Origin: Hormiphora californensis | Taxonomy: Eukaryota; Animalia; Ctenophora | DNA length: 64,000 nt | Direction: 5' to 3' | NCBI GenBank assembly: GCA_020137815.1 | Contig: CM035353.1 | Coordinates: 4,774,001 to 4,838,000, forward strand | Part shown: one piece after another, positions 1 through 64,000 of the stretch | How the letters are laid out: every line of letters begins with the position of its first letter | How positions within the stretch are numbered: the stretch's first letter is position 1 | The notes under the pieces: generated by a model | What the model was told of the DNA's origin: nothing | The model's input: only the letters and a program-made list of their open reading frames with translations | Databases searched by the model: none | Position numbers and translations under genes: made by a program

Positions 1-175
1 TCTCGCGCACCATTTTAACGGTCGCGTTGGATGTTAAAATTTTAACACGCCGTCAAACTGGCGCGCGAGATCGTTACTTTTAGAATGGGAGAGAGAAATT
101 TTAACGGCCGCTGGTGTGTGCGGCGTTAAAATCAAAATTTTAATTTTAATTTTAACTTTGGTGTGTGGTGACCCT
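1..175. mobile_element. Right end of a PIF/Harbinger-like MITE (truncated by window edge)
   Basis: Internal repeated ttttaac motifs; ends gtgtgtggtgaccc followed by TTA, consistent with a GGG terminus and TWA target site. Left end not visible. Confidence 0.35.
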
Positions 176-451
176 TAGCTTAGCTTTTTTTAGGGCTGGA
201 CCCCCCCCCCCCCCCCCAATAGATATATAATGAATTTGCAGGACATGCATGGACAAGAGCAAATGTAACTTCATCCCCTATAACCCCCTGATTTACCTAA
301 ACTTCCCCAAAAATGCGGGCCCGGCTTAGATATATAACACTTCATGGGTTTTAGGCGGGTGACCTGATAGATTATTCAGATACACGGGTTTGTGACATAT
401 CATGCAGTGTCAAGGACAAAACGCCACTAAAAAACCCGAAACTACTTATAG

Positions 452-1221
452 TTATTTACCTGGCTTTGCTCGATAGCTAATAGACGCGGTGTCATAGCCG
501 CGGGCTAAAAACTTTATCTTCACTACATCTCCTCCCCAGTTGGCTGTACAAGTACTTTTAGTACTTTTACTGAACCGGTAGTATAGAACATGCACTCCGT
601 TACATTCTATACTGACACTGGTGCTTGTCTTCCGAATGGTCCAAGTCTTTTCCACCTCCTCTGGTGGTTGCAGTGCAGCATCAGGAAAGTGGGTGTAGGA
701 GTTACAGCCAGAAATGTAGTATTTCATACGTGGAGTAGAGAACTTAACTACTAACGCTCCAATATACTTATCAACAGATATCGCCCCCATCCAAATGTGT
801 TTCCCACTTCCATGAGCAGAGTTTGTTTTGATTTGAATAGGGGTACTCTCCAGATCAAATGGGAAGGTATGATCACGCTGAACAGGAGTCCACGCTGTGG
901 GAATCATAATTTGTAACTAGAATAACTCACAAAAAGTAGCTACCGCCTTCACTAAGAATTATTACTTATTTTAATAAGATATTATTTATAAGATATACGA
1001 CAGGCAGATAGAATAATTATAGGCACGTATATTACCATGATCGCTTTGTGCTGTTGCACCTTGTATGAACAATACAATGATCGCTCACTTATGGCAACGA
1101 CGCCATCTTATAAAATGAGTATACATCATTACATCATGTAATACACATGGACTCCTGACTTACCTTCTACCATAGGACCAGCGATGATCAACGCAATAAG
1201 GAGACACTTGAAAGTCTCCAT
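452..1221 (-). CDS. Spliced host gene for a secreted protein with a ctenophore-type beta-rich domain (exons 1221-1164, 1106-1036, 916-~452)
   Basis: Exon 1 ATG at 1221 encodes the signal peptide METFKCLLIALIIAGPMVE and ends at a GTAAGT donor (phase 1). Exon 2 (71 nt) is open between ttttataAG and GTAATA (phase 0). Exon 3 follows ttctAG in frame with ORF 452..907 (DLESTPIQIKT..VEKTWTIRKT..CNGV..WGGDV..DTAS..YRA). A possible further donor CCAG/GTAAAT lies at 460/459. Confidence 0.75.
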
Positions 1222-1554
1222 TATGTGTTCGTGCAGATCAGTTCACTGAACTAGTCAAACACAACTTAATGCGATGTCAAAAAATTTATAGTTTTTAACT
1301 GCGTACGCCTATATTGAACTAGATTCAAGTCAATAGCTCTCCCTTTTTTCTCTCCGGCATCTCTCTGTCTCTAGCTGACCCTTGCCTCCAAATATTTCTC
1401 TCTATTCTCTCCTCTATGTTTCTCACTTGGGTGTGCCAAAGCTAATGGTGTTGTTATCTATCCACGTCAAACACTCTCCTCCCTATATAGACTGCACCAA
1501 CACCCACAGCTACCCACGTACTGACATTGGAAAAGGCCCAGTGATTGTTGGTCA

Positions 1555-1875
1555 TGGTTAGCGAGGTGTGGCGGCAAAACGGTGATAGTTGTGAGGATAC
1601 AAATTATGGGAGCACTCTGGATCAATTCGGCCTTGGTAACCTTTTCCATAATTTTTATCGAAAATTTATTTTTCATTCCTTCATTCATTTCTCGTTCATT
1701 TATGATGATATGAGCATCCTAATTTTCCATCCTTATCCTATTTTTCTTTGGGTTGAATTTATCTTTCCAATGAGCACCAAAAAATTAAAAAGCACCAGGT
1801 CACATGGCAGTTGAGAAAATACACATGCATGATTTTTGCTCTTCCTGCAACTTTCAATTGCTGCTCGCGATCACC
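1555..1875. mobile_element. Diverged partial copy of the Tc1/mariner-type foldback element at 41584-43099
   Basis: Shares gcaaaacggtgatagttgtg..agcaccaggtcacatg.cagttgagaaaat..catgcatgatttt with 41628-41920. Confidence 0.7.
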
Positions 1876-2474
1876 CGAACCGCCAGTTCAAAACAACGGG
1901 GAGTTTAGGATATCATATATTATAGCACTACAAATGAAGTCTAATTAGAAAACCCATCAGCTCTGTACCGACTCATGTATCAGTACCACACCCAATTTGA
2001 AATAAAAGCAGGCATCGCAACGGGTACATGCCAGGTCACATACCATTGCTATAACTATAAGGCGGGGAAACCAGGCGATATATGACACCATATCGCAATT
2101 ATTCTTGTTTGATTCGATGCAAAGCAAAAAAGGAGTGACAGTAACCTAAATTTCGGGTGGCGTGCGACTTTTGCACGTGCATCGTCAATGTTCTAAGCGC
2201 TCCTACTATTATAGTAGGAGCGCTTAGATCGGTTCCCGCCAAAAGTCGTGCGCCACCCCTTTTGCGCATTGTCATAGCTCCTTCATTTCAACTCCAATCA
2301 ATAAATGACCTTCAAGTTTTCCTAAGGTCTTATCGAGATCTACAAAAAACGTGGGGGTCATTTTTTGATTCGATGCGAAGCAAAGGAGTGACTTTTGCAC
2401 GTGCATGCTCTAAGCGCTCCTACTATTATGAAGGAGCAGGTTGTTGTTGTGTGCGCGGCTCTAGTTGCTAAACG

Positions 2475-2602
2475 TTGCCCCTCGAGGGAGTTGATAGAAC
2501 TAATAATGTTAGTGAAGGTTCTAGTAGTGCTTTGAAAAGATTCTTTGGAGCAAAGAAACCAACATTATGGAACTGGATACAACGTCTGGGAGATCAGTGC
2601 AG
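2475..2602 (+). pseudogene. MULE (Mutator-like) transposase C-terminal remnant
   Basis: RTNNVSEGSSSALKRFFGAKKPTLWNWIQRL matches the RTNNxxEGW/xxxxL...HPxIWxFIxxL motif of MULE transposases; truncated by the 2603 insertion. Confidence 0.6.
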
Positions 2603-3194
2603 GAGGGAAATCATACGACTCTTACTGCAGTTAGCGACAATCGACAAAACAGACAGCATAACTCTTTTAAGCGACAGTGCTGAGTAATTTCTCAAAACTC
2701 TTATTCTTAGTGAGCAACAGGGAAAAGAATTGGGGAGAGAAAGTGAGAGACAGGGTGCCCCCTTGAGAGAGATTATCTCGCGCGGCGCTCTGGCACGTGC
2801 GGTTTGGGCGCTGGCAGGCTTTTACATGTTTACAGAGCGCCGCGCGCTACTATCTTGCTCTCTCTCACTCACTAGCTGCATTCTGATTGGCTGTTATCGA
2901 TCACATGTACGCAGTCACAGGCTATCCCTGTGCACTAGGACTTATCACGTGACCTTTCACGTGACCAGATCCTGTGATCCCCTGTCAGTTAAGAGTTTTA
3001 AGAGTTTATACGTCGCTAAGTAGCGGCGCTTACCACACAAGAGAATGGAATCACCATTATCTTACTCTTGATATCTCTTACAAGAAAATAAGAGTTATTT
3101 TGGAAAACAGTCAGCACCTGTCGCTTACTCCAGTAAGCGATTGCGAAATCAATCAGCACCTGCTAACTTCAGTAAGAGTCGTATGATATCCCTC
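2603..3194. mobile_element. Non-autonomous TIR element, 3-bp CAG TSD (Harbinger-like)
   Basis: TIRs gagggaaatcatacgactcttactgcagttagc / gctaacttcagtaagagtcgtatgatatccctc; CAG at 2600-2602 and 3195-3197. Confidence 0.7.
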
Positions 3195-3197
3195 CAG

Positions 3198-4440
3198 GAC
3201 AGCAGTTACCACAGGAGGTACCCTCACATTTGCGGACGATACGAAAATACGACGCGCCATTGAAGGGCTTGAGGATACGGATACGCTCCAGAGAGACCTC
3301 GATAGGATTGCAGAATGGTCCAGAAGGAACAATATGCAACTGCATGCTGAAAAGTTTGAGGTGCTCAACTACAGGCTTAATCACACCAAGGAGCAAAGAG
3401 CCCTTCCTCAGGCTATAAGCATACTGATCGTGATGATCATAATCAGGTCAGTGTGCGGAGATTTTGATGATCACCATCAAAGAAGCGCTCACACTGATGG
3501 TTAATGGTTATCATCATGATGGAGGCTTGATGCATCATGATGCTCTCAAACCATAGTGTGTTCACGTTTGATCATCATAAACCATAGTGTGCGCAGGTTT
3601 GATCATCATAAACCATACTCAACTTGTTGGAACTTGCCTTTTGATCATGATCATCATGACCAGTGTGCTCAGCATGATGATGCTATCTCCCCCTTGCCTC
3701 CTCTTGCCTAGTCGCGCACTCTGAGAGGCTGTTGCATATCACGTAACCTGTACAACAGCCTCTCGTGCGCGCGAAGTCGTACCACGTGGTACATGTCACA
3801 TGACTACAGTGCAGCCCTCCATAAGAATAAGATCAGAACGTGCGCACACTAGGTGTTGATGATCATCCAGGGCCAGCTCTTACGTGATGATCATAATGTT
3901 GCGCACACTGCAGTTTTTTGCAGATGATGATGATCAAAACCATGAGCACACTTCATCTTTTTAACTGATTATGATCATCACGATCAGTATGCTTATAGCC
4001 TCACACTGAGGAATGCTACCAATATACCAGCTCATCAGGGGAAATAATTGACCCATCACGCTGGGTGAAAGACCTAGGGATATACATGTCCTCCGATGGA
4101 AAATGGGCAAAGCACACTACAACCATCGCAAGGGAAGGAAAAAGACTAGTAGGATGGATTTTGGGGTGTTTAGAGATCGGGATGACATTTTATCGGGAAG
4201 AAGAGCGGGGCGGTGTAAAAGCTACTCGACCAAAGCTAATATATATATATAACGGATGCACAGGACTCCGTGAAATCGCTTAGAGATGAATCATTCAATA
4301 TGAAAGCTGCTCAACTCTTCAACAGAATGCCAAAAATCGTACAACGATGTACAACTCTAGAAACTGGGAAATATGCTTGAAACCATTCCCGTCTACCCTC
4401 CTTCGTAACAACTCGCTCGTCGCTCTGCTAAAGGAAGGCA
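3198..4440 (+). pseudogene. CR1/L2-like LINE reverse transcriptase remnant, split by a MITE
   Basis: LTFADDTKIRRAIEGLEDTDTLQRDLDRIAEWSRRNNMQLHAEKFEVL (FADD at 3229-3240), continuing after the MITE as ..VKDLGIYMSSDGKWAKHTTTIAREGKRLVGWILG. Confidence 0.85.
3411..4000. mobile_element. PIF/Harbinger-like MITE, TCA TSD
   Basis: TIR ggctataagcatactgatcgtgatgatcataatcag and its reverse complement at 3965-4000; TCA on both sides; interior rich in tgatca/catcatga motifs. Confidence 0.85.
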
Positions 4441-4811
4441 TATAAAAAAGCTCACTTCACATTTCACAACCACTTCACGCGGATACATTAGTTGAGTGCG
4501 TGGTATATTCTTGTGTTATGTATACCGAAACTAATGTGTAAATCTTGTAAAATACTGCAAGTAAAATCTTTATGATTATCCAAATTGCAGCAAAGGAAAG
4601 ACCAACGCAGCGAAAAAGAAAAAGGGTCAAGTTCAACGGAGCGAGCAAATTTATATTGAAGTGAGCAGTTATGTTTTTGTTTCTGAGGTCCAGCAATTAG
4701 TTTTATTGAGAAGAATCTCCCGGCAAAGCAAAAGTACATGAACATTATTGTTGAGCCAGTTCTAGTTATTTCTAGAAATTTGTTTTTAATCTTACTTTCC
4801 ATCAAACTTAA

Positions 4812-5040
4812 AGGTCCTCCCAAACTACTATGTCCCTTGCTGCGCGCGACCGGATTTTAGACGGCCATAGCTCCACCCCCTGATAAGATAGAGACTTGAA
4901 ATTTTGAAATTTGTGAGGAGATCATGTCGAGTTCTTCCTACAAAACAAATTTCAAGTCTCTATCTCATCAGGGAGTGGAGTTATGACCGTGGGAAATTTC
5001 ACAAAACCCGAGTGAGGGACATAGTAGTTTGGGGTGTACT
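4812..5040. mobile_element. TTAA-flanked MITE (Kolobok-like)
   Basis: TTAA at 4808-4811 and 5041-5044; AG termini; imperfect long inverted arms cccaaactactatgtccct..gatagagacttgaaattt. Confidence 0.7.
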
Positions 5041-5418
5041 TTAATTATTTCTCAATTATACAATCATAGATTATACAAACATAGCTGAAATTCTACATAA
5101 CTTTGAGTGGCATTCCTGGCATTGGGGAAGGTTTCGGAGATACCGAGGACACCGAGGCGGGCGTTGGGAATTATACCATTTACCCCATCAATGCTCAGCC
5201 AACCATATATTAAATTTTAACTGTCATTTCTCGTTCAGAGTACTCCAAGAAGACCCCATCTGAAGGATGACATTGAGGATGTAGTAACCCTGGGCCGCCC
5301 CCAGCCTCTGGCTCCCAGTGTCACCCCCCCCTTTTAAATTTTTTATCCGTTACCACCTTAGTAGTATTAGTTATAGCTTATATTATAATTTGTTACCGTT
5401 ATAGATTCAGTTGTTGCA

Positions 5419-5964
5419 ATGGAAAGTGTACTGCTGGAAAGACTACAGTGTCCTGTGTGCGATGATATTAGAACCTGCATAAATGGGCATATTGTGTGTG
5501 CCGATTGTTTGACCAAACTGGATCCTAGGGTCTGTCCGATGTGCCGAGGTGAATTGCCAGAAGTAAGGCATTTGATTTTGGAAGAATTGGCCGCTCTGCT
5601 ACCAGACCCCCCTGCACCCCCTGTCTGTCCTGAGTGCGGGTGCCCTGTTCCTAGGGATGAGATAGAGGTTCACCTCTTGGTGTTTCACCGTGCCGAGAGG
5701 ATTGCAGCCGAGTCGGCCAGGATCACACTGAGCTCCGAGGAGGTGGGCAGCCATGGGATGGTTCTATTAGGAAACCCGGCTGTGGTAATTATGCTAGAGC
5801 CAGGAACTGTACAAGTAATGAACCTGGGTGACAGACGTCGTACGTTTGGGTTCTGTGGACCCCAATTGGAGGAAATCCAGGCGATGGTTTTAGAGCCGGG
5901 GGAGATGTCCCCATTATCATCAATGAACTTGGGGAGAACTTTTCTAGTCGGGCTTCCGGAGTGA
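5419..5964 (+). CDS. Sina/SIAH-like RING finger protein with a second zinc finger (putative E3 ligase), 181 aa
   Basis: CPVC-x5-CxNGHxxCxxC..CPMCR (C3HC4 RING with shortened first loop), RHLILEEL as in Sina, then CPEC..HLLVFH. Intronless, intact, GC-richer than its flanks. Confidence 0.8.
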   Translation: MESVLLERLQCPVCDDIRTCINGHIVCADCLTKLDPRVCPMCRGELPEVRHLILEELAALLPDPPAPPVCPECGCPVPRDEIEVHLLVFHRAERIAAESARITLSSEEVGSHGMVLLGNPAVVIMLEPGTVQVMNLGDRRRTFGFCGPQLEEIQAMVLEPGEMSPLSSMNLGRTFLVGLPE

Positions 5965-6178
5965 TCTCTCTCTGTCTGGCGGCGCCAGACCGAGTAATCT
6001 GTAGTGTTAAATTATACAGTTGTATTAGTTTATGTATTATGTAATTAACTTCTTCTTTTTATTCTTTTATTAGCTATTGGCATTATGCACTACTTTGCAC
6101 CTCCTGCCTCTGTAACCTTTGTAAATTGTATGTCTTGTTCTTTGGAAGTTAACCCCTCTCCACTCTCCCAATCTAGCG

Positions 6179-8254
6179 ATGTTTTGTTGGTGGATCATCT
6201 TACTCACCATTTCGGCCGGGCTGGAGAAGATTGAGGAATGGGAGGAGACTAGGCAGTTCTACCAAACCTCAGATGTGTTGACCAAAGAAGAGCTAGGTAT
6301 CGCTCTATTACCAGATAAACTTCTGGTGACTGCAGAGGAGACCCTCCTGCAATCCGTGTTCCTGAGTGTCAAGATTCCTCCCACCCCCCGAAGTCCGTGT
6401 AACCTGCCTTGTACCCCAGATCTGGAAGTTATTGGACGAAAAGTACCACCCCAGAGCAATGGTGCTTGGATCAAGCAGATGGCAGTCCAGTCAGCTACCG
6501 TGATTGACAAGCTGAAGGTGAGCATTGCAGCTGAGTGTGTATCAGAGTGCCTTGCGGCCAGGCGGTGCAACCAAATCTCCTTTGATTACGCCTCGGGGCT
6601 GTGTCAGCTGGAAACTGGACAGAGTTACAGTGCCGGAAACATCAACCCATCACTACCACCGCTACAGTACACCGCCCGTCTCCCTGTCTTGTTGCAGTAC
6701 ATGGAGATGGATCGTGAAGAGGCGTGTGGCTCAGGCAGGAATGATCTTCATAGCCGATTGGTAAGAGAGATGCAGGTAGTGAGGCGATCCATCCGCCGCA
6801 TGTACATTGACCGGTTTAGAGACCTACAACGGGCCTATGATTTTGGATCCAGTCAACCTGGGAGATCCAGACGGGACTGGGGAATATTCGATGTACTAGA
6901 GCATGTACCTATTGTCGGGCATTTTTACCAGATCCTAAAAAGTCCGGTAGAGAACCGAAAGGTGAAGGAACATCTGCATTCCCTGGAGAGCAGGTTTAAG
7001 AAGTTCTCGGCAGACACGATGAGCTACATGAACAGCATGAGGGAGTATGACGAGCAAGTCCTCAAGATCGTAGACCATGAAATAAACGAAGTTTACGAGC
7101 ACCTCAATGGGGTAAAGTGCGATGTAAATACCGTGGCCAACCTACTGTCGGAGATGATGGCTGACCGCTTGATCGAGCTAAAGATGAAGAGCTTGTTTTA
7201 TAGCTCGGCTCACGGGAAGCTTTCTGTTCCAGTAACAACTACACTCACCATCGAGGATTTGCGGAAAATTACATACAGCAACCCCCTGTTTGAAGATACG
7301 GTGTATCTCAGGAACCCTGAAATCCTCTATCGCCTGGCGGACCTAATGTTGATGGAGATAAAGGAGACACAAACTGACTTAATCTTCCACTTCTTGCTAG
7401 TGACGCCCAAGGTGAAACCCAACAACATTTACCAGACTTTCCAGGCAGTGTCCGTGCCGGTACAACATCCAGAAAATGCCCTCGAGTGCTACCAAGTTCG
7501 ACCGCCTGAGTTAATCATAGTTGATAACCGTCTGGCGTATGCAGTCGAGACCACACAATGTGTGGACAAAGATGGGGTGATATTCTGCCAACAGGAATTC
7601 ACAGATAAGTTCTCACCCTTGAAGACCAGGTGGAATTGTTTTAACGACGGGGACTATGAGTTTGAGGTGAGTTCGTGCGCCACCAAGATGATCTTTACCA
7701 AATTGGGCGGGCTCGTGTTTTCGCAGAAGGAGCTTCTTGGAATGCGAGTCCAGGATCGTTCGAGCCTCACAGTAATTGGGCAACCAGGGAAAACCACCCA
7801 TTTCATCCCGTGGAGTATGTACCAGATGATACAAAGTGATCGTATGGTAATGTACAGCGTTGACAGCAAACTGACATATCGTAACTTGTCATGGGACACT
7901 CCAGCAGAACTCCAGATGGTGAGGAAACAATTCCAGCTGGCCCACATCAAGCGAGATCGGGCAAACTTCACCAAATTAGCCAACAGCCTCCAAGAAACGG
8001 TGACCTTGGTGGAAGGAGACTACAAAATCGGGTACCTGGGTTTACCGGTCTCTAAACGAAATTTTTTTGAGATCCTCGGTTGGGCATCCCTCATCGCCAC
8101 CTGTTGCATGATCGTATCTTGCATCTTCAAGAGGTATCAAGAACACACCCTAGATATAATAGAGTCTCTGGTTGGGTTCAGCAATTGGTTTCTGAGCAGA
8201 GACAGGCGGCCCCAACTCCAGCCATCGAAGAGAAAAACGAGGAAGAAGAGGTGA
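6179..8254 (+). CDS. Class I F-type viral fusion (envelope) glycoprotein, 691 aa, with PAN/apple-like insert
   Basis: Signal peptide aa 1-14. C120-x3-C-x5-C-x11-C PAN pattern. Furin site RSRR at aa 229-232 (6863-6874), followed by the hydrophobic DWGIFDVLEHVPIVGHFYQIL and long heptad helices. Then LLVTP..IYQTFQAVSVPV plus a Cys-rich segment as in baculovirus F/errantivirus Env/paramyxovirus-like F. TM at ~aa 629-650; basic tail. Confidence 0.85.
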   Translation: MFCWWIILLTISAGLEKIEEWEETRQFYQTSDVLTKEELGIALLPDKLLVTAEETLLQSVFLSVKIPPTPRSPCNLPCTPDLEVIGRKVPPQSNGAWIKQMAVQSATVIDKLKVSIAAECVSECLAARRCNQISFDYASGLCQLETGQSYSAGNINPSLPPLQYTARLPVLLQYMEMDREEACGSGRNDLHSRLVREMQVVRRSIRRMYIDRFRDLQRAYDFGSSQPGRSRRDWGIFDVLEHVPIVGHFYQILKSPVENRKVKEHLHSLESRFKKFSADTMSYMNSMREYDEQVLKIVDHEINEVYEHLNGVKCDVNTVANLLSEMMADRLIELKMKSLFYSSAHGKLSVPVTTTLTIEDLRKITYSNPLFEDTVYLRNPEILYRLADLMLMEIKETQTDLIFHFLLVTPKVKPNNIYQTFQAVSVPVQHPENALECYQVRPPELIIVDNRLAYAVETTQCVDKDGVIFCQQEFTDKFSPLKTRWNCFNDGDYEFEVSSCATKMIFTKLGGLVFSQKELLGMRVQDRSSLTVIGQPGKTTHFIPWSMYQMIQSDRMVMYSVDSKLTYRNLSWDTPAELQMVRKQFQLAHIKRDRANFTKLANSLQETVTLVEGDYKIGYLGLPVSKRNFFEILGWASLIATCCMIVSCIFKRYQEHTLDIIESLVGFSNWFLSRDRRPQLQPSKRKTRKKR

Positions 8255-8907
8255 TGAATGAAGGGGAGGTGTTGAAGGAGGTCGAGGTGTTGAAGGAGGA
8301 GGAATAGGCTAGTCGAGTTCTGCTTTACCCCGTTTTGCCCCCCGCCTCTGCTGCTACTAATGGACGCTCTCTCTCTGACTATTTCACCCAACAGCTTCAA
8401 GGATCTATGGTGCAGCACACTGTCACGATGAGGAGCCGGGCCACGGCTTTCATACCCCCTCCTGAAGACGCGGAGTTACCTCCCCTGGAGTTCCCTGGTT
8501 TCTGGTGCGCATGCACCCAGACCCCGGAAGAGTTAAATCTCCCGTGGAGAATTTATGATTCGGAGAGGTTTTTCTCTTGGCCGCTCATCATTAGGCTAAT
8601 AGATACCATCATGGACGGGAGACAGCGGTGGTCCAGGTCCCACTCTACTGCAGCAAAAGAGAGATTGAAGAGGGACATTGAAGACAATAAGAGAGAGATC
8701 CTGACACTGTTGAGAAGGAGGTTGAGGTCGATGAGAGGAGCGAGTGTGAGGTCTGGCAGAGCCGCAGAAATGAGGAGGAGGCTTTTCAGGATTCTGGATC
8801 CACTTCTAGACTGTTTAAATCCGGAAACTCCGGTCATGATCACCTGTCAAGGAATGTACGATGCCGTAGTCGGTATGATTCTTTTGACGCAGGAGGAAGA
8901 ATGGTGA
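8254..8907 (+). CDS. Accessory ORF of unknown function (likely start ATG 8254 overlapping the F stop; one in-frame TAG at 8305-8307)
   Basis: TGATG overlap; MNEGEVLKEVEVLKEEE* is in frame with ORF 8335..8907; homologous fragments at ~47300-47510 and ~52380-52580 show it is coding. Confidence 0.65.
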
Positions 8908-9012
8908 GGAGGTCACGGGCACTGTTGTCGGCACAATAGCTGCACGTGACCGGCCGACCCGATAAAGGAGAAATATAGAAAACAATTGGGAAGATTTACG
9001 TGAGAAAGGTAC

Positions 9013-9040
9013 TATAAAAGTTAGTTTATTACCCTCAGTT
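9013..9040 (+). promoter_or_regulatory. TATA box plus Inr-like TCAGTT upstream of the micro-gene
   Basis: TATAAAAG at 9013-9020, TCAGTT at 9035-9040, Kozak-like gccaaccATGa at 9048. Confidence 0.5.
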
Positions 9041-9047
9041 GCCAACC

Positions 9048-9492
9048 ATGAATTGCTGCGAATGTTACTTGTCAGTAGGCGAACTAATTAATATTAATGC
9101 AGTCGCCTACTGGCCTGCATATTGTGATTCCGTCGCAATCAGAGTTTATATTCCATGGCGTGAGGAATACCTTTTCCTCACGCCATGCGAAGTCGCCCGT
9201 ACTGCTTTGAATGTAAGTTTATCATCTATATTAATATATTTTATTATATTGACTGCCTTTGTTTCTTTTTACGCTAAAATATGTTTTAAATACTCGTTTC
9301 CCTTCAGATTTTTGAAACTTGTTATAACGACGAGGAGATGGTGGATCAAGCACTGAACTTGATTGGTGAAGTAAGTTTGAATCTGTACATATATGCTAGC
9401 AATTACCCTCCCCTCTGCCCCCCCCCCTTGTTTTAATATTCGCTTGATTTAGTTTTATAACAATAAACCTCTTTCAGGGATCAAGCTATTGA
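9048..9492 (+). CDS. Three-exon ~80-aa Cys-containing micro-protein (exons 9048-9212, 9308-9370, 9478-9492)
   Basis: Two GTAAGT donors and ttcAG acceptors, all phase 0, giving the open frame MNCCECYLSV..ARTALN-IFETCYNDEEMVDQALNLIGE-GSSY*. Confidence 0.55.
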
Positions 9493-9866
9493 TGACACAT
9501 GCTCCAGGACTGCCCGGATCACCAACTCGCTGCTTCGTGTCTTGATTTGTGGCAAAACTTACACTGATATGCCTCAACACCAACAATTCCTGGTTGTCAA
9601 GCATCCTTCCTGATCCTCTCCATACTCCTCTGTACCCCTCCCTTGCTCATAACGAGCAAGTCAATATCGGATCCTTCTGTCACCGTATTGTGTGTCACCG
9701 TATTGTTTGTCATTGTTTGTCATTGAGCCAAAGGGCCTGCATGCTAAGGGTATGCCCTGCAGGATCTCCATAAACTCTGTCCTCATTCTATTTAAATATA
9801 TTTGTTATTTGTTATATGTAGTAATTATTTACCCTTAAAAAATTAATGTGTTTAATTTGTTTGGTG

Positions 9867-10113
9867 ATTAACATGGTGTTACATTTACTTAACCTGGGAT
9901 TAGCATGGTGTTACACCAAATAGCACCAAATCAATTAATTATAATTAATTGAAATTAATTATAATGAATAATTAACACATATCACATGGTGTGACGTCAT
10001 GAATCACGTGATCTGTAGTTGAGCACAGTCATGTGACGTCATGAATCACGTAACTGCGCTCAGAAATGAGGACAGTCACGTGACTGTCCTCATTACACGG
10101 TTTTCCAACTACT
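9867..10113 (-). mobile_element. Polinton/Maverick-type terminal repeat (right end), copy 1
   Basis: Minus strand starts 5'-AGTAGTTGGAAAACCGTGTAATGAG. Contains a 30-bp perfect palindrome (10065-10094) and repeated TGACGTCA/CACGTG motifs. Homology with the 26176 and 43855 copies ends at the ACTACT. Confidence 0.65.
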
Positions 10114-10685
10114 TTTATATATTCGTTTGACAAATATTGATTCAATACCCTTCTAAGGATACCATGGAGGTAGTCGTTGTGCTAAAAATCAAGTCTGTAG
10201 TTGTCCAGGATCAAGACTCCGGTGCCGAGGGATTTGCTACCAGTACAGCACCCGGACCCACCTCCGCTGGCAGTAGAAAGAAACCGTCATTGAAACTGAG
10301 GTAAGTTTTCAATGAAAAATCAAGACTGACAGAAGGTACTTAGCCACAGTATATTAGTGGCGTAGACACAATAATAATAAGATCAATTAATTCACATCTG
10401 TTTAAGGAGATATATTTGGGAGAGATAAGACTGCATCACGAGAGATGAGCGATATCTTGGAATCATATCAACCCCTCTCTGTCCTGACCCCACCTGAACT
10501 GCTAGAGTTGGATATGTGTTCGATTCACCGACTATTTGCAACCCGTGGAGCAGACGAGTTGATTCAAATGACAATGTGGTGTATAACAGTCGAATACAAA
10601 CTATAACCGACGAATGATAATATATCCTTTGCTTCACACCTGAAGTGAGAAAGAAAGCGAGAAAGGAAAAACTATAACCTAGGTT

Positions 10686-12457
10686 ATAGATGTGTGTCTG
10701 TCAACTATCCCTGTCTGACTTTATCGCCCTCCTCCTCCGGGGTATTATATCCTGGCAGCAGGATTGTAACGGTCTTGTTGTCAGGGTATTAATACTCTGG
10801 CGGGGGTGGGTGGATGCTACCCCATGCGATGTCACACGATCAGCTACTAATCTTGAGTTTGTTTAAGAATTTATATTTATTCACTAAATTAATTATTAAT
10901 TGTTTACTAAAATAATTATTAACATCTAACTTTTTTGCAGAAAATTTTGAGGACCCCAACTCTGGGGAATGGCATGAGGTATTGCTCCTCCTTCCCCTAA
11001 CCCTCAGCCCCCCGCTCGAAGAAGAAGAGGAAGATAGCTTTTTTTACAAAAAATTTAAAACAGAGAAAATAAAATATATATAGTTATTCATTCGTTCCTC
11101 CAATGTCCATACGGTCGGGTGGTCACTCCGACAATGGCCGTTATGGAGGCAGAGAACCAGCAGGCTCAATTCGAGCTCCAACTAGATCCTATAGTCCTTA
11201 AAGACATCGAAGTCGTCCTAAAACCACTGGCGCTGAAAGTGTTTTTGCGTCAGTATTTTTGTCATCACATATACCCGACATGAGTAGGTTCCGATGTAAA
11301 AGGAAATCAGACGTTCACTAAATTAATTATTAATTGTTTACTAAACTAATTATTAACATCTAACTTCATTGAAGATATTAGAATGCACGGAGTCCGGTGA
11401 CATACCATAACGGAGCATGAGCGTAGAAGAAAGTACCAGAGGCCCTCCAACCACTTCCCCTCCCAGGACCCCCACAAGCAGGAGGAACCAGGAAGTCCAG
11501 AAGGAATGGTATGAAGAGGCAATGAATCTCTAGATTGCTCCTCCTTCCCCTAACCCTTAGCCCTCCGCTCTTCAAGATAGCCCAGAGGAGAAGCAGCGGT
11601 TGCTGAAGACAACGCTGTGGACCGGGGTTACGGATTGCAAAATCGCCATGGAGATTGCAGAGGTGCTGGAGTCGGACTTTGCCCGGATAGATGTGTGTCT
11701 GTCAACTATCACTGTCTGACTTTATCGCCCTCCTCCTCCGGGGTATATCCTGGCAGCTTGTAACGGTCTTGTTATCAGGGTATTAATACTCTGGTGGGGG
11801 TGGCCGGTGGGTGGATGCTACCCCGTGCGATGTCACCCGATCAGCTAAAGAAGTTACACCCTTAGCTACGTATGTACTAATCTTGAGTTTGTTTAAGAAT
11901 TTATATTTATTCACTAAATTAATTATTAATTGTTTACTAAATAATTATTAACATCTAACTTCTTTGCAGATTTTGGAGGATCCCAACTCTGGGGAATGGC
12001 ATGATGAGGTATTGCTCTTCCTTCCCCTAACCCTCAGCCCCCCGCTCGAAGAAGAAGAGGAAGATAGCTTTTTTTACAAAAAATTTAAAACAGAGAAAAT
12101 AAAATATATATAATTATTCATTCGTTCCTCCAATGTCCATACGGTCGGGTGGTCACTCCGACAATGGCCGTTATGGAGGCAGAGAACCAGCAGGCTCAAT
12201 TCGAGCTCCAACTAGATCCTATAGTCCTTAAAGACATCGAAGTCGTCCTAAAACCACAACGTTACGTCGCTGCTGGCGCTGAAAGTGTTTTTGCGTCAGT
12301 ATTTTTGTCATCACATATACACGACATGAGTACGTTCCGATGTAAAAGGAAATCAGACGTTCACTAAATTAATTATTAATTGTTTACTAAACTAATTATT
12401 ATCATGTAACTTCATTGCAGATATTGGAAATTGGAATGCACGGAGTCCGGTGACATA
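10686..12457 (+). repeat. Tandem duplication of a ~720-770 bp module (10686-11404 / 11687-12457)
   Basis: Near-identical blocks, including atggaggcagagaaccagcaggctcaattcgagctcc and AT-rich introns. Confidence 0.9.
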
Positions 12458-12464
12458 TAAAACA

Positions 12465-12844
12465 AGGAGTGTCATGTTGTTGTTCGCAAAGTGAAGAAGG
12501 GAATCCGTCCCAATGTTATCCTGGTAAGTTTATTCGGGTGGAGAATCCACGTAACATATGTGATACCTCGCCTTTTCTCTCCCTTCTATTGTGTAATCCA
12601 GTGTGTTATCTTAGTGAAGCCCATTTCTGGGTTCTCTACTACTGACGACGATGATGATGACGAATCGGTAATTGTATTGCCGGAGGAAGAGGAGGAAGAG
12701 GAGGAAGCTACCCAGGATCTATTCGGTGGAGGAAAGAGAAGTAAGATTTTCACTATATCTATTATGTATGTACATAGTTATTCATTTGTTTCATAATAGA
12801 AACTACCGACGAATGATAATATCATTTGCTTCACACCTGTTTAA

Positions 12845-12907
<63 letters not shown>

Positions 12908-13556
12908 CTCCAACTCCCCAAATACTAGCACATGGTATATATAGGATCGGCCGACAATCTCTTGAAAGTTATTCGAAATCAAAAGCATTTCCAAGAATCA
13001 AGCAAAGGAATAAGTTGTGTAAAGTACAACTGGATAATTTCTTGGACGGTCCATTGCTTCAGTGATAAGACGTGGAAATGTTTCTGGAATCCACTCGGAT
13101 TGCAGTCTTTATCTTTGTTTTAACGAAGATATCAAGATACCTATCCACAAGGAGTGTCATGTACTGTTGTTCGCAAAGTGAAGAAGGGAATCCGTCCCAA
13201 CGTGATACTCGTAAGTTTATTCGGGTGGAGAATCCACGTAACATATGTGATACCTCGCCTTTTCTCTCCCTTTTATTGTATAATCCTCCCCTACAGTGTG
13301 TTATCTTATTCAAGCCTATCCCGGGCTACGAATCTACCGACGGCGATGATGATGACGCGGACGAATCGGTAATTGTATTGCCGGAGGAAGAGGAGGAAGC
13401 TACCGAGGAAGCTACCCAGGATCTATTCGGTGGAGGAAAGAGAAGTAAGATGTTCACTATATCTATCATGTATGTACATAGCTATTCATTTGTTTCATAA
13501 TAGAAACTACCGACGAATGATAATATCATTTGCTTCACACCTGTTTAAGGATATAT
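12465..13556 (+). repeat. Tandem duplication (12465-12850 / 13147-13556) of an acidic-exon module, with (TA)n at 12848-12904
   Basis: Both copies encode ..DDDDESVIVLPEEEEE..ATQDLFGGGKR followed by gtaaga. Confidence 0.9.
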
Positions 13557-14069
13557 AAGCGAGAAAGAAAGAAAAAGACTGTAACCTAAGATGTGTATCT
13601 GTCAACTATCACTGTCCGACTTATTCGCCCTCCTCCTCCGGGTACACACAACTATAAACGAGGCGCTAGAGGCAATGCGAAAAAGGGAAAGAAGGGCGAA
13701 AGAAGATGGGGAGACGCCAGGGACAAAGAGTTGGAGGAGCATATCCTGGTAGCAGGATTGTAACGCCAAATTAATTATTAAGTGTTCACTAAACTAATTA
13801 TTAATATCTAACTTCATATCCTCGAGTCTGCAATCGAAAATGTCTAGTCACCAAGTACCATGACATATTATGTAATAATTAAATAATCAATCTATCTACC
13901 TGTTTGTATATGAATAAAATTGCTAATGGTTGCCATTAAAACTGATAACCAGGACGGAAAAATTACAATTGAAGCTATATTCAGCTGAGCGATTTGTTTT
14001 CCAGTTGATTAACCTCTCACTTCGATATATCAGTTCACACAACAGCAGATGTGATCCGGACAACCGAGC

Positions 14070-14403
14070 ATGGAATGGCACATTGTTTGTGGCAAAAAGT
14101 TTAACACAATAAGCCCATGGAACAGACAGAGGGGACATATTATAAGAAAGGAGTTGACCTGATGTAATGTCACTGCGGCAAAACATTGGCCAACAGTTAC
14201 AACTTAATTCTGCTGATCTGCCAAATGACGACAACAGAACCGAATACCTGGGAGAAAGTGAAGCAATCCCAGTGATAAAGAGAACATAATAAGGATAGCT
14301 CTGAAACAAGATACATGACCCAAAAAGTGCTATTGCGGAGATAGTAAACCTCTTTGGAAACACTGTTTATGGGCACTGTATCATGAGATATTGGTTGATC
14401 TAG
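14070..14403 (+). pseudogene. Degenerate C2H2-like fingers and protein-primed DNA PolB motif-B remnant
   Basis: 14311-14400 reads IHDPKSAIAEIVNLFGNTVYGHCIMR, resembling AETxKLxxNSxYGYQIM of Polinton-type PolB2 with the catalytic K lost. Upstream CGKKFNT.. and CHCGKTLANSYNL zinc-finger remnants lie in other frames. Confidence 0.5.
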
Positions 14404-16266
14404 AGCAATGTAGCTGGTAAACCTCCAACGGCGACAAAGGGGATGCAGATGTAACTGGAAGAGGAAGAGAAAAGACTACTGCTGCAGAACGTTTTTTGTG
14501 ATGAACTCTTATCTTTATTGCGGGGGAGGAACAGGGAAGGTCATAACAATTACAGATTACAATGCACGAAGAGTAAAAAAGAAATATATTATTCTGGATA
14601 GAAGATGCACACCTTCTATCGTGCAGGATAGCGATGAAGAAGTGACATCTTTAGAATGCCTGACAAAATCCTTGAACCCACACTTCATAAAATCGTCACT
14701 AAGTTTCAGACACAATTATGTGTGAGAGTAACAGTGAAACGCATAGTTTAATATAGGCAAACGAGAAATTAAGAGTATAGTTAGCAAACATGTAAGATGC
14801 AGCATATGCAGCAGATTGGGTTCCAATCCATGCTGATAGAAAGGATTCGGAATATAGCGGGAGATGAACCTTCAGTTTTCACCTATGGACAAATTACAAA
14901 TAACAGAACAAAGGATTTTTTAGAGCGTATATTGCCAAACAAAAATATTATTGATTTGGTAGGGTGTGTAAATGATCTTAGCGGTTATTCTGATTATGAC
15001 CATCCGCAATTTAGTTTTACAGCGTTGGTCTTTACCCAGATTGCCGCTACACAGTTTTGTTGAACCTATATACCTACCGAGAAATGATACTTGGAGATAT
15101 TGCACAGCCAGACTTCATGCGACTCTTCATGAGTTGTATAGTGCTTCTTGGTGTTCTAATATTGGAACAGACAACACTTTGAGAAGGTATATAATAAAGG
15201 TATATTGTATAATATTGTTTGATTGAGGTTTATGCGAGGCTACGGAACGAGGCTACGAGGTACAGAAGCATGAAAGGAAGACCCACAGAGAGCGGGGAGA
15301 GGGTCACCATATATAACATTCCCCCGAAACATTTGCGATATAATGACATGGGATGAGACGCAGGTATATGAATTAATATGTTGAGTTATGGTTTTAGAGC
15401 GGAGATCATTTTACAGTGGAACAGATCCCAGAACGTAATGTGCGACGACAGGTACTTGATCCGCTACAACAGCAAATCGAATCCGGCATACAAGGTATAT
15501 ATATGCAGGTATATGAATTAATATGTTGAGTTATGGTTTTAGAGCGGAGATCATTTTACAGTGGAACAGATCCCAGAACGTAATGTTCCCTGAGATCGCG
15601 GAGTTCCCTGACCTGCCTGAGGTCCCAGAGTCAGATGGAGAAGCCCTCACGATTGCTGGAAAATACTGGACCTACACAACAGAACTCCCTCACGTCCCTA
15701 TCGAACAATCAAATGAAACGGACAGTGTGTGTCGCCCCCCCCCCCCCCGGATATTCTCAAGCCCCCGGTGGTGTGTGCGTGAGAGGTGGTGCTAGGTGTA
15801 TCGGACAATAAAATGAATGTGTTGGAGATTTTTTAAATTTTAATTTCACACCTCTCAAATACACGTGCTCGCCATCGCGTTGGAAACGGTACGGAATTGG
15901 GACTAGCTTTGGCTTGTGTGAAGACGGTAGGACGGGGCTAAGGGGTCAGGCGATGTGAGAGGGCCAGAGCCCAGTTTGGTCCGTGTGGTTGATGGTCACC
16001 CGCGTCACTGCTCAGGGACTGCCAGGGACAGTGTGTGAATGAGAGTGTACCATGCCTTTAGAGATTCTTCATCCTTAGCTTCTGACTGTATATTCACATT
16101 TCGTGTTTCAAGTAAAAAATACCAAACAATATTATTTCATTCATCAAATAAGAATACATATACATTTATTCACAACTTAAATAAGCCCATGTTCTAATAC
16201 TATAGGAAGAAAATGATAATGTTTCGATATCGAACAATAGCGTGAAACATGCGCCTCAGGGCATTT

Positions 16267-19035
16267 GTCCTCTATAATCTTTGGGATGGACAAATTAGGG
16301 TTTTCACATAAGATATCGGTCACATTCTTCGATATGGTCTTTAAAAATCGGCATGCAGATGAACCTAGCGTTATGAATTCATCATTCTTATGTAAACTCA
16401 TAATTGGATAAGACGAGTAATTACACCAGGCACGTTCTTGGGGGGGGGGGGGGGGGGGGGGCTCGGGATAGAGCCAATTAGAGATGCAATACCTTACGAT
16501 GTATTTTTGAACCAAGAATGAACGGGAAGAGAGAAAACTATACATTTTAGTATGGCACCGACAGCAAAAAATATACACAATATCAACATATTGCAAATAA
16601 AAAGAATTTTTGGGTGAGCATCCAGCATTTATCGCCAAAAGAGCAGGAGATTAAGGTATGTTTCTATTGTTTTAAAATTTATTAAAAAAAGCGGGGAGCT
16701 GAGGGTCACTCTATATAATATTCCCCCGAAACATTTGCAATTAATGACATGGGATGAGACGCAGGTAAATGAATTAATTTATTCATTAGTTGATTGGTGG
16801 TAATGAGAGAAATGGAGATCTTTAAAAATACTTATAATATTTCAGATGCCCAACCTGAAGGCAGCTCTGCAGGAAATCGAGTGGAGGAAGGAATAAACAC
16901 CGATCAACATGATCATGAGACAGCACGGGGAGCTGGTGAAAAGCAAGAAATCTATTCCTTTGTATAACAAGAGGTATAAACTAACTTACATCACTCAACC
17001 ACACAGACATACATGTATAGTTATATGATTTATGTTACTAATCTCAGTACCTGTTTTCACCAATACCTGACGAGCGAAATAGAGGAATTGATGTGGTTAT
17101 CTATCTTATTAATCAACCAGACCCTCCGGTATACAAGGTCCCTAGGATTACTCGCCCAGATCCTCCTGTCCCAGATCCGCCGGTGCAAGATTGACATTAA
17201 TAATGATCCACAATCTCCTGTGGTGGGACCATTCTTTCGGTTATATCGCCTCCCAGCTGTTATTCATTGACTTCAGGACGGACGGAAGAGACACTGGTAT
17301 CTCTGGGAACACCTTTGAGGGCTGGTCCAGATCCATCCACTATCAAGAGGTTGAGAGACGCCATAATTGAGCGCGATTCCCTAGTGATCAATGAGGGGAT
17401 GGCATAATTGCTCTATGGCAGCGAACAAGACACCAACATCACCAGTCAGACGATGTCAGAGTTGATGTATACCAATCATCTCAAGCGGAGGAATTGTTCG
17501 GTAGGATGCTGTAAAGAGTTTTCTTTAAATGCTATTTTCTTTTTTACATCAACATTTCAATTATTGTTATAATTATTAAACTCGCCGAGAAAAGGTACGT
17601 ATTTTTATCTAAATCCTAAAACCGCCCAATATTCCATTGTATTTTCCAATTAAAATATTTTTTTTTTATAATTCATTCCTGCAGAGCACCTGTTTGTGGA
17701 CCGTATCGAACTCGCTTCAAGAATCAGACGCTACAAGTAATCCTGATTTATAAATTTAAACTATTAAATTTCAATAACTATAAATATTTTTCTCTATCTA
17801 AAGAGTACCCCTGATTCTGCTTTTATCCCAAAAGCTGGAGACAGAGTTGTCATGGAGTGTATCTAACGAAAACATTCAAAGCAGTCCGGAATGTACAGCT
17901 TGCAGCTGTATAACACATTGCCAAAGATTCATGAGAGACGGAGACGACTCGAGACGGAGACAAGTGATGCCTTTACTGGGCTCAATCTGATCTACCATGT
18001 TGATGTGATAAGTTGCCTGGACGGACTTTTAGTCTCCTTTGAGAGAGGGAAGGATGTAGATGGACACTATTGACAATATTATGTTTAAAAATCCAGGACT
18101 TTTCTTATTTTTAGTTTAGTATCAGGAACCGACCGAACCAAGAAACTCTAGTCCCTGATTGGCTGATCACCAGTCACGTGACTTAAACAACAAGTTCTGA
18201 TCGGTTATATGATTCGGTCGGTTGCTGTTTAGTATTTTATCTCTATCTCTGAGCTCTACGATCCCGGAGCTCTCGGTGCACAGGTGTCCGACAAGGTCGA
18301 GTGATTCGGTCATGCACCCATCCACCGGGAGCTTTGATGTGGAACGATAAATAGTTTTAAGATGAGTGCCGGGTGCACTGGACTGTTGAAATATCGATTA
18401 GAGTAGTCACGTGAGTCCCGGATGCACTGGAATAGTGATATAATGAATGGAGTGCGTTCCGGGGCCCTGGATTTTTATCTAATTGAAGTGCCACCTGGCC
18501 ACACTGAGCTCTGTATGATTTATGCCTGTATAAAAACAAGATTTATTTCTCCGTTGATGGACTTCCCTCAACGAGCAACCAGAAAACGAGTCTCTAGTCT
18601 ACCAACAAGTACTCCACTAGTACGAGCAGCCAGATACGTTACACAAGTGCATTTGTCCTGAACCAAACAAGAGAATAAATTGGATGTAATTTCTGCAATG
18701 TACAGTAAAGAACAGAACCCTGATAGTAGTATAGTAATTCTTGTGGTTATCCATCTTATTAATCAATGTGCAGCTATCATGTATATAATATATTTCATGA
18801 TTATATTTGATTTATATTTAATAGTAAACCCTCCCTTCCGCTCCTGATAAGAGGATTATGATTATGTTATTCCACCAAGAATGAACGGGAAGAGAGAAAA
18901 CTATACATTTTAGTATGGCACCGACAGCAAAAAATATACACAATAGCAACATATTGCAAATAAAACTGAACTTCTGGGTTAGCATCCAGCATTTATCGCC
19001 AAAAGAGCAGGAGATTAAGGTATGTTTCTATTGTT
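16267..19035. repeat. Modules duplicated at 22535-23810 and partly at 24863-25235
   Basis: 16267-16775 ~ 22535-22975; 17620-17910 ~ 23143-23463; 18642-19035 ~ 23464-23810. catccagcatttatcgccaaaagagcaggagattaagg occurs four times. Confidence 0.85.
18123..18227. mobile_element. hAT MITE, 8-bp TSD TTTAGTAT
   Basis: TIRs caggaaccgaccgaa / ttcggtcggttgctg; TSD at 18115-18122 and 18228-18235. Confidence 0.9.
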
Positions 19036-19377
19036 TTAAAATTCATAAAAAAAGCTCTCTTCTTCTTCGAGCGGGGGGGGGGGGGGGGGGGGGGGGCTAA
19101 GGGTTAGGGGAAGGAGGGGGGGGTACCAACCATTTTTGTGTACGGATGTACGGAAAAAGCAGGCAATATTTTTTTGTACAGTCCGTACAAAAAAATACAA
19201 AAAAGTTTACTGCTGTCGGGAACTTTTTTGGTGCCTTCTACAGGTCTCTAGAGGCGCTCGAGGTCCTTCTATTATTAGCCTCTAGAGTGTTTATTTAGTT
19301 TATTTTACCATTCCCCGTCCCCACGACTCCTAACTAGAACAAGTCTTACTAATGTGCAGAAATTCATAGCATTAGCG

Positions 19378-19587
19378 ATGCCTAAATACACGACATGCAA
19401 GCAATGGAAATGCAAAAAGTGCCGATTTACGAACAAGGGAACAAGCCTCACATGTGAGAGGTGTCGTGACAAGAAAGAGAATGGAATGTCACTCGATAGG
19501 CTGCCGGGGGACTGGCTTTGCAAAAGATGCCAGGTTTCTAACTTTGCTCGCAGAACAAGATGTTACGGATGTGGAGAATCCCGATAG
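19378..19587 (+). CDS. 69-aa protein made of two RanBP2-type zinc fingers
   Basis: WKCKKCRFTNKGTSLTCERC and GDWLCKRCQVSNFARRTRCYGC, both matching W-x-C-x2-C-x3-N-x6-C-x2-C; intact ATG to TAG. Confidence 0.8.
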   Translation: MPKYTTCKQWKCKKCRFTNKGTSLTCERCRDKKENGMSLDRLPGDWLCKRCQVSNFARRTRCYGCGESR

Positions 19588-19972
19588 GCTGAAAATTATT
19601 GGTTCATGCATAACTGATTTGGTATTTTTATTATTTCCTTGTCGTGTTTGATTGCCTGATCCTAACATTCTTATAGACCATTTTGACCGCCCCAATCCAT
19701 ACAAGATACATGTAACATGACTTTTCATGAGCATGATTTCGCTAATAAAACAAAAAACTTTAGACAAAAAATTGTAGCTTTCATAGAAATGAATTAACTT
19801 TATTGTTGTCATACAAATTGCTATATTAACTTAATTTGATACAAAAACTAATCAGTAATCGACTGCTTTTTTGACATACTGATACATATAATGCTTTTAA
19901 TCTCTTTCAATACCCCGGCCTATCTGTGATCCCTAACTTAACTCTCACTTTCTCTCTTCCAACTTTAGCCAC

Positions 19973-20374
19973 ATGCCTAAGTCAACTAGTAAGAATGGGA
20001 AATTGCCCCGGCGGCAACGGGCGACCTCGGTAATAGAGCGGCTTAAAACCAAGGCTCCCGTCCCCAGTTCAACCCGTCCAAAAGGACGGCCATCAATGCC
20101 TTTTCATGAAAAGGAAAAAAGAAAGGACGATAAATTTGAAGTCGCGGATAGGTTTGTTTCGGAGGTAAAGAGTGCCAATAGTTTAAGTGACATCACCACA
20201 GGGCAGTTGACTGAGATTATCAACTTACATAGGGTGGGGAAGCCGTTTTCCAAAGACTATGTCCGGGCGTGTGTGATGAAAAAAACAAGAGGAAGGAGGA
20301 GCAATCTCGAGAATGGGACCGCATTGGAACATGCCACACACATGAGGAATTATCCGGGGGCTGTGTTAAAGTAG
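19973..20374 (+). CDS. Basic, probably nuclear protein of unknown function; C-terminus likely chimeric
   Basis: Kozak-like gccacATG; Lys/Arg-rich with an AT-hook-like PKGRP; gagaatgggaccgcattg at ~20309 is shared with 22224 and marks a junction. Confidence 0.4.
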   Translation: MPKSTSKNGKLPRRQRATSVIERLKTKAPVPSSTRPKGRPSMPFHEKEKRKDDKFEVADRFVSEVKSANSLSDITTGQLTEIINLHRVGKPFSKDYVRACVMKKTRGRRSNLENGTALEHATHMRNYPGAVLK

Positions 20375-23300
20375 CAGGATATGTCGACGAAGAAATATAT
20401 AGACCTTGTTCCATGGTGCTGCAGGGGCCAAGGGATTACGTAGCAGAAAGAGGTGTAAATACAATTTTGATTAATTATCATATATCGCATAATATATGGC
20501 TAGTAGAGTAAGTTAGTAAGTAAAGGGGATCAAGAAGATGAAATTATATGGCCACAGAATAGGCTAAATATGACACTGGGGCAGCCAAATAAAACATACT
20601 CGGAATAAAGCATCATATCATTGGGCACTGACCAATAACATCCGGTGAACAGGGTTTGTATTATTGGTTGGCGACAATGTTGACTTTCTTTGGTTCTCAG
20701 CACTCTGTAAAAAGGACATTGAAATGCATCTGTACCACTGCGTGGGCAGGTATTGTGAATTATTATCTACATATAAAGTATTTACAATTGTGAGTACTAT
20801 TAACAATTATGAGTACTTGTAAGCCTCTCAATTTCGCAATTGTGCTGGAAATCCCGCCACGTAAAATATGTTATTGGGAATTACAGGGTGAAAGTGGTAT
20901 ACCCGGCTCCAAAACACCGTTGCGATTAATCCTGTTATGACTAAAAGTGCAATTTCTGAATCTGCCGTCTGTGATCCTCTTGATAATGAGAAACTTCCCT
21001 CGCAGTCACTGAGTTTGCCTACTCTACTACAAGGGATAGAATAGGGAGGGACCAGATAACACACGGTTTTGAGAAACGAAACTTGGTGGAATTTTACTAA
21101 GGTTTTCAGCCGGATTTCATGCGACTCTTAGAGAGTTATATAGTGCTTCTTGGTGTTCTAATATTGGACCATATTGGAACAGACAACACTTTGAGAAGGT
21201 ATATAATAAAGGTATATTGTATAATATTGTTTGATTGGGGTGTACGCGAGGCTACGGAACGAGGCTACGAGGTACAGAAGCATGAAAGAAAGACCCACGG
21301 CGTGCGGGGAGAGGGTCACCCTACTGACACATTGCAGTGTTTTCTTGGGATGTAGTTGAAGACGAAACATTGGTTGAGAAAGGAACCGAAAAGAGGCACC
21401 ATATTACATTAGTACGGCTTAGCCACAGTATATTAGTGACTTAGCCACAATAATAATAATATAACTTAATTCACACCTGTTTAAGGAGATATATTTGGGA
21501 GAGATAAGACTGCATCTCTATTAAAAGAGTTGGAATCAGCATTAGGGAGGGATAATTGGTTGATATACAGCCATTGAGCTGGTAAACCACCCGCACCCAG
21601 GAAAAGGCCCCCGCAACCCCCAGAATCCCTCGGACGAGCATGATAAACACCAACACAAGTAAGTCAAGACAGGAAGTTACCCTCTTCCTCCTCATGTGAA
21701 GCCCTCTCACTCCCCTGACAATACACCCCCTCCCTCCCTCCCTCCCCAACGGGCAACGAGGAGTCCATCAAAAACACCGGACAGGAATCAGCATAACACT
21801 GAGATTATGGAAACGGAGGGAACGGGCGATAAGAACAAGGAGGACCAGAGCAATTGAGGTCATTTGGAAAATCTACCTCTACGATCTACGATGCTCTAAA
21901 CTATCCTTTCCCGTGATTTAAAGCACCGGCAAAAGAAAGCGAGAAAGAAAAAACTGTAATCTATAACTGTAACCTATAACTGTAACCTGTAACTAGTATA
22001 GGTTATAGATGTGTATCTGCCAGCTATCACTTTTTCGCCCTCCTGGCAGCAGGATTGTAACGGTCTCTTAATTGAGACAGTCCTGTCCATATTGTTGACA
22101 TGGTTCACCAGCTACATGCATGCATGTAGCTGGTGAACCTCCAAAATAATAATAATGATACTGTGGAATATGTAGGTTTAGGGGAGACCCTATAATGATA
22201 TTTTATAGCGGTTTGATGAGATTGAGAATGGGACCGCATTGACCGCAATCAGAATCGAAACGTTTGAATTCGTAAGTGATAAAGAGTAGTTCGCGATCCG
22301 AGTGTTTCATGTATCCAGTGATTTTAATCTTGATTTATAAATTTAAATAATTGAATTTCAATGACTAAACATCATTCTCAATACAAATAAAAGTGTACCC
22401 CCCCCTTCTGCTTTCATCACAAATGTAGGAGACTATCAGGTGCTATCTGTCAATGTGCTGTGGGGCTGTCAGACAGGATACGGAATGAGACCCAGGCCTG
22501 GTTCCCCGGCGTGGAGGTTATTAAGTGTGGAAGTCCTCTATAATCTTTGGGATGGACAAATTAGGGATTTCACATAAGATATCGGTCACATTCTTCAATA
22601 TGGTCTTTAAAAATCGGCATGCAGATGGACCTAGCGTTATGAATTCATCATTCTTATGTAAACTCATAATTGGATAAGACGATTAATTACACCAAGCACG
22701 TTCTTGGGGGCTCGGGATAGAGCCAATTAGAGATGCAATACCTTACGATGTATCTTTGAACCAAGAATGAACGGGAAGAGAGAAAACTGTATATTTTAGT
22801 ATGGCACCGACAGCAAAAAAATATACACAATATCAACATATTGCAAATAAAAAGAATTTTTGGGTGAGCATCCAAAATTTATAAAAAAAGCGGGGAGAGG
22901 GTCACCCTATATAATACTCCCCCGAAACATTTGCAATTAATGACATGGGATGAGACGCAGGTATATGAATGAATTGATGGGTGGAAATCAGAGAAATGGA
23001 TGAAAAAAAATTTTTTTAAATTTAAGTTGCCCAACCTGAAGGCAGCTCTGTAGGAAATTGAGTGGAGGAAGAAGGAAACACCAATCGATATGTTAATGAG
23101 GCAGCATGAGGAGCTATAGCGAAAATTCCATTGTATTTTCCAACTAAAATAGTTTTTCAACAACTTTATAATTCATTCCTGCAGAGCACCTGTTTGTAGA
23201 CTGTATCGAACTCGCTTCAAGAATCAGACGCTACAATTGCAGAAGACAGATGAGCTTTTCCATGCTGACCACGGAGAGCAGTTTCAGTAAGTAATCTTGA

Positions 23301-24986
23301 CTTATAAATGTAAACAATTAAATTTCAATAACTATAAATATTTTTCTCTATCTAAAAAGTACCCCTGATTCTACTTTCATCCAAAAAGTTGGAGACAGAG
23401 TTGTCATGGAGTGCATCTAACGAAAACATTCAAAGCAGTCCGGAATGTACAGCTTGCAGCTGTACAAGTGCATTTGTCCTAAACCAAACAAACGAATCAA
23501 TGGTATGTAATTACTGCAATGTACAGTAAAGAACAGAACCTGATAGTAGTATATCATATATATAATATTTTCATAATTTCATTTTATTTATATTTAATAT
23601 TCAACCCTCCCTTCCGCTCCTTATAAGAGGATTATGATTGTTTTATTCCACCAAGAATAAACGGGAAAAGAGAAAACTATACATTTTAGTATGGTACCTA
23701 CAGCAAAAAATATACACAATATCAACATATTGCAAATAAAACTGAACTTCTGGGTTAGCATCCAGCATTTATCGCCAAAAGAGCAGGAGATTAAGGTATG
23801 TTCTATTTATTTATAATTCCAAATATTTGAGTTTGTTTGAAAACTCACATCATTTTTCTACCGCTTCAGAATAAGGAAAGAAATAACTGGATTCACATTC
23901 AACGACAAAATACGTGGAGAGAAAACCACCTGTCTCCGACTTACGACCCGGCTCACCCCACCTGTTAATGCGACGGGTGGGGGAGCGGGTAAATATGTAA
24001 AAATATAAATATAAATATTTAGGTATCAAAGTTTCCATTATTTTGTAATGCGGTGCCTTCTCAAAGGAGAGCCGGTGATGGTAACAGGGAAATTATAGGT
24101 CTCTAACTCCACGAGTTTTATTAATAATGCTAAGTACGCCTTCACAACTGATGAAGATTCCTGATTCACCGGTGGAAATGGAAGCTGGAGGACCGTTAGA
24201 GGGGAAATAAGGAGGTGGCGGTATAAACCAGGTGGAACAACCTGAGCGAGGAGGAAACGGGAAGTGTTCAACGTAGAAGAGTATTGCGATTAGTAGGGAC
24301 GAATCTTAATTTTTTGACACACTATTTGGTGAAGAGAAAATTTCAGTTGTAACGGGTAACCCAGCTATTTTGAACTTCTTTTGATAAGAAATTCATCCCT
24401 ACTAGTTAAGATGAAAAATATGAAACAAAAACATAACGCGGAGATGACGAGAATCCTAACAAAGTTAAATTTGGCGCTTGGGGAATTGGAGGGAATGAAG
24501 GTAAAGAATGAAGATCTGAAGCAAAAGTTAAGAGTTGAGGAGAGAGCCAGGGAACATCCAGTGACGGCGGACATGGGATTACTGAATATAATGCCAACTT
24601 TAGAAAGTACAATTTATACACAAACTATCTCAATTACAACAATATGTGGGGCAGGGAGTTTTGTACAGATTTTAGCATAATGTGAACACTGAATATAATT
24701 TCAGAAATGGGGTTTGTGGACGAATTTTGAAGTGCCCTGCTGAAAAAAAGAAGATCGCCCAAACTGCTCTGATTGACTGTGTGATATATCGAACAGTGTC
24801 TACTATGGGAGATGTGACTGGGACAATACCTGTGCGGGGAGGGAGACGGTAGTGTAGCTGTTGAAAAATATACACAATATCAACATATTGCAAATAAAAC
24901 TGAACTTCTGGGTTAGCATCCAGCATTTATCGCCAAAAGAGCAGGAGATTAAGGTATGTTCTATTTATAATTTATAATTCAACATA

Positions 24987-25132
24987 CAGTCGGACCCCGA
25001 TTTACCGGGAACCTTGGGGGAAAGGGTTTTGTCTGGTAAATCGGGGTGCCCGGTATATCGGGGTCAAATCCCAATATTGGGGGAAATTTATCCTCCCGGT
25101 AAATCAGGGTCCGGTAAATCGGGGTCCGACTG
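24987..25132. mobile_element. Tc1/mariner/pogo-type MITE, TA TSD
   Basis: TIR cagtcggaccccgatttaccgg; TA on both sides; the empty paralogous site is visible at ~23820. Confidence 0.9.
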
Positions 25133-26087
25133 TATTTGAGTTGGTTTGAAAACTCACATCATTTTTCTACCGCTTCAGAATAAGGAAAGAAATGACTGGA
25201 TGCACATTCAACGACAAAATACGTGAAGAGAAAACCAAAAAAATACTAAAACTCTTTACAAATTATATGAAGAAGCCAAAATCGAAAATTTAGAACATAA
25301 ATATAAAGATGTAAAGAAAGAAAGAGATAGTTTAAAAGATGAAAATGAAAATTTGTTAAAAGAAATTGAAAGATTAAAGATGGAGTTAGCCAAAAAGGAA
25401 AAAGGACAGGGTGAGGCAACATACATGGCTAACCTGGTGCTGCCAGAGTTGGGGACTGACGTATTTTCAGAAATCGACCTCAACCTTGGATATACCACAA
25501 CTTGGGCTGAATAAGGTAAGCTACTGCTGCATTATAGAGGGGTAAAACAAGTAACGAAGAGCAGTTGACAACTACAGTCAACAAAAGCTCCGCTCACAAG
25601 ATAAAGAACAGGAACTGGTTTCCGAGAATTAAAAACTGCTTCTTGTACAAGCAATTTCCGTCCAATCAATGAATGTGCAGCTATCATATTATACAATATA
25701 TTTCATAGTTATATTTGATTTATATCTAATAAAACCCTCCCTTCCACTCCTTATAAGAGGATTATGATTATGTTATTCCACAAAGAATAAACGGGAAAAG
25801 AGAAAACTATACATTTTCTTCAGTGACAGCGAAACGGAGGAAATTAATTCTTTCTTTCTAGATATTTGAAAGTGAAGATCTAACGAGCTTAGCTTATCAT
25901 GATGCAAAGGAGATGAAGGAGATTTACAAATGTAATAATTAATAAGCAACATCCGTCAATGTTAATTATATACTGGGTTTAATTTTGTATGAAAGTGACT
26001 ATCGCCAAATCAATTATATATGATATAATTTCAGTTATTATATTAACCGGTAGATATAACAATGTTACTGGATTCTTTAACATACTT

Positions 26088-26176
26088 GAATCACGTGACG
26101 TCATAAATCACGTGATTAAAGCCGTGTAATGAGCACAGTCACCTGAATACGCTCATTACACGGTTTTCCAACTACT
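26088..26176 (-). mobile_element. Polinton/Maverick-type terminal repeat (right end), copy 2
   Basis: ..tcacgtgacgtcat..ccgtgtaatgagc..gctcattacacggttttccaactact; same terminal 25 nt as copy 1. Confidence 0.6.
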
Positions 26177-26461
26177 ATCAAGTAAGTTAAGGGGATCCTG
26201 AAGATGGCTGATAAGCTTGATAATAAGTTGATCGCCACAGAAGGCAAAATATGAAGCGAACATAAGAGCGGCAAAAAATATATTAAAAGAATGGAAGAAC
26301 GGTTGAAGGAGGAAGGAGGAGATGGCGACAAAGACGACAGTTGTAGAGGACCGGATAGTAGTAGAGGACCAGATGAACAACGAAAGATGGCAGTCGCTGG
26401 ATCTGGAGTTCCACTAGCTATATTGCTGCAAAGGAGCTCACACATGAACGCTAGCCCTCAG

Positions 26462-26590
26462 AATCTTTATGGCTGGAGTATGTCACAACCGCTACCAGTA
26501 GATGGATTAAAATGGGTTACCACAACCAACTGGAATCATGAAACTTTAAATGAACTAGAAATGAAAGAGGGAATGATTCTAGAAGTTGAT
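26462..26590 (+). pseudogene. Protein-primed DNA polymerase B (Polinton/adintovirus-type) motif-A fragment
   Basis: NLYGWSMSQPLPVDGLKW..GMILEVD matches the DANNLYGWAMSQxLPxxxFKW..GYILEVDL segment of PolB2. Confidence 0.85.
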
Positions 26591-27389
26591 GGCTCTCTCT
26601 CTCTCCCACACAACAATCACAGATGAAATGATTTCCCCATTTTCAGGGGGGGGGGGGGTTACGTCGGCCTTAATTTATAATATTAAATAAAGTATACAGC
26701 ATAAATCATTGGAATCAATCACTTGTAAATGAGAATTATAATTCTGTTGCCAAGTTAGACTGTTATTCACGCGCCCCGTACAAAACAATAATTCTGATGA
26801 TGAATATGTATATTGTATAGACTATAGACTATAGTCTATACAATATAAATATTCATCAGGGCCACTTGCAGCTGCCCCTTTCAAGGTAAAAAACTAGCAA
26901 TTTAGTTTGATGAACTAACGAAATAATAGCTCATCAAATCAGATTCTTATAGAGATGCTAGATTGGAAAAAGCAATGGAGGTAAAAAATTGGCTTCTATT
27001 CTTCTGAATCGTGAAGGATATATGTTGTACATATTCGCAACCTCAAAATCTACGTTAAGGAGGGAGCAAAAGTTACCAGTGTATCAAGAGCTATTTCTTT
27101 CAACGAAAGTTGTTGGTTGAAATGATATTATATAAACGCTAATACAGAGAGAAGGAGAATGGCAATCGACGACTTGGTGGACTGCAAAATTAAACTATTT
27201 AATTATAATTTTATTTATTTTAAAATAATTAAACGAGTTGCAAAGATAAAGCTAGCTTCCTATGAAACTAGGAGGAGTTAAATCCAATGTGTACCTGTGT
27301 GAAGCTTACACCACGAACCCAAGGATCTTGGAAGCCGAACTTGAGGCACCAGGTAAAAATAATTCCAAACCACACCTTTGTCGTCGGCA

Positions 27390-27986
27390 TATACTGTGTG
27401 ATTTTAAATGACTGAGACTGGTATATTGCGAATTGCGTGAAAACTATGGCATCTTTTGACTTCAAATTTTGGGACATGATAAAACTAGGTTGTAGCAATT
27501 TTCTCCTAGATTTACAGCAAATTTCAATGTTCCTGAATGAATCTATTGCCCAAAAACCTCCTCCAACTTTACACAGTCATATCTCTGGAGTCTAATGAGA
27601 TAGAGAGTTCAAATTTTTAGGAGAGACAGATAAGACGATTTCGAATATTTTGTCTGCTTTACGAGTTGCTACATTTTACCATTTGTTCACAGGAACTGTT
27701 TAAAGTGATTTAACACGCTCTAATTAGGCCAAATTTAGGTCATTTTACCCCTCAAAGATCACATGTCCAGCTGCATCTAGTGGGCTAATGAGGCCTTGAA
27801 CACAGCTCTCCTTTTTCATCTTGAACCAGCAGACATGATCATGGTGTCTGGAAGTGGTAACAAGCTGTAGGATACCAGACAGACTAGATGCTCTCTACTT
27901 CAACGTATCACTCTCTCCCTTTCTCGTTATAAGGTCACGTGACTGGAATTTAGATCTGGACATGAGCGGGAGAGAGCTAGAGAGAG

Positions 27987-28062
<76 letters not shown>

Positions 28063-28676
28063 CGTTGTAGACATTGTGATCATGTCGAGATCCCAATTCC
28101 AGTTACGTGATATAACGAGAAAGGGAGAGAGTGATACGTTGAAGTAGAGAGCATCTAGTCTGTCTGGTTTTCTACAGCTTGTTACCACTTCCAGACACCA
28201 TGATCATGTCTGCTGGTTCAAGATGAAAAAGGAGAGCTGTAACGTGACGTACTGACGTATGCGTGTTCAAGGCCTCATTAGCCCACTAGATGCAGCTGGA
28301 CATGTGATCTTTGAGGGGTAAAATGACCTAAATTTGGCCTAATTAGAGCGTGTTACGTCACTTTAAACAGTTCCTGTGAACAAATGGTAAAATGTAGCAA
28401 CTCGTAAAGCAGACAAAATATTCGAAATCGTCTTATCTGTCTCTCCTAAAAATTTGAACTCTCTATCTCATTAGACTCCAGAGATATGACTGTGTAAAGT
28501 TGGAGGAGGTTTTTGGGCAATAGATTCATTCAGGAACATTGAAATTTGCTGTAAATCTAGGAAAAAATTGCTACAACCTAGTTTTATTATGTCCCAAAAT
28601 TTGAAGTCGAAAGATGCCATAGTTTTCACGCAATTCGCAATATACCAGTCCCAGTCATTTAAAATCACACAGTATA
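27390..28676. mobile_element. Foldback element with ~575-bp inverted arms and central (GA)n
   Basis: tatactgtgtgattttaaatgactg.. mirrored by ..cagtcatttaaaatcacacagtata; (GA)n at ~27994-28058. Confidence 0.9.
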
Positions 28677-29565
28677 ATGGAGCACACTACACAGTACACA
28701 CTTAGAATGCCAACAAGTAACACTAGTAATTTGTTTACTAGTTACCAACGGCTAGATAAATCTGCAGGCAACAGGCTAGAAAATGAATTTTTAAATTAAT
28801 ACAGTTTAACTGTATTAATCAGCTGATAAAGTTTTGCCAGTTAATGTCATTAATTGATAATTTATATGATTAATTTACTCATATTAAAGGTATATATTTG
28901 GGGGAATTGAAAGTTACGAGAGTTACGGAAGTAAGTAAAGCCATATATTTCTCTTGAAAGTTGCTGGATAGCAGAGGACGCTTTTGAAGGCGGTTATACG
29001 GATGCAAATGCAGATACTAAAGAAAGAACTGATAAGAGGTATGTTGACAGTTCCAATCAGAGAACTATAAACATGCATGGTGTTTAATATACTGTTGCAC
29101 TTTATTATATAATATAATGGGATTAGTAGACGATTACATGATGTCGATGTGGTGGATCGAAACCCTGCTCGTATAGAGAAATAAGGGTTAGAGGAGGCTT
29201 TATACCCATACATGCCATCTCAAAGGAACACTAAGAAGAGATTATGGATGTTGCACAACGGGACTGTCCAGGACACAATTTTACCTGTCCTCTGCTTCAC
29301 AAGTGCGAGCAGCAATCATTACTAGATAAAGTTTAAACCCTCCAGCTCCGATACCCTGTTTTGTCAATGACACTTGCTGACTGCTGTAGTCAGCTATACT
29401 ATTAATTTTATTATTAGATATTTTAAATCCCACATAACAGCTGAGGAGGAAGAGGAGGAGATGCAGGAAGCAGTGGACGCAAAATATCTAAGGACTCTCC
29501 CAAAAAAGGAGCTACGAAAGAAAATGCAACTCCTAAAAATGGAACTGATAAGACGTTGCGAGGGA

Positions 29566-30207
29566 GAGTGGTGGCCCCAGCCTGGGGTGGTGGGGGGGGT
29601 GGCCACCCCCCCAAACATTTTCAGATAGGGGTTGTCGGGGGTGGTAAAATGGTTGAAAAATGTGTTCTAAATAGCTTGAAATTCGTCAAAAATCAAAATT
29701 TTCCGGGGGCTTCGCCCCCTTACCCACACCAATAGCTGACAATCGATATTATATCGGTCTAAATTGCTTAAAATTCATAAAAATTACAATTTTCCTGGGG
29801 CTTCGCCCCTTTCCATCATAACGAGGGCTAAATATGGTTGAAGATTTCTCTTAAATGGCTGAAAACTGTCCAAAAATTTGATTGAGATTGCATAAATTCA
29901 TCAAAAATCTAAAATTTTCCGGGGGCTTTGCCCCCTAACACACACCAATGGCTGAAAATCGTTATTCTATTGTTCTAAATTGCTTAAAATTCATCAAACT
30001 TAAAATTTTTCGGTCGCTAAAAGTCTTGAATGGCTGAAAATTGTTCAAAAAGTGGTTCTAGATTGCTCAAAATTCATCAAAAATCTAAAAATTTTCCGCC
30101 CCCCAAACCCCCTGCCGCAGCTCCCTCGGCGCCGCTTCGCGGCACCTCGGTCACTTGGTTTCGGGATTGACCACCCCCCCAAAATATCCGTGCTGGGGCC
30201 ACCCCTG
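29566..30207. mobile_element. hAT MITE, 8-bp TSD GCGAGGGA
   Basis: TIRs gagtggtggccccagc / gctggggccacccctg; TSD at 29558-29565 and 30208-30215; internal aaaattttccgggggcttcgcccc repeats. Confidence 0.85.
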
Positions 30208-31218
30208 GCGAGGGACAGTTAACAGAGCTCTATAGACTCACATTTTAATCTATATTATATATTTTTACAACCCAACCAAATCTATTCTCGAGATCAACCC
30301 TCAACTTGAGGTACGATACTGGACACTTTTACCTGTCCTTTGCTCCAAAAGTGCGAGCAGCAATTATTTGCATTGCACCGACCCTAAAACTAAGTTTTAG
30401 TAACCGTGATGTAATTCTGTACAAGGAAGATTGTATTCATCACAAACTTTTTAACGTGTGCTACACGGAGTCTAATAATTTAATTTTATCTAGGAAAATA
30501 GCTTTTTTCCTCTCTCTCATGACTACATTATATGATATGGGGTGGTACGTGACTGCGCTCGTTTCACACAAAACACACATTTGACATCTTTATTTTTTCA
30601 TGTTTATCATCTTATAAATTGCAGCAGATCTTTCTTCATCTTCTTTTACTCTCATTTTCATTCTCTTTTTATTCTTGCAGAGTCCTCAAAAAGTTCAATC
30701 TTTACACAGCCGTTAAACCAGCACACATATGCTGCTCTGACTTCTGCAGGTGTTACAATGCGGTGTAACAATTCTGTTACCACTCTTGGGACGTCTTCCT
30801 TAGAAACTTCATAACTAAACTACTTTTTATTTACACTTTTCGTGAGTTCTGCAATACTAAATTATTAAATATTATAAATCAGTCTTTTAATTCAATTTCG
30901 TTTTCTTCTGGTTTTCATCTTTAATTTAGTAGCATGATTTCATCTTTTGATTTTAATAATAACTTTCTGTAAGTGACCGTGCTGTATACTATCATTATAG
31001 TTTAGATATTTATTAAGTTGTTCGCTTCTACTATTATGTCTCCTACGTATTTGATTACTAAAAGAGGAAATCAACATCACACGAGACTAGTAAACTCCTC
31101 ACAATCACAATTATCTCTTTGACAATTTGTTTCGTGCTGTTTTTAGTGCTCCTGCAGATCCCAAACTCTCAATTATCTCCCACAGATTTGTACAGGATGG
31201 CAGTCGGAGGCCGCAGGG

Positions 31219-31575
31219 GTGGTCATCAACAGCCAGGGGGCACCAGGGGAGGCCGCAGGGGTGGGCAGTGGCACCAGTAGATACGACCATGAGATGGCGA
31301 TTGAGATAGATATAGAAGAGGCCGAAGCCAGGATGAGCGAGCTGAGGGAGATAGTACAGAAGAGGAAGAAAGAGCGATCAGAGGCCATTCGGGCCGCGAG
31401 AGAGGAAGAAGCGAGACTGGCAAGAGAGGAGGTAGAACGGCAACGGTGGGAGGCCGAGCAACGAGAAAGAGAGGCAGAGAGAGAACGTATCAGGGCGCTG
31501 GCGGCACTACGAGCTAGGGAGGCCGAAGAGGAGTCTTTTAATTCAATTTTATTTTCTTCTGGTTTTCATCTTTAA
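31219..31575 (+). pseudogene. Glu/Arg-rich coiled-coil ORF fragment (paralogous piece at ~61035-61140)
   Basis: RERIRALAALRAREAEEE present in both places; ends in a duplicated non-coding module. Confidence 0.45.
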
Positions 31576-32390
31576 TTTAGTAGCATATGATTTCATCTTT
31601 TGATTTTAATAATAACTTTCTGTAAGTGACCGTGCTGTATACCATTATTAGTTTAGATATTTAGTAAGTTGTTCGCTTCTACTATTAAATTGTCTTGAAC
31701 TACTATCCATCAGCACATGAGAATGTTCGTTTTAACCAACCAATAATAACTTTCTGTAAGTGACCGTGCTGTATACCATTATTAGTTTAGATATTTAGTA
31801 AGTTGTTCGCTTCTACTATTAAATTGTCTTGAACTACTATCCATCAGCACATGAGAATGTTCGTTTTAACCAACAGTTGATTACTGTGTTTTGTGAACTG
31901 ACCTCCCCAGACGCAAATTATGAGATAAGGAGTACAATATTAAATAAAATAGTTAACAACTCGACTGGATCCGTGTAAACCCTAATGTAACACGTTGGCG
32001 GGAAGGCTTATTGACCTCTCCATGGGCCAACCACCCTCCCATGTCATTAAATTGATTAATTGACACATCCATTGATCCAATAGCAATGATCCGATAAATA
32101 TATTTTTAGACAGTCTGTCAGTATGCTCACACAATCGTGAAACTGTTCGTTTTTAGATAAATTATAGCTTAATCATCCTCCAGGAAACGAAGACGCAGAG
32201 AGGCAAGAAAGCGGCTGACATAGTATGTGAAGTGTGAACTGAGGAGAAAATTACATATAATTATATAGAGAAAATAAATTAAATTAGTTAATATTCAACT
32301 GGATTGAGTCAGCCCACCCCTAAGGGCGAATATGAAGTGCCACAAGTGCTCCCTGAGGACTGGAGGGAGCAATATACTACATGTCACCCC

Positions 32391-32552
32391 AGTAGTATAT
32401 AAAATAGTACCGCTGTGACAAGATTCTGGTGTCACAACCATATTTGGGCATATCACGTGACATCACATGACGTCACATGATGTCACGTGATTTTGATGTT
32501 ACATGAAATCACTCGATCCGTGATGTGATATACCCAAATATGACGTCACATG
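32391..32552 (+). mobile_element. Possible Polinton-type left terminus of a different element
   Basis: Begins AGTAGT where a repeated coding module breaks off; clustered TGACGTCA/CACGTG motifs and short palindromes. Confidence 0.35.
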
Positions 32553-35249
32553 TCAAGGAGGAGATTGGTTGTACTCCTACTTTGGAGGAACGAAATGAGA
32601 GAAAACAGCTTGTTGACCGGTTGACTGACAACAAAAGTTATATCGGGCCCTCCGTCTCTATACACGCCAGAGACGCCAGCACTAGCAGTGACCCGAGCAG
32701 TGACTCCTCCAACAACAACGGACCCCCTCCGAACCGGCCTCCCTAGATTTACCAAAGAAAGATCGACAACATGGGGATGATCTCCAAAGCCATCAAGCTT
32801 AACATAATAGGGGATGTCATCACCAAATATTCTATACCCCCCCCCATGATCCTAATTAATATTATTCTTTATTTTCAGGATCAGTTCATTCCAGTCGTAC
32901 CAGTTGCACCAGTACAATGGAACACGCCCGTGCCGTCAACTTCATCAGCTCAGCAAGGATACCCTGAATTCACTCCCGTGCCGTCAACGTACGCAATGTT
33001 ACGATTCGATACAACATTTGATTCTTGTCTTGAGAAAGACGCTACAAGAGAGGACAGGCCATCAAAATCAAAGGTAACTTATTAGATAGAAAATTATATA
33101 GAGAATATAAATTAAATTAGTTAATATTCGACTGGATTGAATTCACATAAATACTTTTATTTTATTCATATTTAACATTTTTAAAACAAGCTAACCTCTC
33201 CATTCAATCGCAGTTATATCCTGTGGCCTTAAACTTAACCAGCGCTGAAAGAGATTTAATGGATATATTTGGGGTAAAGGAATATGGAAGATATCCTAAC
33301 TCGGACATCTATGAAGAAAATATGGGTAAGTTGGACCTACGAATCCACTAAGGAAGATAGCATGCAACGAAGTGCCACAAGTGCTCCCTGAGGATTGGAG
33401 GGAGCTGTTATCTACACGTTGATACTCAATTTTGTATTTCATCCACAGAACGAAAAGCCGACACTTGAAAGGATAAAAATACTAGAAGAAAAACTCGTCA
33501 TACTGGAAGCACGCCTTAATTCTCTCACTGAATCTACCGAAGTTGATTCAATAGATAGATTTCTAGAAAGTTTGTCAGTATGCTCTCACACAAAGACAGA
33601 TTATTAGATATCGAGAGATCAGTGATGTAAATTATATGTTATTTCCATATTTTAATTTGATGTGTCTGCCCACCCCCTGCCCCTGCCCGTCCCCACTGTC
33701 TAATCATTCTATATCCCTATCTCTGTAGCAATATTTCGATTCGATACAACATTTGACTCTTGTCTTGAGAAGGACGCTATCAAAGGACGCCATCAAAATC
33801 AAAGGTAACTTATTAGATAGAAAATTATATAGAGAAAATAAATTAAATAAATATTCGACTGGATTCAACAGCTCTAATTGATACTTTGGTGTACTATATG
33901 ACAACATCGGTTCTAGCAGGCCTGTTAAAACTGTATGAGAAGTTAGTGAACAGAGGGAAACAAAAAACTCCCAGGTCAAATGTGCTTGAAAAGGTTTATG
34001 GCCTAACGGTAAAGAAAGAGACAAAGTATCCCAGAGACGGTAAGTAAAAATTAGTTAAGGAATCAAGATACACTAGTGTATTCAATAAATATAAACACAT
34101 ACATACTTTTATTTTATTCATATTTAACATTTTTAAAACAAGCTAACCTCTCCATTCAATCGCAGTTATATCCTGTGGCCTTAAACTTAACCAGCGCTGA
34201 AAGAGATTCAATGGATATATTTGGGGTAAAGGAACATGTATGCTTGGGCATGTTCGGGATATCTTCCATATATATGGAAGATATCCTAACTCGGACATCT
34301 ATGAAGAAACACATATATATCCTCCCCAGGACCTCCGGGGGACTCCTTTCCCTGATACATTATTCCCCCGTGACGAAGTCAAAGGGCAGCAAAAGTATAC
34401 TTGTATTGACCACTATGGAACCTATAGAGGTAAAGGAACATGGAAGATATCCTGACTCGGACATCTATGAAGAAACACATTATATATCCTCCCCAGGACA
34501 GGTTGGAGCCCTAACCGAGGAAATAGTGGACAGGATGAGTCAGCCCACCCCTAAGTGCGAAAATGAAGTGCCACAAGTGCTCCCTGAGGATTGGAGGGAG
34601 CACTACAATACATGTCACCCCGAGCTACGCCCCATCTGGCGACATCTATGAAGAAAGTACATATTATCTGATTACTACATTTATTATAGCTTCCTTGTCT
34701 GTGTTATATATAGTGAGATTATGTAATAACATTTCCATTCTTTTATATGATGATAAAGATGATGATAAAGAGATTTCCTGGACGAACTATATATACCTAT
34801 ATATATTTATAAACTAATTAGCTTATTATATCCTTAGAACACTAAGAAAAGATTCATTATAAGATGCTTGTTTTTAGATATTTAAAGGAATTGGTAGACC
34901 CGGAGGTTGTCGTGATAGACCTCCGGGAGTTCTACACGTTCCCACGGGAGCTCCACGCTCCCACTACATTCTGGATACGCTACATCTCATTCATCGATGT
35001 ACTGGGGGTGGATGATGATCTTGATAGCGCCGACAAAATCTCCAGAATGACAATTAGGGGAAACCCGAGATATTGTGGTGGATTAAAGGGGCTTTTCTTT
35101 TCATTTCCAGGTGTATTCTGTGGCTCAAGAGATGACTGCTGGTGAGAAATACACCATGGACAAATTAGGGCTGCCATACAGTGGGGAAACACCTGGCCCT
35201 AACGGGTTTCAGGAAGGTAAATTATATCTGACTCACTACATAAAATTAA

Positions 35250-36550
35250 AAAATAACCTTTTCCAAAAATTTTTCGGGGGGCCCGTCAAAGTTGAAATAC
35301 CTTTATTTTTTTGGGAAAAACTTTAGGGTTTCAGGCTTTTAAAAAGGGGCCTTTAAAAAAAATTTGGAAAAAATGAAAAATTTTTAAGGGGTTTCCAAAT
35401 TTTTTTTTTTTTTTAAACCCACCCCCCCTTCCAATTTGAATAACGGGGGTTTTCTTAAAAAGGGGGCGAAAAAAAAAGGGGAAAGGGGGGTTAAAAAAAG
35501 TTACTCCCACCCGGGGGGGCCTTTTTAAAAATTTAAAAAAAGGGAAATTTTTAAAACCCCCTTGTTTTTGAATCGTCAAACAGGGCCGTTAATCCCGGTT
35601 TTGAAAAGAAGAACGTTACCACAATTCCCCCGGGGGGGTTTGGGGGAAAAATTTTCAAAAAACTTTTTTTGAAAATTCAAAGCTGATAAAAGCTTTGGCA
35701 AGTTTTAAAATTTTGAAAAAAAAAAATTAAAATTTTTAAAGTTCCCCCAAATTTTTGGGAATCGGTAACATTCATCACCCCCCCCCAAAAATTTTAAAAA
35801 GAAGATAGTTCCCAAAAAATGAAAAGAATTTTACCAGGAAAAATTAAAATTTTCAAAAAAAAGGGGGAAAAACCTCCCGGTAAACTTTTCCAAAAAGGGG
35901 GGGTTAAAGGGGGGGAGAATATAAAAAAAATTAAAATTTATTAAATTTTCAAAAAAATAGTCCCCCCCGGGGGAAAATATATACAATCCCCTTGGGGATG
36001 GGGGGGAAATTTTTTTCCCCCCCAAAGAAAAAATAGTGGGTTTCAAGTTGTGAAAAAATTTTTGGGTTGGCCCCTTGGCCGGAAAAAAAAAAAATGACCC
36101 GGGGGGAACCCCCAAAGAGGGGGGTTCTAGGAAAGGGAAGGTTTTTTTTAAAAGTGGGGAAAAACGTTTTTGATTTTAAAAACCCAAAAGAATGGGTCTT
36201 CATCCGCCAAACCCAACCACGGACCCGGGGGTGCTTAAAAAAGGGCCCCTAACCCCCCCAAATTTTAAAAAAAGATCCCGGGGGATGTTCAAAGTCAAAA
36301 AATTGGGGGTTTTTTCCCAAAAAATTTTTAACCCCCCCCCCAGTTTAAAAAAAATATTTTTTTATTTTAAAAAAAATTTTTTCAGGAAATTGGGAAAAAA
36401 TAAAAACCCCCTCCCGTAATTTTTCTTTTTGAAAGGGATCCCCTGTTCATCCCTGCCTAATCCCCTTTGTATCTTTTTTTTCGTTTAGAAAGACGCTCAA
36501 AACCAAAAATAAAGGAATTTTAAGAAAAATTGAAATTTTAAAAATATTTA
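35250..36550. other. Homopolymer-saturated segment, probable sequencing/assembly artefact
   Basis: Almost entirely A/T/G/C runs; 36170-36550 reads as a garbled version of 32620-33140. Confidence 0.8.
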
Positions 36551-37044
36551 ATTGATGGATTGAATTCACATAAATACTTTTATTTCATTCATATTTAACA
36601 TTTTTAAAACAAGCTAACCTCTCCATTCAATCGCAGTTATATCCTGTGGCCTTAAACTTAACCAGCGCTGAAAGAGATTTAATGGATATATTTGGGGTAA
36701 AGGAATATGGAAGATATCCTAACTCGGACATCTATGAAGAAACACAAATATCCTCCCCAGGACAGGTTAGAGCCTTAACCGATGAAATAGTGGATAGTAT
36801 GAGTCAGTCCACACCTAAGGGCGAATATGAAGTACCACAAGTGCTCCCTGAGGACTGGAGGGAACGATATACCACATGTCACCCAGAGTTGAGACCGATT
36901 TGGCGACATCTATGAAGAAAGTATGGTCCTCAGAAGCTGGGACCATTGATACTTCCACACAGATATTGCGTTGCATATAATAAAGCTCTTTTCTCGAGCA
37001 AGGTATTTTCATTAATTAGCACTACAAAACACATACATACTTTT

Positions 37045-37170
37045 ATTATTGAGATGATCCTCCTATTTTTAGACTGGGGGTCGCTATCGGTTGTCAGCCA
37101 AGTCAATCATCGTCTGAGGGAGTACATTCTTGGAGACAGGACTTGTCTGGCAAAAAGATGCGGCCTAAGG
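37045..37170 (+). pseudogene. F-box-like fragment
   Basis: IIEMILLFLDWGSLSVVSQVNHRLREYI fits the ExxxxIxxYL(D)xxxLxxxxxVxxxxxxx F-box pattern; the LP start is missing. Confidence 0.45.
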
Positions 37171-39311
37171 ATTTCACGGACAGCATGGTTACAGTTAAAG
37201 GGGGTTTCTACCATCAGCGACTTTCGTACATCACAGTGATAACATTTCCATTCTTTTAAATGAGATTAAGATGATGATAAAGAGATTTCCTGGACGTACT
37301 ACAATGTAATATACACCTACGGACATTAGCATCCAGGTTCGACGTTCATCTCAATAAACTAATTAGGTTATATCCTTAGAACCCTAGGAAAAGATTCATT
37401 ATAACATGCTTGTTTTTAGATATTTAAAGAGTATAGTTGATTTGGAGGTTGTCGTAATTAACCTCCGGGAGTTCTACACGTTCCCACGGGAGCTCCACGC
37501 TCCGGGCTCCCACTACATTCTGGAAACGCTACGTCATATTCAGCGATTTACTGGGGATTGATGATTTAGATTCTGCCCACAATATCTCCGATATGACATT
37601 GACAATTCGAGGAAGTCCGAGATATTGTGGTGGATTAAAGGGATTTTATTTCAGCAAGGTAATTTTATTAACTTGTACTACAAAACACATGCTTTTCTTG
37701 CATTAAAATTTATATATTTTGACCCAATCTTTCTGATTGTCATCATTTTTCTCAGAAACTCAAGTTACAACTGTACGGAACCGTCTGATACCCTGTTTAC
37801 AAGCTATACAGCAGTTCCCACGGGAGCTCCACGCTCCCACTACATTCTGGAGACGCTACATCTCATTCATCGATGTACTGGGGGTGGATGATGATCTTGA
37901 TAGCGCCGACAAACCCGAGATATTGTGGTGGATTAAAGGGGCTTTTCTTGAGCAAGGTATCTTCATTATATTGGACTACAAAACATATTATACTTTTATT
38001 AAATTCAAATTTATAATTTTTTTTAAAACTAACCAAAGTTTCTAATTATTTTCTCATCTTTCTCAGGAACTGAAACTTAGATTAGAACTAATTAGAAACC
38101 ATTTGTGTTCCAGACCCGGATAGCTAATTGGTGGTAGAACTCAAACAGCAGTTGGTTATACAGACATGAAGATTTTCCAATCTAAACCTTTTTCAGGCAA
38201 ATAGAGAGGAAATATTACTTCAACGTGAGTTGTGCTAAAGGAGATAGAGATAAAGTTTCAAAAGGTGTCCTGTGGCTCAAGAGATGACTGCTGGTGAGAG
38301 ATACACCATGGAAAAATTAGGGCTGCAATACAGTGGGGAAACACCTGGCCCTAACGTGTTTCAGGGAGGTAAATATCTGATTCACTACATTAAATATACC
38401 ATCACATTTTGTCTTTGTTTATTACAGTTAGTTAGTAATGACATTTTCATTTTAGATGAGATTAAGATGATGATAAAGAGATTTCCGGGGCGGACATTAT
38501 ATACCTACGGCCACCTCTCATCCAGGTTCGAGGTTCATCTCAATAAACTAATTAGCTTGTTTCCTAGAACCCTAGGAAAAAATTCATTATAACATGCTTG
38601 TTTTTAGATATTTAAAGGAATTGGTAGACCCGGAGGTTGTCGTGATAGACCTCCGGGAGTTCTACACGTTCTCACGGGAGCTCCACGCTTGGACGAGCTC
38701 TGGTTTGCAACTGTCATCCCCGAGTTGGAGTCCCGAACCGTGCCAATTATCTCAGTCAATATGAGGTCGAGGGTAGTAGCGATCATTCCGGAGCCTCAGC
38801 GGTCAAAGAGTATAGTTGATTCGGAGGTTGTCGTGATAGACCTCCGGGAGTTCCCACGGGAGCTCCACGCTCCCACTACATTCATACATGGATGATGATC
38901 TCGATAGCGCCGAGATATATTAATTGGACTACAAAACATATTATACTTTTATTAAATTCAACTTTATCATTTATTAATTAATTGTCTCATCTTTCTCAGG
39001 AACTGAAACCATTTGTGTTCCAGCCCCGGATAGCTAATTGGTGGTAGAACTCAAACAGTAGTTGATGATACAGACATGAAGGTTTTCCAATCTAAAACTT
39101 TTTCAGGCAAATAGAGAGGAAATATTACTCAAGCAAGAGCTGAAAGTCCTCAAATCGAGGAGCTCTTGCTGAAACGTGAGTTGAAAGTACTAAAGGAGAT
39201 AGAGATAAAGTTCCAAAAGGTGCAAAAAATAAGGAAACTACGCCAATAAAGGTGATTTCACAACAATATAATTCTTTACAAAAACTAATTCATATATATT
39301 TGTATATTATA

Positions 39312-39626
39312 TAAATTAAGCCAAAAACTAATTGAAATTAGTTGGCGGGAAAGGTGACCCACTTACACCTTTTGCTACTGCCGGGTATCACCACGAACTC
39401 TCATTCTATCCCTCGGTATCTCCATCTCTTATTTTTCGAGGGTAACTTATTCCTGGTTAGGTCTATCCACTATAATCAAGGGGAAAGGAGCTATAAGAGA
39501 GCGGCGAGAGCGTATCCCCTATGCGATAGAGGCGCTCTCGCGAGATCGCGAGAGAGTCTAGGATCTCGCAGCGACTCTCGTCTCTGCTCTCTCTCTCTCT
39601 CTCTCTCTCTCCTCTCTCTCTCCTCT

Positions 39627-39666
<40 letters not shown>

Positions 39667-39796
39667 TATCACACTCTCTTTCACTGTTTTATTCCATTAT
39701 ATTCACCTCTTATATCCCTGATCCCGGCAGCAGGCAAAGGTGTAAGTGGGTCACCTTTCCCGCCAACTAATTTCAATTAGTTTTTGGCTTAATTTA
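39312..39796. mobile_element. Foldback/TIR element with internal (CT)n
   Basis: ~72-bp TIR taaattaagccaaaaactaattgaaattagttggcgggaaaggtgacccacttacacc and its reverse complement. Confidence 0.85.
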
Positions 39797-40788
39797 GGTC
39801 CCTTTTTGGTTTCTAATCGCAGCATGACACTATTTCATGATTTAATATTGTCGAAATGATGCGCTATATGAGAAACGAGACGAATTTCTGTGAAAATCGT
39901 ATTTTAGACGTCATAATGACGTCATTTGACGTAATTAGTGACGTCGTAACGACGTAATTGCATCACGATATATTTTTAATCAATACCCCAAAGGAGCTTG
40001 TAAAGTTTCATTGACCACAGTGGTCAGGAAAGGGAGTTTTTGCTCGAAAAACGTTCAATTTGCTGAATTTTTCGTCAAATTTTTGACTTCCGACGCGATT
40101 TAAGGGCTCAAAATGATAAGCTACGAAAATTCGCTATAGTGAATCTGAAAGTTCAGACGATTTGCCGGTAACGATTTTTCGTCAAATCAGAAATCGGAAC
40201 ACGTCTTCAGGGTGCTAGAGGCGTTTGAAAAAAGTTAGTCGGTCTCGCGCAATGACGTCACTCATGACGTCACTGCGCGCGTCATAGATAAGATGGAGAG
40301 TCGCCACCCAGATGGGTACATGCACGAGACAATTGTCTGTCGAATGCCGCTTGGTTTAAGGTCGTACAATGTCTGGTTCGTCTCAAACTGGGACAAAACG
40401 GAAGGTAACAAAGCGTCTATCCATGTATGTATGTATCAACCTAGTTATCCCCACACTGAATTTTCTGTTTTGGGGGTGGTGTTATAACTTTTGAACAAAA
40501 AGAGCCAGTCACTTGAAATTTTTACCATCGATAGAGGTCTACAAGAAGCTTCTAAGTACAAAATTTCAGCTTCCTAGCTCTTCCGGTTCGGGAGTTATGG
40601 CATATCAAAAAGTGCCAAAATGGGCTAAAAGTATGAAATAACTATATATACGCTGTGAGCAAGCGGGCCGTTTTTGGGGGAAATTTTTTTCGGGGGATGG
40701 ATGGGGTCACCTTTGCGCTTGCCAGCGCAGTGATAATATATTCATACTATTTCCTCGGTCCATATCATCTGCACTTATTTTTGTTTAC

Positions 40789-40955
40789 ATGGGAGACATG
40801 GGAGGCGGTCCTGGGAGCGGCTAAGAACAGAGATGAGTCGGTGGTTATAGAGGTGGTGCTACGGCACTTGAAACTAGTGGACCCGCTGGAACAAGAGTAC
40901 ACCGACTGCCATCGGTGTGGTCGACTGGGGCACCAAGGGGCGAGGTGCGGGAGAT
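40789..40955 (+). pseudogene. CCHC zinc-knuckle protein fragment
   Basis: CHRCGRLGHQGARC (C-x2-C-x4-H-x4-C); the preceding helix is homologous to ORF 62801. Confidence 0.6.
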
Positions 40956-41583
40956 CTGAAGTGCCACACGTGCTCCCTGAGGATTGGAGGGAGCACTACA
41001 ATACATGTCACCCCGAGCTACGCCCCATCTGGCGACAACTAATATTCTTTCATTTAGGTACGTAATTATGCAGTTGTGTTTGAACCTCAGGGTTCAGCTA
41101 TTTTCCACTGAGACCTAGGGTTCAGGTATCGTTGCCTCTCCTCTATAGTTTATTCTATAGAAATCTAACACTGTTATCAATCAGGTCTGATACGATACAT
41201 CCAGTGCCGTGGTATCAGCTCGGAATCTGCCGAGACACTCCTGTGGCTGCACATGTGATAAAAAATGGACTGAAATTATTGCGACCGATTTGGCGACATC
41301 TCATATTCTCGGAATTCGGTATGGCATTCTGATCTATATATTTTGTTTATACGTATACTTTTATTTCAGATTATTTTTTCATGTACAAAGTTTGCTAATT
41401 ATTCTCTATTTATAGCAGAATAGTCCTCCCCTCCACAAATACAGGGGCAGGTTGGAGCTCTAAAAGAGAAGAAGGGAGGTTGATAAGACGGAACAGCCAG
41501 CTCCAAAGTACCTAGAATAAATATAATTAATAGAGAATTAATATAAAATATTCCTCAGTTTTTACCATTATATGGATCATATA

Positions 41584-43099
41584 CAGGGTGTCCCATATAT
41601 TCTCCGGGTCGGTTGGCGAGCTGTCACGCAAAAACGGTGATAGTTGTGTGAAAACAAACTGCGGGAGTGTGCTGGATTAATTCCTTCCTAACTGATGGCT
41701 TTGTTTTAAAATTAAATTTCAAAAGTTCATTTTTCATGAATGAACATTGCTGCCGTTCATTCATGAATTCTGAAATATTGTTTACCTTGAGTAAGTAACT
41801 TTTCTTTGGCTCGCAATTATCTTTCCATTGAGCACCATAAAACTCAAATTGAAGCACCAGGTCACATGACAGTTGAGAAAATGAACATGCATGATTTTGG
41901 CTCTTTTTGCGACTTTCAATCGGCTGTATCACCGCTACCTTACCTTCAATCTTTTTGAAACTTTGGGTGAACATTGGATAAGCAAAGATCTTTGCTCACA
42001 AGAAAAATCAAGGTCAAAACTCAAAGTTCATTTTTAAGTTTTGGTAGTTCATTCCACTCATTCAGGAACCAACAACCCTAAAGTGATGGAAAAGTGTTGG
42101 ATTTTGTTTGGCCAATGTCCTGCAATGACAGAGAGGTGTAGTAACGTGTTTCCGGGCTAGTTAGTGGGTGTCCATGTGATCTTGGTGATACCTGACACCT
42201 TCACTGAGCAATAATCAAGGGATTTTCACGAATTCAAGCATGTGATTTGGGTTTTCTGTGATTGGTATCGTGCAGCAATGTTAAGAGATCTCATAGCCCC
42301 TCGAAAATGATGGTTAGTTCAATGAAATGAGTTGATTTATGATCGAAAATGGTCGTTGAGTTCAATGTGGCATCGGTTTTAATCTTATTGATCATAAATC
42401 AACTCAATTTATTCAACTTATCATCATTTTTGAGGTGCTATGTGATCTCTCAAGATTGCTGCACGATACCAATCGCAGTAGACCCGAATCACATGCTTGA
42501 ATTCGTGAAAATCCCTTGATTATTGCTCAGTGAAGGTGTCAGGTATCACCAAGATCACATGGACACCCACTAACTAGCCCGGAAACACGTTACTACACCT
42601 CTCTGTCATTGCAGGACATTGGCCAAACAAAATCTAACACTTTTCCATCACTTTAGGGTTGTTGGTTCCTGAATGAGTGGAATGAACTACCAAAACTTAA
42701 AAATGAACTTTGAGTTTTGACCTTGATTTTTCTTGTGAGCAAAGGTAGCGGTGATACAGCCGATTGAAAGTCGCAAAAAGAGCCAAAATCATGCATGTTC
42801 ATTTTCTCAACTGTCATGTGACCTGGTGCTTCAATTTGAGTTTTATGGTGCTCAATGGAAAGATAATTGCGAGCCAAAGAAAAGTTACTTACTCAAGGTA
42901 AACAATATTTCAGAATTCATGAATGAACGGCAGCAATGTTCATTCATGAAAAATGAACTTTTGAAATTTAATTTTAAAACAAAGCCATCAGTTAGGAAGG
43001 AATTAATCCAGCACACTCCCGCAGTTTGTTTTCACACAACTATCACCGTTTTTGCGTGACAGCTCGCCAACCGACCCGGAGAATATATGGGACACCCTG
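41584..43099. mobile_element. Tc1/mariner-type foldback element, TA TSD, ~750-bp inverted arms
   Basis: TA|cagggtgtcccatatattctccgggtcgg .. ccgacccggagaatatatgggacaccctg|TA. Confidence 0.9.
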
Positions 43100-43637
43100 T
43101 ACAGACAACGGAAGTTGGGATATACATGTAGTACCACCTTTGTCCCCGACAATTGGAGACAAATACAAATTAAAAGTTTGGTGAAAAGATGACAAAAATG
43201 ATAATAGCTTTCGCAATGAGTGATAACTTTTTACCATACTACATTGTTTTGAAACTTGATCACCGTAGGTTTTGGAAATACCACCACCCTTAACCCTAAA
43301 AAGCACGCCGAAAATCGAAATCGAATTGCTCACTACCAATTGGATATTCAGCCTTCGGACAACGACTTTGTCGGTTCGCGTCATCACTGATCGACAACCT
43401 GGGAAACGGCGTGCCACTAACAGGCGACTTCTTCATAAGTTCACCAATGATCTTTCGAACATGAGCCTTTTAGTGCCGCTTGGAGCCGTGGATAAGTCCG
43501 AACAGTCCGACCGTTGAGAAATGCACAAGGAGATTTTCGAAGTATCGACTTTTGGTAATTGTATTTCCCTAATTAATAAGTTTAATTTTGAACAACGGGG
43601 GGAACAAGAAATACAAGTTTCTTTGGAAGCCAATCTC

Positions 43638-43855
43638 ATTAACATGGTGTTACATTTATTTAACCAGGGATCAGCATGGTGTTACACCAAATAGCACTAA
43701 ATCAATTAATTGCAATTAATTGCAATTAATTGAAATGGGATTGAAAGTTATAGTGAATAATTAACACATATCACATGGTGTGACGTCATGGATCACGTGA
43801 TCTGCAATTAAGCGCAGTCATGTGACGGCGCTCATTGCACACTTTTCCGACTATT
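43638..43855 (-). mobile_element. Polinton/Maverick-type terminal repeat (right end), copy 3, diverged
   Basis: Colinear with 9867-10113 from attaacatggtgttaca to ttttccgactatt. Confidence 0.6.
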
Positions 43856-43865
43856 CATACCGATC

Positions 43866-44210
43866 GACAGTAGTTGGAGGAGATCTAATGACTAAGGAGA
43901 GATATGACAGCTGTCAATTGGCCAAAGCTGACGAACTGCAGTCATGTGTCCGTCCAATGGTACCGGTATTCGAGGACTGGCACGCTTTACAGGCTCTTCT
44001 GCAAACTGGGCCTACAAACTGCAGTACGGCAGTGTAGGGACCATAGCTGGTAATGCGTGTTTATTTGAAAATAAACGTACCATGACTAAAGGCAGTAAAG
44101 ACAATATCATCCGGCATGTGAAACAAAACAATGTGGCATGTTTGGACATGATGCGTCTTCAAACTGAAGTTTGTATTGTTGGGTTTTGGAACAATTATAA
44201 GGAGGGTAAG
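43866..44210 (+). pseudogene. DUF6589-like (transposase-associated) remnant
   Basis: GGDLMTKER..PVFEDWHALQALL, then GTI..NVACLDMMRLQTEVCIVG in another frame; resembles the GGDQLTxER..EDWH..GTL..NACxDF family. Confidence 0.55.
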
Positions 44211-45533
44211 TGTCTCGGGCTGGAAGAAGATCTTTCAGATAAAGAACCTGATACTGAAGGGCCACGTCAAGACCATGCTTAAGGGTATCATTCGCCCAAA
44301 GCACCTCCAATATCAGCTGGGAGGAGGAAAGGGGTTTTCCCACGACTGCCCTCACTGTGACAATCAAGGGTATATAAATTACCATATCCAGAAAAACCAT
44401 CCAGGATTACAGTTGATAGGCATACAGTTGATAGGCATATTTTAGAGGTTATATGTGCAGAAGGGGAATTTCTCAGCCTGGAAGAAGACCTATCAGATCA
44501 AGAACATTACAGCTTGTTGAAGAGGTAAAAACGATGCTGGAAGAGATTATCCGTCCCCGGCACCTGTCCTTCAGTAAGAAAAAGAGTTTGAATGCCAACA
44601 AGGAAACTAGTAAAAAGGACACTAGTAATTTGTTTACTAGTTACCAACGATTAGATAAACCTGCAGGCAATAGGTTAGAAAATGAATTTATAACAAGTAA
44701 CCATATAGTTAATATTTTGATTTATTTGATTATATACTATCGATACTGAAAGTGCTGCTAAATTACCCAGAATTAATATTAACTATCCCTCAGTACTATA
44801 CTGGTTACTACCCTGGCACGTTCTTGGGCACGTCGCGCCCCTCATGCGAATCACCGACATATGTTCCCCCGGAGAGTCCACCAGGCACCGCGGAGAGTAC
44901 AGCTCCAGTACATCAGATCTCCCGGATCTCCCCCAAACCCGACCGCCGACGAATCATGAGGTTACAAGTTCTAGCTTTAAAACAGGAAAATTCCCCTCAG
45001 AATTCAAGATGCCATCACCAAAATCGTCGCCTTGTTCCGTTAACAGCCTAACTCCAGAGGTTGGTAGTTCTACGGATACAGATCAGCTCCCCGAACTCCA
45101 GCCCCCGAACCCGGTAAGTTAGTACGTTCATTGCTGCATCCCCATATAGTTTAAATCTTTATTTATTTAATTATATACTATCGATACTGAAAGTACTGCT
45201 AAATTACCCAGAATTAATATAAACTATCCCTCAGTATTTTGACGGGTATTGGCCAGGATGGGGTTACGTGTCTCCATCTTATCGGCCCTCTTATCCCTAC
45301 ACGGGTTTTTACCCAGGAACATTAGTATCACCGACATATGCCAACAGGCAACAGGCTAGAACCACTAATCAGCGGATATAATTGAGCCAGTTTATGTCAG
45401 TAATTGATATTTTATATGATTGATTGTCTTATATTAAAAGAATAAACAAAGTATCACACCCCAGGGCCCAATTACCCAACTTGTTTGAGTGGGTCTGCGA
45501 GTCTTATAATGAAGGATCTTATTTAACTTCACC

Positions 45534-45736
45534 TCGTTATCAGGTGCGGTCCCCTCCTTTGATCATCGTGGAGAACCGTGTAGCGTATGCGGTGGAGACT
45601 ACCCAGTGTGCAGAAAAGGACAATGTGATCTTCTGCCAGCAAGGTTTCGACCAATTCTCGCCTCTGAAGAAGCCCTGGGACTGTTTTAACGCGGGAGATT
45701 GTGACATGGAGGTTAGGGAATGTTCCACGGCCATGG
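45534..45736 (+). pseudogene. Fragment of a second, diverged F fusion gene
   Basis: YQVRSPPLIIVENRVAYAVETTQCAEKDNVIFCQQGFDQFSPLKKPWDCFNAGDCDMEVRECSTAM aligns with F at ~7490-7690 (YQVRPPELIIVDNRLAYAVETTQCVDKDGVIFCQQEF..). Confidence 0.9.
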
Positions 45737-45764
45737 GTTTTCGGCTCTAAATCTATTTTTAGTA

Positions 45765-45836
45765 ACACCTGGTGGTCGAGTGATCCATACCCGCCTTTCA
45801 CTCTCAAGGTCCGTGGTTCGAATCTTACCTTTTTTC
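45765..45836 (+). ncRNA. tRNA-Glu(TTC)-derived Pol III-like unit (SINE head or pseudo-tRNA), with an inverted copy at 46299-46382
   Basis: CCTGGTGGTCGAGTG (A box), CTTTCAC anticodon-like loop, GGTTCGAATC (B box), followed by a T-run; stems are degenerate. Confidence 0.45.
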
Positions 45837-46642
45837 ATTATTATAAACACCAGGTGTTCTGTGTAAATTGAGAACACTCTACACTTACATCTTACGTCAT
45901 ATTGTTTTGTTATTTCTTAGTGCTTATTGTGCTCTTGGCGGTTTTCTCTCTGCTCCTACCCTGTTCCTTTCTACTTATCTCTATTCCTACCCTGTTCCTA
46001 CCTTATTCCTTTCTACATATTTATGTTCCTACCCTATTCCTTTCTACTTATCTCTATTCCTACCCTGTTCCTTTCTACTTATCTCTACGATGAATGATCA
46101 TTCGGTGATTATGAATGATCATTCGGTAATTATGAATGATCATTCGATAGTCATTATTGTTGTAAAAAACGAAACTCTGTTGGTGGTTAAAGTTTCTACA
46201 TACAAACCGGCTATCGGTGACTGGCGAAGGGGCCTTCGGCCCCTTCGCTAACGTTTCCATGGAAGGGGTCTTCGGCCACTTCCAGGGAAACGTTTATGTC
46301 GAACCACGGACCTTGAGAGTGAAAGGTGGGTATGGATCACTCGACCACCAGGTGTTACTAAAAATAGATTTAGAGCCGAAAAACCGGTCCGTTTCCCCAG
46401 CACAACTTAGAAATTTTATCCTTTTGAAAATAGAGGGAGGGAATTATCTGATCCAGGGCGGGGATTCCATGTAATGACCAGACTAGGTGGCACCCCTTAG
46501 TATAAAAATACTGATCATCACCCAATTTTTCAGACACTTGCTGGATCTGTTCTTGGGAACTTCGATCCTGACCTTGACTATCGATCCTGTCCTTGCTATG
46601 GATAACTACCACACTCAATCTCCCCCGATATTTATATCTACT

Positions 46643-47686
46643 GTAAGTGTTCACTACCCATGAACGTACATGAACCATTTAGTACTGCTAATGTAATCTG
46701 TAATTATAGTAATTAAAATAAGTTTGATGATAGATACAGCTCAGACAATAAGAGTTCTTCCCCGGAGAAGACCCCCCATGATGGAGGATACAGCACTCCA
46801 GAAATTTACCAAGTCATCAGGTTGTAGAGAAAACAGGAGGAGCAATCAACTTAATTAACTTCACTCCCTGTACGAAACAGGAGCTCGAACAAGAGAAAGA
46901 TGAAATAACGAAGGTATAAAATTAAGGACAGACGATGAGCTAATACTAATAATTTCAGCTCAACGTAGCAAGAAGCAAGAACCCGTGTGCGATGTACTCT
47001 CTGCTACATCTGATGCTGCGCCAGATGGCAAGTATCATCATGAGGATAAAATGTAATAGGTTTTGTCTGTGGCTAGCGGGAGATCAGTATGCGTTGGACA
47101 CTTTAGAGACATCATCACCCGGTCAAGAGGAACGACACAAGACCTCTGTCGGATCTGCTTAAGGTCACGAAAGGTATCCTGCTGATAGACGACTTCCTGG
47201 TTGAGATCAACCACCCCTTCACAAGAGATAACTAGTGTTACTATGTAACCGTGTGTAGAGAGAGTAAACAAAGGTATAATAAAAATGGAGGAAATAAGAT
47301 GAGATCTCAATAACGGATGGAGGAAGAAGAAATGGAGGTATTTGATACCTGCCACTGCCAGACTGAGGTCGCACCGGAATGTATCAGACCGATCATTGAG
47401 AGGCAGGGCCATCTCTCGGAGGTTCTTCAGGATTGTGGACCCCCTCCTCCTCGCGCTGACGCCTGGCACCCCTGTACTTGTCACCTGCACCGGTCTGCGG
47501 TGTTTGGTACCTGTCCGAACAAACACAACGATTATAAAGAGCCCAACATGCCAGTCGAGAAGATAATACCTTTCTTAGTTGAGCATGCAGAAAGGAACCA
47601 ACAAAACACAACGGAACCAACAAAACACAACGATTATAAAGAGGGTGTCAATACCTGTCGGAACCAACAAAACACAACGATTATAA
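46643..47686 (+). repeat. ~1-kb module duplicated at 51852-52759; includes a paralog remnant of accessory ORF 8254-8907
   Basis: RLRSHRNVSDRSLRGRAISRRFFRIVDPLLLALTPGTPVLVTCTG vs RLRSMRGASVRSGRAAEMRRRLFRILDPLLDCLNPETPVMITCQG. Confidence 0.85.
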
Positions 47687-48129
47687 CTTCGTGTTTTGAG
47701 CCACTGCAGTGACTCCAACAAGGGCAGGTTAGAGCTCTAACGAAGCAGAGATATGGTAGATAAGATGAAACAACTGCAAAATGTTATTATATAACAATTA
47801 TAACAGCCAGCTCCATTCCTCAGACATTCCCGGAACAGGACTCTTCGGCATCAAAAAACGTACAATAGGAAGTGTAGGTTCGGGGAACTTGTACAACAAA
47901 CACTCAGAAGGGGCGGCGGGGAGCATGTTATTGAATCCGTGTACGAAAGATTTTAATTCTCTGAGTAGTGTTGTATCACCCACACTTCCTGATCAATCAC
48001 CAGATCACCACTATGACATTGACGCATGCGGGGGGCAAGTTTATGTATTCATAGAAGGGTTTTTTACAGTCCGGCCCTGAGCTTCACACACCTACAGACG
48101 ATGGAATAGAGGACATGTAGACTGTGTGA

Positions 48130-50790
48130 CGTATTCTCGGATTATGGATACACTTCATCAGTTGGCGATCGCGGAGACTATCCAATAATGAAGCTAAATA
48201 TAAAATAATCTTGCAATATATTTTATTATTATATTATACCCTTGTAACTTCGTGTTTTGAGCCACTGCAGTGACTCCAACAAGGGCAGGTTAGAGCTCTA
48301 ACAGAGATATGGTAGATAAGATGAAACAACTGGAAAATGTTATTATATAACAATTATAACAGCCAGCTCCATTCCTCAGACATTTCTCAGAAGCTACCCG
48401 AGGATCGGGAGATTTAATCGATCACACCACGAAATGTTCGCCTCTACTGCGGCGACAATAAATATTTTCGCATTTCGGTCTCAACAGAGATGATGGAACG
48501 AGGGAGTTGACCGAGGGCGGAAGTGATGACGAAGACATTATATTACAAATATAATATTAGTTTAATCCCAAAGTGCTAGACTGTAAAAGAGAAATAATAT
48601 GCTTTTGCAGAACAAAAGAAATGTTATTTTTAGTTACAAAGTTAAAAGGACTCTGTAGACAAGACAAAATACTGTCAGACACAACTAGTTGCATGCAACA
48701 AGCTGTGTAACACTCAGAAAATACATATGAATATATTTTATAAAACTTATAAAGAGGGTTTCAATAAATTGTATAATATTAAACTTTAATTGCATGCAGC
48801 AAGCTGTGTAACACTCAGAAAATACAATGAATATATTTTATAAAACGTATAACTTCTTTCTTCGCTATATATCATATCATAGTGGGACTTTTCTTACCTC
48901 CTCGTCTACCATCATACAACACGCATCACACCTCCTGGCCTGGTTAACAACTCGTTTTTCCATTGTCTTCCTTCACTATAACTCTCATAGTGGGACTAAT
49001 TAGTACCTCCTAGTCTGGCTGGTAAGCCATCTGCCTACTGTACTATATATATGACCAACACCCCTCATTTTCTCAGACTACCAGTTCCAGTTCCACAAGT
49101 TCTAGTTGTTTGCGAGCGACAGCCGACGACTTTACTACGATATGGACCCTGCAGCTTCTACAAGTACATACTTCTATGCAACTTTAAGTTGTCTCTCACT
49201 AACAGCACTACCGGTACCCACTTCCATGAGTGCTACACACTACCATTAGTTATGCGAGTTGATTTTGAATTTCCTTCCTCACCCTTCTCCCCTGTTATTT
49301 TTCTAAACTATTCTCATTTTTGCAGACGATGACGATAAACTACAACTACAACTCGAGCTCTGGACCACTGGAACAGCACACAGCGGCAGCTCAACAATCT
49401 CGTAACATGGCAGGACGCTGGAACGGAAAAGATGAGACCGATTGTATGCCACTGCAACAGCATACACAGGCAGCTCAACATGAACAATCTCGCAACCTGA
49501 CGGGCGCGGGACCATGGGACAGGGAAGACGAGTACGAGTACGTTGATTGGCTCGATAGATATATCGGCACTCCGCCGAAAACACCATCCCCGGCCCTCTC
49601 CGAGTTCCCACCTGCACCGGACTCTTCCGTAGAGTCAAGTGGGAACTCGGAAAGGGCAGGGGATGGTATGGGCCGTATACAAACAAGTCTATCCGAGGTA
49701 ACCTCGGATAGACCTGTTTGTATAGTTCGGCCCATACTGGGTGACGTTGTGAAAGAAGAAGTTCCGAGGTAACTTCTTCTTTCATAGCGTCACCCAGTAG
49801 GGTCTAACTGATGATCCAATCTTTTTGACACAATAGCCCTGTTTCAGTTCGGTTTGATTGTTGAACTCGATTTGTCAATTTGAGAAGATGGTTATTGAAA
49901 CACGCTCTACTACTTCCAAATCCGAGTCTGAACTTCAGTTCGGTGATACAATTACTCACCAATGATTAATTCCAGTTATTTTATAACAGTTCATTGTGTT
50001 AGCAAGATAGGAAATTGGTGAGTGAGGAGACTGCACCACCAAGTATGGGAAGGGAACAACAAGAGGTTCCCACGCCATAGGGCAAGGAAAACAGGAGGAA
50101 CAATCAACTTAATTAACAGGAACTCCCTGTACGAAACAGGAGCTCGAACAAGAGAAAGATGAAATAACGAAGGTATAAAATTGAGGACAGACGTTGAGCT
50201 GATACTAACGGTTAGTATCAGCTTAACGTAGCAAGAACCTGTGAGTTGTGATGGCTGCCAAGAGGAACGACACAAGACCTCTCTCGGATCTGCTTAAGGT
50301 CACGAGATCAGGTATCCTGCTGATGGACGACTTCCTGGTTAAGATCAACCACCCCCCTCCAGAAGATATAGCTAGTGTTACTATGTAACCGTGTGTAGAG
50401 CGAGTAAACAAAGGTATAATAAAGATGGAGGAAATAAGATGAGCTCCCAATAATGGACGGAGGAAGAAGAAATAAAGGCATTTGATACCTGCCACTGCAA
50501 ACAATTTTGATAAGAAATTCATCCCTACTAGTTAAGATGAAAAACATGAAACAAAAACATAACATAATGGATACACTCCGGTTGGCGATCGCGATCCAAT
50601 AATGAAGCTAAATATACATCTTGCAATATATTTTATTATTATATTATACCCTTGTAACTTCGTGTTTTGAGCCACTGCAGTGACTCCAACAAGGGCAGGT
50701 TAGAGCTCTAACGAAGCAGAGATATGGTAGATAAGATGAAACAACTGCAAAATGTTATTATATAACAATTATAACAGCCAGCTCCATTCC
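48130..50790 (+). repeat. Modules duplicated at 53020-53216 + 55514-56612, 58180-58810 and 59427-60390
   Basis: Near-identical blocks; paired ORFs 49051/55691, 50223/59820 and 50308/59905. Confidence 0.9.
49564..49799. other. Cassette of back-to-back long hairpins, copy 1
   Basis: Three adjacent inverted repeats with ~28-33 bp arms; copies at 56346-56584 and partially at 60634-60744. Confidence 0.85.
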
Positions 50791-51615
50791 TCAGACATTC
50801 CTCAGGAGCTACCAGAGGATTGGGAGATTTAATCAATCACGTCACGAACAGAGCTCCCTCACGTCCCTATCGAACAATCAAATGAAACGGACAGTGTGTT
50901 TCGCTGTGCTGTGAGTTGGAGTTACTATTTTTTTGAGTCATTTTCACGCCCCTCAAATACATGAGTTATGTTTTAGAGCCCGGTGTTTCCTGTGGGAAAC
51001 ACCGTGCTCGCCATCGCGTTGGAAACGGTACGGAATTGGATTTATTTAAGAAAGATTAATTTATTTAAATGATGTAGTACCATAATATCCCGGAGAAGAT
51101 GGAGGATACAGCAAAAATTTACCAGCCAACTCATAATAATGTAAACAGCAATATCCCGCTGTTACTACAGGAGCTCCCAGCCCCCAGACTAGGTGACACC
51201 CCTTGGTATAAAAATACTAATCATCACCCAATTTTTTCAGACACTTGCCGGAGCCGGATTAATTCCCATGATACGGGAGTTGAGTGAGTTGAGTGACCGC
51301 CCCCTGATCATCATGGATAACTATCCACAGATCCCTGGCCCTCATCCATCGCCTATATTTATCTGTAACTCGGTAAGTGTTCACTACCCATATTATTAAT
51401 TCTAATTCTACCCATGAATTAATTCTAATTCTACCCATAATACTCACTCCCAGTACTACCACCCAATACAATTTTTCAATTCCCCTCCTTATATATTTTC
51501 CTAAAGCCTAGAAGCTAAATTGTATTCTCATTTCAGAACTTTAACCTGTTTCCAGTCGGTGGTGAGCCCCGTGGCCAGACATTTACACCGAACAGATGGA
51601 GCCCACCCACTGATT

Positions 51616-51749
51616 TCTCCCCGACCCCGCCCGGTGATTGGGACGCCAGATCGAGCCCACACACGGAGATATTCTCCCCGACCCCGCCCGGTGATTGGGA
51701 CGCCAGATCGAGCCCACACACGGAGATCTCCCCGACCCCGCCCGGTGAT
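51616..51749 (+). repeat. 57/54-bp coding tandem repeat (SPRPRPVIGTPDRAHTRR)n
   Basis: Units start at 51616, 51673 and 51727; unit lengths are multiples of 3. Confidence 0.8.
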
Positions 51750-53216
51750 GAGAGAACTCCACCACCTCCACCACCACGGAGACCGGTAAACCATGTTTAC
51801 CCAATGACACTGCCCCCCTGGTCACCCCCATGAGATACACAATTCCGAAGCGGTAAGTGTTCACTACCCATGAACGTACATGAACCATTTAGTACTGCTA
51901 ATGTAATCTGTAATTATAGTAATTAAAATAAGTTTGATGATAGATACAGCTCAGACAATAAGAGTTCCGGAGAAGACCCCCCATGATGGAGGATACAGCA
52001 CTCCAGAAATTTACCAAGTCATCAGGTTGTAGAGAAAACAGGAGGAGCAATCAACTTAATCAACTTCACTCCCTGTACGAAACAGGAGCTCAAACAAGAG
52101 AAAGATGAAATAACGAAGGTATGAAATTAAGGACAGACGATGAGCTGATACTAACCTGTGACGGGTGCGTTGGACACTTTAGAGACATCATTACCCGGCC
52201 AAGAGGAACGACACAAGACCTCTGTCGGATCTGCTTGAGAGAGGTATCCTACTGATAGACGACTTCCTGGTTGAGATCAACCACCCCCCTCCAGAAGATA
52301 TAGCTAGTGTTACTATGTAACCGTGTGTAGAGCGAGAGTAAACAAAGGTATAATAAAAATGGAGGAAATAAGATGAGCTCTCAATAACGGATGGAGGAAG
52401 AAAAAATGAAGGTATTTGATACCTGCCACTGTCAGACTGAGGTCGCACCGGAATGTATCAGACCGATCATTGAAAGGCAGGGCCATCTCTCGGAGGTTCT
52501 TCAGGATTGTGGACCCCCTCCTCCTCGCGCTGACGCCTGGCACCCCTGTACTTGTCACCTGCACCGGTCTGCGGTGTTTGGTACCTGTCCGAACAAACAC
52601 AACGATTATAAAGAGCCCAACATGCCAGTCGAGAAGATAATACCTTTCTTAGTTGAGCATGCAGAAAGGAACCAACAAAACACAACGGAACCAACAAAAC
52701 ACAACGATTATAAAGAGGGTGTCAATACCTGTCGGAACCAACAAAACACAACGATTATAAAGAGGATTTCAATAAATTGTATAATATTAAAAGAAATGGA
52801 TCAGAGCGTCTCAGAGATGATGGAATAGAGGACTCAACATGCAGACTGTGTGAGGTGGTATTGATCCCCATTATATATGTCTGTAAAAGAGACATAGTAC
52901 GCTTTTGCAGAACAAACGAAATGTTATTTTTAGTTACAAAGTTAAAAGGACTCTGTAGACAAGACAAAATACTGTCAGACACAACTATTTGCATGTAACA
53001 AGCAGTGTAACCATGGTTACACAACTATTTGCATGCAACGAGCTGTGTAACACTCAGAAAATACATATGAATATACTTTATAAAACTTATAAAGAGGGTT
53101 TCAATAAATTGTATAATATTAAACTTTAATTGCATGCAGCAAGCTGTGTAACACTCTGAAAATACAATGAATATATTTTATAAAACGTATAACTTCTTTC
53201 TTTGCTATATATCATA

Positions 53217-55513
53217 TAGTTAGGACCACTATTGGTGCGCGGTCGTGCCCACGGAAGGAGTGCTTGGATCATCATGAAACCGGTTTTAAGTTCACTAATG
53301 CATGCCCAAAAGTGTCTGTAGCCATTTGGGTGATGTTCTGACAATCCAATCACGAGTTATGACCGAAAAACAGTCAAAAAAGACGTTTTAAAGTGACAAA
53401 AAGGAGGATCTGAACACAGCCCTTATAATATGAAGGGCTGGGGCTTTGAAACTTCTTGTGTGGACAGAGAATCGTCCAAATTTGCAGTGTCAACTTCCTT
53501 TAAATAGTGGCATACACCGATGGATCAGTAATCAAAACCAAAAAGCCTTACAAGCAAATTACGGGAGCAGGCGCAGCAATATACTTCCCCGAAGAGGTAT
53601 GCGAACTCAAATATCCCCTTGCACCAGAAAACACTATTAACCAAGCCGAACTCAAGGCTATCGAAATAGTAGCCGACCACCTCCTCAACAAAAAAATTAC
53701 CAATCATAACATAATAATTAAGTCAGACTCCCAAACAACGATAAACAGAATTTTTGGGAAGTTAAGTTGTTCCAACAACTAACCAGAACAATATCAAAAT
53801 TACACGAACTCCAAAGATCAAACACATTATCAATAGAAAAAGTCAAAGCTCACGCCAACATCGCAGGAAATGAAAAAGCAGACAAACTGGCAAAAGAAGC
53901 AGCGGCAGCGAGCCCAAGTACTCAAAATGGTATAGGATTAAATACCTCCCAGATCAAAAACAAGATCAAAGAATATCTAAAAACAAGAAATACGACGAAC
54001 CTGATAAACAAGAAATACAACAGATTCACAACCGCCATAGTAACAGAGCTAATATAAAATCCCATAAAGGTCACTGATAAAATGCTCAGAGAACTAACAC
54101 TAGCAATCTCGGGCCAAAACAACCTCGCGGCCTCCCAACACCACCAAGATACAAAAATTAACCCAAAATGCGACCTCTGCAACGCGAAAGAGAACTCAGA
54201 ACATGTCATCATATATTGCCCCAGACTTGATGAGGTTAGATACAGACTAAACTACCAAAATGTAGTTGAGGAAATCTATGGAGACGAGAACCTTGACTGG
54301 AACAAATTCACCCAATTAATACACAAAAGCAAACTGTTCAGATAACCCTCCATAATAACCCTCCATATTTCAAACCACCATCCCACACTATATAACAAAT
54401 TTCTATGAGTGACGCACATAGATACCGAAACCTCTAAACATTCCACACGCCAGAGTTCCGTTTTGGGAAGGAACCTGCCCTAATTACCCCATGAACGGCC
54501 GGACGCTGCATCTGCATCATGAACAAAAAGTGATGTTCCATGAACCCCCATGGAGTACTGATTACAAATCAGAGGTTGGCAGCGCAAAATCTATAAAGGT
54601 GCCATAGTCAATGGAGCGTCCGAATTGTCCTAGCTAAGGCCACATCGAAAACGATCAATGCTGAGATACCACTCACCAAGGATCGCTGGAGATATCCGAG
54701 ACTGGCACAATGTGAAAACAGTGCTGGTGCGGCCCTTTTCATGAGACCTGTCAAGACAGTTATGGGAGACGATTCCACCCTTATCTCTAAATCCATGGAC
54801 ATAAGACGGAGGAAGAATACTCTCCCGGGGGAAAGAGGAAACTCTGGAACCTGAGCTCCGTCCATCTCGGGCGTGAGGAACTGGCTGCCGGACGGGATAA
54901 AATCTCAAGTGGAGGACCGGAAGCGGAGGCGCTTACAACAACAACAACAACAACAACAAGTGTCAACTTTCAGATAGTTGCTATCTTTTGTAGTTATCTA
55001 ATTAGAGTCGTTTAAACATGTGAGAAGTTGCTAAAGGGCCCTATAATACTGCTTGTGAAGTGATCACTTGACGAGATTTGCCCAATTAGAGAGCGGATTA
55101 AAGCATACAAGCGGTGAGAGCAAGCAATATGAGACGGAAGTAGTACCTAATCACCCTGTTTTGTAGGGTCATATAGGTTGTCTCACATGTTTAAACGACT
55201 CTAATTAGATAACTACAAAAGATAGAAACTATCTGAAAGTTGACACTGCAAATTTGGACGATTCTTTGTCCACACAAGAAGTTTCAAAGCCCCAGCCCTT
55301 CATATAAGGGCTGTGTTCAGATCCTCCTTTTTGTCACTTTAAAACGTCTTTTTTGACTGTTTTTCGGTCATAACTCGTGATTGGATTGTCAGAACATCAC
55401 CCAAATGGCTACAGACACTTTTGGGCATGCATTAGTGAACTTAAAACCGGTTTCAAGATGATCCAAGCACTCCTTCCGTGGGCACGACCGCGCACCAATA
55501 GTGGTCCTGACTA
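53217..55513. mobile_element. hAT-type foldback element, 8-bp TSD ATATCATA, with nested LINE
   Basis: TIR tagttaggaccactattggtgcgcgg / ccgcgcaccaatagtggtcctgacta; TSD at 53209-53216 and 55514-55521. Confidence 0.9.
53497..54958 (+). mobile_element. 5'-truncated RNase H-containing non-LTR retrotransposon (I/R1/Tad-group-like) with (CAA)n tail
   Basis: AYTDGS..GAGAAIY..NQAELKAI..IKSDSQ..KVKAHANIAGNEKADKLAK (RNase H); C-terminal CDLC..EHVIIYCP; one frameshift and one stop; 11-bp TSD AGTGTCAACTT at 53486-53496 and 54959-54969. Confidence 0.9.
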
Positions 55514-56087
55514 ATATCATAGTGGGACTTTTCTTACCTCCTCGTTTACCATCATACAACACGCATCACACCTCCTGGCCTGGTTAACAACTCGTTTTTC
55601 CATTGTCTTCCTTCACTATAACTCTCATAGTGGGACTAATTAGTACCTCCTAGTCTGGCTGGTAAGCCATCTGCCTACTGTACTATATATATGACCAACA
55701 CCCCTCATTTTCTCAGACTACCAGTTCCAGTTCCACAAGTTCTAGTTGTTTGCGAGCGACAGCCGACGACTTTACTACGATATGGACCCTGCAGCTTCTA
55801 CAAGTACATACTTCTATGCAACTGTAAGTTGTCTCTCACTAACAGCACTACCGGTACCCACTTCCATGAGTGCTACACACTACCATTAGTTATGCGAGTT
55901 GATTTTGAATTTCCTTCCTCACCCTTCTCCCCTGTTATTTTTCTAAACTATTCTCATTTTTGCAGACGATGACGATAAAATACAACTACAACTCGAGCTC
56001 TGGACCACTGGAACAGCACACAGCGGCAGCTCAACAATCTCGTAACATGGCAGGACGCTGGAACGGAAAAGATGAGACCGATTGTAT

Positions 56088-56227
56088 CCCTACTAAAATA
56101 TAGTTCGACGCGACGCGACGCGCGATCGATGAACGATCGATAAACGATCGATAACGATCGATATCGATCGTTTATCGATCGTTCATCGATCGCGCGTCGC
56201 GTCGCGTCGAACTATATTTTAGTAGGG
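56088..56227. mobile_element. 140-bp palindromic MITE, CCC..GGG termini, 2-bp AT TSD (EnSpm/CMC-like)
   Basis: Near-perfect palindrome of CGAT/CGCGA repeats; empty site attgtatgccactgc at 49441. Confidence 0.9.
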
Positions 56228-56345
56228 ATGCCACTGCAACAGCATACACAGGCAGCTCAACATGAACAATCTCGCAACCTGACGGGCACGGGACCATGGG
56301 ACAGGGAAGACGAGTACGAGTACGTTGATTGGCTCGATAGATATA

Positions 56346-56584
56346 TCGGCACTCCGCCGAAAACACCATCCCCGGCCCTCTCCGAGTTCCCACCTGCACC
56401 GGACTCTTCCGTAGAGTCAAGTGGGAACTCGGAAAGGGCAGGGGATGGTATGGGCCGAACTATACAAACAGGTCTATCCGAGGTAACCTCGGATAGACCT
56501 GTTTGTATAGTTCGGCCCATACTGGGTGACGTTGTGAAAGAAGAAGTTCCGAGGTAACTTCTTCTTTCAACGCGTCACCCAGTA
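56346..56584. other. Cassette of back-to-back long hairpins, copy 2
   Basis: Hairpins at 56365-56449, 56448-56522 (perfect 36-bp arms, TAA loop) and 56520-56584. Confidence 0.85.
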
Positions 56585-56609
56585 GGGTCTAACTGATGAT
56601 CCAATCTTT

Positions 56610-57082
56610 TTGCCCAGACCAACCTCCATGGTATAGACATAATAGACAATATTTTTGTTCCAAATCCATGCGAATCAATGGAATAACTGGGTGGATCGAA
56701 ATTACACCGTGTGGTGAGTAATTCCTATTTTTCCTATAAAATCTCTCCCATCTCTGCTAAATTACTAATTCATTATCGACATATTCAAACTTTCAACCTG
56801 TTTCTATCAAAGTCCTCTCTTCAGATCCTGAAGTGGAAACTTTGAAGCCCGACCCAGAGCCTGAACTCAGAGCGGCTAGCGACCCACCTCCAACTATGAT
56901 AGCATGGAAAGCAGAAGCTACTACTAACCAACCTCCGGAAAGAAAAAAAAAGATTTAATGCTATATCTCTTGCAGTAGGGATAGGAATCAATCTTGTGTT
57001 GGTAATTGGCTTCGTGATTGGAGTGATAGTATTTCTCAAAAAGAGAAAGGTCACTCATGTCTACGAAGATATCGATGTGTGA
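56610..57082 (+). pseudogene. 3' exons of a type I membrane protein (Pro-rich stalk, TM, KKRK, VYEDI tail); one extra A in an A-run
   Basis: ..WIEITPC G|gtgagt..ttcag|DPEVETLKPDPEP..ERKK, then a one-base shift to RFNAISLAVGIGINLVLVIGFVIGVIVFLKKRKVTHVYEDIDV*. Confidence 0.6.
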
Positions 57083-57261
57083 AGATAATAGTTTGAAGTT
57101 ACGGATGTGAACTTGTTGCTTTTTACATTTTCTGGGGGAACAGAGATGGCTCAACTGACGCCGAGGTGAACTCATATCTTGTTGTTTTTACACATTTTTT
57201 TGTGAATTTGTTTTTAAAATTATCATTTATTCCGTTATATAAGCATTATTCAATTTTTGTA

Positions 57262-57681
57262 TTTTTTCCCTGCCCGGGTAGATGCCCGAAGGGCATCCAC
57301 CCGGATGATCGTTTTAGCACGTGTGCTAAAAAGATCATAAAGGGTTTAGAAATCTCGGATTTGAAATAGTAACTCGAGCGTGGTCAAAATCGCGTGTGTC
57401 ACGGTAGCAGCATAGTAACTGCTCCTTCATAAAATCAAATAACTGTTTTGATGAAATATGATGTCAGGACGCTTATTTTTCAAAGCTGTGCGCGGCGCTC
57501 ACAACACTGTTGCTGAAGGGGTGAGGGTAGAGTAAAACAGCTGTGTAACTGCATACAGGACGCATGCATCTCACATTGTGACCAAGCCTTGATATTGTGA
57601 TACTGATAGTGTGATACTGATCCTGTCGACGGAGGGCAGGGATACATCGCATTATGAATACATAATGCAATAATTCTTGTT
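57262..57681 (+). mobile_element. Non-autonomous Helentron (DINE-1/HINE-like)
   Basis: Subterminal IRs ccctgccc (57268) / gggcaggg (57634); 5' hairpin ccgggtagatgccc-GAA-gggcatccacccgg; 3' stem-loop gcattatg-aata-cataatgc; T-rich ends. Confidence 0.7.
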
Positions 57682-60600
57682 AAAAGGAGAGATTTCATGA
57701 AACTCAAATAAATTAAAAAAATCCCCCCTCTATTGTTCACACAATAGGGTAATGCCTAGCTATTTGGAATGGCGATTCATTTGAAACGTCCCCTCTGCAG
57801 CATAGCAGGTACAACAGGTTCGCATTTTTAGATATTAGTGGGTTTAGTTTGGGAGCTGACCCAGTACCCACTAATGTCAAGAAATCCAAATATGCTGTAC
57901 TTGTATAATATTAAACTTTAAAGAAATGGCTCAGAGCGGCCCAGAGGTAACATCTTATACTAATACGGTTGGCATCTTATGTAGGGGGCACGTTGGCTGT
58001 TCTCTATGGCAGAATAAAAAGGGGAGTATTTTATTTTTCTCCAACCTACCATTTCTTTCTCCATCATGATTTCAATTGTTTTGCAAGTCACTAAGCTTCC
58101 CGCTTCCGATGTATATGGTGGATAGTCTGTGATAGGATACACTAAGCTAGGATACTGGTTGAAAACGTACAGGTTTCGAGTATCCTCGGATTATGGATAC
58201 ACTTCATCAGTTGGCGATCGCGGAGACTATCCAATAATGAAGCTAAATATAAAATAATCTTGCAATATATTTTAGTATTATATTATACCCTGTAGTATTA
58301 CATTATACCACTGCAGTGACTCCAACAAGGGCAGGTTAGAGCTCTAACAGAGATATGGTAGATAAGATGAAACAACTGCAAAATGTTATTATATAACAAT
58401 TATAACAGCCAGCTCCATTTCTCAGAAGCTACCCGAGGATCGGGAGATTTAATCGATCACACCACGAAATGTTCGCCTCTACTGCGGCGACAATTAGTAT
58501 TTTCGCAATTCGGTCTCAACAGAGATGATGGAACGAGGGAGTTGACCGAGGCCGGAGGTGATGACGAAGACATTATATTACAAATATAATATTAGTTTAA
58601 TCCCAAAGTGCTAGACTGTAAAAGAGACATAATACGCTTTAGCAAAACAAACGAAATGTTATTTTTAGTTACAAGTTTGAAAGGACTTTGCAGACAAGAC
58701 AAAATACTGTCAGACACAACTAGTTGCATGCAACAAGCTGTGTAACACTCAGAAAATACATATAAAACTTATAAAGAGGGTTTCAATACATTGTATAATA
58801 TTAAACTTTAAAGAAATGGATCAGAGGTAACTCCGAGAGATTATTTTATCTCTCCAGGTTTTGAGGAAGCCCACTTTAGACACCTCGTTAGACCTGCCTA
58901 TTAGAGTTTAGATTATTTACCAGTGTTATCACGTGACCGTGAGTCACGATCACGCAGTGTGTTTCGAGAGGTATATCAGAGAGTTGACTTTGTACTATAT
59001 TACAGACTTCTATTACTCTTTTCCCAAAATAACAACCAACGACTATCCTTTTGCCTTGACAATAGCGGCAACATGTTTCCTTGATTTTCTAGATGGCAGA
59101 TACAGGTCAGAGAGCAGTTTTGAGGGTAGGTGACGGGGTCATGTTTATGCCAGAGTGCCAAAATCAACTATGGCATGGGTGTCCAAAGTACCCGGTTCTG
59201 TTACCAAGTTAGAAGATGATGTAAACAAGGCTAAACCCGGGCTACTGCATTTCAGCATGCAACCTGTCGGAATAGTGATAATATTACCGCCTAAATAGGA
59301 TTCCCATATTTTACGTTGATAAATCGATTAATTTAGTATTAATTACAATTTTCCCACTGTGCCTGTTTGTGCCTAGCACAGCGACGATAAAGTGCTTCTT
59401 CCCTAAACATCCCAGCTGATGTCACTCCTGTTTCAGTTCGGTTTGATTGTTGAACTCGATATGTCAATTTGAGAAGATGGTAATTGAAACACGCTCTACT
59501 ACTTCCAAATCCGAGTCTGAACTTCAGTTCGGTGATACAATTACTCACCAATGATTAATTCCAGTAATTTTATAACAGATTCATTGTGTTAGCAAGATAG
59601 TATGAAATTGGTGAGTGAGGAGACTGCACCACCAAGTATGGGAAGGGAACAACAAGAGGTTCCCACGCCATAGGGCAAGGAAAACAGGAGGAAGCAGTCA
59701 ACTTAATTAACTTCACTGATCCCTGTACGAAACAGGAAGCTCGAACAAGAGAAAGATGAAATAACGAAGGTATAAAATTGAGGACAGACGATGAGCTGAT
59801 ACTAACGGTTAGTATCAGCTCAACGTAGCAAGAACCTGTGAGTTGTGATGGCTGCCAAGAGGAACGACACAAGACCTCTCTCGGAACTGCTTAAGGTCAC
59901 GAGATCAGGTATCCTGCTGATGGACGACTTCCTGGTTGAGATCAACCACCCCCCTCCAGAAGATATAGCTAGTGTTACTATGTAACCGTGTGTAGAGCGA
60001 GTAAACAAAGGTATAATAAAGATGGAGGAAATAAGATGAGCTCCCAATAATGGACGGAGGAAGAAGAAATAAAGGCATTTGATACCTGCCACTGCAAACA
60101 ATTTTGATAAGAAATTCATCCCTACTAGTTAAGATGAAAAACATGAAACAAAAACATAACATAATGGATACACTCCAGTTGGCGATCGCGATCCAATAAT
60201 GAAGCTAAATATACATCTTGCAATATATTTTATTATTATATTATACCCTTGTAACTTCGTGTTTTGAGCCACTGCAGTGACTCCAACAAGGGCAGGTTAG
60301 AGCTCTAACAGAGCAGAGATATGGTAGATAAGATGAAACAACTGCAAAATGTTATTATATAACAATTATAACAGCCAGCTCCATTCCTCAGAAGCTACCC
60401 GTGGATCGGGAGATATAATCAATCACATCACGAAATATTCGCCCCTACTGCGGCGACAATTAGTATTTCAGAGATGATGGAATAGAGGACTCAACATGCA
60501 GACTGTGTGAGGTGGTATTCCCCATTATATATGTCTGTAAAAGAGACATAGTACGCTTTTGCAAAACAAACGAAATGTTATTTTTAGTTACAAAGTTAAA

Positions 60601-62119
60601 AGGACTCTGTAGACAAGACAAAATACTGTGGTTACTATACAAACAGGTCTATCCGAGGTAACCTCGGATAGACCTGTTTGTATAGTTCGGCCCATACTGG
60701 GTGACGTTGTGAAAGAAGAAGTTCCGAGGTAACTTCTTCTTTCATTAAAAGGACTCTGTAGACAAGACAAAATACTGTGGTTACACAACTAGTTGCATGC
60801 AACAAGCTGTGTAACACTCAGAAAATACATATGAATATATTTTATAAAACTTATAATTTCTTACCCTTTCATATTGGTTGAATATTCTTGTGTTAGTCGT
60901 TAAGACACCTACAAGCAAGGATCAACAACCTTCAATAATAACGACCTTCTGTAGAGCGGGAAATTGGCATGCTCTACAGGTGTCCCAGCTAAGTATAAGT
61001 GGTTGTGGGTGATTACACTTCCACAGGAGGAGATACAGAGAGAACGTATCAGGGCGCTGGCGGCACTACGAGCTAGGGAGGCCGAAGAGGAGCGGCAGCG
61101 GGATGAGGAGCGCAAAGAGCGGCTACGGGCGCGGGGTATTACCAATAATATAATTGTAAGTTTTCTTCCTAGATAGAGGGATTCGATTGTGGGTGATGTG
61201 ATGTGTGACGTGTTGGTCAGATTACATCAGTGCAACACATTATATGACGGAATTTTATTTGGAATTCTCCTTGATTGTAGCCTGCGACTCGACACCACAA
61301 GTCCCTCCGGGATATGTAATAGGCCCCGAGATCCCTACTTTCTCACATAGCATCAGGCTGAGAGATACTACAGGGCACTTGAAAGTAAGTGGGCTAAACT
61401 CTAGAAAACAGATATAAGCAGATCAACACCTATGAACAAACCAGTTACTATAATTAAACAAAAAAAATAATTAAACAAATTAAATAGCTAACCACACTCA
61501 GCATCACTATAACCATATCAACCCCCAGGAGAAAGAGAAAGACGCAAGAGCCAGGGCGGCCCTGGCCAGGGCAGAACGAGAGAGATTGGACAGGGAAAGA
61601 CAAGAGAGAATTCTCCACCAACAATAACAGTTAATAGCTCAATGAAAATAACAATTTGAACCTCCCCACACAGGTATAACTGTGATAAGGAGCTCATATA
61701 AGGCGGTGAAACTGACGAAGGATGTCAATGACCTACAGATTGGACAGACGAAGAAGCCAACCGATAAATGTGATTGACTCTTTGGAATCAAAAATGGTGA
61801 ATGATTTAAAGAGGGTTTCGACGGGAAAACCAAAAGAGGAAATAAAAGTACTATTTAAGATCTGCAACATGATAGTAGAAACCATGAAGGTACTTTTTGA
61901 TCACAAAACACACATCAGAGCAGGAGGTAGAACTCCGAGTACAGCGAGCATTGAACGAATCTGGACAAAGACACAGCTTAGAGCAGATTCCCTCATCAAG
62001 ACTTACAGCAGTTTACAGCAGTTTACAGCTCCTTCCAGTTCCCATGAAGATTTCAAGATTTTCCAAGCAGAGTTCAAGATATTATTTATTATATTAATAT
62101 TTTGAAGATCATAAAGTTT

Positions 62120-62190
62120 CTAAAGAGTTTCTTTTAAGTTTTTAAAGAGTTTCTTTTAAGTTTTTAAAGAGTTTCTTTTAAGTTTTACAG
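62120..62190. repeat. Short tandem repeat (taaagagtttcttttaagtttt)x3
   Basis: Direct inspection. Confidence 0.8.
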
Positions 62191-62800
62191 CCCAAACAAA
62201 TGTTTATTCAGTTCCGAAAGTGGTACAACAAAAAACAGTTATTTGATTGTTTGTTTGGTTGTTACTCTGTCTGTCTTTCAGTCTGTCTATCTGTCTATCA
62301 GTCGGTCTGTCTTTCAATCTGTCGGTCGATTTGTTTGTTAATGTCGTATAAAGTTTCCAGTCCCAGAAACCAGAAAGGCTTCAGTATACATAGTACCCAG
62401 TACAGCAATACAGTTACAGCTCGTCCAGTTGCATTTTCATTTATCAGAATACAGATGAATGAAAAAGCAAAAATTTATGAAGGAGGATATGTTGAGTTAT
62501 GGTTTTATAGTTTGAGGAAGAAAAGGTGTAAATATTTGACAGTATATATTCAGACAAGTATGAAGAGAAAGTAGATATTGGACGTGTGGCAGGTGCATGT
62601 TGGTAAGGGTGCGGAGGATCAAGTCACCCCATGAAGAGGATCGAGACCTAGAGGATCAGAACCCAGCCGTGGCAGGGTATAGAAGTAGTTCAGTCTCCTC
62701 GCAGTGCATATCCCCACGTCATCGAGGATGGCAATCAGCCGATTGTTTAACAGGAGGCACTAGTCGCAGACACAAGGACTTTGTTTAGAGATCGAGGAAG

Positions 62801-63367
62801 ATGTTTAAACTCAAGACCACGTCACGGCGGAATATAAAAACGGGAAAGAAGAGGATCAGGGGACTCTCACTCTCTCACGACGAAGAGGAGGCCATCAGAG
62901 AGTTAATGGCTATCAGGAAGGAACGGGTACAACAACTTCAGGTACTGAAGGAGGAGGATGAGAGAAGGGAAAGGGATAGAAAGGAGGAGGAGGAGGAGAG
63001 GGAGAGGATTAGGGCCCGAGAGGAGGAGAGGGAGCGTCAAAGGAAGGAGGAGGCAAGACTCAATCAGGAGAGGGAGGCCCGGGTTAGGGCAGCGGGTAAA
63101 ACCCCAACCAAGAGTGCGGCATATAATCTATACGCTGCCAGGGTGCAACAACATATGCTAACAAAAGCGCAAGGGGAGGCGCTCCAGGAGGCCGTGAAGA
63201 GGCAGGACGTGGCCGAGGTGGTGGACATTGTGCTGAACCATCTGAGGATTGCGAATCCGCTAACTTGTAGTATATTATTAGTATATATTTTTAATATGCA
63301 TGTAACACGATACACCTGTGATACACCTGTGATGTGCCCTGATGTGGTAGCACTAGCACTCAGTTAA
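62801..63367 (+). CDS. Basic N-terminus plus E/R-rich coiled-coil protein, related to the CCHC fragment at 40789; C-terminus probably chimeric
   Basis: EALQEAVKRQDVAEVVDIVLNHLRIANPL vs EAVLGAAKNRDESVVIEVVLRHLKLVDPL. Confidence 0.5.
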   Translation: MFKLKTTSRRNIKTGKKRIRGLSLSHDEEEAIRELMAIRKERVQQLQVLKEEDERRERDRKEEEEERERIRAREEERERQRKEEARLNQEREARVRAAGKTPTKSAAYNLYAARVQQHMLTKAQGEALQEAVKRQDVAEVVDIVLNHLRIANPLTCSILLVYIFNMHVTRYTCDTPVMCPDVVALALS

Positions 63368-63389
63368 ATGGTTTATTACCACCTGCTGA

Positions 63390-63505
63390 ATCTACCATCA
63401 TCGAGTAGTTTTCATTATCATCTACCATCATCGAGTAGTTTTCATTATCATCTATCTTCATCAAGTAGTTTTCACTGCACTATCATTTACCTTCATCGAG
63501 TAGCA
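63390..63505. repeat. 30-bp tandem repeat tctaccatcatcgagtagttttcattatca
   Basis: Three to four copies. Confidence 0.8.
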
Positions 63506-64000
63506 TGGACCACTATCGAATATCGTACTATATATACAGAGACACAAGAGTTTATTTTAGCCCCCGCCACTGCAACCACTTCTCTTGTACCTGTTGTAAA
63601 CTATTTCATAGTTTGTACCCAAAAACACTGCGTTCTCTAACTGTTTACCTAAACCTTCGCGGACCTGTTAAATCTATCTTCACCGATCTGTCAACCTACC
63701 TTCACCAATCTGTTAACCTACCTTCACCGATCTGTCAACCCACCTGCACGGATCCAACACCTGTCCACTTAAACCTTCGTCAGCCACAACCTACACAGTC
63801 ACCGACACACGGACCAGGTAACGAACTAAGGGGTTAACACTAGACGACTCGTGACAAAGTATGACACAAAACACTACAAACTCAAGAGTTAACACGGTGT
63901 CACCGGTACGGGCAATATGGCCACGTGATGGGAATCTGCGGCGCCGGATACGATATACGGAAGACCGGGTCACCGGAGTAAGACATTTGTTGTACTGTTC

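Follow-up and report, generated by a model that had tools for sequence, protein, structure and literature searches.

A class I fusion glycoprotein gene adjoining a Maverick-type terminus in the ctenophore Hormiphora californensis: a candidate Polinton-like right arm

Organisation of the locus

The block under study spans 4.7 kb (5419–10113) of the window, the whole 64-kb stretch of Hormiphora californensis DNA that was analysed, and all coordinates are relative to that window (Table 1). A RING gene, the fusion glycoprotein gene F, an accessory ORF and a micro-gene are oriented in one direction and lead into a 247-bp AGTAGT-type end. The predicted RING gene is present as a 181-aa ORF matching zf-RING_5 (E 1e-4) and Sina_RING (E 1e-3), both below the Pfam cut-offs, and it is likely to be an E3 ligase accessory gene. 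This gene, and not an integrase gene, lies 5′ of F. The AG that closes the pyrimidine tract is located about 105 nt upstream of the F start. The region is strongly rearranged, with F as the sole long unbroken ORF amid decayed DNA, and GTAAGT is distributed with a strong strand bias (29 vs 9, P 0.002).

Table 1. Features of the F locus and related elements in the 64-kb window
Feature	Position	Strand	Basis or remark
Sina/TRAF-like RING zinc-finger gene, 181 aa	5419–5964	+	Pfam matches below cut-off
Pyrimidine tract ending in AG, predicted 3′ splice acceptor (cis or trans)	6036–6073	+	Sequence
Class I (paramyxo/pneumovirus-type) fusion glycoprotein F, 691 aa	6179–8254	+	Profile, fold, ORF
PAN/apple domain insert of the N-terminal (F2-like) subunit	6497–6649	+	PF00024
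Acidic frame of 78 codons that overlaps the tail of F	8071–8304	+	ORF; no early ATG
Orphan accessory ORF, 166 aa from first ATG at 8407	8308–8907	+	Synonymous bias vs sister fragments
Predicted micro-gene with three exons, 80 or 96 aa depending on the donor	9048–9545	+	Predicted splice sites
247-bp Maverick-type terminus, 5′-AGTAGT on minus strand	9867–10113	-	Repeat comparison
Duplicated N-terminal F fragments, different subfamily	11137–11315, 12149–12361	+	E ~1e-9 to P0034/P0153
Diverged terminus copy 2, same right boundary	25938–26176	-	67% identity over 222 columns
Decayed protein-primed PolB (pPolB), stops and frameshift	26444–27272	+	E 6e-15; reversed control empty
Oppositely oriented AGTAGT end, related family	32391–32650	+	Begins at exact break of another repeat
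Terminus copy 3, degenerate last bases ACTATT	43638–43855	-	84% over 190 columns
Sister F gene fragment, 68% aa identity	45538–45741	+	Sequence comparison
Sister fragment of orphan accessory ORF	47360–47497	+	Repeated at 52434–52571

The fusion glycoprotein

The F-type glycoprotein was predicted to be intact, and its ORF has no internal stops. Similarity, the modelled fold and the layout of cleavage site, helices and transmembrane segment identify the putative product as a class I F-type fusogen. The layout comprises an N-terminal hydrophobic stretch, a PAN insert, the furin-type site RSRR (aa 229–232, followed by DWGIF), heptad helices, a transmembrane segment (approximately aa 632–650, with the peak at 632) and a short basic tail. 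A basic cleavage site is found in 11 of 12 close relatives. The PAN domain precedes the cleavage site, passes the PF00024 cut-off (E 2e-5, 24.8 bits vs 21.4) and is common to relatives, being present in 30 of 78 long ones by a custom profile. No PAN-bearing F family was found in a literature search, and the family is noteworthy irrespective of the nature of the element.

The F family profile matches HPIV3 F with E 1.5e-9 (positions 133–558 of 626) and RSV F with E 1.1e-8. The PF00523 cut-off is passed by 4 of 61 relatives, and F itself has no PF00523 match. The structure model (pLDDT 84, pTM 0.66), which replaced an earlier fold from a three-row alignment (pLDDT 34), matches RSV F in Foldseek with E 6e-12 and probability 1.0, at TM-scores of only 0.30/0.45. 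Profile and fold matches comprise the RSV, parainfluenza and lispivirus fusion proteins; the Atlas matches, all at 0.77–0.78 and all to F/env families, serve as leads only. Paramyxo- and pneumovirus F, lispivirus G and baculovirus F resemble the protein in fold and profile at only 8–14% identity, whereas F here has the PAN insert and is encoded in host DNA.

The nearest named relatives are ctenophore proteins of about 35% identity, from Mnemiopsis and Pleurobrachia. Relatives are many, diverse and in part multi-copy, and the metagenome contigs bearing the closest ones are 2.3–12.2 kb long. The FastTree tree has long branches and took in no errantivirus or virus rows; hence, no donor is claimed. 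Of the 16 cysteines that 12 close relatives conserve, F is missing 3, and its tail is shorter than most, so the gene may be decaying.

Accessory genes

An accessory ORF overlapping F had been proposed. The 199-codon ORF does not overlap F; the frame that does is the acidic 78-codon one, which shares its reading frame with the longer ORF and is separated from it by one stop. None of 213 candidates is a homologue of the orphan ORF. Together with F, this ORF recurs at 45.5–47.5 kb with order and strand kept, the sister fragment of the orphan ORF lying 1.6 kb downstream of that of F, and the differences are third-position-biased (4/4/25 and 18/15/30). Owing to this synonymous bias the orphan ORF is judged to be a real coding gene, and the substitution pattern indicates purifying selection on both F and the orphan ORF. 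The spliced micro-gene of the original prediction was predicted here as well, with a TATA box (TATAAAAG) at 9013, an ATG at 9048 and predicted GT-AG intron candidates at 9213–9307 and 9371–9477.

It is highly improbable that F is a host-co-opted (syncytin-like) gene or an antisense small-RNA template with incidental neighbours. That no other long ORF of this decayed region is unbroken would fit this, as would the GTAAGT bias, since a strong strand bias resembles a uni-strand piRNA cluster. However, the RING gene and the orphan ORF are unbroken as well, as they would be in a recent insertion, and the many diverse, sometimes multi-copy relatives of F behave like mobile genes.

The terminus and its copies

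A repeat of about 250 bp with an AGTAGT minus-strand start, sequence motifs and a palindrome had been described at the end of the block, and all of these were located. The CRE/E-box cluster consists of TGACGTCA at 9992 and 10034 and CACGTG at 10005 and 10077; a perfect 30-bp subterminal palindrome occupies 10065–10094, and ACTACT lies at 10108–10113. The repeat carries an AG/AGT end motif on a terminus within the 100–1500 bp range, with ACTACT closing it at a boundary shared with other copies.

Two further copies of the end were found in the window, as had been reported, but all three face one direction and lack both an inverted partner and a target site duplication (TSD). The three copies end at one boundary, beyond which the flanks are unrelated, and ACTACT is kept in two of them. 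The oppositely oriented end at 32391 cuts into another repeat: 36 of 40 bases match before the break and 5–8 of 30 after it, where uncut copies match at 21–27 of 30. Its inverted similarity to the three termini is weak (matched or exceeded by 0, 5 and 6 of 1418 background windows). Because of the sharp boundary shared by three copies and the exact cut at 32391, the 9867–10113 repeat is judged to behave as a real element end, and these boundary and repeat-break tests bear out its assignment as a Polinton-type terminus.

AGTAGT by itself carries no signal, with 31 occurrences in the window vs 28.9 expected, and the count was rejected as evidence. The motif block accompanies 3 of the 31 sites vs a background of 1.2% (P 0.006, by a criterion set after the sites had been seen). 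No full inverted copy of the terminus is present in the window, the sole opposite end (32391) being distant and of another, related family, and none of the AGTAGT sites upstream of 10113 is flanked by a matching 6-bp sequence. The pairings of 32391 with 43855 and of 22285 with 26176 (5/6 flank match) were rejected or at chance level. A pattern search for further copies of the end found none. A Helitron 3′ end, which is marked by CTRR, was also rejected: a hairpin is present and CTRR is absent. As to LTR signs, no TGG/primer binding site (PBS) follows any of the three copies, and the purine runs before them measure 2, 8 and 5.

Core genes and element debris

PolB2 fragments had been reported from the window. 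The pPolB remnant at 26444–27272 was verified, while the pPolB-like stretches at ~14.2–14.9 kb and 57.5–57.6 kb match by eye and did not score. The remnant lies just outside terminus copy 2, 16 kb from the F cassette, and this Polinton-type pPolB is the sole DNA-virus core gene found in the window. Matches to rve integrase, A32 ATPase and major or minor (penton) capsid protein were absent from the window when searched with Pfam and with low-sensitivity home-made profiles of 2–5 sequences each from IMG/VR Polinton-like contigs; a protease was sought by Pfam and motif only, with none found. As for LTR-type gag-pol in the 64 kb, the RT-RNaseH profile (63 rows, mostly caulimovirid-sized records) gave a best E of 0.2 and tblastn with five proteins was empty, in agreement with the claim that no gag, RT or integrase lies next to F.

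Besides the intact gene, three F remnants are present, which brings the F pieces to four, from two subfamilies. The terminus copy at the second site precedes, and does not follow, the sister F fragment; therefore, the adjacency of F to an end is seen once. No related loci or flanks of F relatives were found in viral contigs, metagenome contigs or prokaryote genomes.

A non-canonical AGTAGT-ended element, either a non-autonomous cargo carrier that Maverick enzymes mobilise or part of a different enveloped DNA virus that integrated and acquired such ends, appears quite unlikely. Small spliced accessory genes and plentiful ends occurring with no trace of integrase, ATPase or capsid would suit it, and F-type proteins are also found in baculoviruses and malacoherpes/alloherpes viruses. 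The only core gene found is nevertheless of Polinton type, and 300 of the 323 segments of at least 60 aa gave no scoring match to a herpes-, baculo- or NCLDV-type gene.

Nature of the element

Since F adjoins a Maverick-style end, it is likely to be cargo of a virus-like DNA transposon that could make enveloped particles, but no complete element was found. The block 5419–10113 is, somewhat probably, the right arm of a left-truncated Maverick/Polinton-like DNA transposon carrying F. The original claim of F inside a Polinton agrees with the class I fusogen, the Polinton-type end, the pPolB in the window and the presence of four F pieces of two subfamilies with no LTR-type RT or integrase. On the other side, the adjacency is single and in a scrambled region, the cassette has no linked left terminal inverted repeat (TIR), TSD or core gene, no second locus was found, and the verified pPolB lies outside another end.

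A Maverick-like element of this kind would have relied on an rve integrase of its own for integration and on pPolB for replication. F would be synthesised via the secretory pathway, with furin cleaving it at RSRR, and would form trimers in a membrane enclosing the capsid, an arrangement already proposed for the fusogen of nematode Mavericks; the PAN domain may be a built-in attachment module replacing a separate attachment protein. The CRE/E-box cluster could act as a promoter or enhancer, and the flanking 60 kb may be a one-directional graveyard of older relatives.

That F is instead the env of a ctenophore Ty3/gypsy errantivirus, which lost gag-pol and was moved beside the Maverick-type end by rearrangement, is fairly unlikely, but it stays a live rival because ctenophore errantiviruses with F-type env have been published. 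The predicted splice acceptor upstream of F points that way, subgenomic env RNA using an acceptor before env, and the heavy rearrangement of the region is consistent with such a move. Errantiviruses of Beroe, Hormiphora, Mnemiopsis and Pleurobrachia are documented to carry an F-type env, and the nearest named relatives of F come from the last two of these genera. In supplement 1 of PMC13524379, as far as that source was drawn on, 6 of 9 ctenophore rows are F-type errantiviruses of ~13 kb, a size fitting the contigs of the relatives (up to 12.2 kb); extra ORFs are known in some LTR elements according to the part of PMC5408684 used. Compared by description, the errantivirus env shares fusogen class, furin site, fusion peptide and likely host phylum with F. 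In contrast, it follows gag-pol between LTRs with a PBS (PMC13524379, in part), and none of these is found at 5419–10113. Furthermore, no RT-RNaseH or integrase remnant occurs in 64 kb despite the four F pieces, the RING gene occupies the place expected for integrase, the repeat has neither PBS nor polypurine tract, a predicted spliced micro-gene with its own TATA box lies downstream, and F has co-diverged with the orphan ORF.

Under the Maverick reading, ctenophores would host a lineage of enveloped Polintons whose paramyxovirus-type class I fusogen brings a PAN domain of its own for attachment. Envelope capture would then have happened a second time, independently of the nematode gB-like case, and these elements would form a DNA-virus link through which F is exchanged with errantiviruses. 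We put this forward tentatively, as possible but short of probable, and "enveloped" goes a step further than the placement of F in a Polinton. If true, a Maverick of the earliest-branching animals with a class I fusogen would mean that envelopes were captured repeatedly, open a further route of horizontal transfer and be relevant to the origin of the F-type fusogens of paramyxoviruses, baculoviruses and errantiviruses.

Comparison with known Mavericks

No paper on a class I fusogen in a Polinton was found, the search covering supplementary data of some papers in part. The closest parallel is the nematode Mavericks with MFUS-1/PC1, which, in the excerpts used, likewise have a Maverick-type end, intron-bearing cargo and a viral-type fusogen with signal and transmembrane segments (10.1101/2022.07.12.499685; PMC10748475), the intron-bearing cargo adjoining the TIR (10.1101/2022.07.12.499685). 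MFUS-1, however, is class III (herpes gB-like) and resides inside complete elements, whereas the H. californensis F is class I with PAN and its element is incomplete. The relevant part of PMC10748475 leaves open both whether Polintons form infectious particles and whether only the nematode ones have envelopes.

Vertebrate Mavericks, as described in the sections of PMC8097293 drawn on, share the 5′-(AGT)2//(ACT)2-3′ ends, AGTAGT being the commonest end motif, and their copies are mostly decayed. They differ in having eight intronless ORFs, paired TIRs and a 6-bp TSD, and the term glycoprotein is absent from the paper. Among the adintoviruses in the portion of PMC11071296 used, the single one with a candidate envelope protein has a nematode source. 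The pPolB-like stretches at 14 kb resemble, by eye, adintovirus PolB passages in part of the supplement of the same paper.

Fusion glycoprotein gene

F was predicted to be an intact class I (paramyxo/pneumovirus-type) fusogen gene, and the results bear this out. The ORF is stop-free, and its family profile matches the F proteins of parainfluenza-3 (E 1.5e-9) and RSV (E 1.1e-8) over most of the profile length. The profile search gave 245 relatives at E ≤ 0.001 (the best 150 of 245 listed; 119 sequences in the alignment). The nearest named relatives come from Pleurobrachia bachei and from Mnemiopsis leidyi, the latter with 35% identity over 95% and represented by two identical accessions, so a ctenophore host is probable. 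The fold comparison proposed earlier gave a model with pLDDT 84, whose top PDB match in Foldseek was RSV F (E 6e-12), with a TM of just 0.30–0.45 in a comparison involving mixed conformations and an insert. Among viral models, fusogens of lispiviruses, baculoviruses and paramyxoviruses ranked highest.

RSRR directly precedes a conserved peptide, with a basic site at the same place in 11 of 12 close relatives. The single Pfam match is a PAN domain (aa 107–157), an insert scoring in 30 of 78 long relatives among the matches listed, with a profile made from 13 of these; a built-in attachment domain is likely. Compared with 12 close relatives, F is without 3 of 16 conserved cysteines, and its tail has 41 aa versus 99–148 aa in nine of them. 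Judged from sequence and model, the product is predicted to work like a class I viral fusogen. A 49-codon upstream ORF (6049-6231) overlaps the F start in a different frame.

Neighbouring genes

The predicted co-directional run holds for gene order: RING, F, a 166-aa orphan ORF and a micro-gene follow in series on one strand, separated by AT-rich spacers; all three exons of the micro-gene are predictions. The three long ORFs have 49–52% GC; the window is eukaryotic, with about 41% GC. A search for homologues of the orphan ORF found none. Pyrimidine tracts ending in AG lie upstream of both RING and F; ctenophores use spliced-leader trans-splicing, and the available text of PMC7986045 reports no operons for them. 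F has a sister fragment at 45538 and the orphan ORF one at 47360, spaced by 1.6 kb and in cassette order. In both fragments most differences from the main copies fall at third positions, which indicates that F and the orphan ORF evolved under selection, probably together.

Features located in the window
Feature	Position	Strand	Remarks
F ORF	6179-8254	+	691 aa
End repeat	9867-10113		247 bp
F fragments, second F subfamily	11.1-12.4 kb
GIY-YIG fragment	12929-13120
Double RanBP2-type zinc finger	19279-19584
End copy 2	25938-26176		diverged
pPolB (protein-primed PolB) remnant	26444-27272	+	E 6e-15 with IMG/VR references; reversed control empty
DUF6589 fragment	43801-44034
RNase H + zf-RVT of non-LTR element	53504-54342

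Terminal repeats

The AGTAGT terminus claimed for the cassette stands as a boundary, not as a motif, AGTAGT alone occurring at chance level in the window. Three copies of a 220–250 bp repeat (two besides the cassette end, as had been expected) are 67–84% alike and share a stop base, with unrelated DNA past it. In two of them the last bases are ACTACT, which the accessible part of PMC8097293 gives as the commonest end motif of Mavericks. At 32391 lies a fourth AGTAGT, in the opposite orientation, that starts at the exact cut point of another repeat family and shares the CRE/E-box block; its inverted similarity to the copies is weak. PBS and PPT are absent at the copies. The shared boundary and the opposite-facing end, with PBS and PPT absent, favour TIR-type ends over LTRs. 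The paired TIR and TSD sought for the end at 10113 were not found within the window.

The subterminal palindromes of the two best ends (10065-10094 and 26118-26165) show, by eye, a paired G-C to C-G swap; as DNA hairpins they give -13.4 and -15.3 kcal/mol, values without shuffle control. Just inside end copy 2, 24360-25511 holds two related small coiled-coil genes, one with weak HALZ/bZIP matches; speculatively, the TGACGTCA sites of the ends may be targets of a bZIP-like product.

Core genes and the carrier of F

The PolB fragments noted originally come down to one scored pPolB remnant, just outside end copy 2. The IMG/VR contigs L010, L011 and L012, from Polinton-like viruses with pPolB, rve (integrase) and/or A32 ATPase, served as references only. 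Across 300 of 323 segments of at least 60 aa, and across 150 of the 237 shorter ones on the plus strand, Pfam gave no PolB, integrase or capsid, and small profiles for rve, A32 and major and minor capsid had no match in the window.

F could be an orphaned errantivirus env, since env of the F type occurs widely among Ty3/gypsy elements (6 of 9 ctenophore elements in the part of PMC13524379 available). This is unlikely: the window showed no LTR-type remnant with an RT-RNaseH profile, and for all its four F pieces, four AGTAGT ends and pPolB it has no gag-pol, in agreement with the lack of gag, RT or integrase beside F noted originally. Placement of F in a Polinton right arm draws on the end boundary and the pPolB; paired TIRs, a TSD and linked core genes were not found in the window. 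Scans of viral contigs, metagenome contigs and prokaryote genomes yielded no sequence flanking any relative, so the F-to-end adjacency is a single observation, in a scrambled region. Some other carrier is a rather improbable source of F. On balance, carriage by a Maverick-like element is mildly favoured.

In nematode Mavericks the fusogen is gB-like and of class III, whereas F is class I, and intron-bearing cargo lies beside a TIR there (10.1101/2022.07.12.499685, in part). Whether envelopment is confined to them is called open in the accessible text of PMC10748475. The literature searched (subscription papers and Repbase excluded) showed no Polinton with a class I fusogen, and neither did the portions available of PMC11071296, PMC11131425, PMC11161782, 10.64898/2026.06.19.733378, 10.64898/2026.10.13.758929 and 10.1101/2025.02.07.637071.

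Surrounding region

On the left, where no end is present, the cassette is bordered by a TTAA-flanked MITE and by LINE-like debris. The MITE (4808-5044, 237 bp, with TTAA on either side, terminal inverted repeats and AG termini), at the cassette edge, resembles a non-autonomous Kolobok; related bits lie at 27565-27616, 28450-28501 and 40502-40601. Fragments at 3187-4450, without Pfam match, resemble the C-terminal part of RT from a CR1/L2-type LINE and are probably outside the cassette. The window is rich in duplications and foldbacks, including a module duplicated several times at 90–99% identity (46600-60900) and large foldbacks at 27390-28676 and 41582-43101. Recognisable gene pieces are nearly all on the plus strand (GTAAGT 29 vs 9), and the window resembles a one-directional transposon trap.

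Follow-up and report, generated by a model that had tools for sequence, protein, structure and literature searches.

The intronless open reading frame at positions 6179–8254 (+ strand) of the window, which is the whole 64-kb stretch of DNA analysed here, is assigned by its predicted structure to the paramyxo/pneumovirus-type class I fusion proteins and has predicted fusion activity. The F2 subunit of the encoded protein holds a genuine PAN/apple domain with predicted disulphides. The best explanation of the whole, to which we give a probability of about 0.55, is that an F-type fusogen carries the PAN domain at its apex as an attachment module and that its source is the env gene of a ctenophore errantivirus.

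The 691-aa protein is laid out as an F-type class I fusion (envelope) glycoprotein, in which a putative signal peptide, a basic cleavage site, two heptad helices and a TM anchor are all present. The hydrophobic N-terminus reads as a putative signal peptide (aa 1–14; 6179–6220) and is followed by a long F2 β-strand (aa 55–65; 6341–6373), which is common to the insert-less relatives and paramyxovirus F2. Between this strand and the PAN domain (aa ~92–171; 6452–6691) lies a linker (6398–6451) that contains C74-x3-C78 and, in the AlphaFold model, a short helix; C78 is invariant and C74 nearly so in the 39 insert-bearing proteins of the family. The alignment and the model then place Cys183, followed by a long F2 helix at aa 189–220, within 6725–6838. 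The furin-type motif RSRR (aa 229–232; 6863–6874), with Arg232 nearly invariant in the same 39 proteins, is the predicted cleavage site, directly after which comes the predicted fusion peptide (aa 233–258; 6875–6952), a stretch of low pLDDT. F1 continues with the heptad repeat A helices, which include Cys314 (aa 256–339; 6944–7195; alignment and model), the β domains with conserved Cys437, 461, 470, 487 and 500 (7214–7873; model and family alignment), a modelled heptad repeat B or stalk helix (aa 575–615; 7901–8023) and a transmembrane helix (aa ~628–651; 8060–8131; hydropathy peak 2.21). All of these features are on the + strand. The cytoplasmic tail has 40 aa, compared with ~100 aa in many relatives, and a search for a frameshift in the tail gave a weak best match (E = 0.014). 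In the nine-member subclade of the query, the predicted fusion peptide has many Trp, Phe and Asp/Glu residues, unlike the Gly/Ala-rich fusion peptides of more distant members, and is the best conserved of nine regions (55% mean identity). This aromatic and acidic composition may hint that the trigger depends on pH or on ions.

The assignment to the F family comes from profiles and predicted structure. No fusion-family Pfam match, PF00523 included, was found in the protein itself. A word-index protein search returned two relatives, Mnemiopsis leidyi P0001 (35%) and P0002 (34%), both of which have weak PF00523 and PAN matches in Pfam, and cluster representatives searched with a profile gave 245 proteins at E ≤ 0.001, of which the best 150 are the matches listed. 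Against solved sequences, a family profile of 99 sequences retrieves RSV F (E = 1e-11), hPIV3 F (2e-9) and SML-2 (1e-5). The AlphaFold model of aa 30–625, built from the 99-sequence alignment, has a mean pLDDT of 86.4 and a pTM of 0.71. Foldseek matches this model to RSV F with E = 2.7e-12, and VIA-align superimposes RSV F on it with Z 13.2 and an rmsd of 5.7 over 361 aligned residues. A second structural comparison scores postfusion RSV F slightly above the prefusion form (Z 15.1 versus 13.5), which indicates that the monomer model is mixed in state. The ESM Atlas gives weak, sub-0.8 leads to F/Baculo_F/Gypsy env clusters.

The first-pass annotation had proposed a PAN/apple fold for aa 97–165 (6467–6673) from a C-x3-C-x5-C-x11-C pattern upstream of the furin site. 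Cys120, 124, 130 and 142 have exactly this spacing, RSRR follows at 229–232, and the fold is borne out by sequence and structure. The PAN HMM search that the annotation had suggested places PAN_1 above its curated cut-off: the match spans aa 107–157 with E = 2e-5 and 24.8 bits versus a cut-off of 21.4 for the whole protein, and the insert stretch alone scores 29.4 bits. The PAN_4 match is weaker, and when the sequence is compared singly with those of solved structures, the top match, the Toxoplasma MIC4 apple domain (E = 0.14), is not significant alone. A leave-one-out insert profile, built from 38 relatives with the query protein excluded, scores the query at 28.4 bits, compared with at most 6.4 bits for 200 shuffles and at most 2.1 bits for 30 insert-less relatives. 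Seven relatives (P0002, P0009, P0019, P0050, P0051, P0059 and P0065) pass Pfam PAN cut-offs independently. In the AlphaFold model, most 10-residue blocks of the insert have a pLDDT of 87–97, and the insert folds as a helix on a curved antiparallel sheet, as in solved apple domains. Apple/PAN structures match model residues ~55–155 (aa ~84–184) with Z values of 6.8–8.6 in VIA-align: SML-2 apple (2yil; Z 8.6, rmsd 2.9, 78 aligned), MIC4-A5 (2ll4; Z 7.7, rmsd 2.1, 69 aligned), factor XI (Z 7.9), kallikrein (7.8) and HGF-N (6.8). The location given by the annotation is therefore right, while the domain itself is slightly wider (aa ~92–171).

PAN/apple domains occur in four- and six-cysteine forms, in which the outer pair is optional. 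The four core cysteines are nearly invariant in the 39 insert-bearing proteins at a mean insert identity of 18.6%. The outer pair (positions aa 96 and 170) is missing in the query; both outer cysteines are present in 34 of the 39 proteins and both absent in five, and neither ever occurs singly, as expected of a disulphide pair. These five proteins are the query and a separate four-member clade, which indicates two events. Core cysteines held despite the low identity, together with an all-or-none outer pair, argue that the PAN fold is kept under selection. The PAN cysteines are additional to the F core: they are absent from the insert-less relatives and do not align to the ordinary F2 core, whereas an alignment to that core is what the annotation had named as contrary to its claim.

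To compare homologues for presence and absence of the domain, as the annotation had also suggested, we aligned 80 proteins of at least 480 aa among the matches listed, with the query included and its near-copy P0003 excluded. Eleven without an intact N-terminus or F1 were removed, and 69 full-length proteins were compared. The insert is carried by 39 of the 69 and is absent from 30, a split that is no measure of prevalence because the search profile was built on insert-bearing proteins. The span from the F2 strand to the cleavage site is 155–206 aa in the insert-bearing group versus 47–87 aa in the insert-less group, and contains nine cysteines in 30 of the 39 and one cysteine in 22 of the 30. 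At E ≤ 0.1, Pfam finds PAN_1 in 13, PAN_4 in 9, PAN_2 in 8 and PAN_3 in 4 of the 39 insert-bearing proteins and no PAN family in any of the 30 insert-less ones, while PF00523 matches number nine in each group. The two groups align by profile at 100% probability with a gap at the insert, and the insert-less relatives align with paramyxovirus F2 through the strand-loop-Cys-helix without a break. The module thus lies within F2, as first proposed, as an insertion that separates the F2 strand from the helix that follows it.

In a quick phylogeny built from F1 only, presence or absence of the insert needs a single change (support 72); shuffled labels give 22.6 expected changes, and none of 500 shuffles is as low as one. 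The alignments and the F1 tree most likely reflect one event long ago, clade-wide, with gain and loss fitting the F1 tree alike. The annotation had missed that the insertion is old and shared by the clade, rather than a capture particular to this gene, and the host-type donor and receptor binding that it inferred are putative. P0039, which branches basally on the insert-bearing side, shows the flanking C-x3-C plus a third cysteine but no PAN domain, and is apparently a pre-insertion or deleted state. Small knots of 3–5 cysteines occupy the same F2 loop in the insert-less P0101, P0107, P0116, P0123 and P0146, and this loop seems especially prone to additions.

The gene lies in a cassette of three ORFs on the + strand. 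Upstream is an intronless ORF for a RING-like zinc-finger protein (5419–5964; 181 aa; GC 0.52), whose weak Pfam RING matches are below cut-off. Downstream is an ORF of no known family (8407–8907; 166 aa), for which neither Pfam nor a homologue search gave a match and the ESM Atlas gives a TBC lead of low recognition. The GC content of the cassette is 0.49–0.52 versus 0.41. The most likely source of the gene is a ctenophore Ty3/gypsy element with an env gene (errantivirus). The relatives with an organism name are ctenophores, namely P0001 of Mnemiopsis leidyi and P0161 of Pleurobrachia bachei, the latter in the cluster of P0010, which is the tree sister of the query, and the host of the query is accordingly likely a ctenophore. 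Nine ctenophore errantiviruses are catalogued, six of them with an F-type env (Chary and Hayashi, eLife, PMC13524379, supplement 1), and the fold class and host group of the query are those of the F-type ENV in the available text of that paper, a comparison by description and not by sequence.

It is somewhat unlikely that the gene came instead from an RNA virus (lispivirus-like), or from a DNA virus or Polinton-type element, and became endogenous with the RING and unknown ORFs. A viral source of this kind would explain the compact, intronless, GC-rich cassette and the retroelement parts not found nearby: Pfam gave no match to gag, LTR-type pol or integrase in three + frames over 5.4 kb on each side of the gene, nor in 127 of the 188 ORFs listed for the window except for non-LTR-type RNase H/zf-RVT at 53.5–54.3 kb, and no direct repeat that could be an LTR flanks the cassette within the 64-kb window. 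The top viral-model folds in BFVD (Foldseek) are also lispivirus glycoproteins (E = 4e-15, 11% identity). However, the lispivirus matches share 11–14% identity, versus 31–36% for the ctenophore and other relatives; the Mnemiopsis sequence P0001 has two accessions of identical sequence (KAL5253529.1/KAL5253941.1), with a chromosome-scale record of up to 17 Mb; several relatives are on contigs of 8–12 kb, the size of an LTR element; and F-type errantiviruses of ctenophores are already on record (PMC13524379, available text). Loci of the gene family and of P0031 were searched for in metagenome and viral contigs, and none was found. A viral, non-retrotransposon origin is compatible with the attachment role considered below.

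The family alignment places Cys183 on RSV F Cys69 and Cys314 on RSV F Cys212, which we take to be the partners of the F2–F1 disulphide bond of RSV F. By this homology, Cys183 is inferred to pair with Cys314 and so to join F2 to F1, and the insert is placed just before the cysteine that matches RSV Cys69. Site O of RSV F, formed by residues 62–69 and 196–209, is at the trimer apex (PMC6922093, available text). Since the insert adjoins the equivalent of Cys69 in this region, the predicted position of the PAN domain is on top of the prefusion trimer, at the end farthest from the membrane.

A putative role of the PAN domain in attachment is the reading that we slightly favour, on the grounds of its apex position, of fold matches that are mostly binding modules, and of a precedent for specificity set by F2. 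Most of the solved matches, among them the lectins SML-2 and MIC4, factor XI, kallikrein and HGF-N, are binding modules. In RSV and HMPV, F2 sets the host-cell species specificity, and the F protein of pneumoviruses performs both attachment and fusion by itself (PMC3564117, available text), so that the annotation overstated its case in regarding attachment plus fusion in one protein as special. In the proposed mechanism, furin would cut at RSRR, F2 with its PAN domain would stay tied to F1 via Cys183–Cys314, three PAN domains would top the trimer and engage a glycan or protein on the cell surface, and F1 would then refold and fuse like other F proteins. The column that we take to be that of MIC4 Lys469, located via a chain-numbering offset, holds Glu145 in the query and Arg in 18 of the 39 insert-bearing proteins. 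The query thus lacks the galactose-binding lysine of MIC4-A5 type lectins, and this column would speak against a simple galactose lectin, as Lys469 is needed for sugar (galactose) binding in MIC4 (PMC6608980, available text).

Alternatively, the PAN domain would be a structural cap that controls triggering by clamping or shielding the metastable apex (heptad repeat A) and has no receptor, which we regard as unlikely. The insertion lies beside the F2–F1 cysteine in a region that refolds, the query does not retain the sugar-binding lysine of MIC4, and insert-less P0101, P0107, P0123 and P0146 have cysteine knots of their own in the loop. Good conservation is confined to the cysteines and core hydrophobic positions: mean identity over the 39 proteins is 18.6% for the PAN stretch, 17.8% for the F2 helix and 23–25% for the F1 β domains (31%, 29% and 41% in the nine-member subclade), so that conservation in the PAN stretch does not exceed that in the F2 helix and no binding surface stands out. 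A variable surface is, however, equally expected of a receptor-binding domain across hosts, and the variability of the insert would fit a host-tracking binding surface or a cap alike. Most of the solved fold matches are binding modules, and 30 relatives manage without the domain, both of which argue against a cap. Within the attachment reading, we rate at somewhat less than even the chance that an old RSV-like fusogen lineage in ctenophore or other marine mobile elements captured a cellular PAN domain in the F2 apex loop and uses it as a receptor-binding domain. If so, it would be an F-family spike with one module for attachment and one for fusion that shows how class I fusogens gain binding modules, with the insert-less sisters and the apparent pre-insertion form P0039 still extant.

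The copy in the window is solitary and probably decaying. The cassette is on one unique contig, 5267–8992, in run X1, a possible source of the window. Run X8 does not cover the gene, and contigs from X5/X6, which represent a single second sample, have a 7-base insertion at 7038 that shifts the frame at ~aa 287; in addition, the cysteine kept at aa 493 in 37 of the 39 proteins is absent from the query. It is this insertion and this lost cysteine that suggest decay. The second sample also differs from the window by four bases in the gene, two silent and two not, which are too few for an estimate of selection. It is rather improbable that the host has domesticated the copy as a syncytin-like fusogen or adhesion gene and retained it for a function of its own after the loss of gag and pol: the open frame of 691 codons, solitary and on a unique contig in run X1, would suit such a gene, but the frameshift contigs, the missing cysteine and the shuffled scraps of related F genes in the window all weigh against it.

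Two N-terminal scraps of another F gene lie at 11152–11315 and 12170–12361 (+) inside a ~1 kb tandem duplication; the most similar proteins are those of the P0027/P0031/P0032/P0034 clade (~40% identity, E down to 1e-9). A 68-codon F1 piece at 45538–45741 (+) is 68% identical to aa 438–506 of the fusogen and is a diverged paralogue fragment. F-gene scraps at these three sites indicate that the fusogen family visited this genome more than once. Pieces at 47369–47497 and 52443–52571 (+) are 51–53% identical to aa 108–150 of the downstream ORF of the cassette, and many short internal duplications occur at 34–60 kb. RanBP-type zinc fingers (E = 1e-11) and a weak bZIP-like stretch are present at 19279–19587 and 25227–25514 (+), and 53504–54345 (+) holds disrupted RNase H and zf-RVT stretches from a non-LTR-type retroelement. 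Inverted-repeat elements, both skipped by the contigs, occupy 3410–4001 and 4808–5044; the first splits a remnant at ~3200–4400 that, by a motif in its translation, presumably resembles the end of a LINE reverse transcriptase and has no Pfam match. With its F-gene scraps, its pieces of the downstream ORF and its short duplications, the window has the look of a patchwork of captured bits of genes, and we would guess at a putative Helitron-like process behind it.

The least probable reading, which takes the PAN match for a coincidental spacing of cysteines or for a part of the ordinary F2 core, could point to a whole-protein Pfam score just 3.4 bits above cut-off and to apple Z values of 7–8.6 that are close to the range the alignment tool calls common, but we reject it with near certainty because independent evidence from sequence and fold points to one and the same stretch, on which ~20 PAN-clan structures align, relatives pass the Pfam cut-offs themselves, the outer cysteines occur jointly or not at all, the leave-one-out profile scores well, and 30 relatives lack the stretch wholly.

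The PAN and F parts are known families, the class of carrier is described, and attachment and fusion by a single protein are known. The F-type ENV of errantiviruses likewise has an RSV-like F fold, a furin site and a fusion peptide (both predicted in the query), and a head and stalk; it is recorded in Beroe, Hormiphora, Mnemiopsis and Pleurobrachia, two of which also yield the named relatives of the query (PMC13524379, available text). Four conserved domains are described for it, and PAN/apple is unmentioned in the available portions of the text and seven supplements, although the F alignment figure of that paper may show the insert. Errantiviruses carry gag, pol and LTRs, none of which was found around the copy in the window in the frames, ORFs and repeats searched. 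The F proteins of RSV, HMPV and hPIV3 (PF00523) share the whole ectodomain fold with the query (Z 12–15), and pneumo- and paramyxovirus F also share the F2 strand-loop-Cys-helix, the basic cleavage site, two heptad repeats and the F1 cysteines. In contrast to them, the query has ~100 extra F2 residues that form the PAN domain, a predicted fusion peptide that is aromatic and acidic rather than Gly/Ala-rich, and 8–11% identity.

The PF00024 domains of SML-2, MIC4-A5, factor XI, plasma kallikrein and HGF-N have the same fold (rmsd 2.1–3.0 over 69–79 residues) and cysteine spacing as the insert. SML-2 is from Sarcocystis and MIC4 from Toxoplasma, whereas the PAN domain of the query sits in a fusogen loop, has four cysteines instead of six and does not keep the galactose-binding lysine of MIC4. 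Neither a discrete cell-type domain inserted in the F fold nor a PAN domain in a fusogen was found in the literature searched, which includes few subscription papers. F-type fusogens are usually described as one architecture that needs a separate attachment protein or binds via surfaces of the core fold. Here an adhesion-type domain is placed in one particular loop, so that 39 proteins with it can be compared with 30 that lack it, and the insert, being small and expressible by itself, is a concrete candidate for the part of invertebrate retroelement envelopes that binds the receptor.

In influenza HA1 and coronavirus S1, too, a class I fusion core carries a module for receptor binding, and a route of this kind has long been proposed for the acquisition of binding modules by class I spikes. 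The design is the same, with a binding domain on or in the subunit that is not anchored. The binding folds of HA1 and S1 are, however, unrelated to that of the query, which is a domain of ~80 residues whose family is widespread among cellular proteins, and, unlike in the HA1 and S1 case, insert-less sister proteins are still at hand. The fusogen family would thus be a natural example of the proposed acquisition of binding modules by class I spikes.
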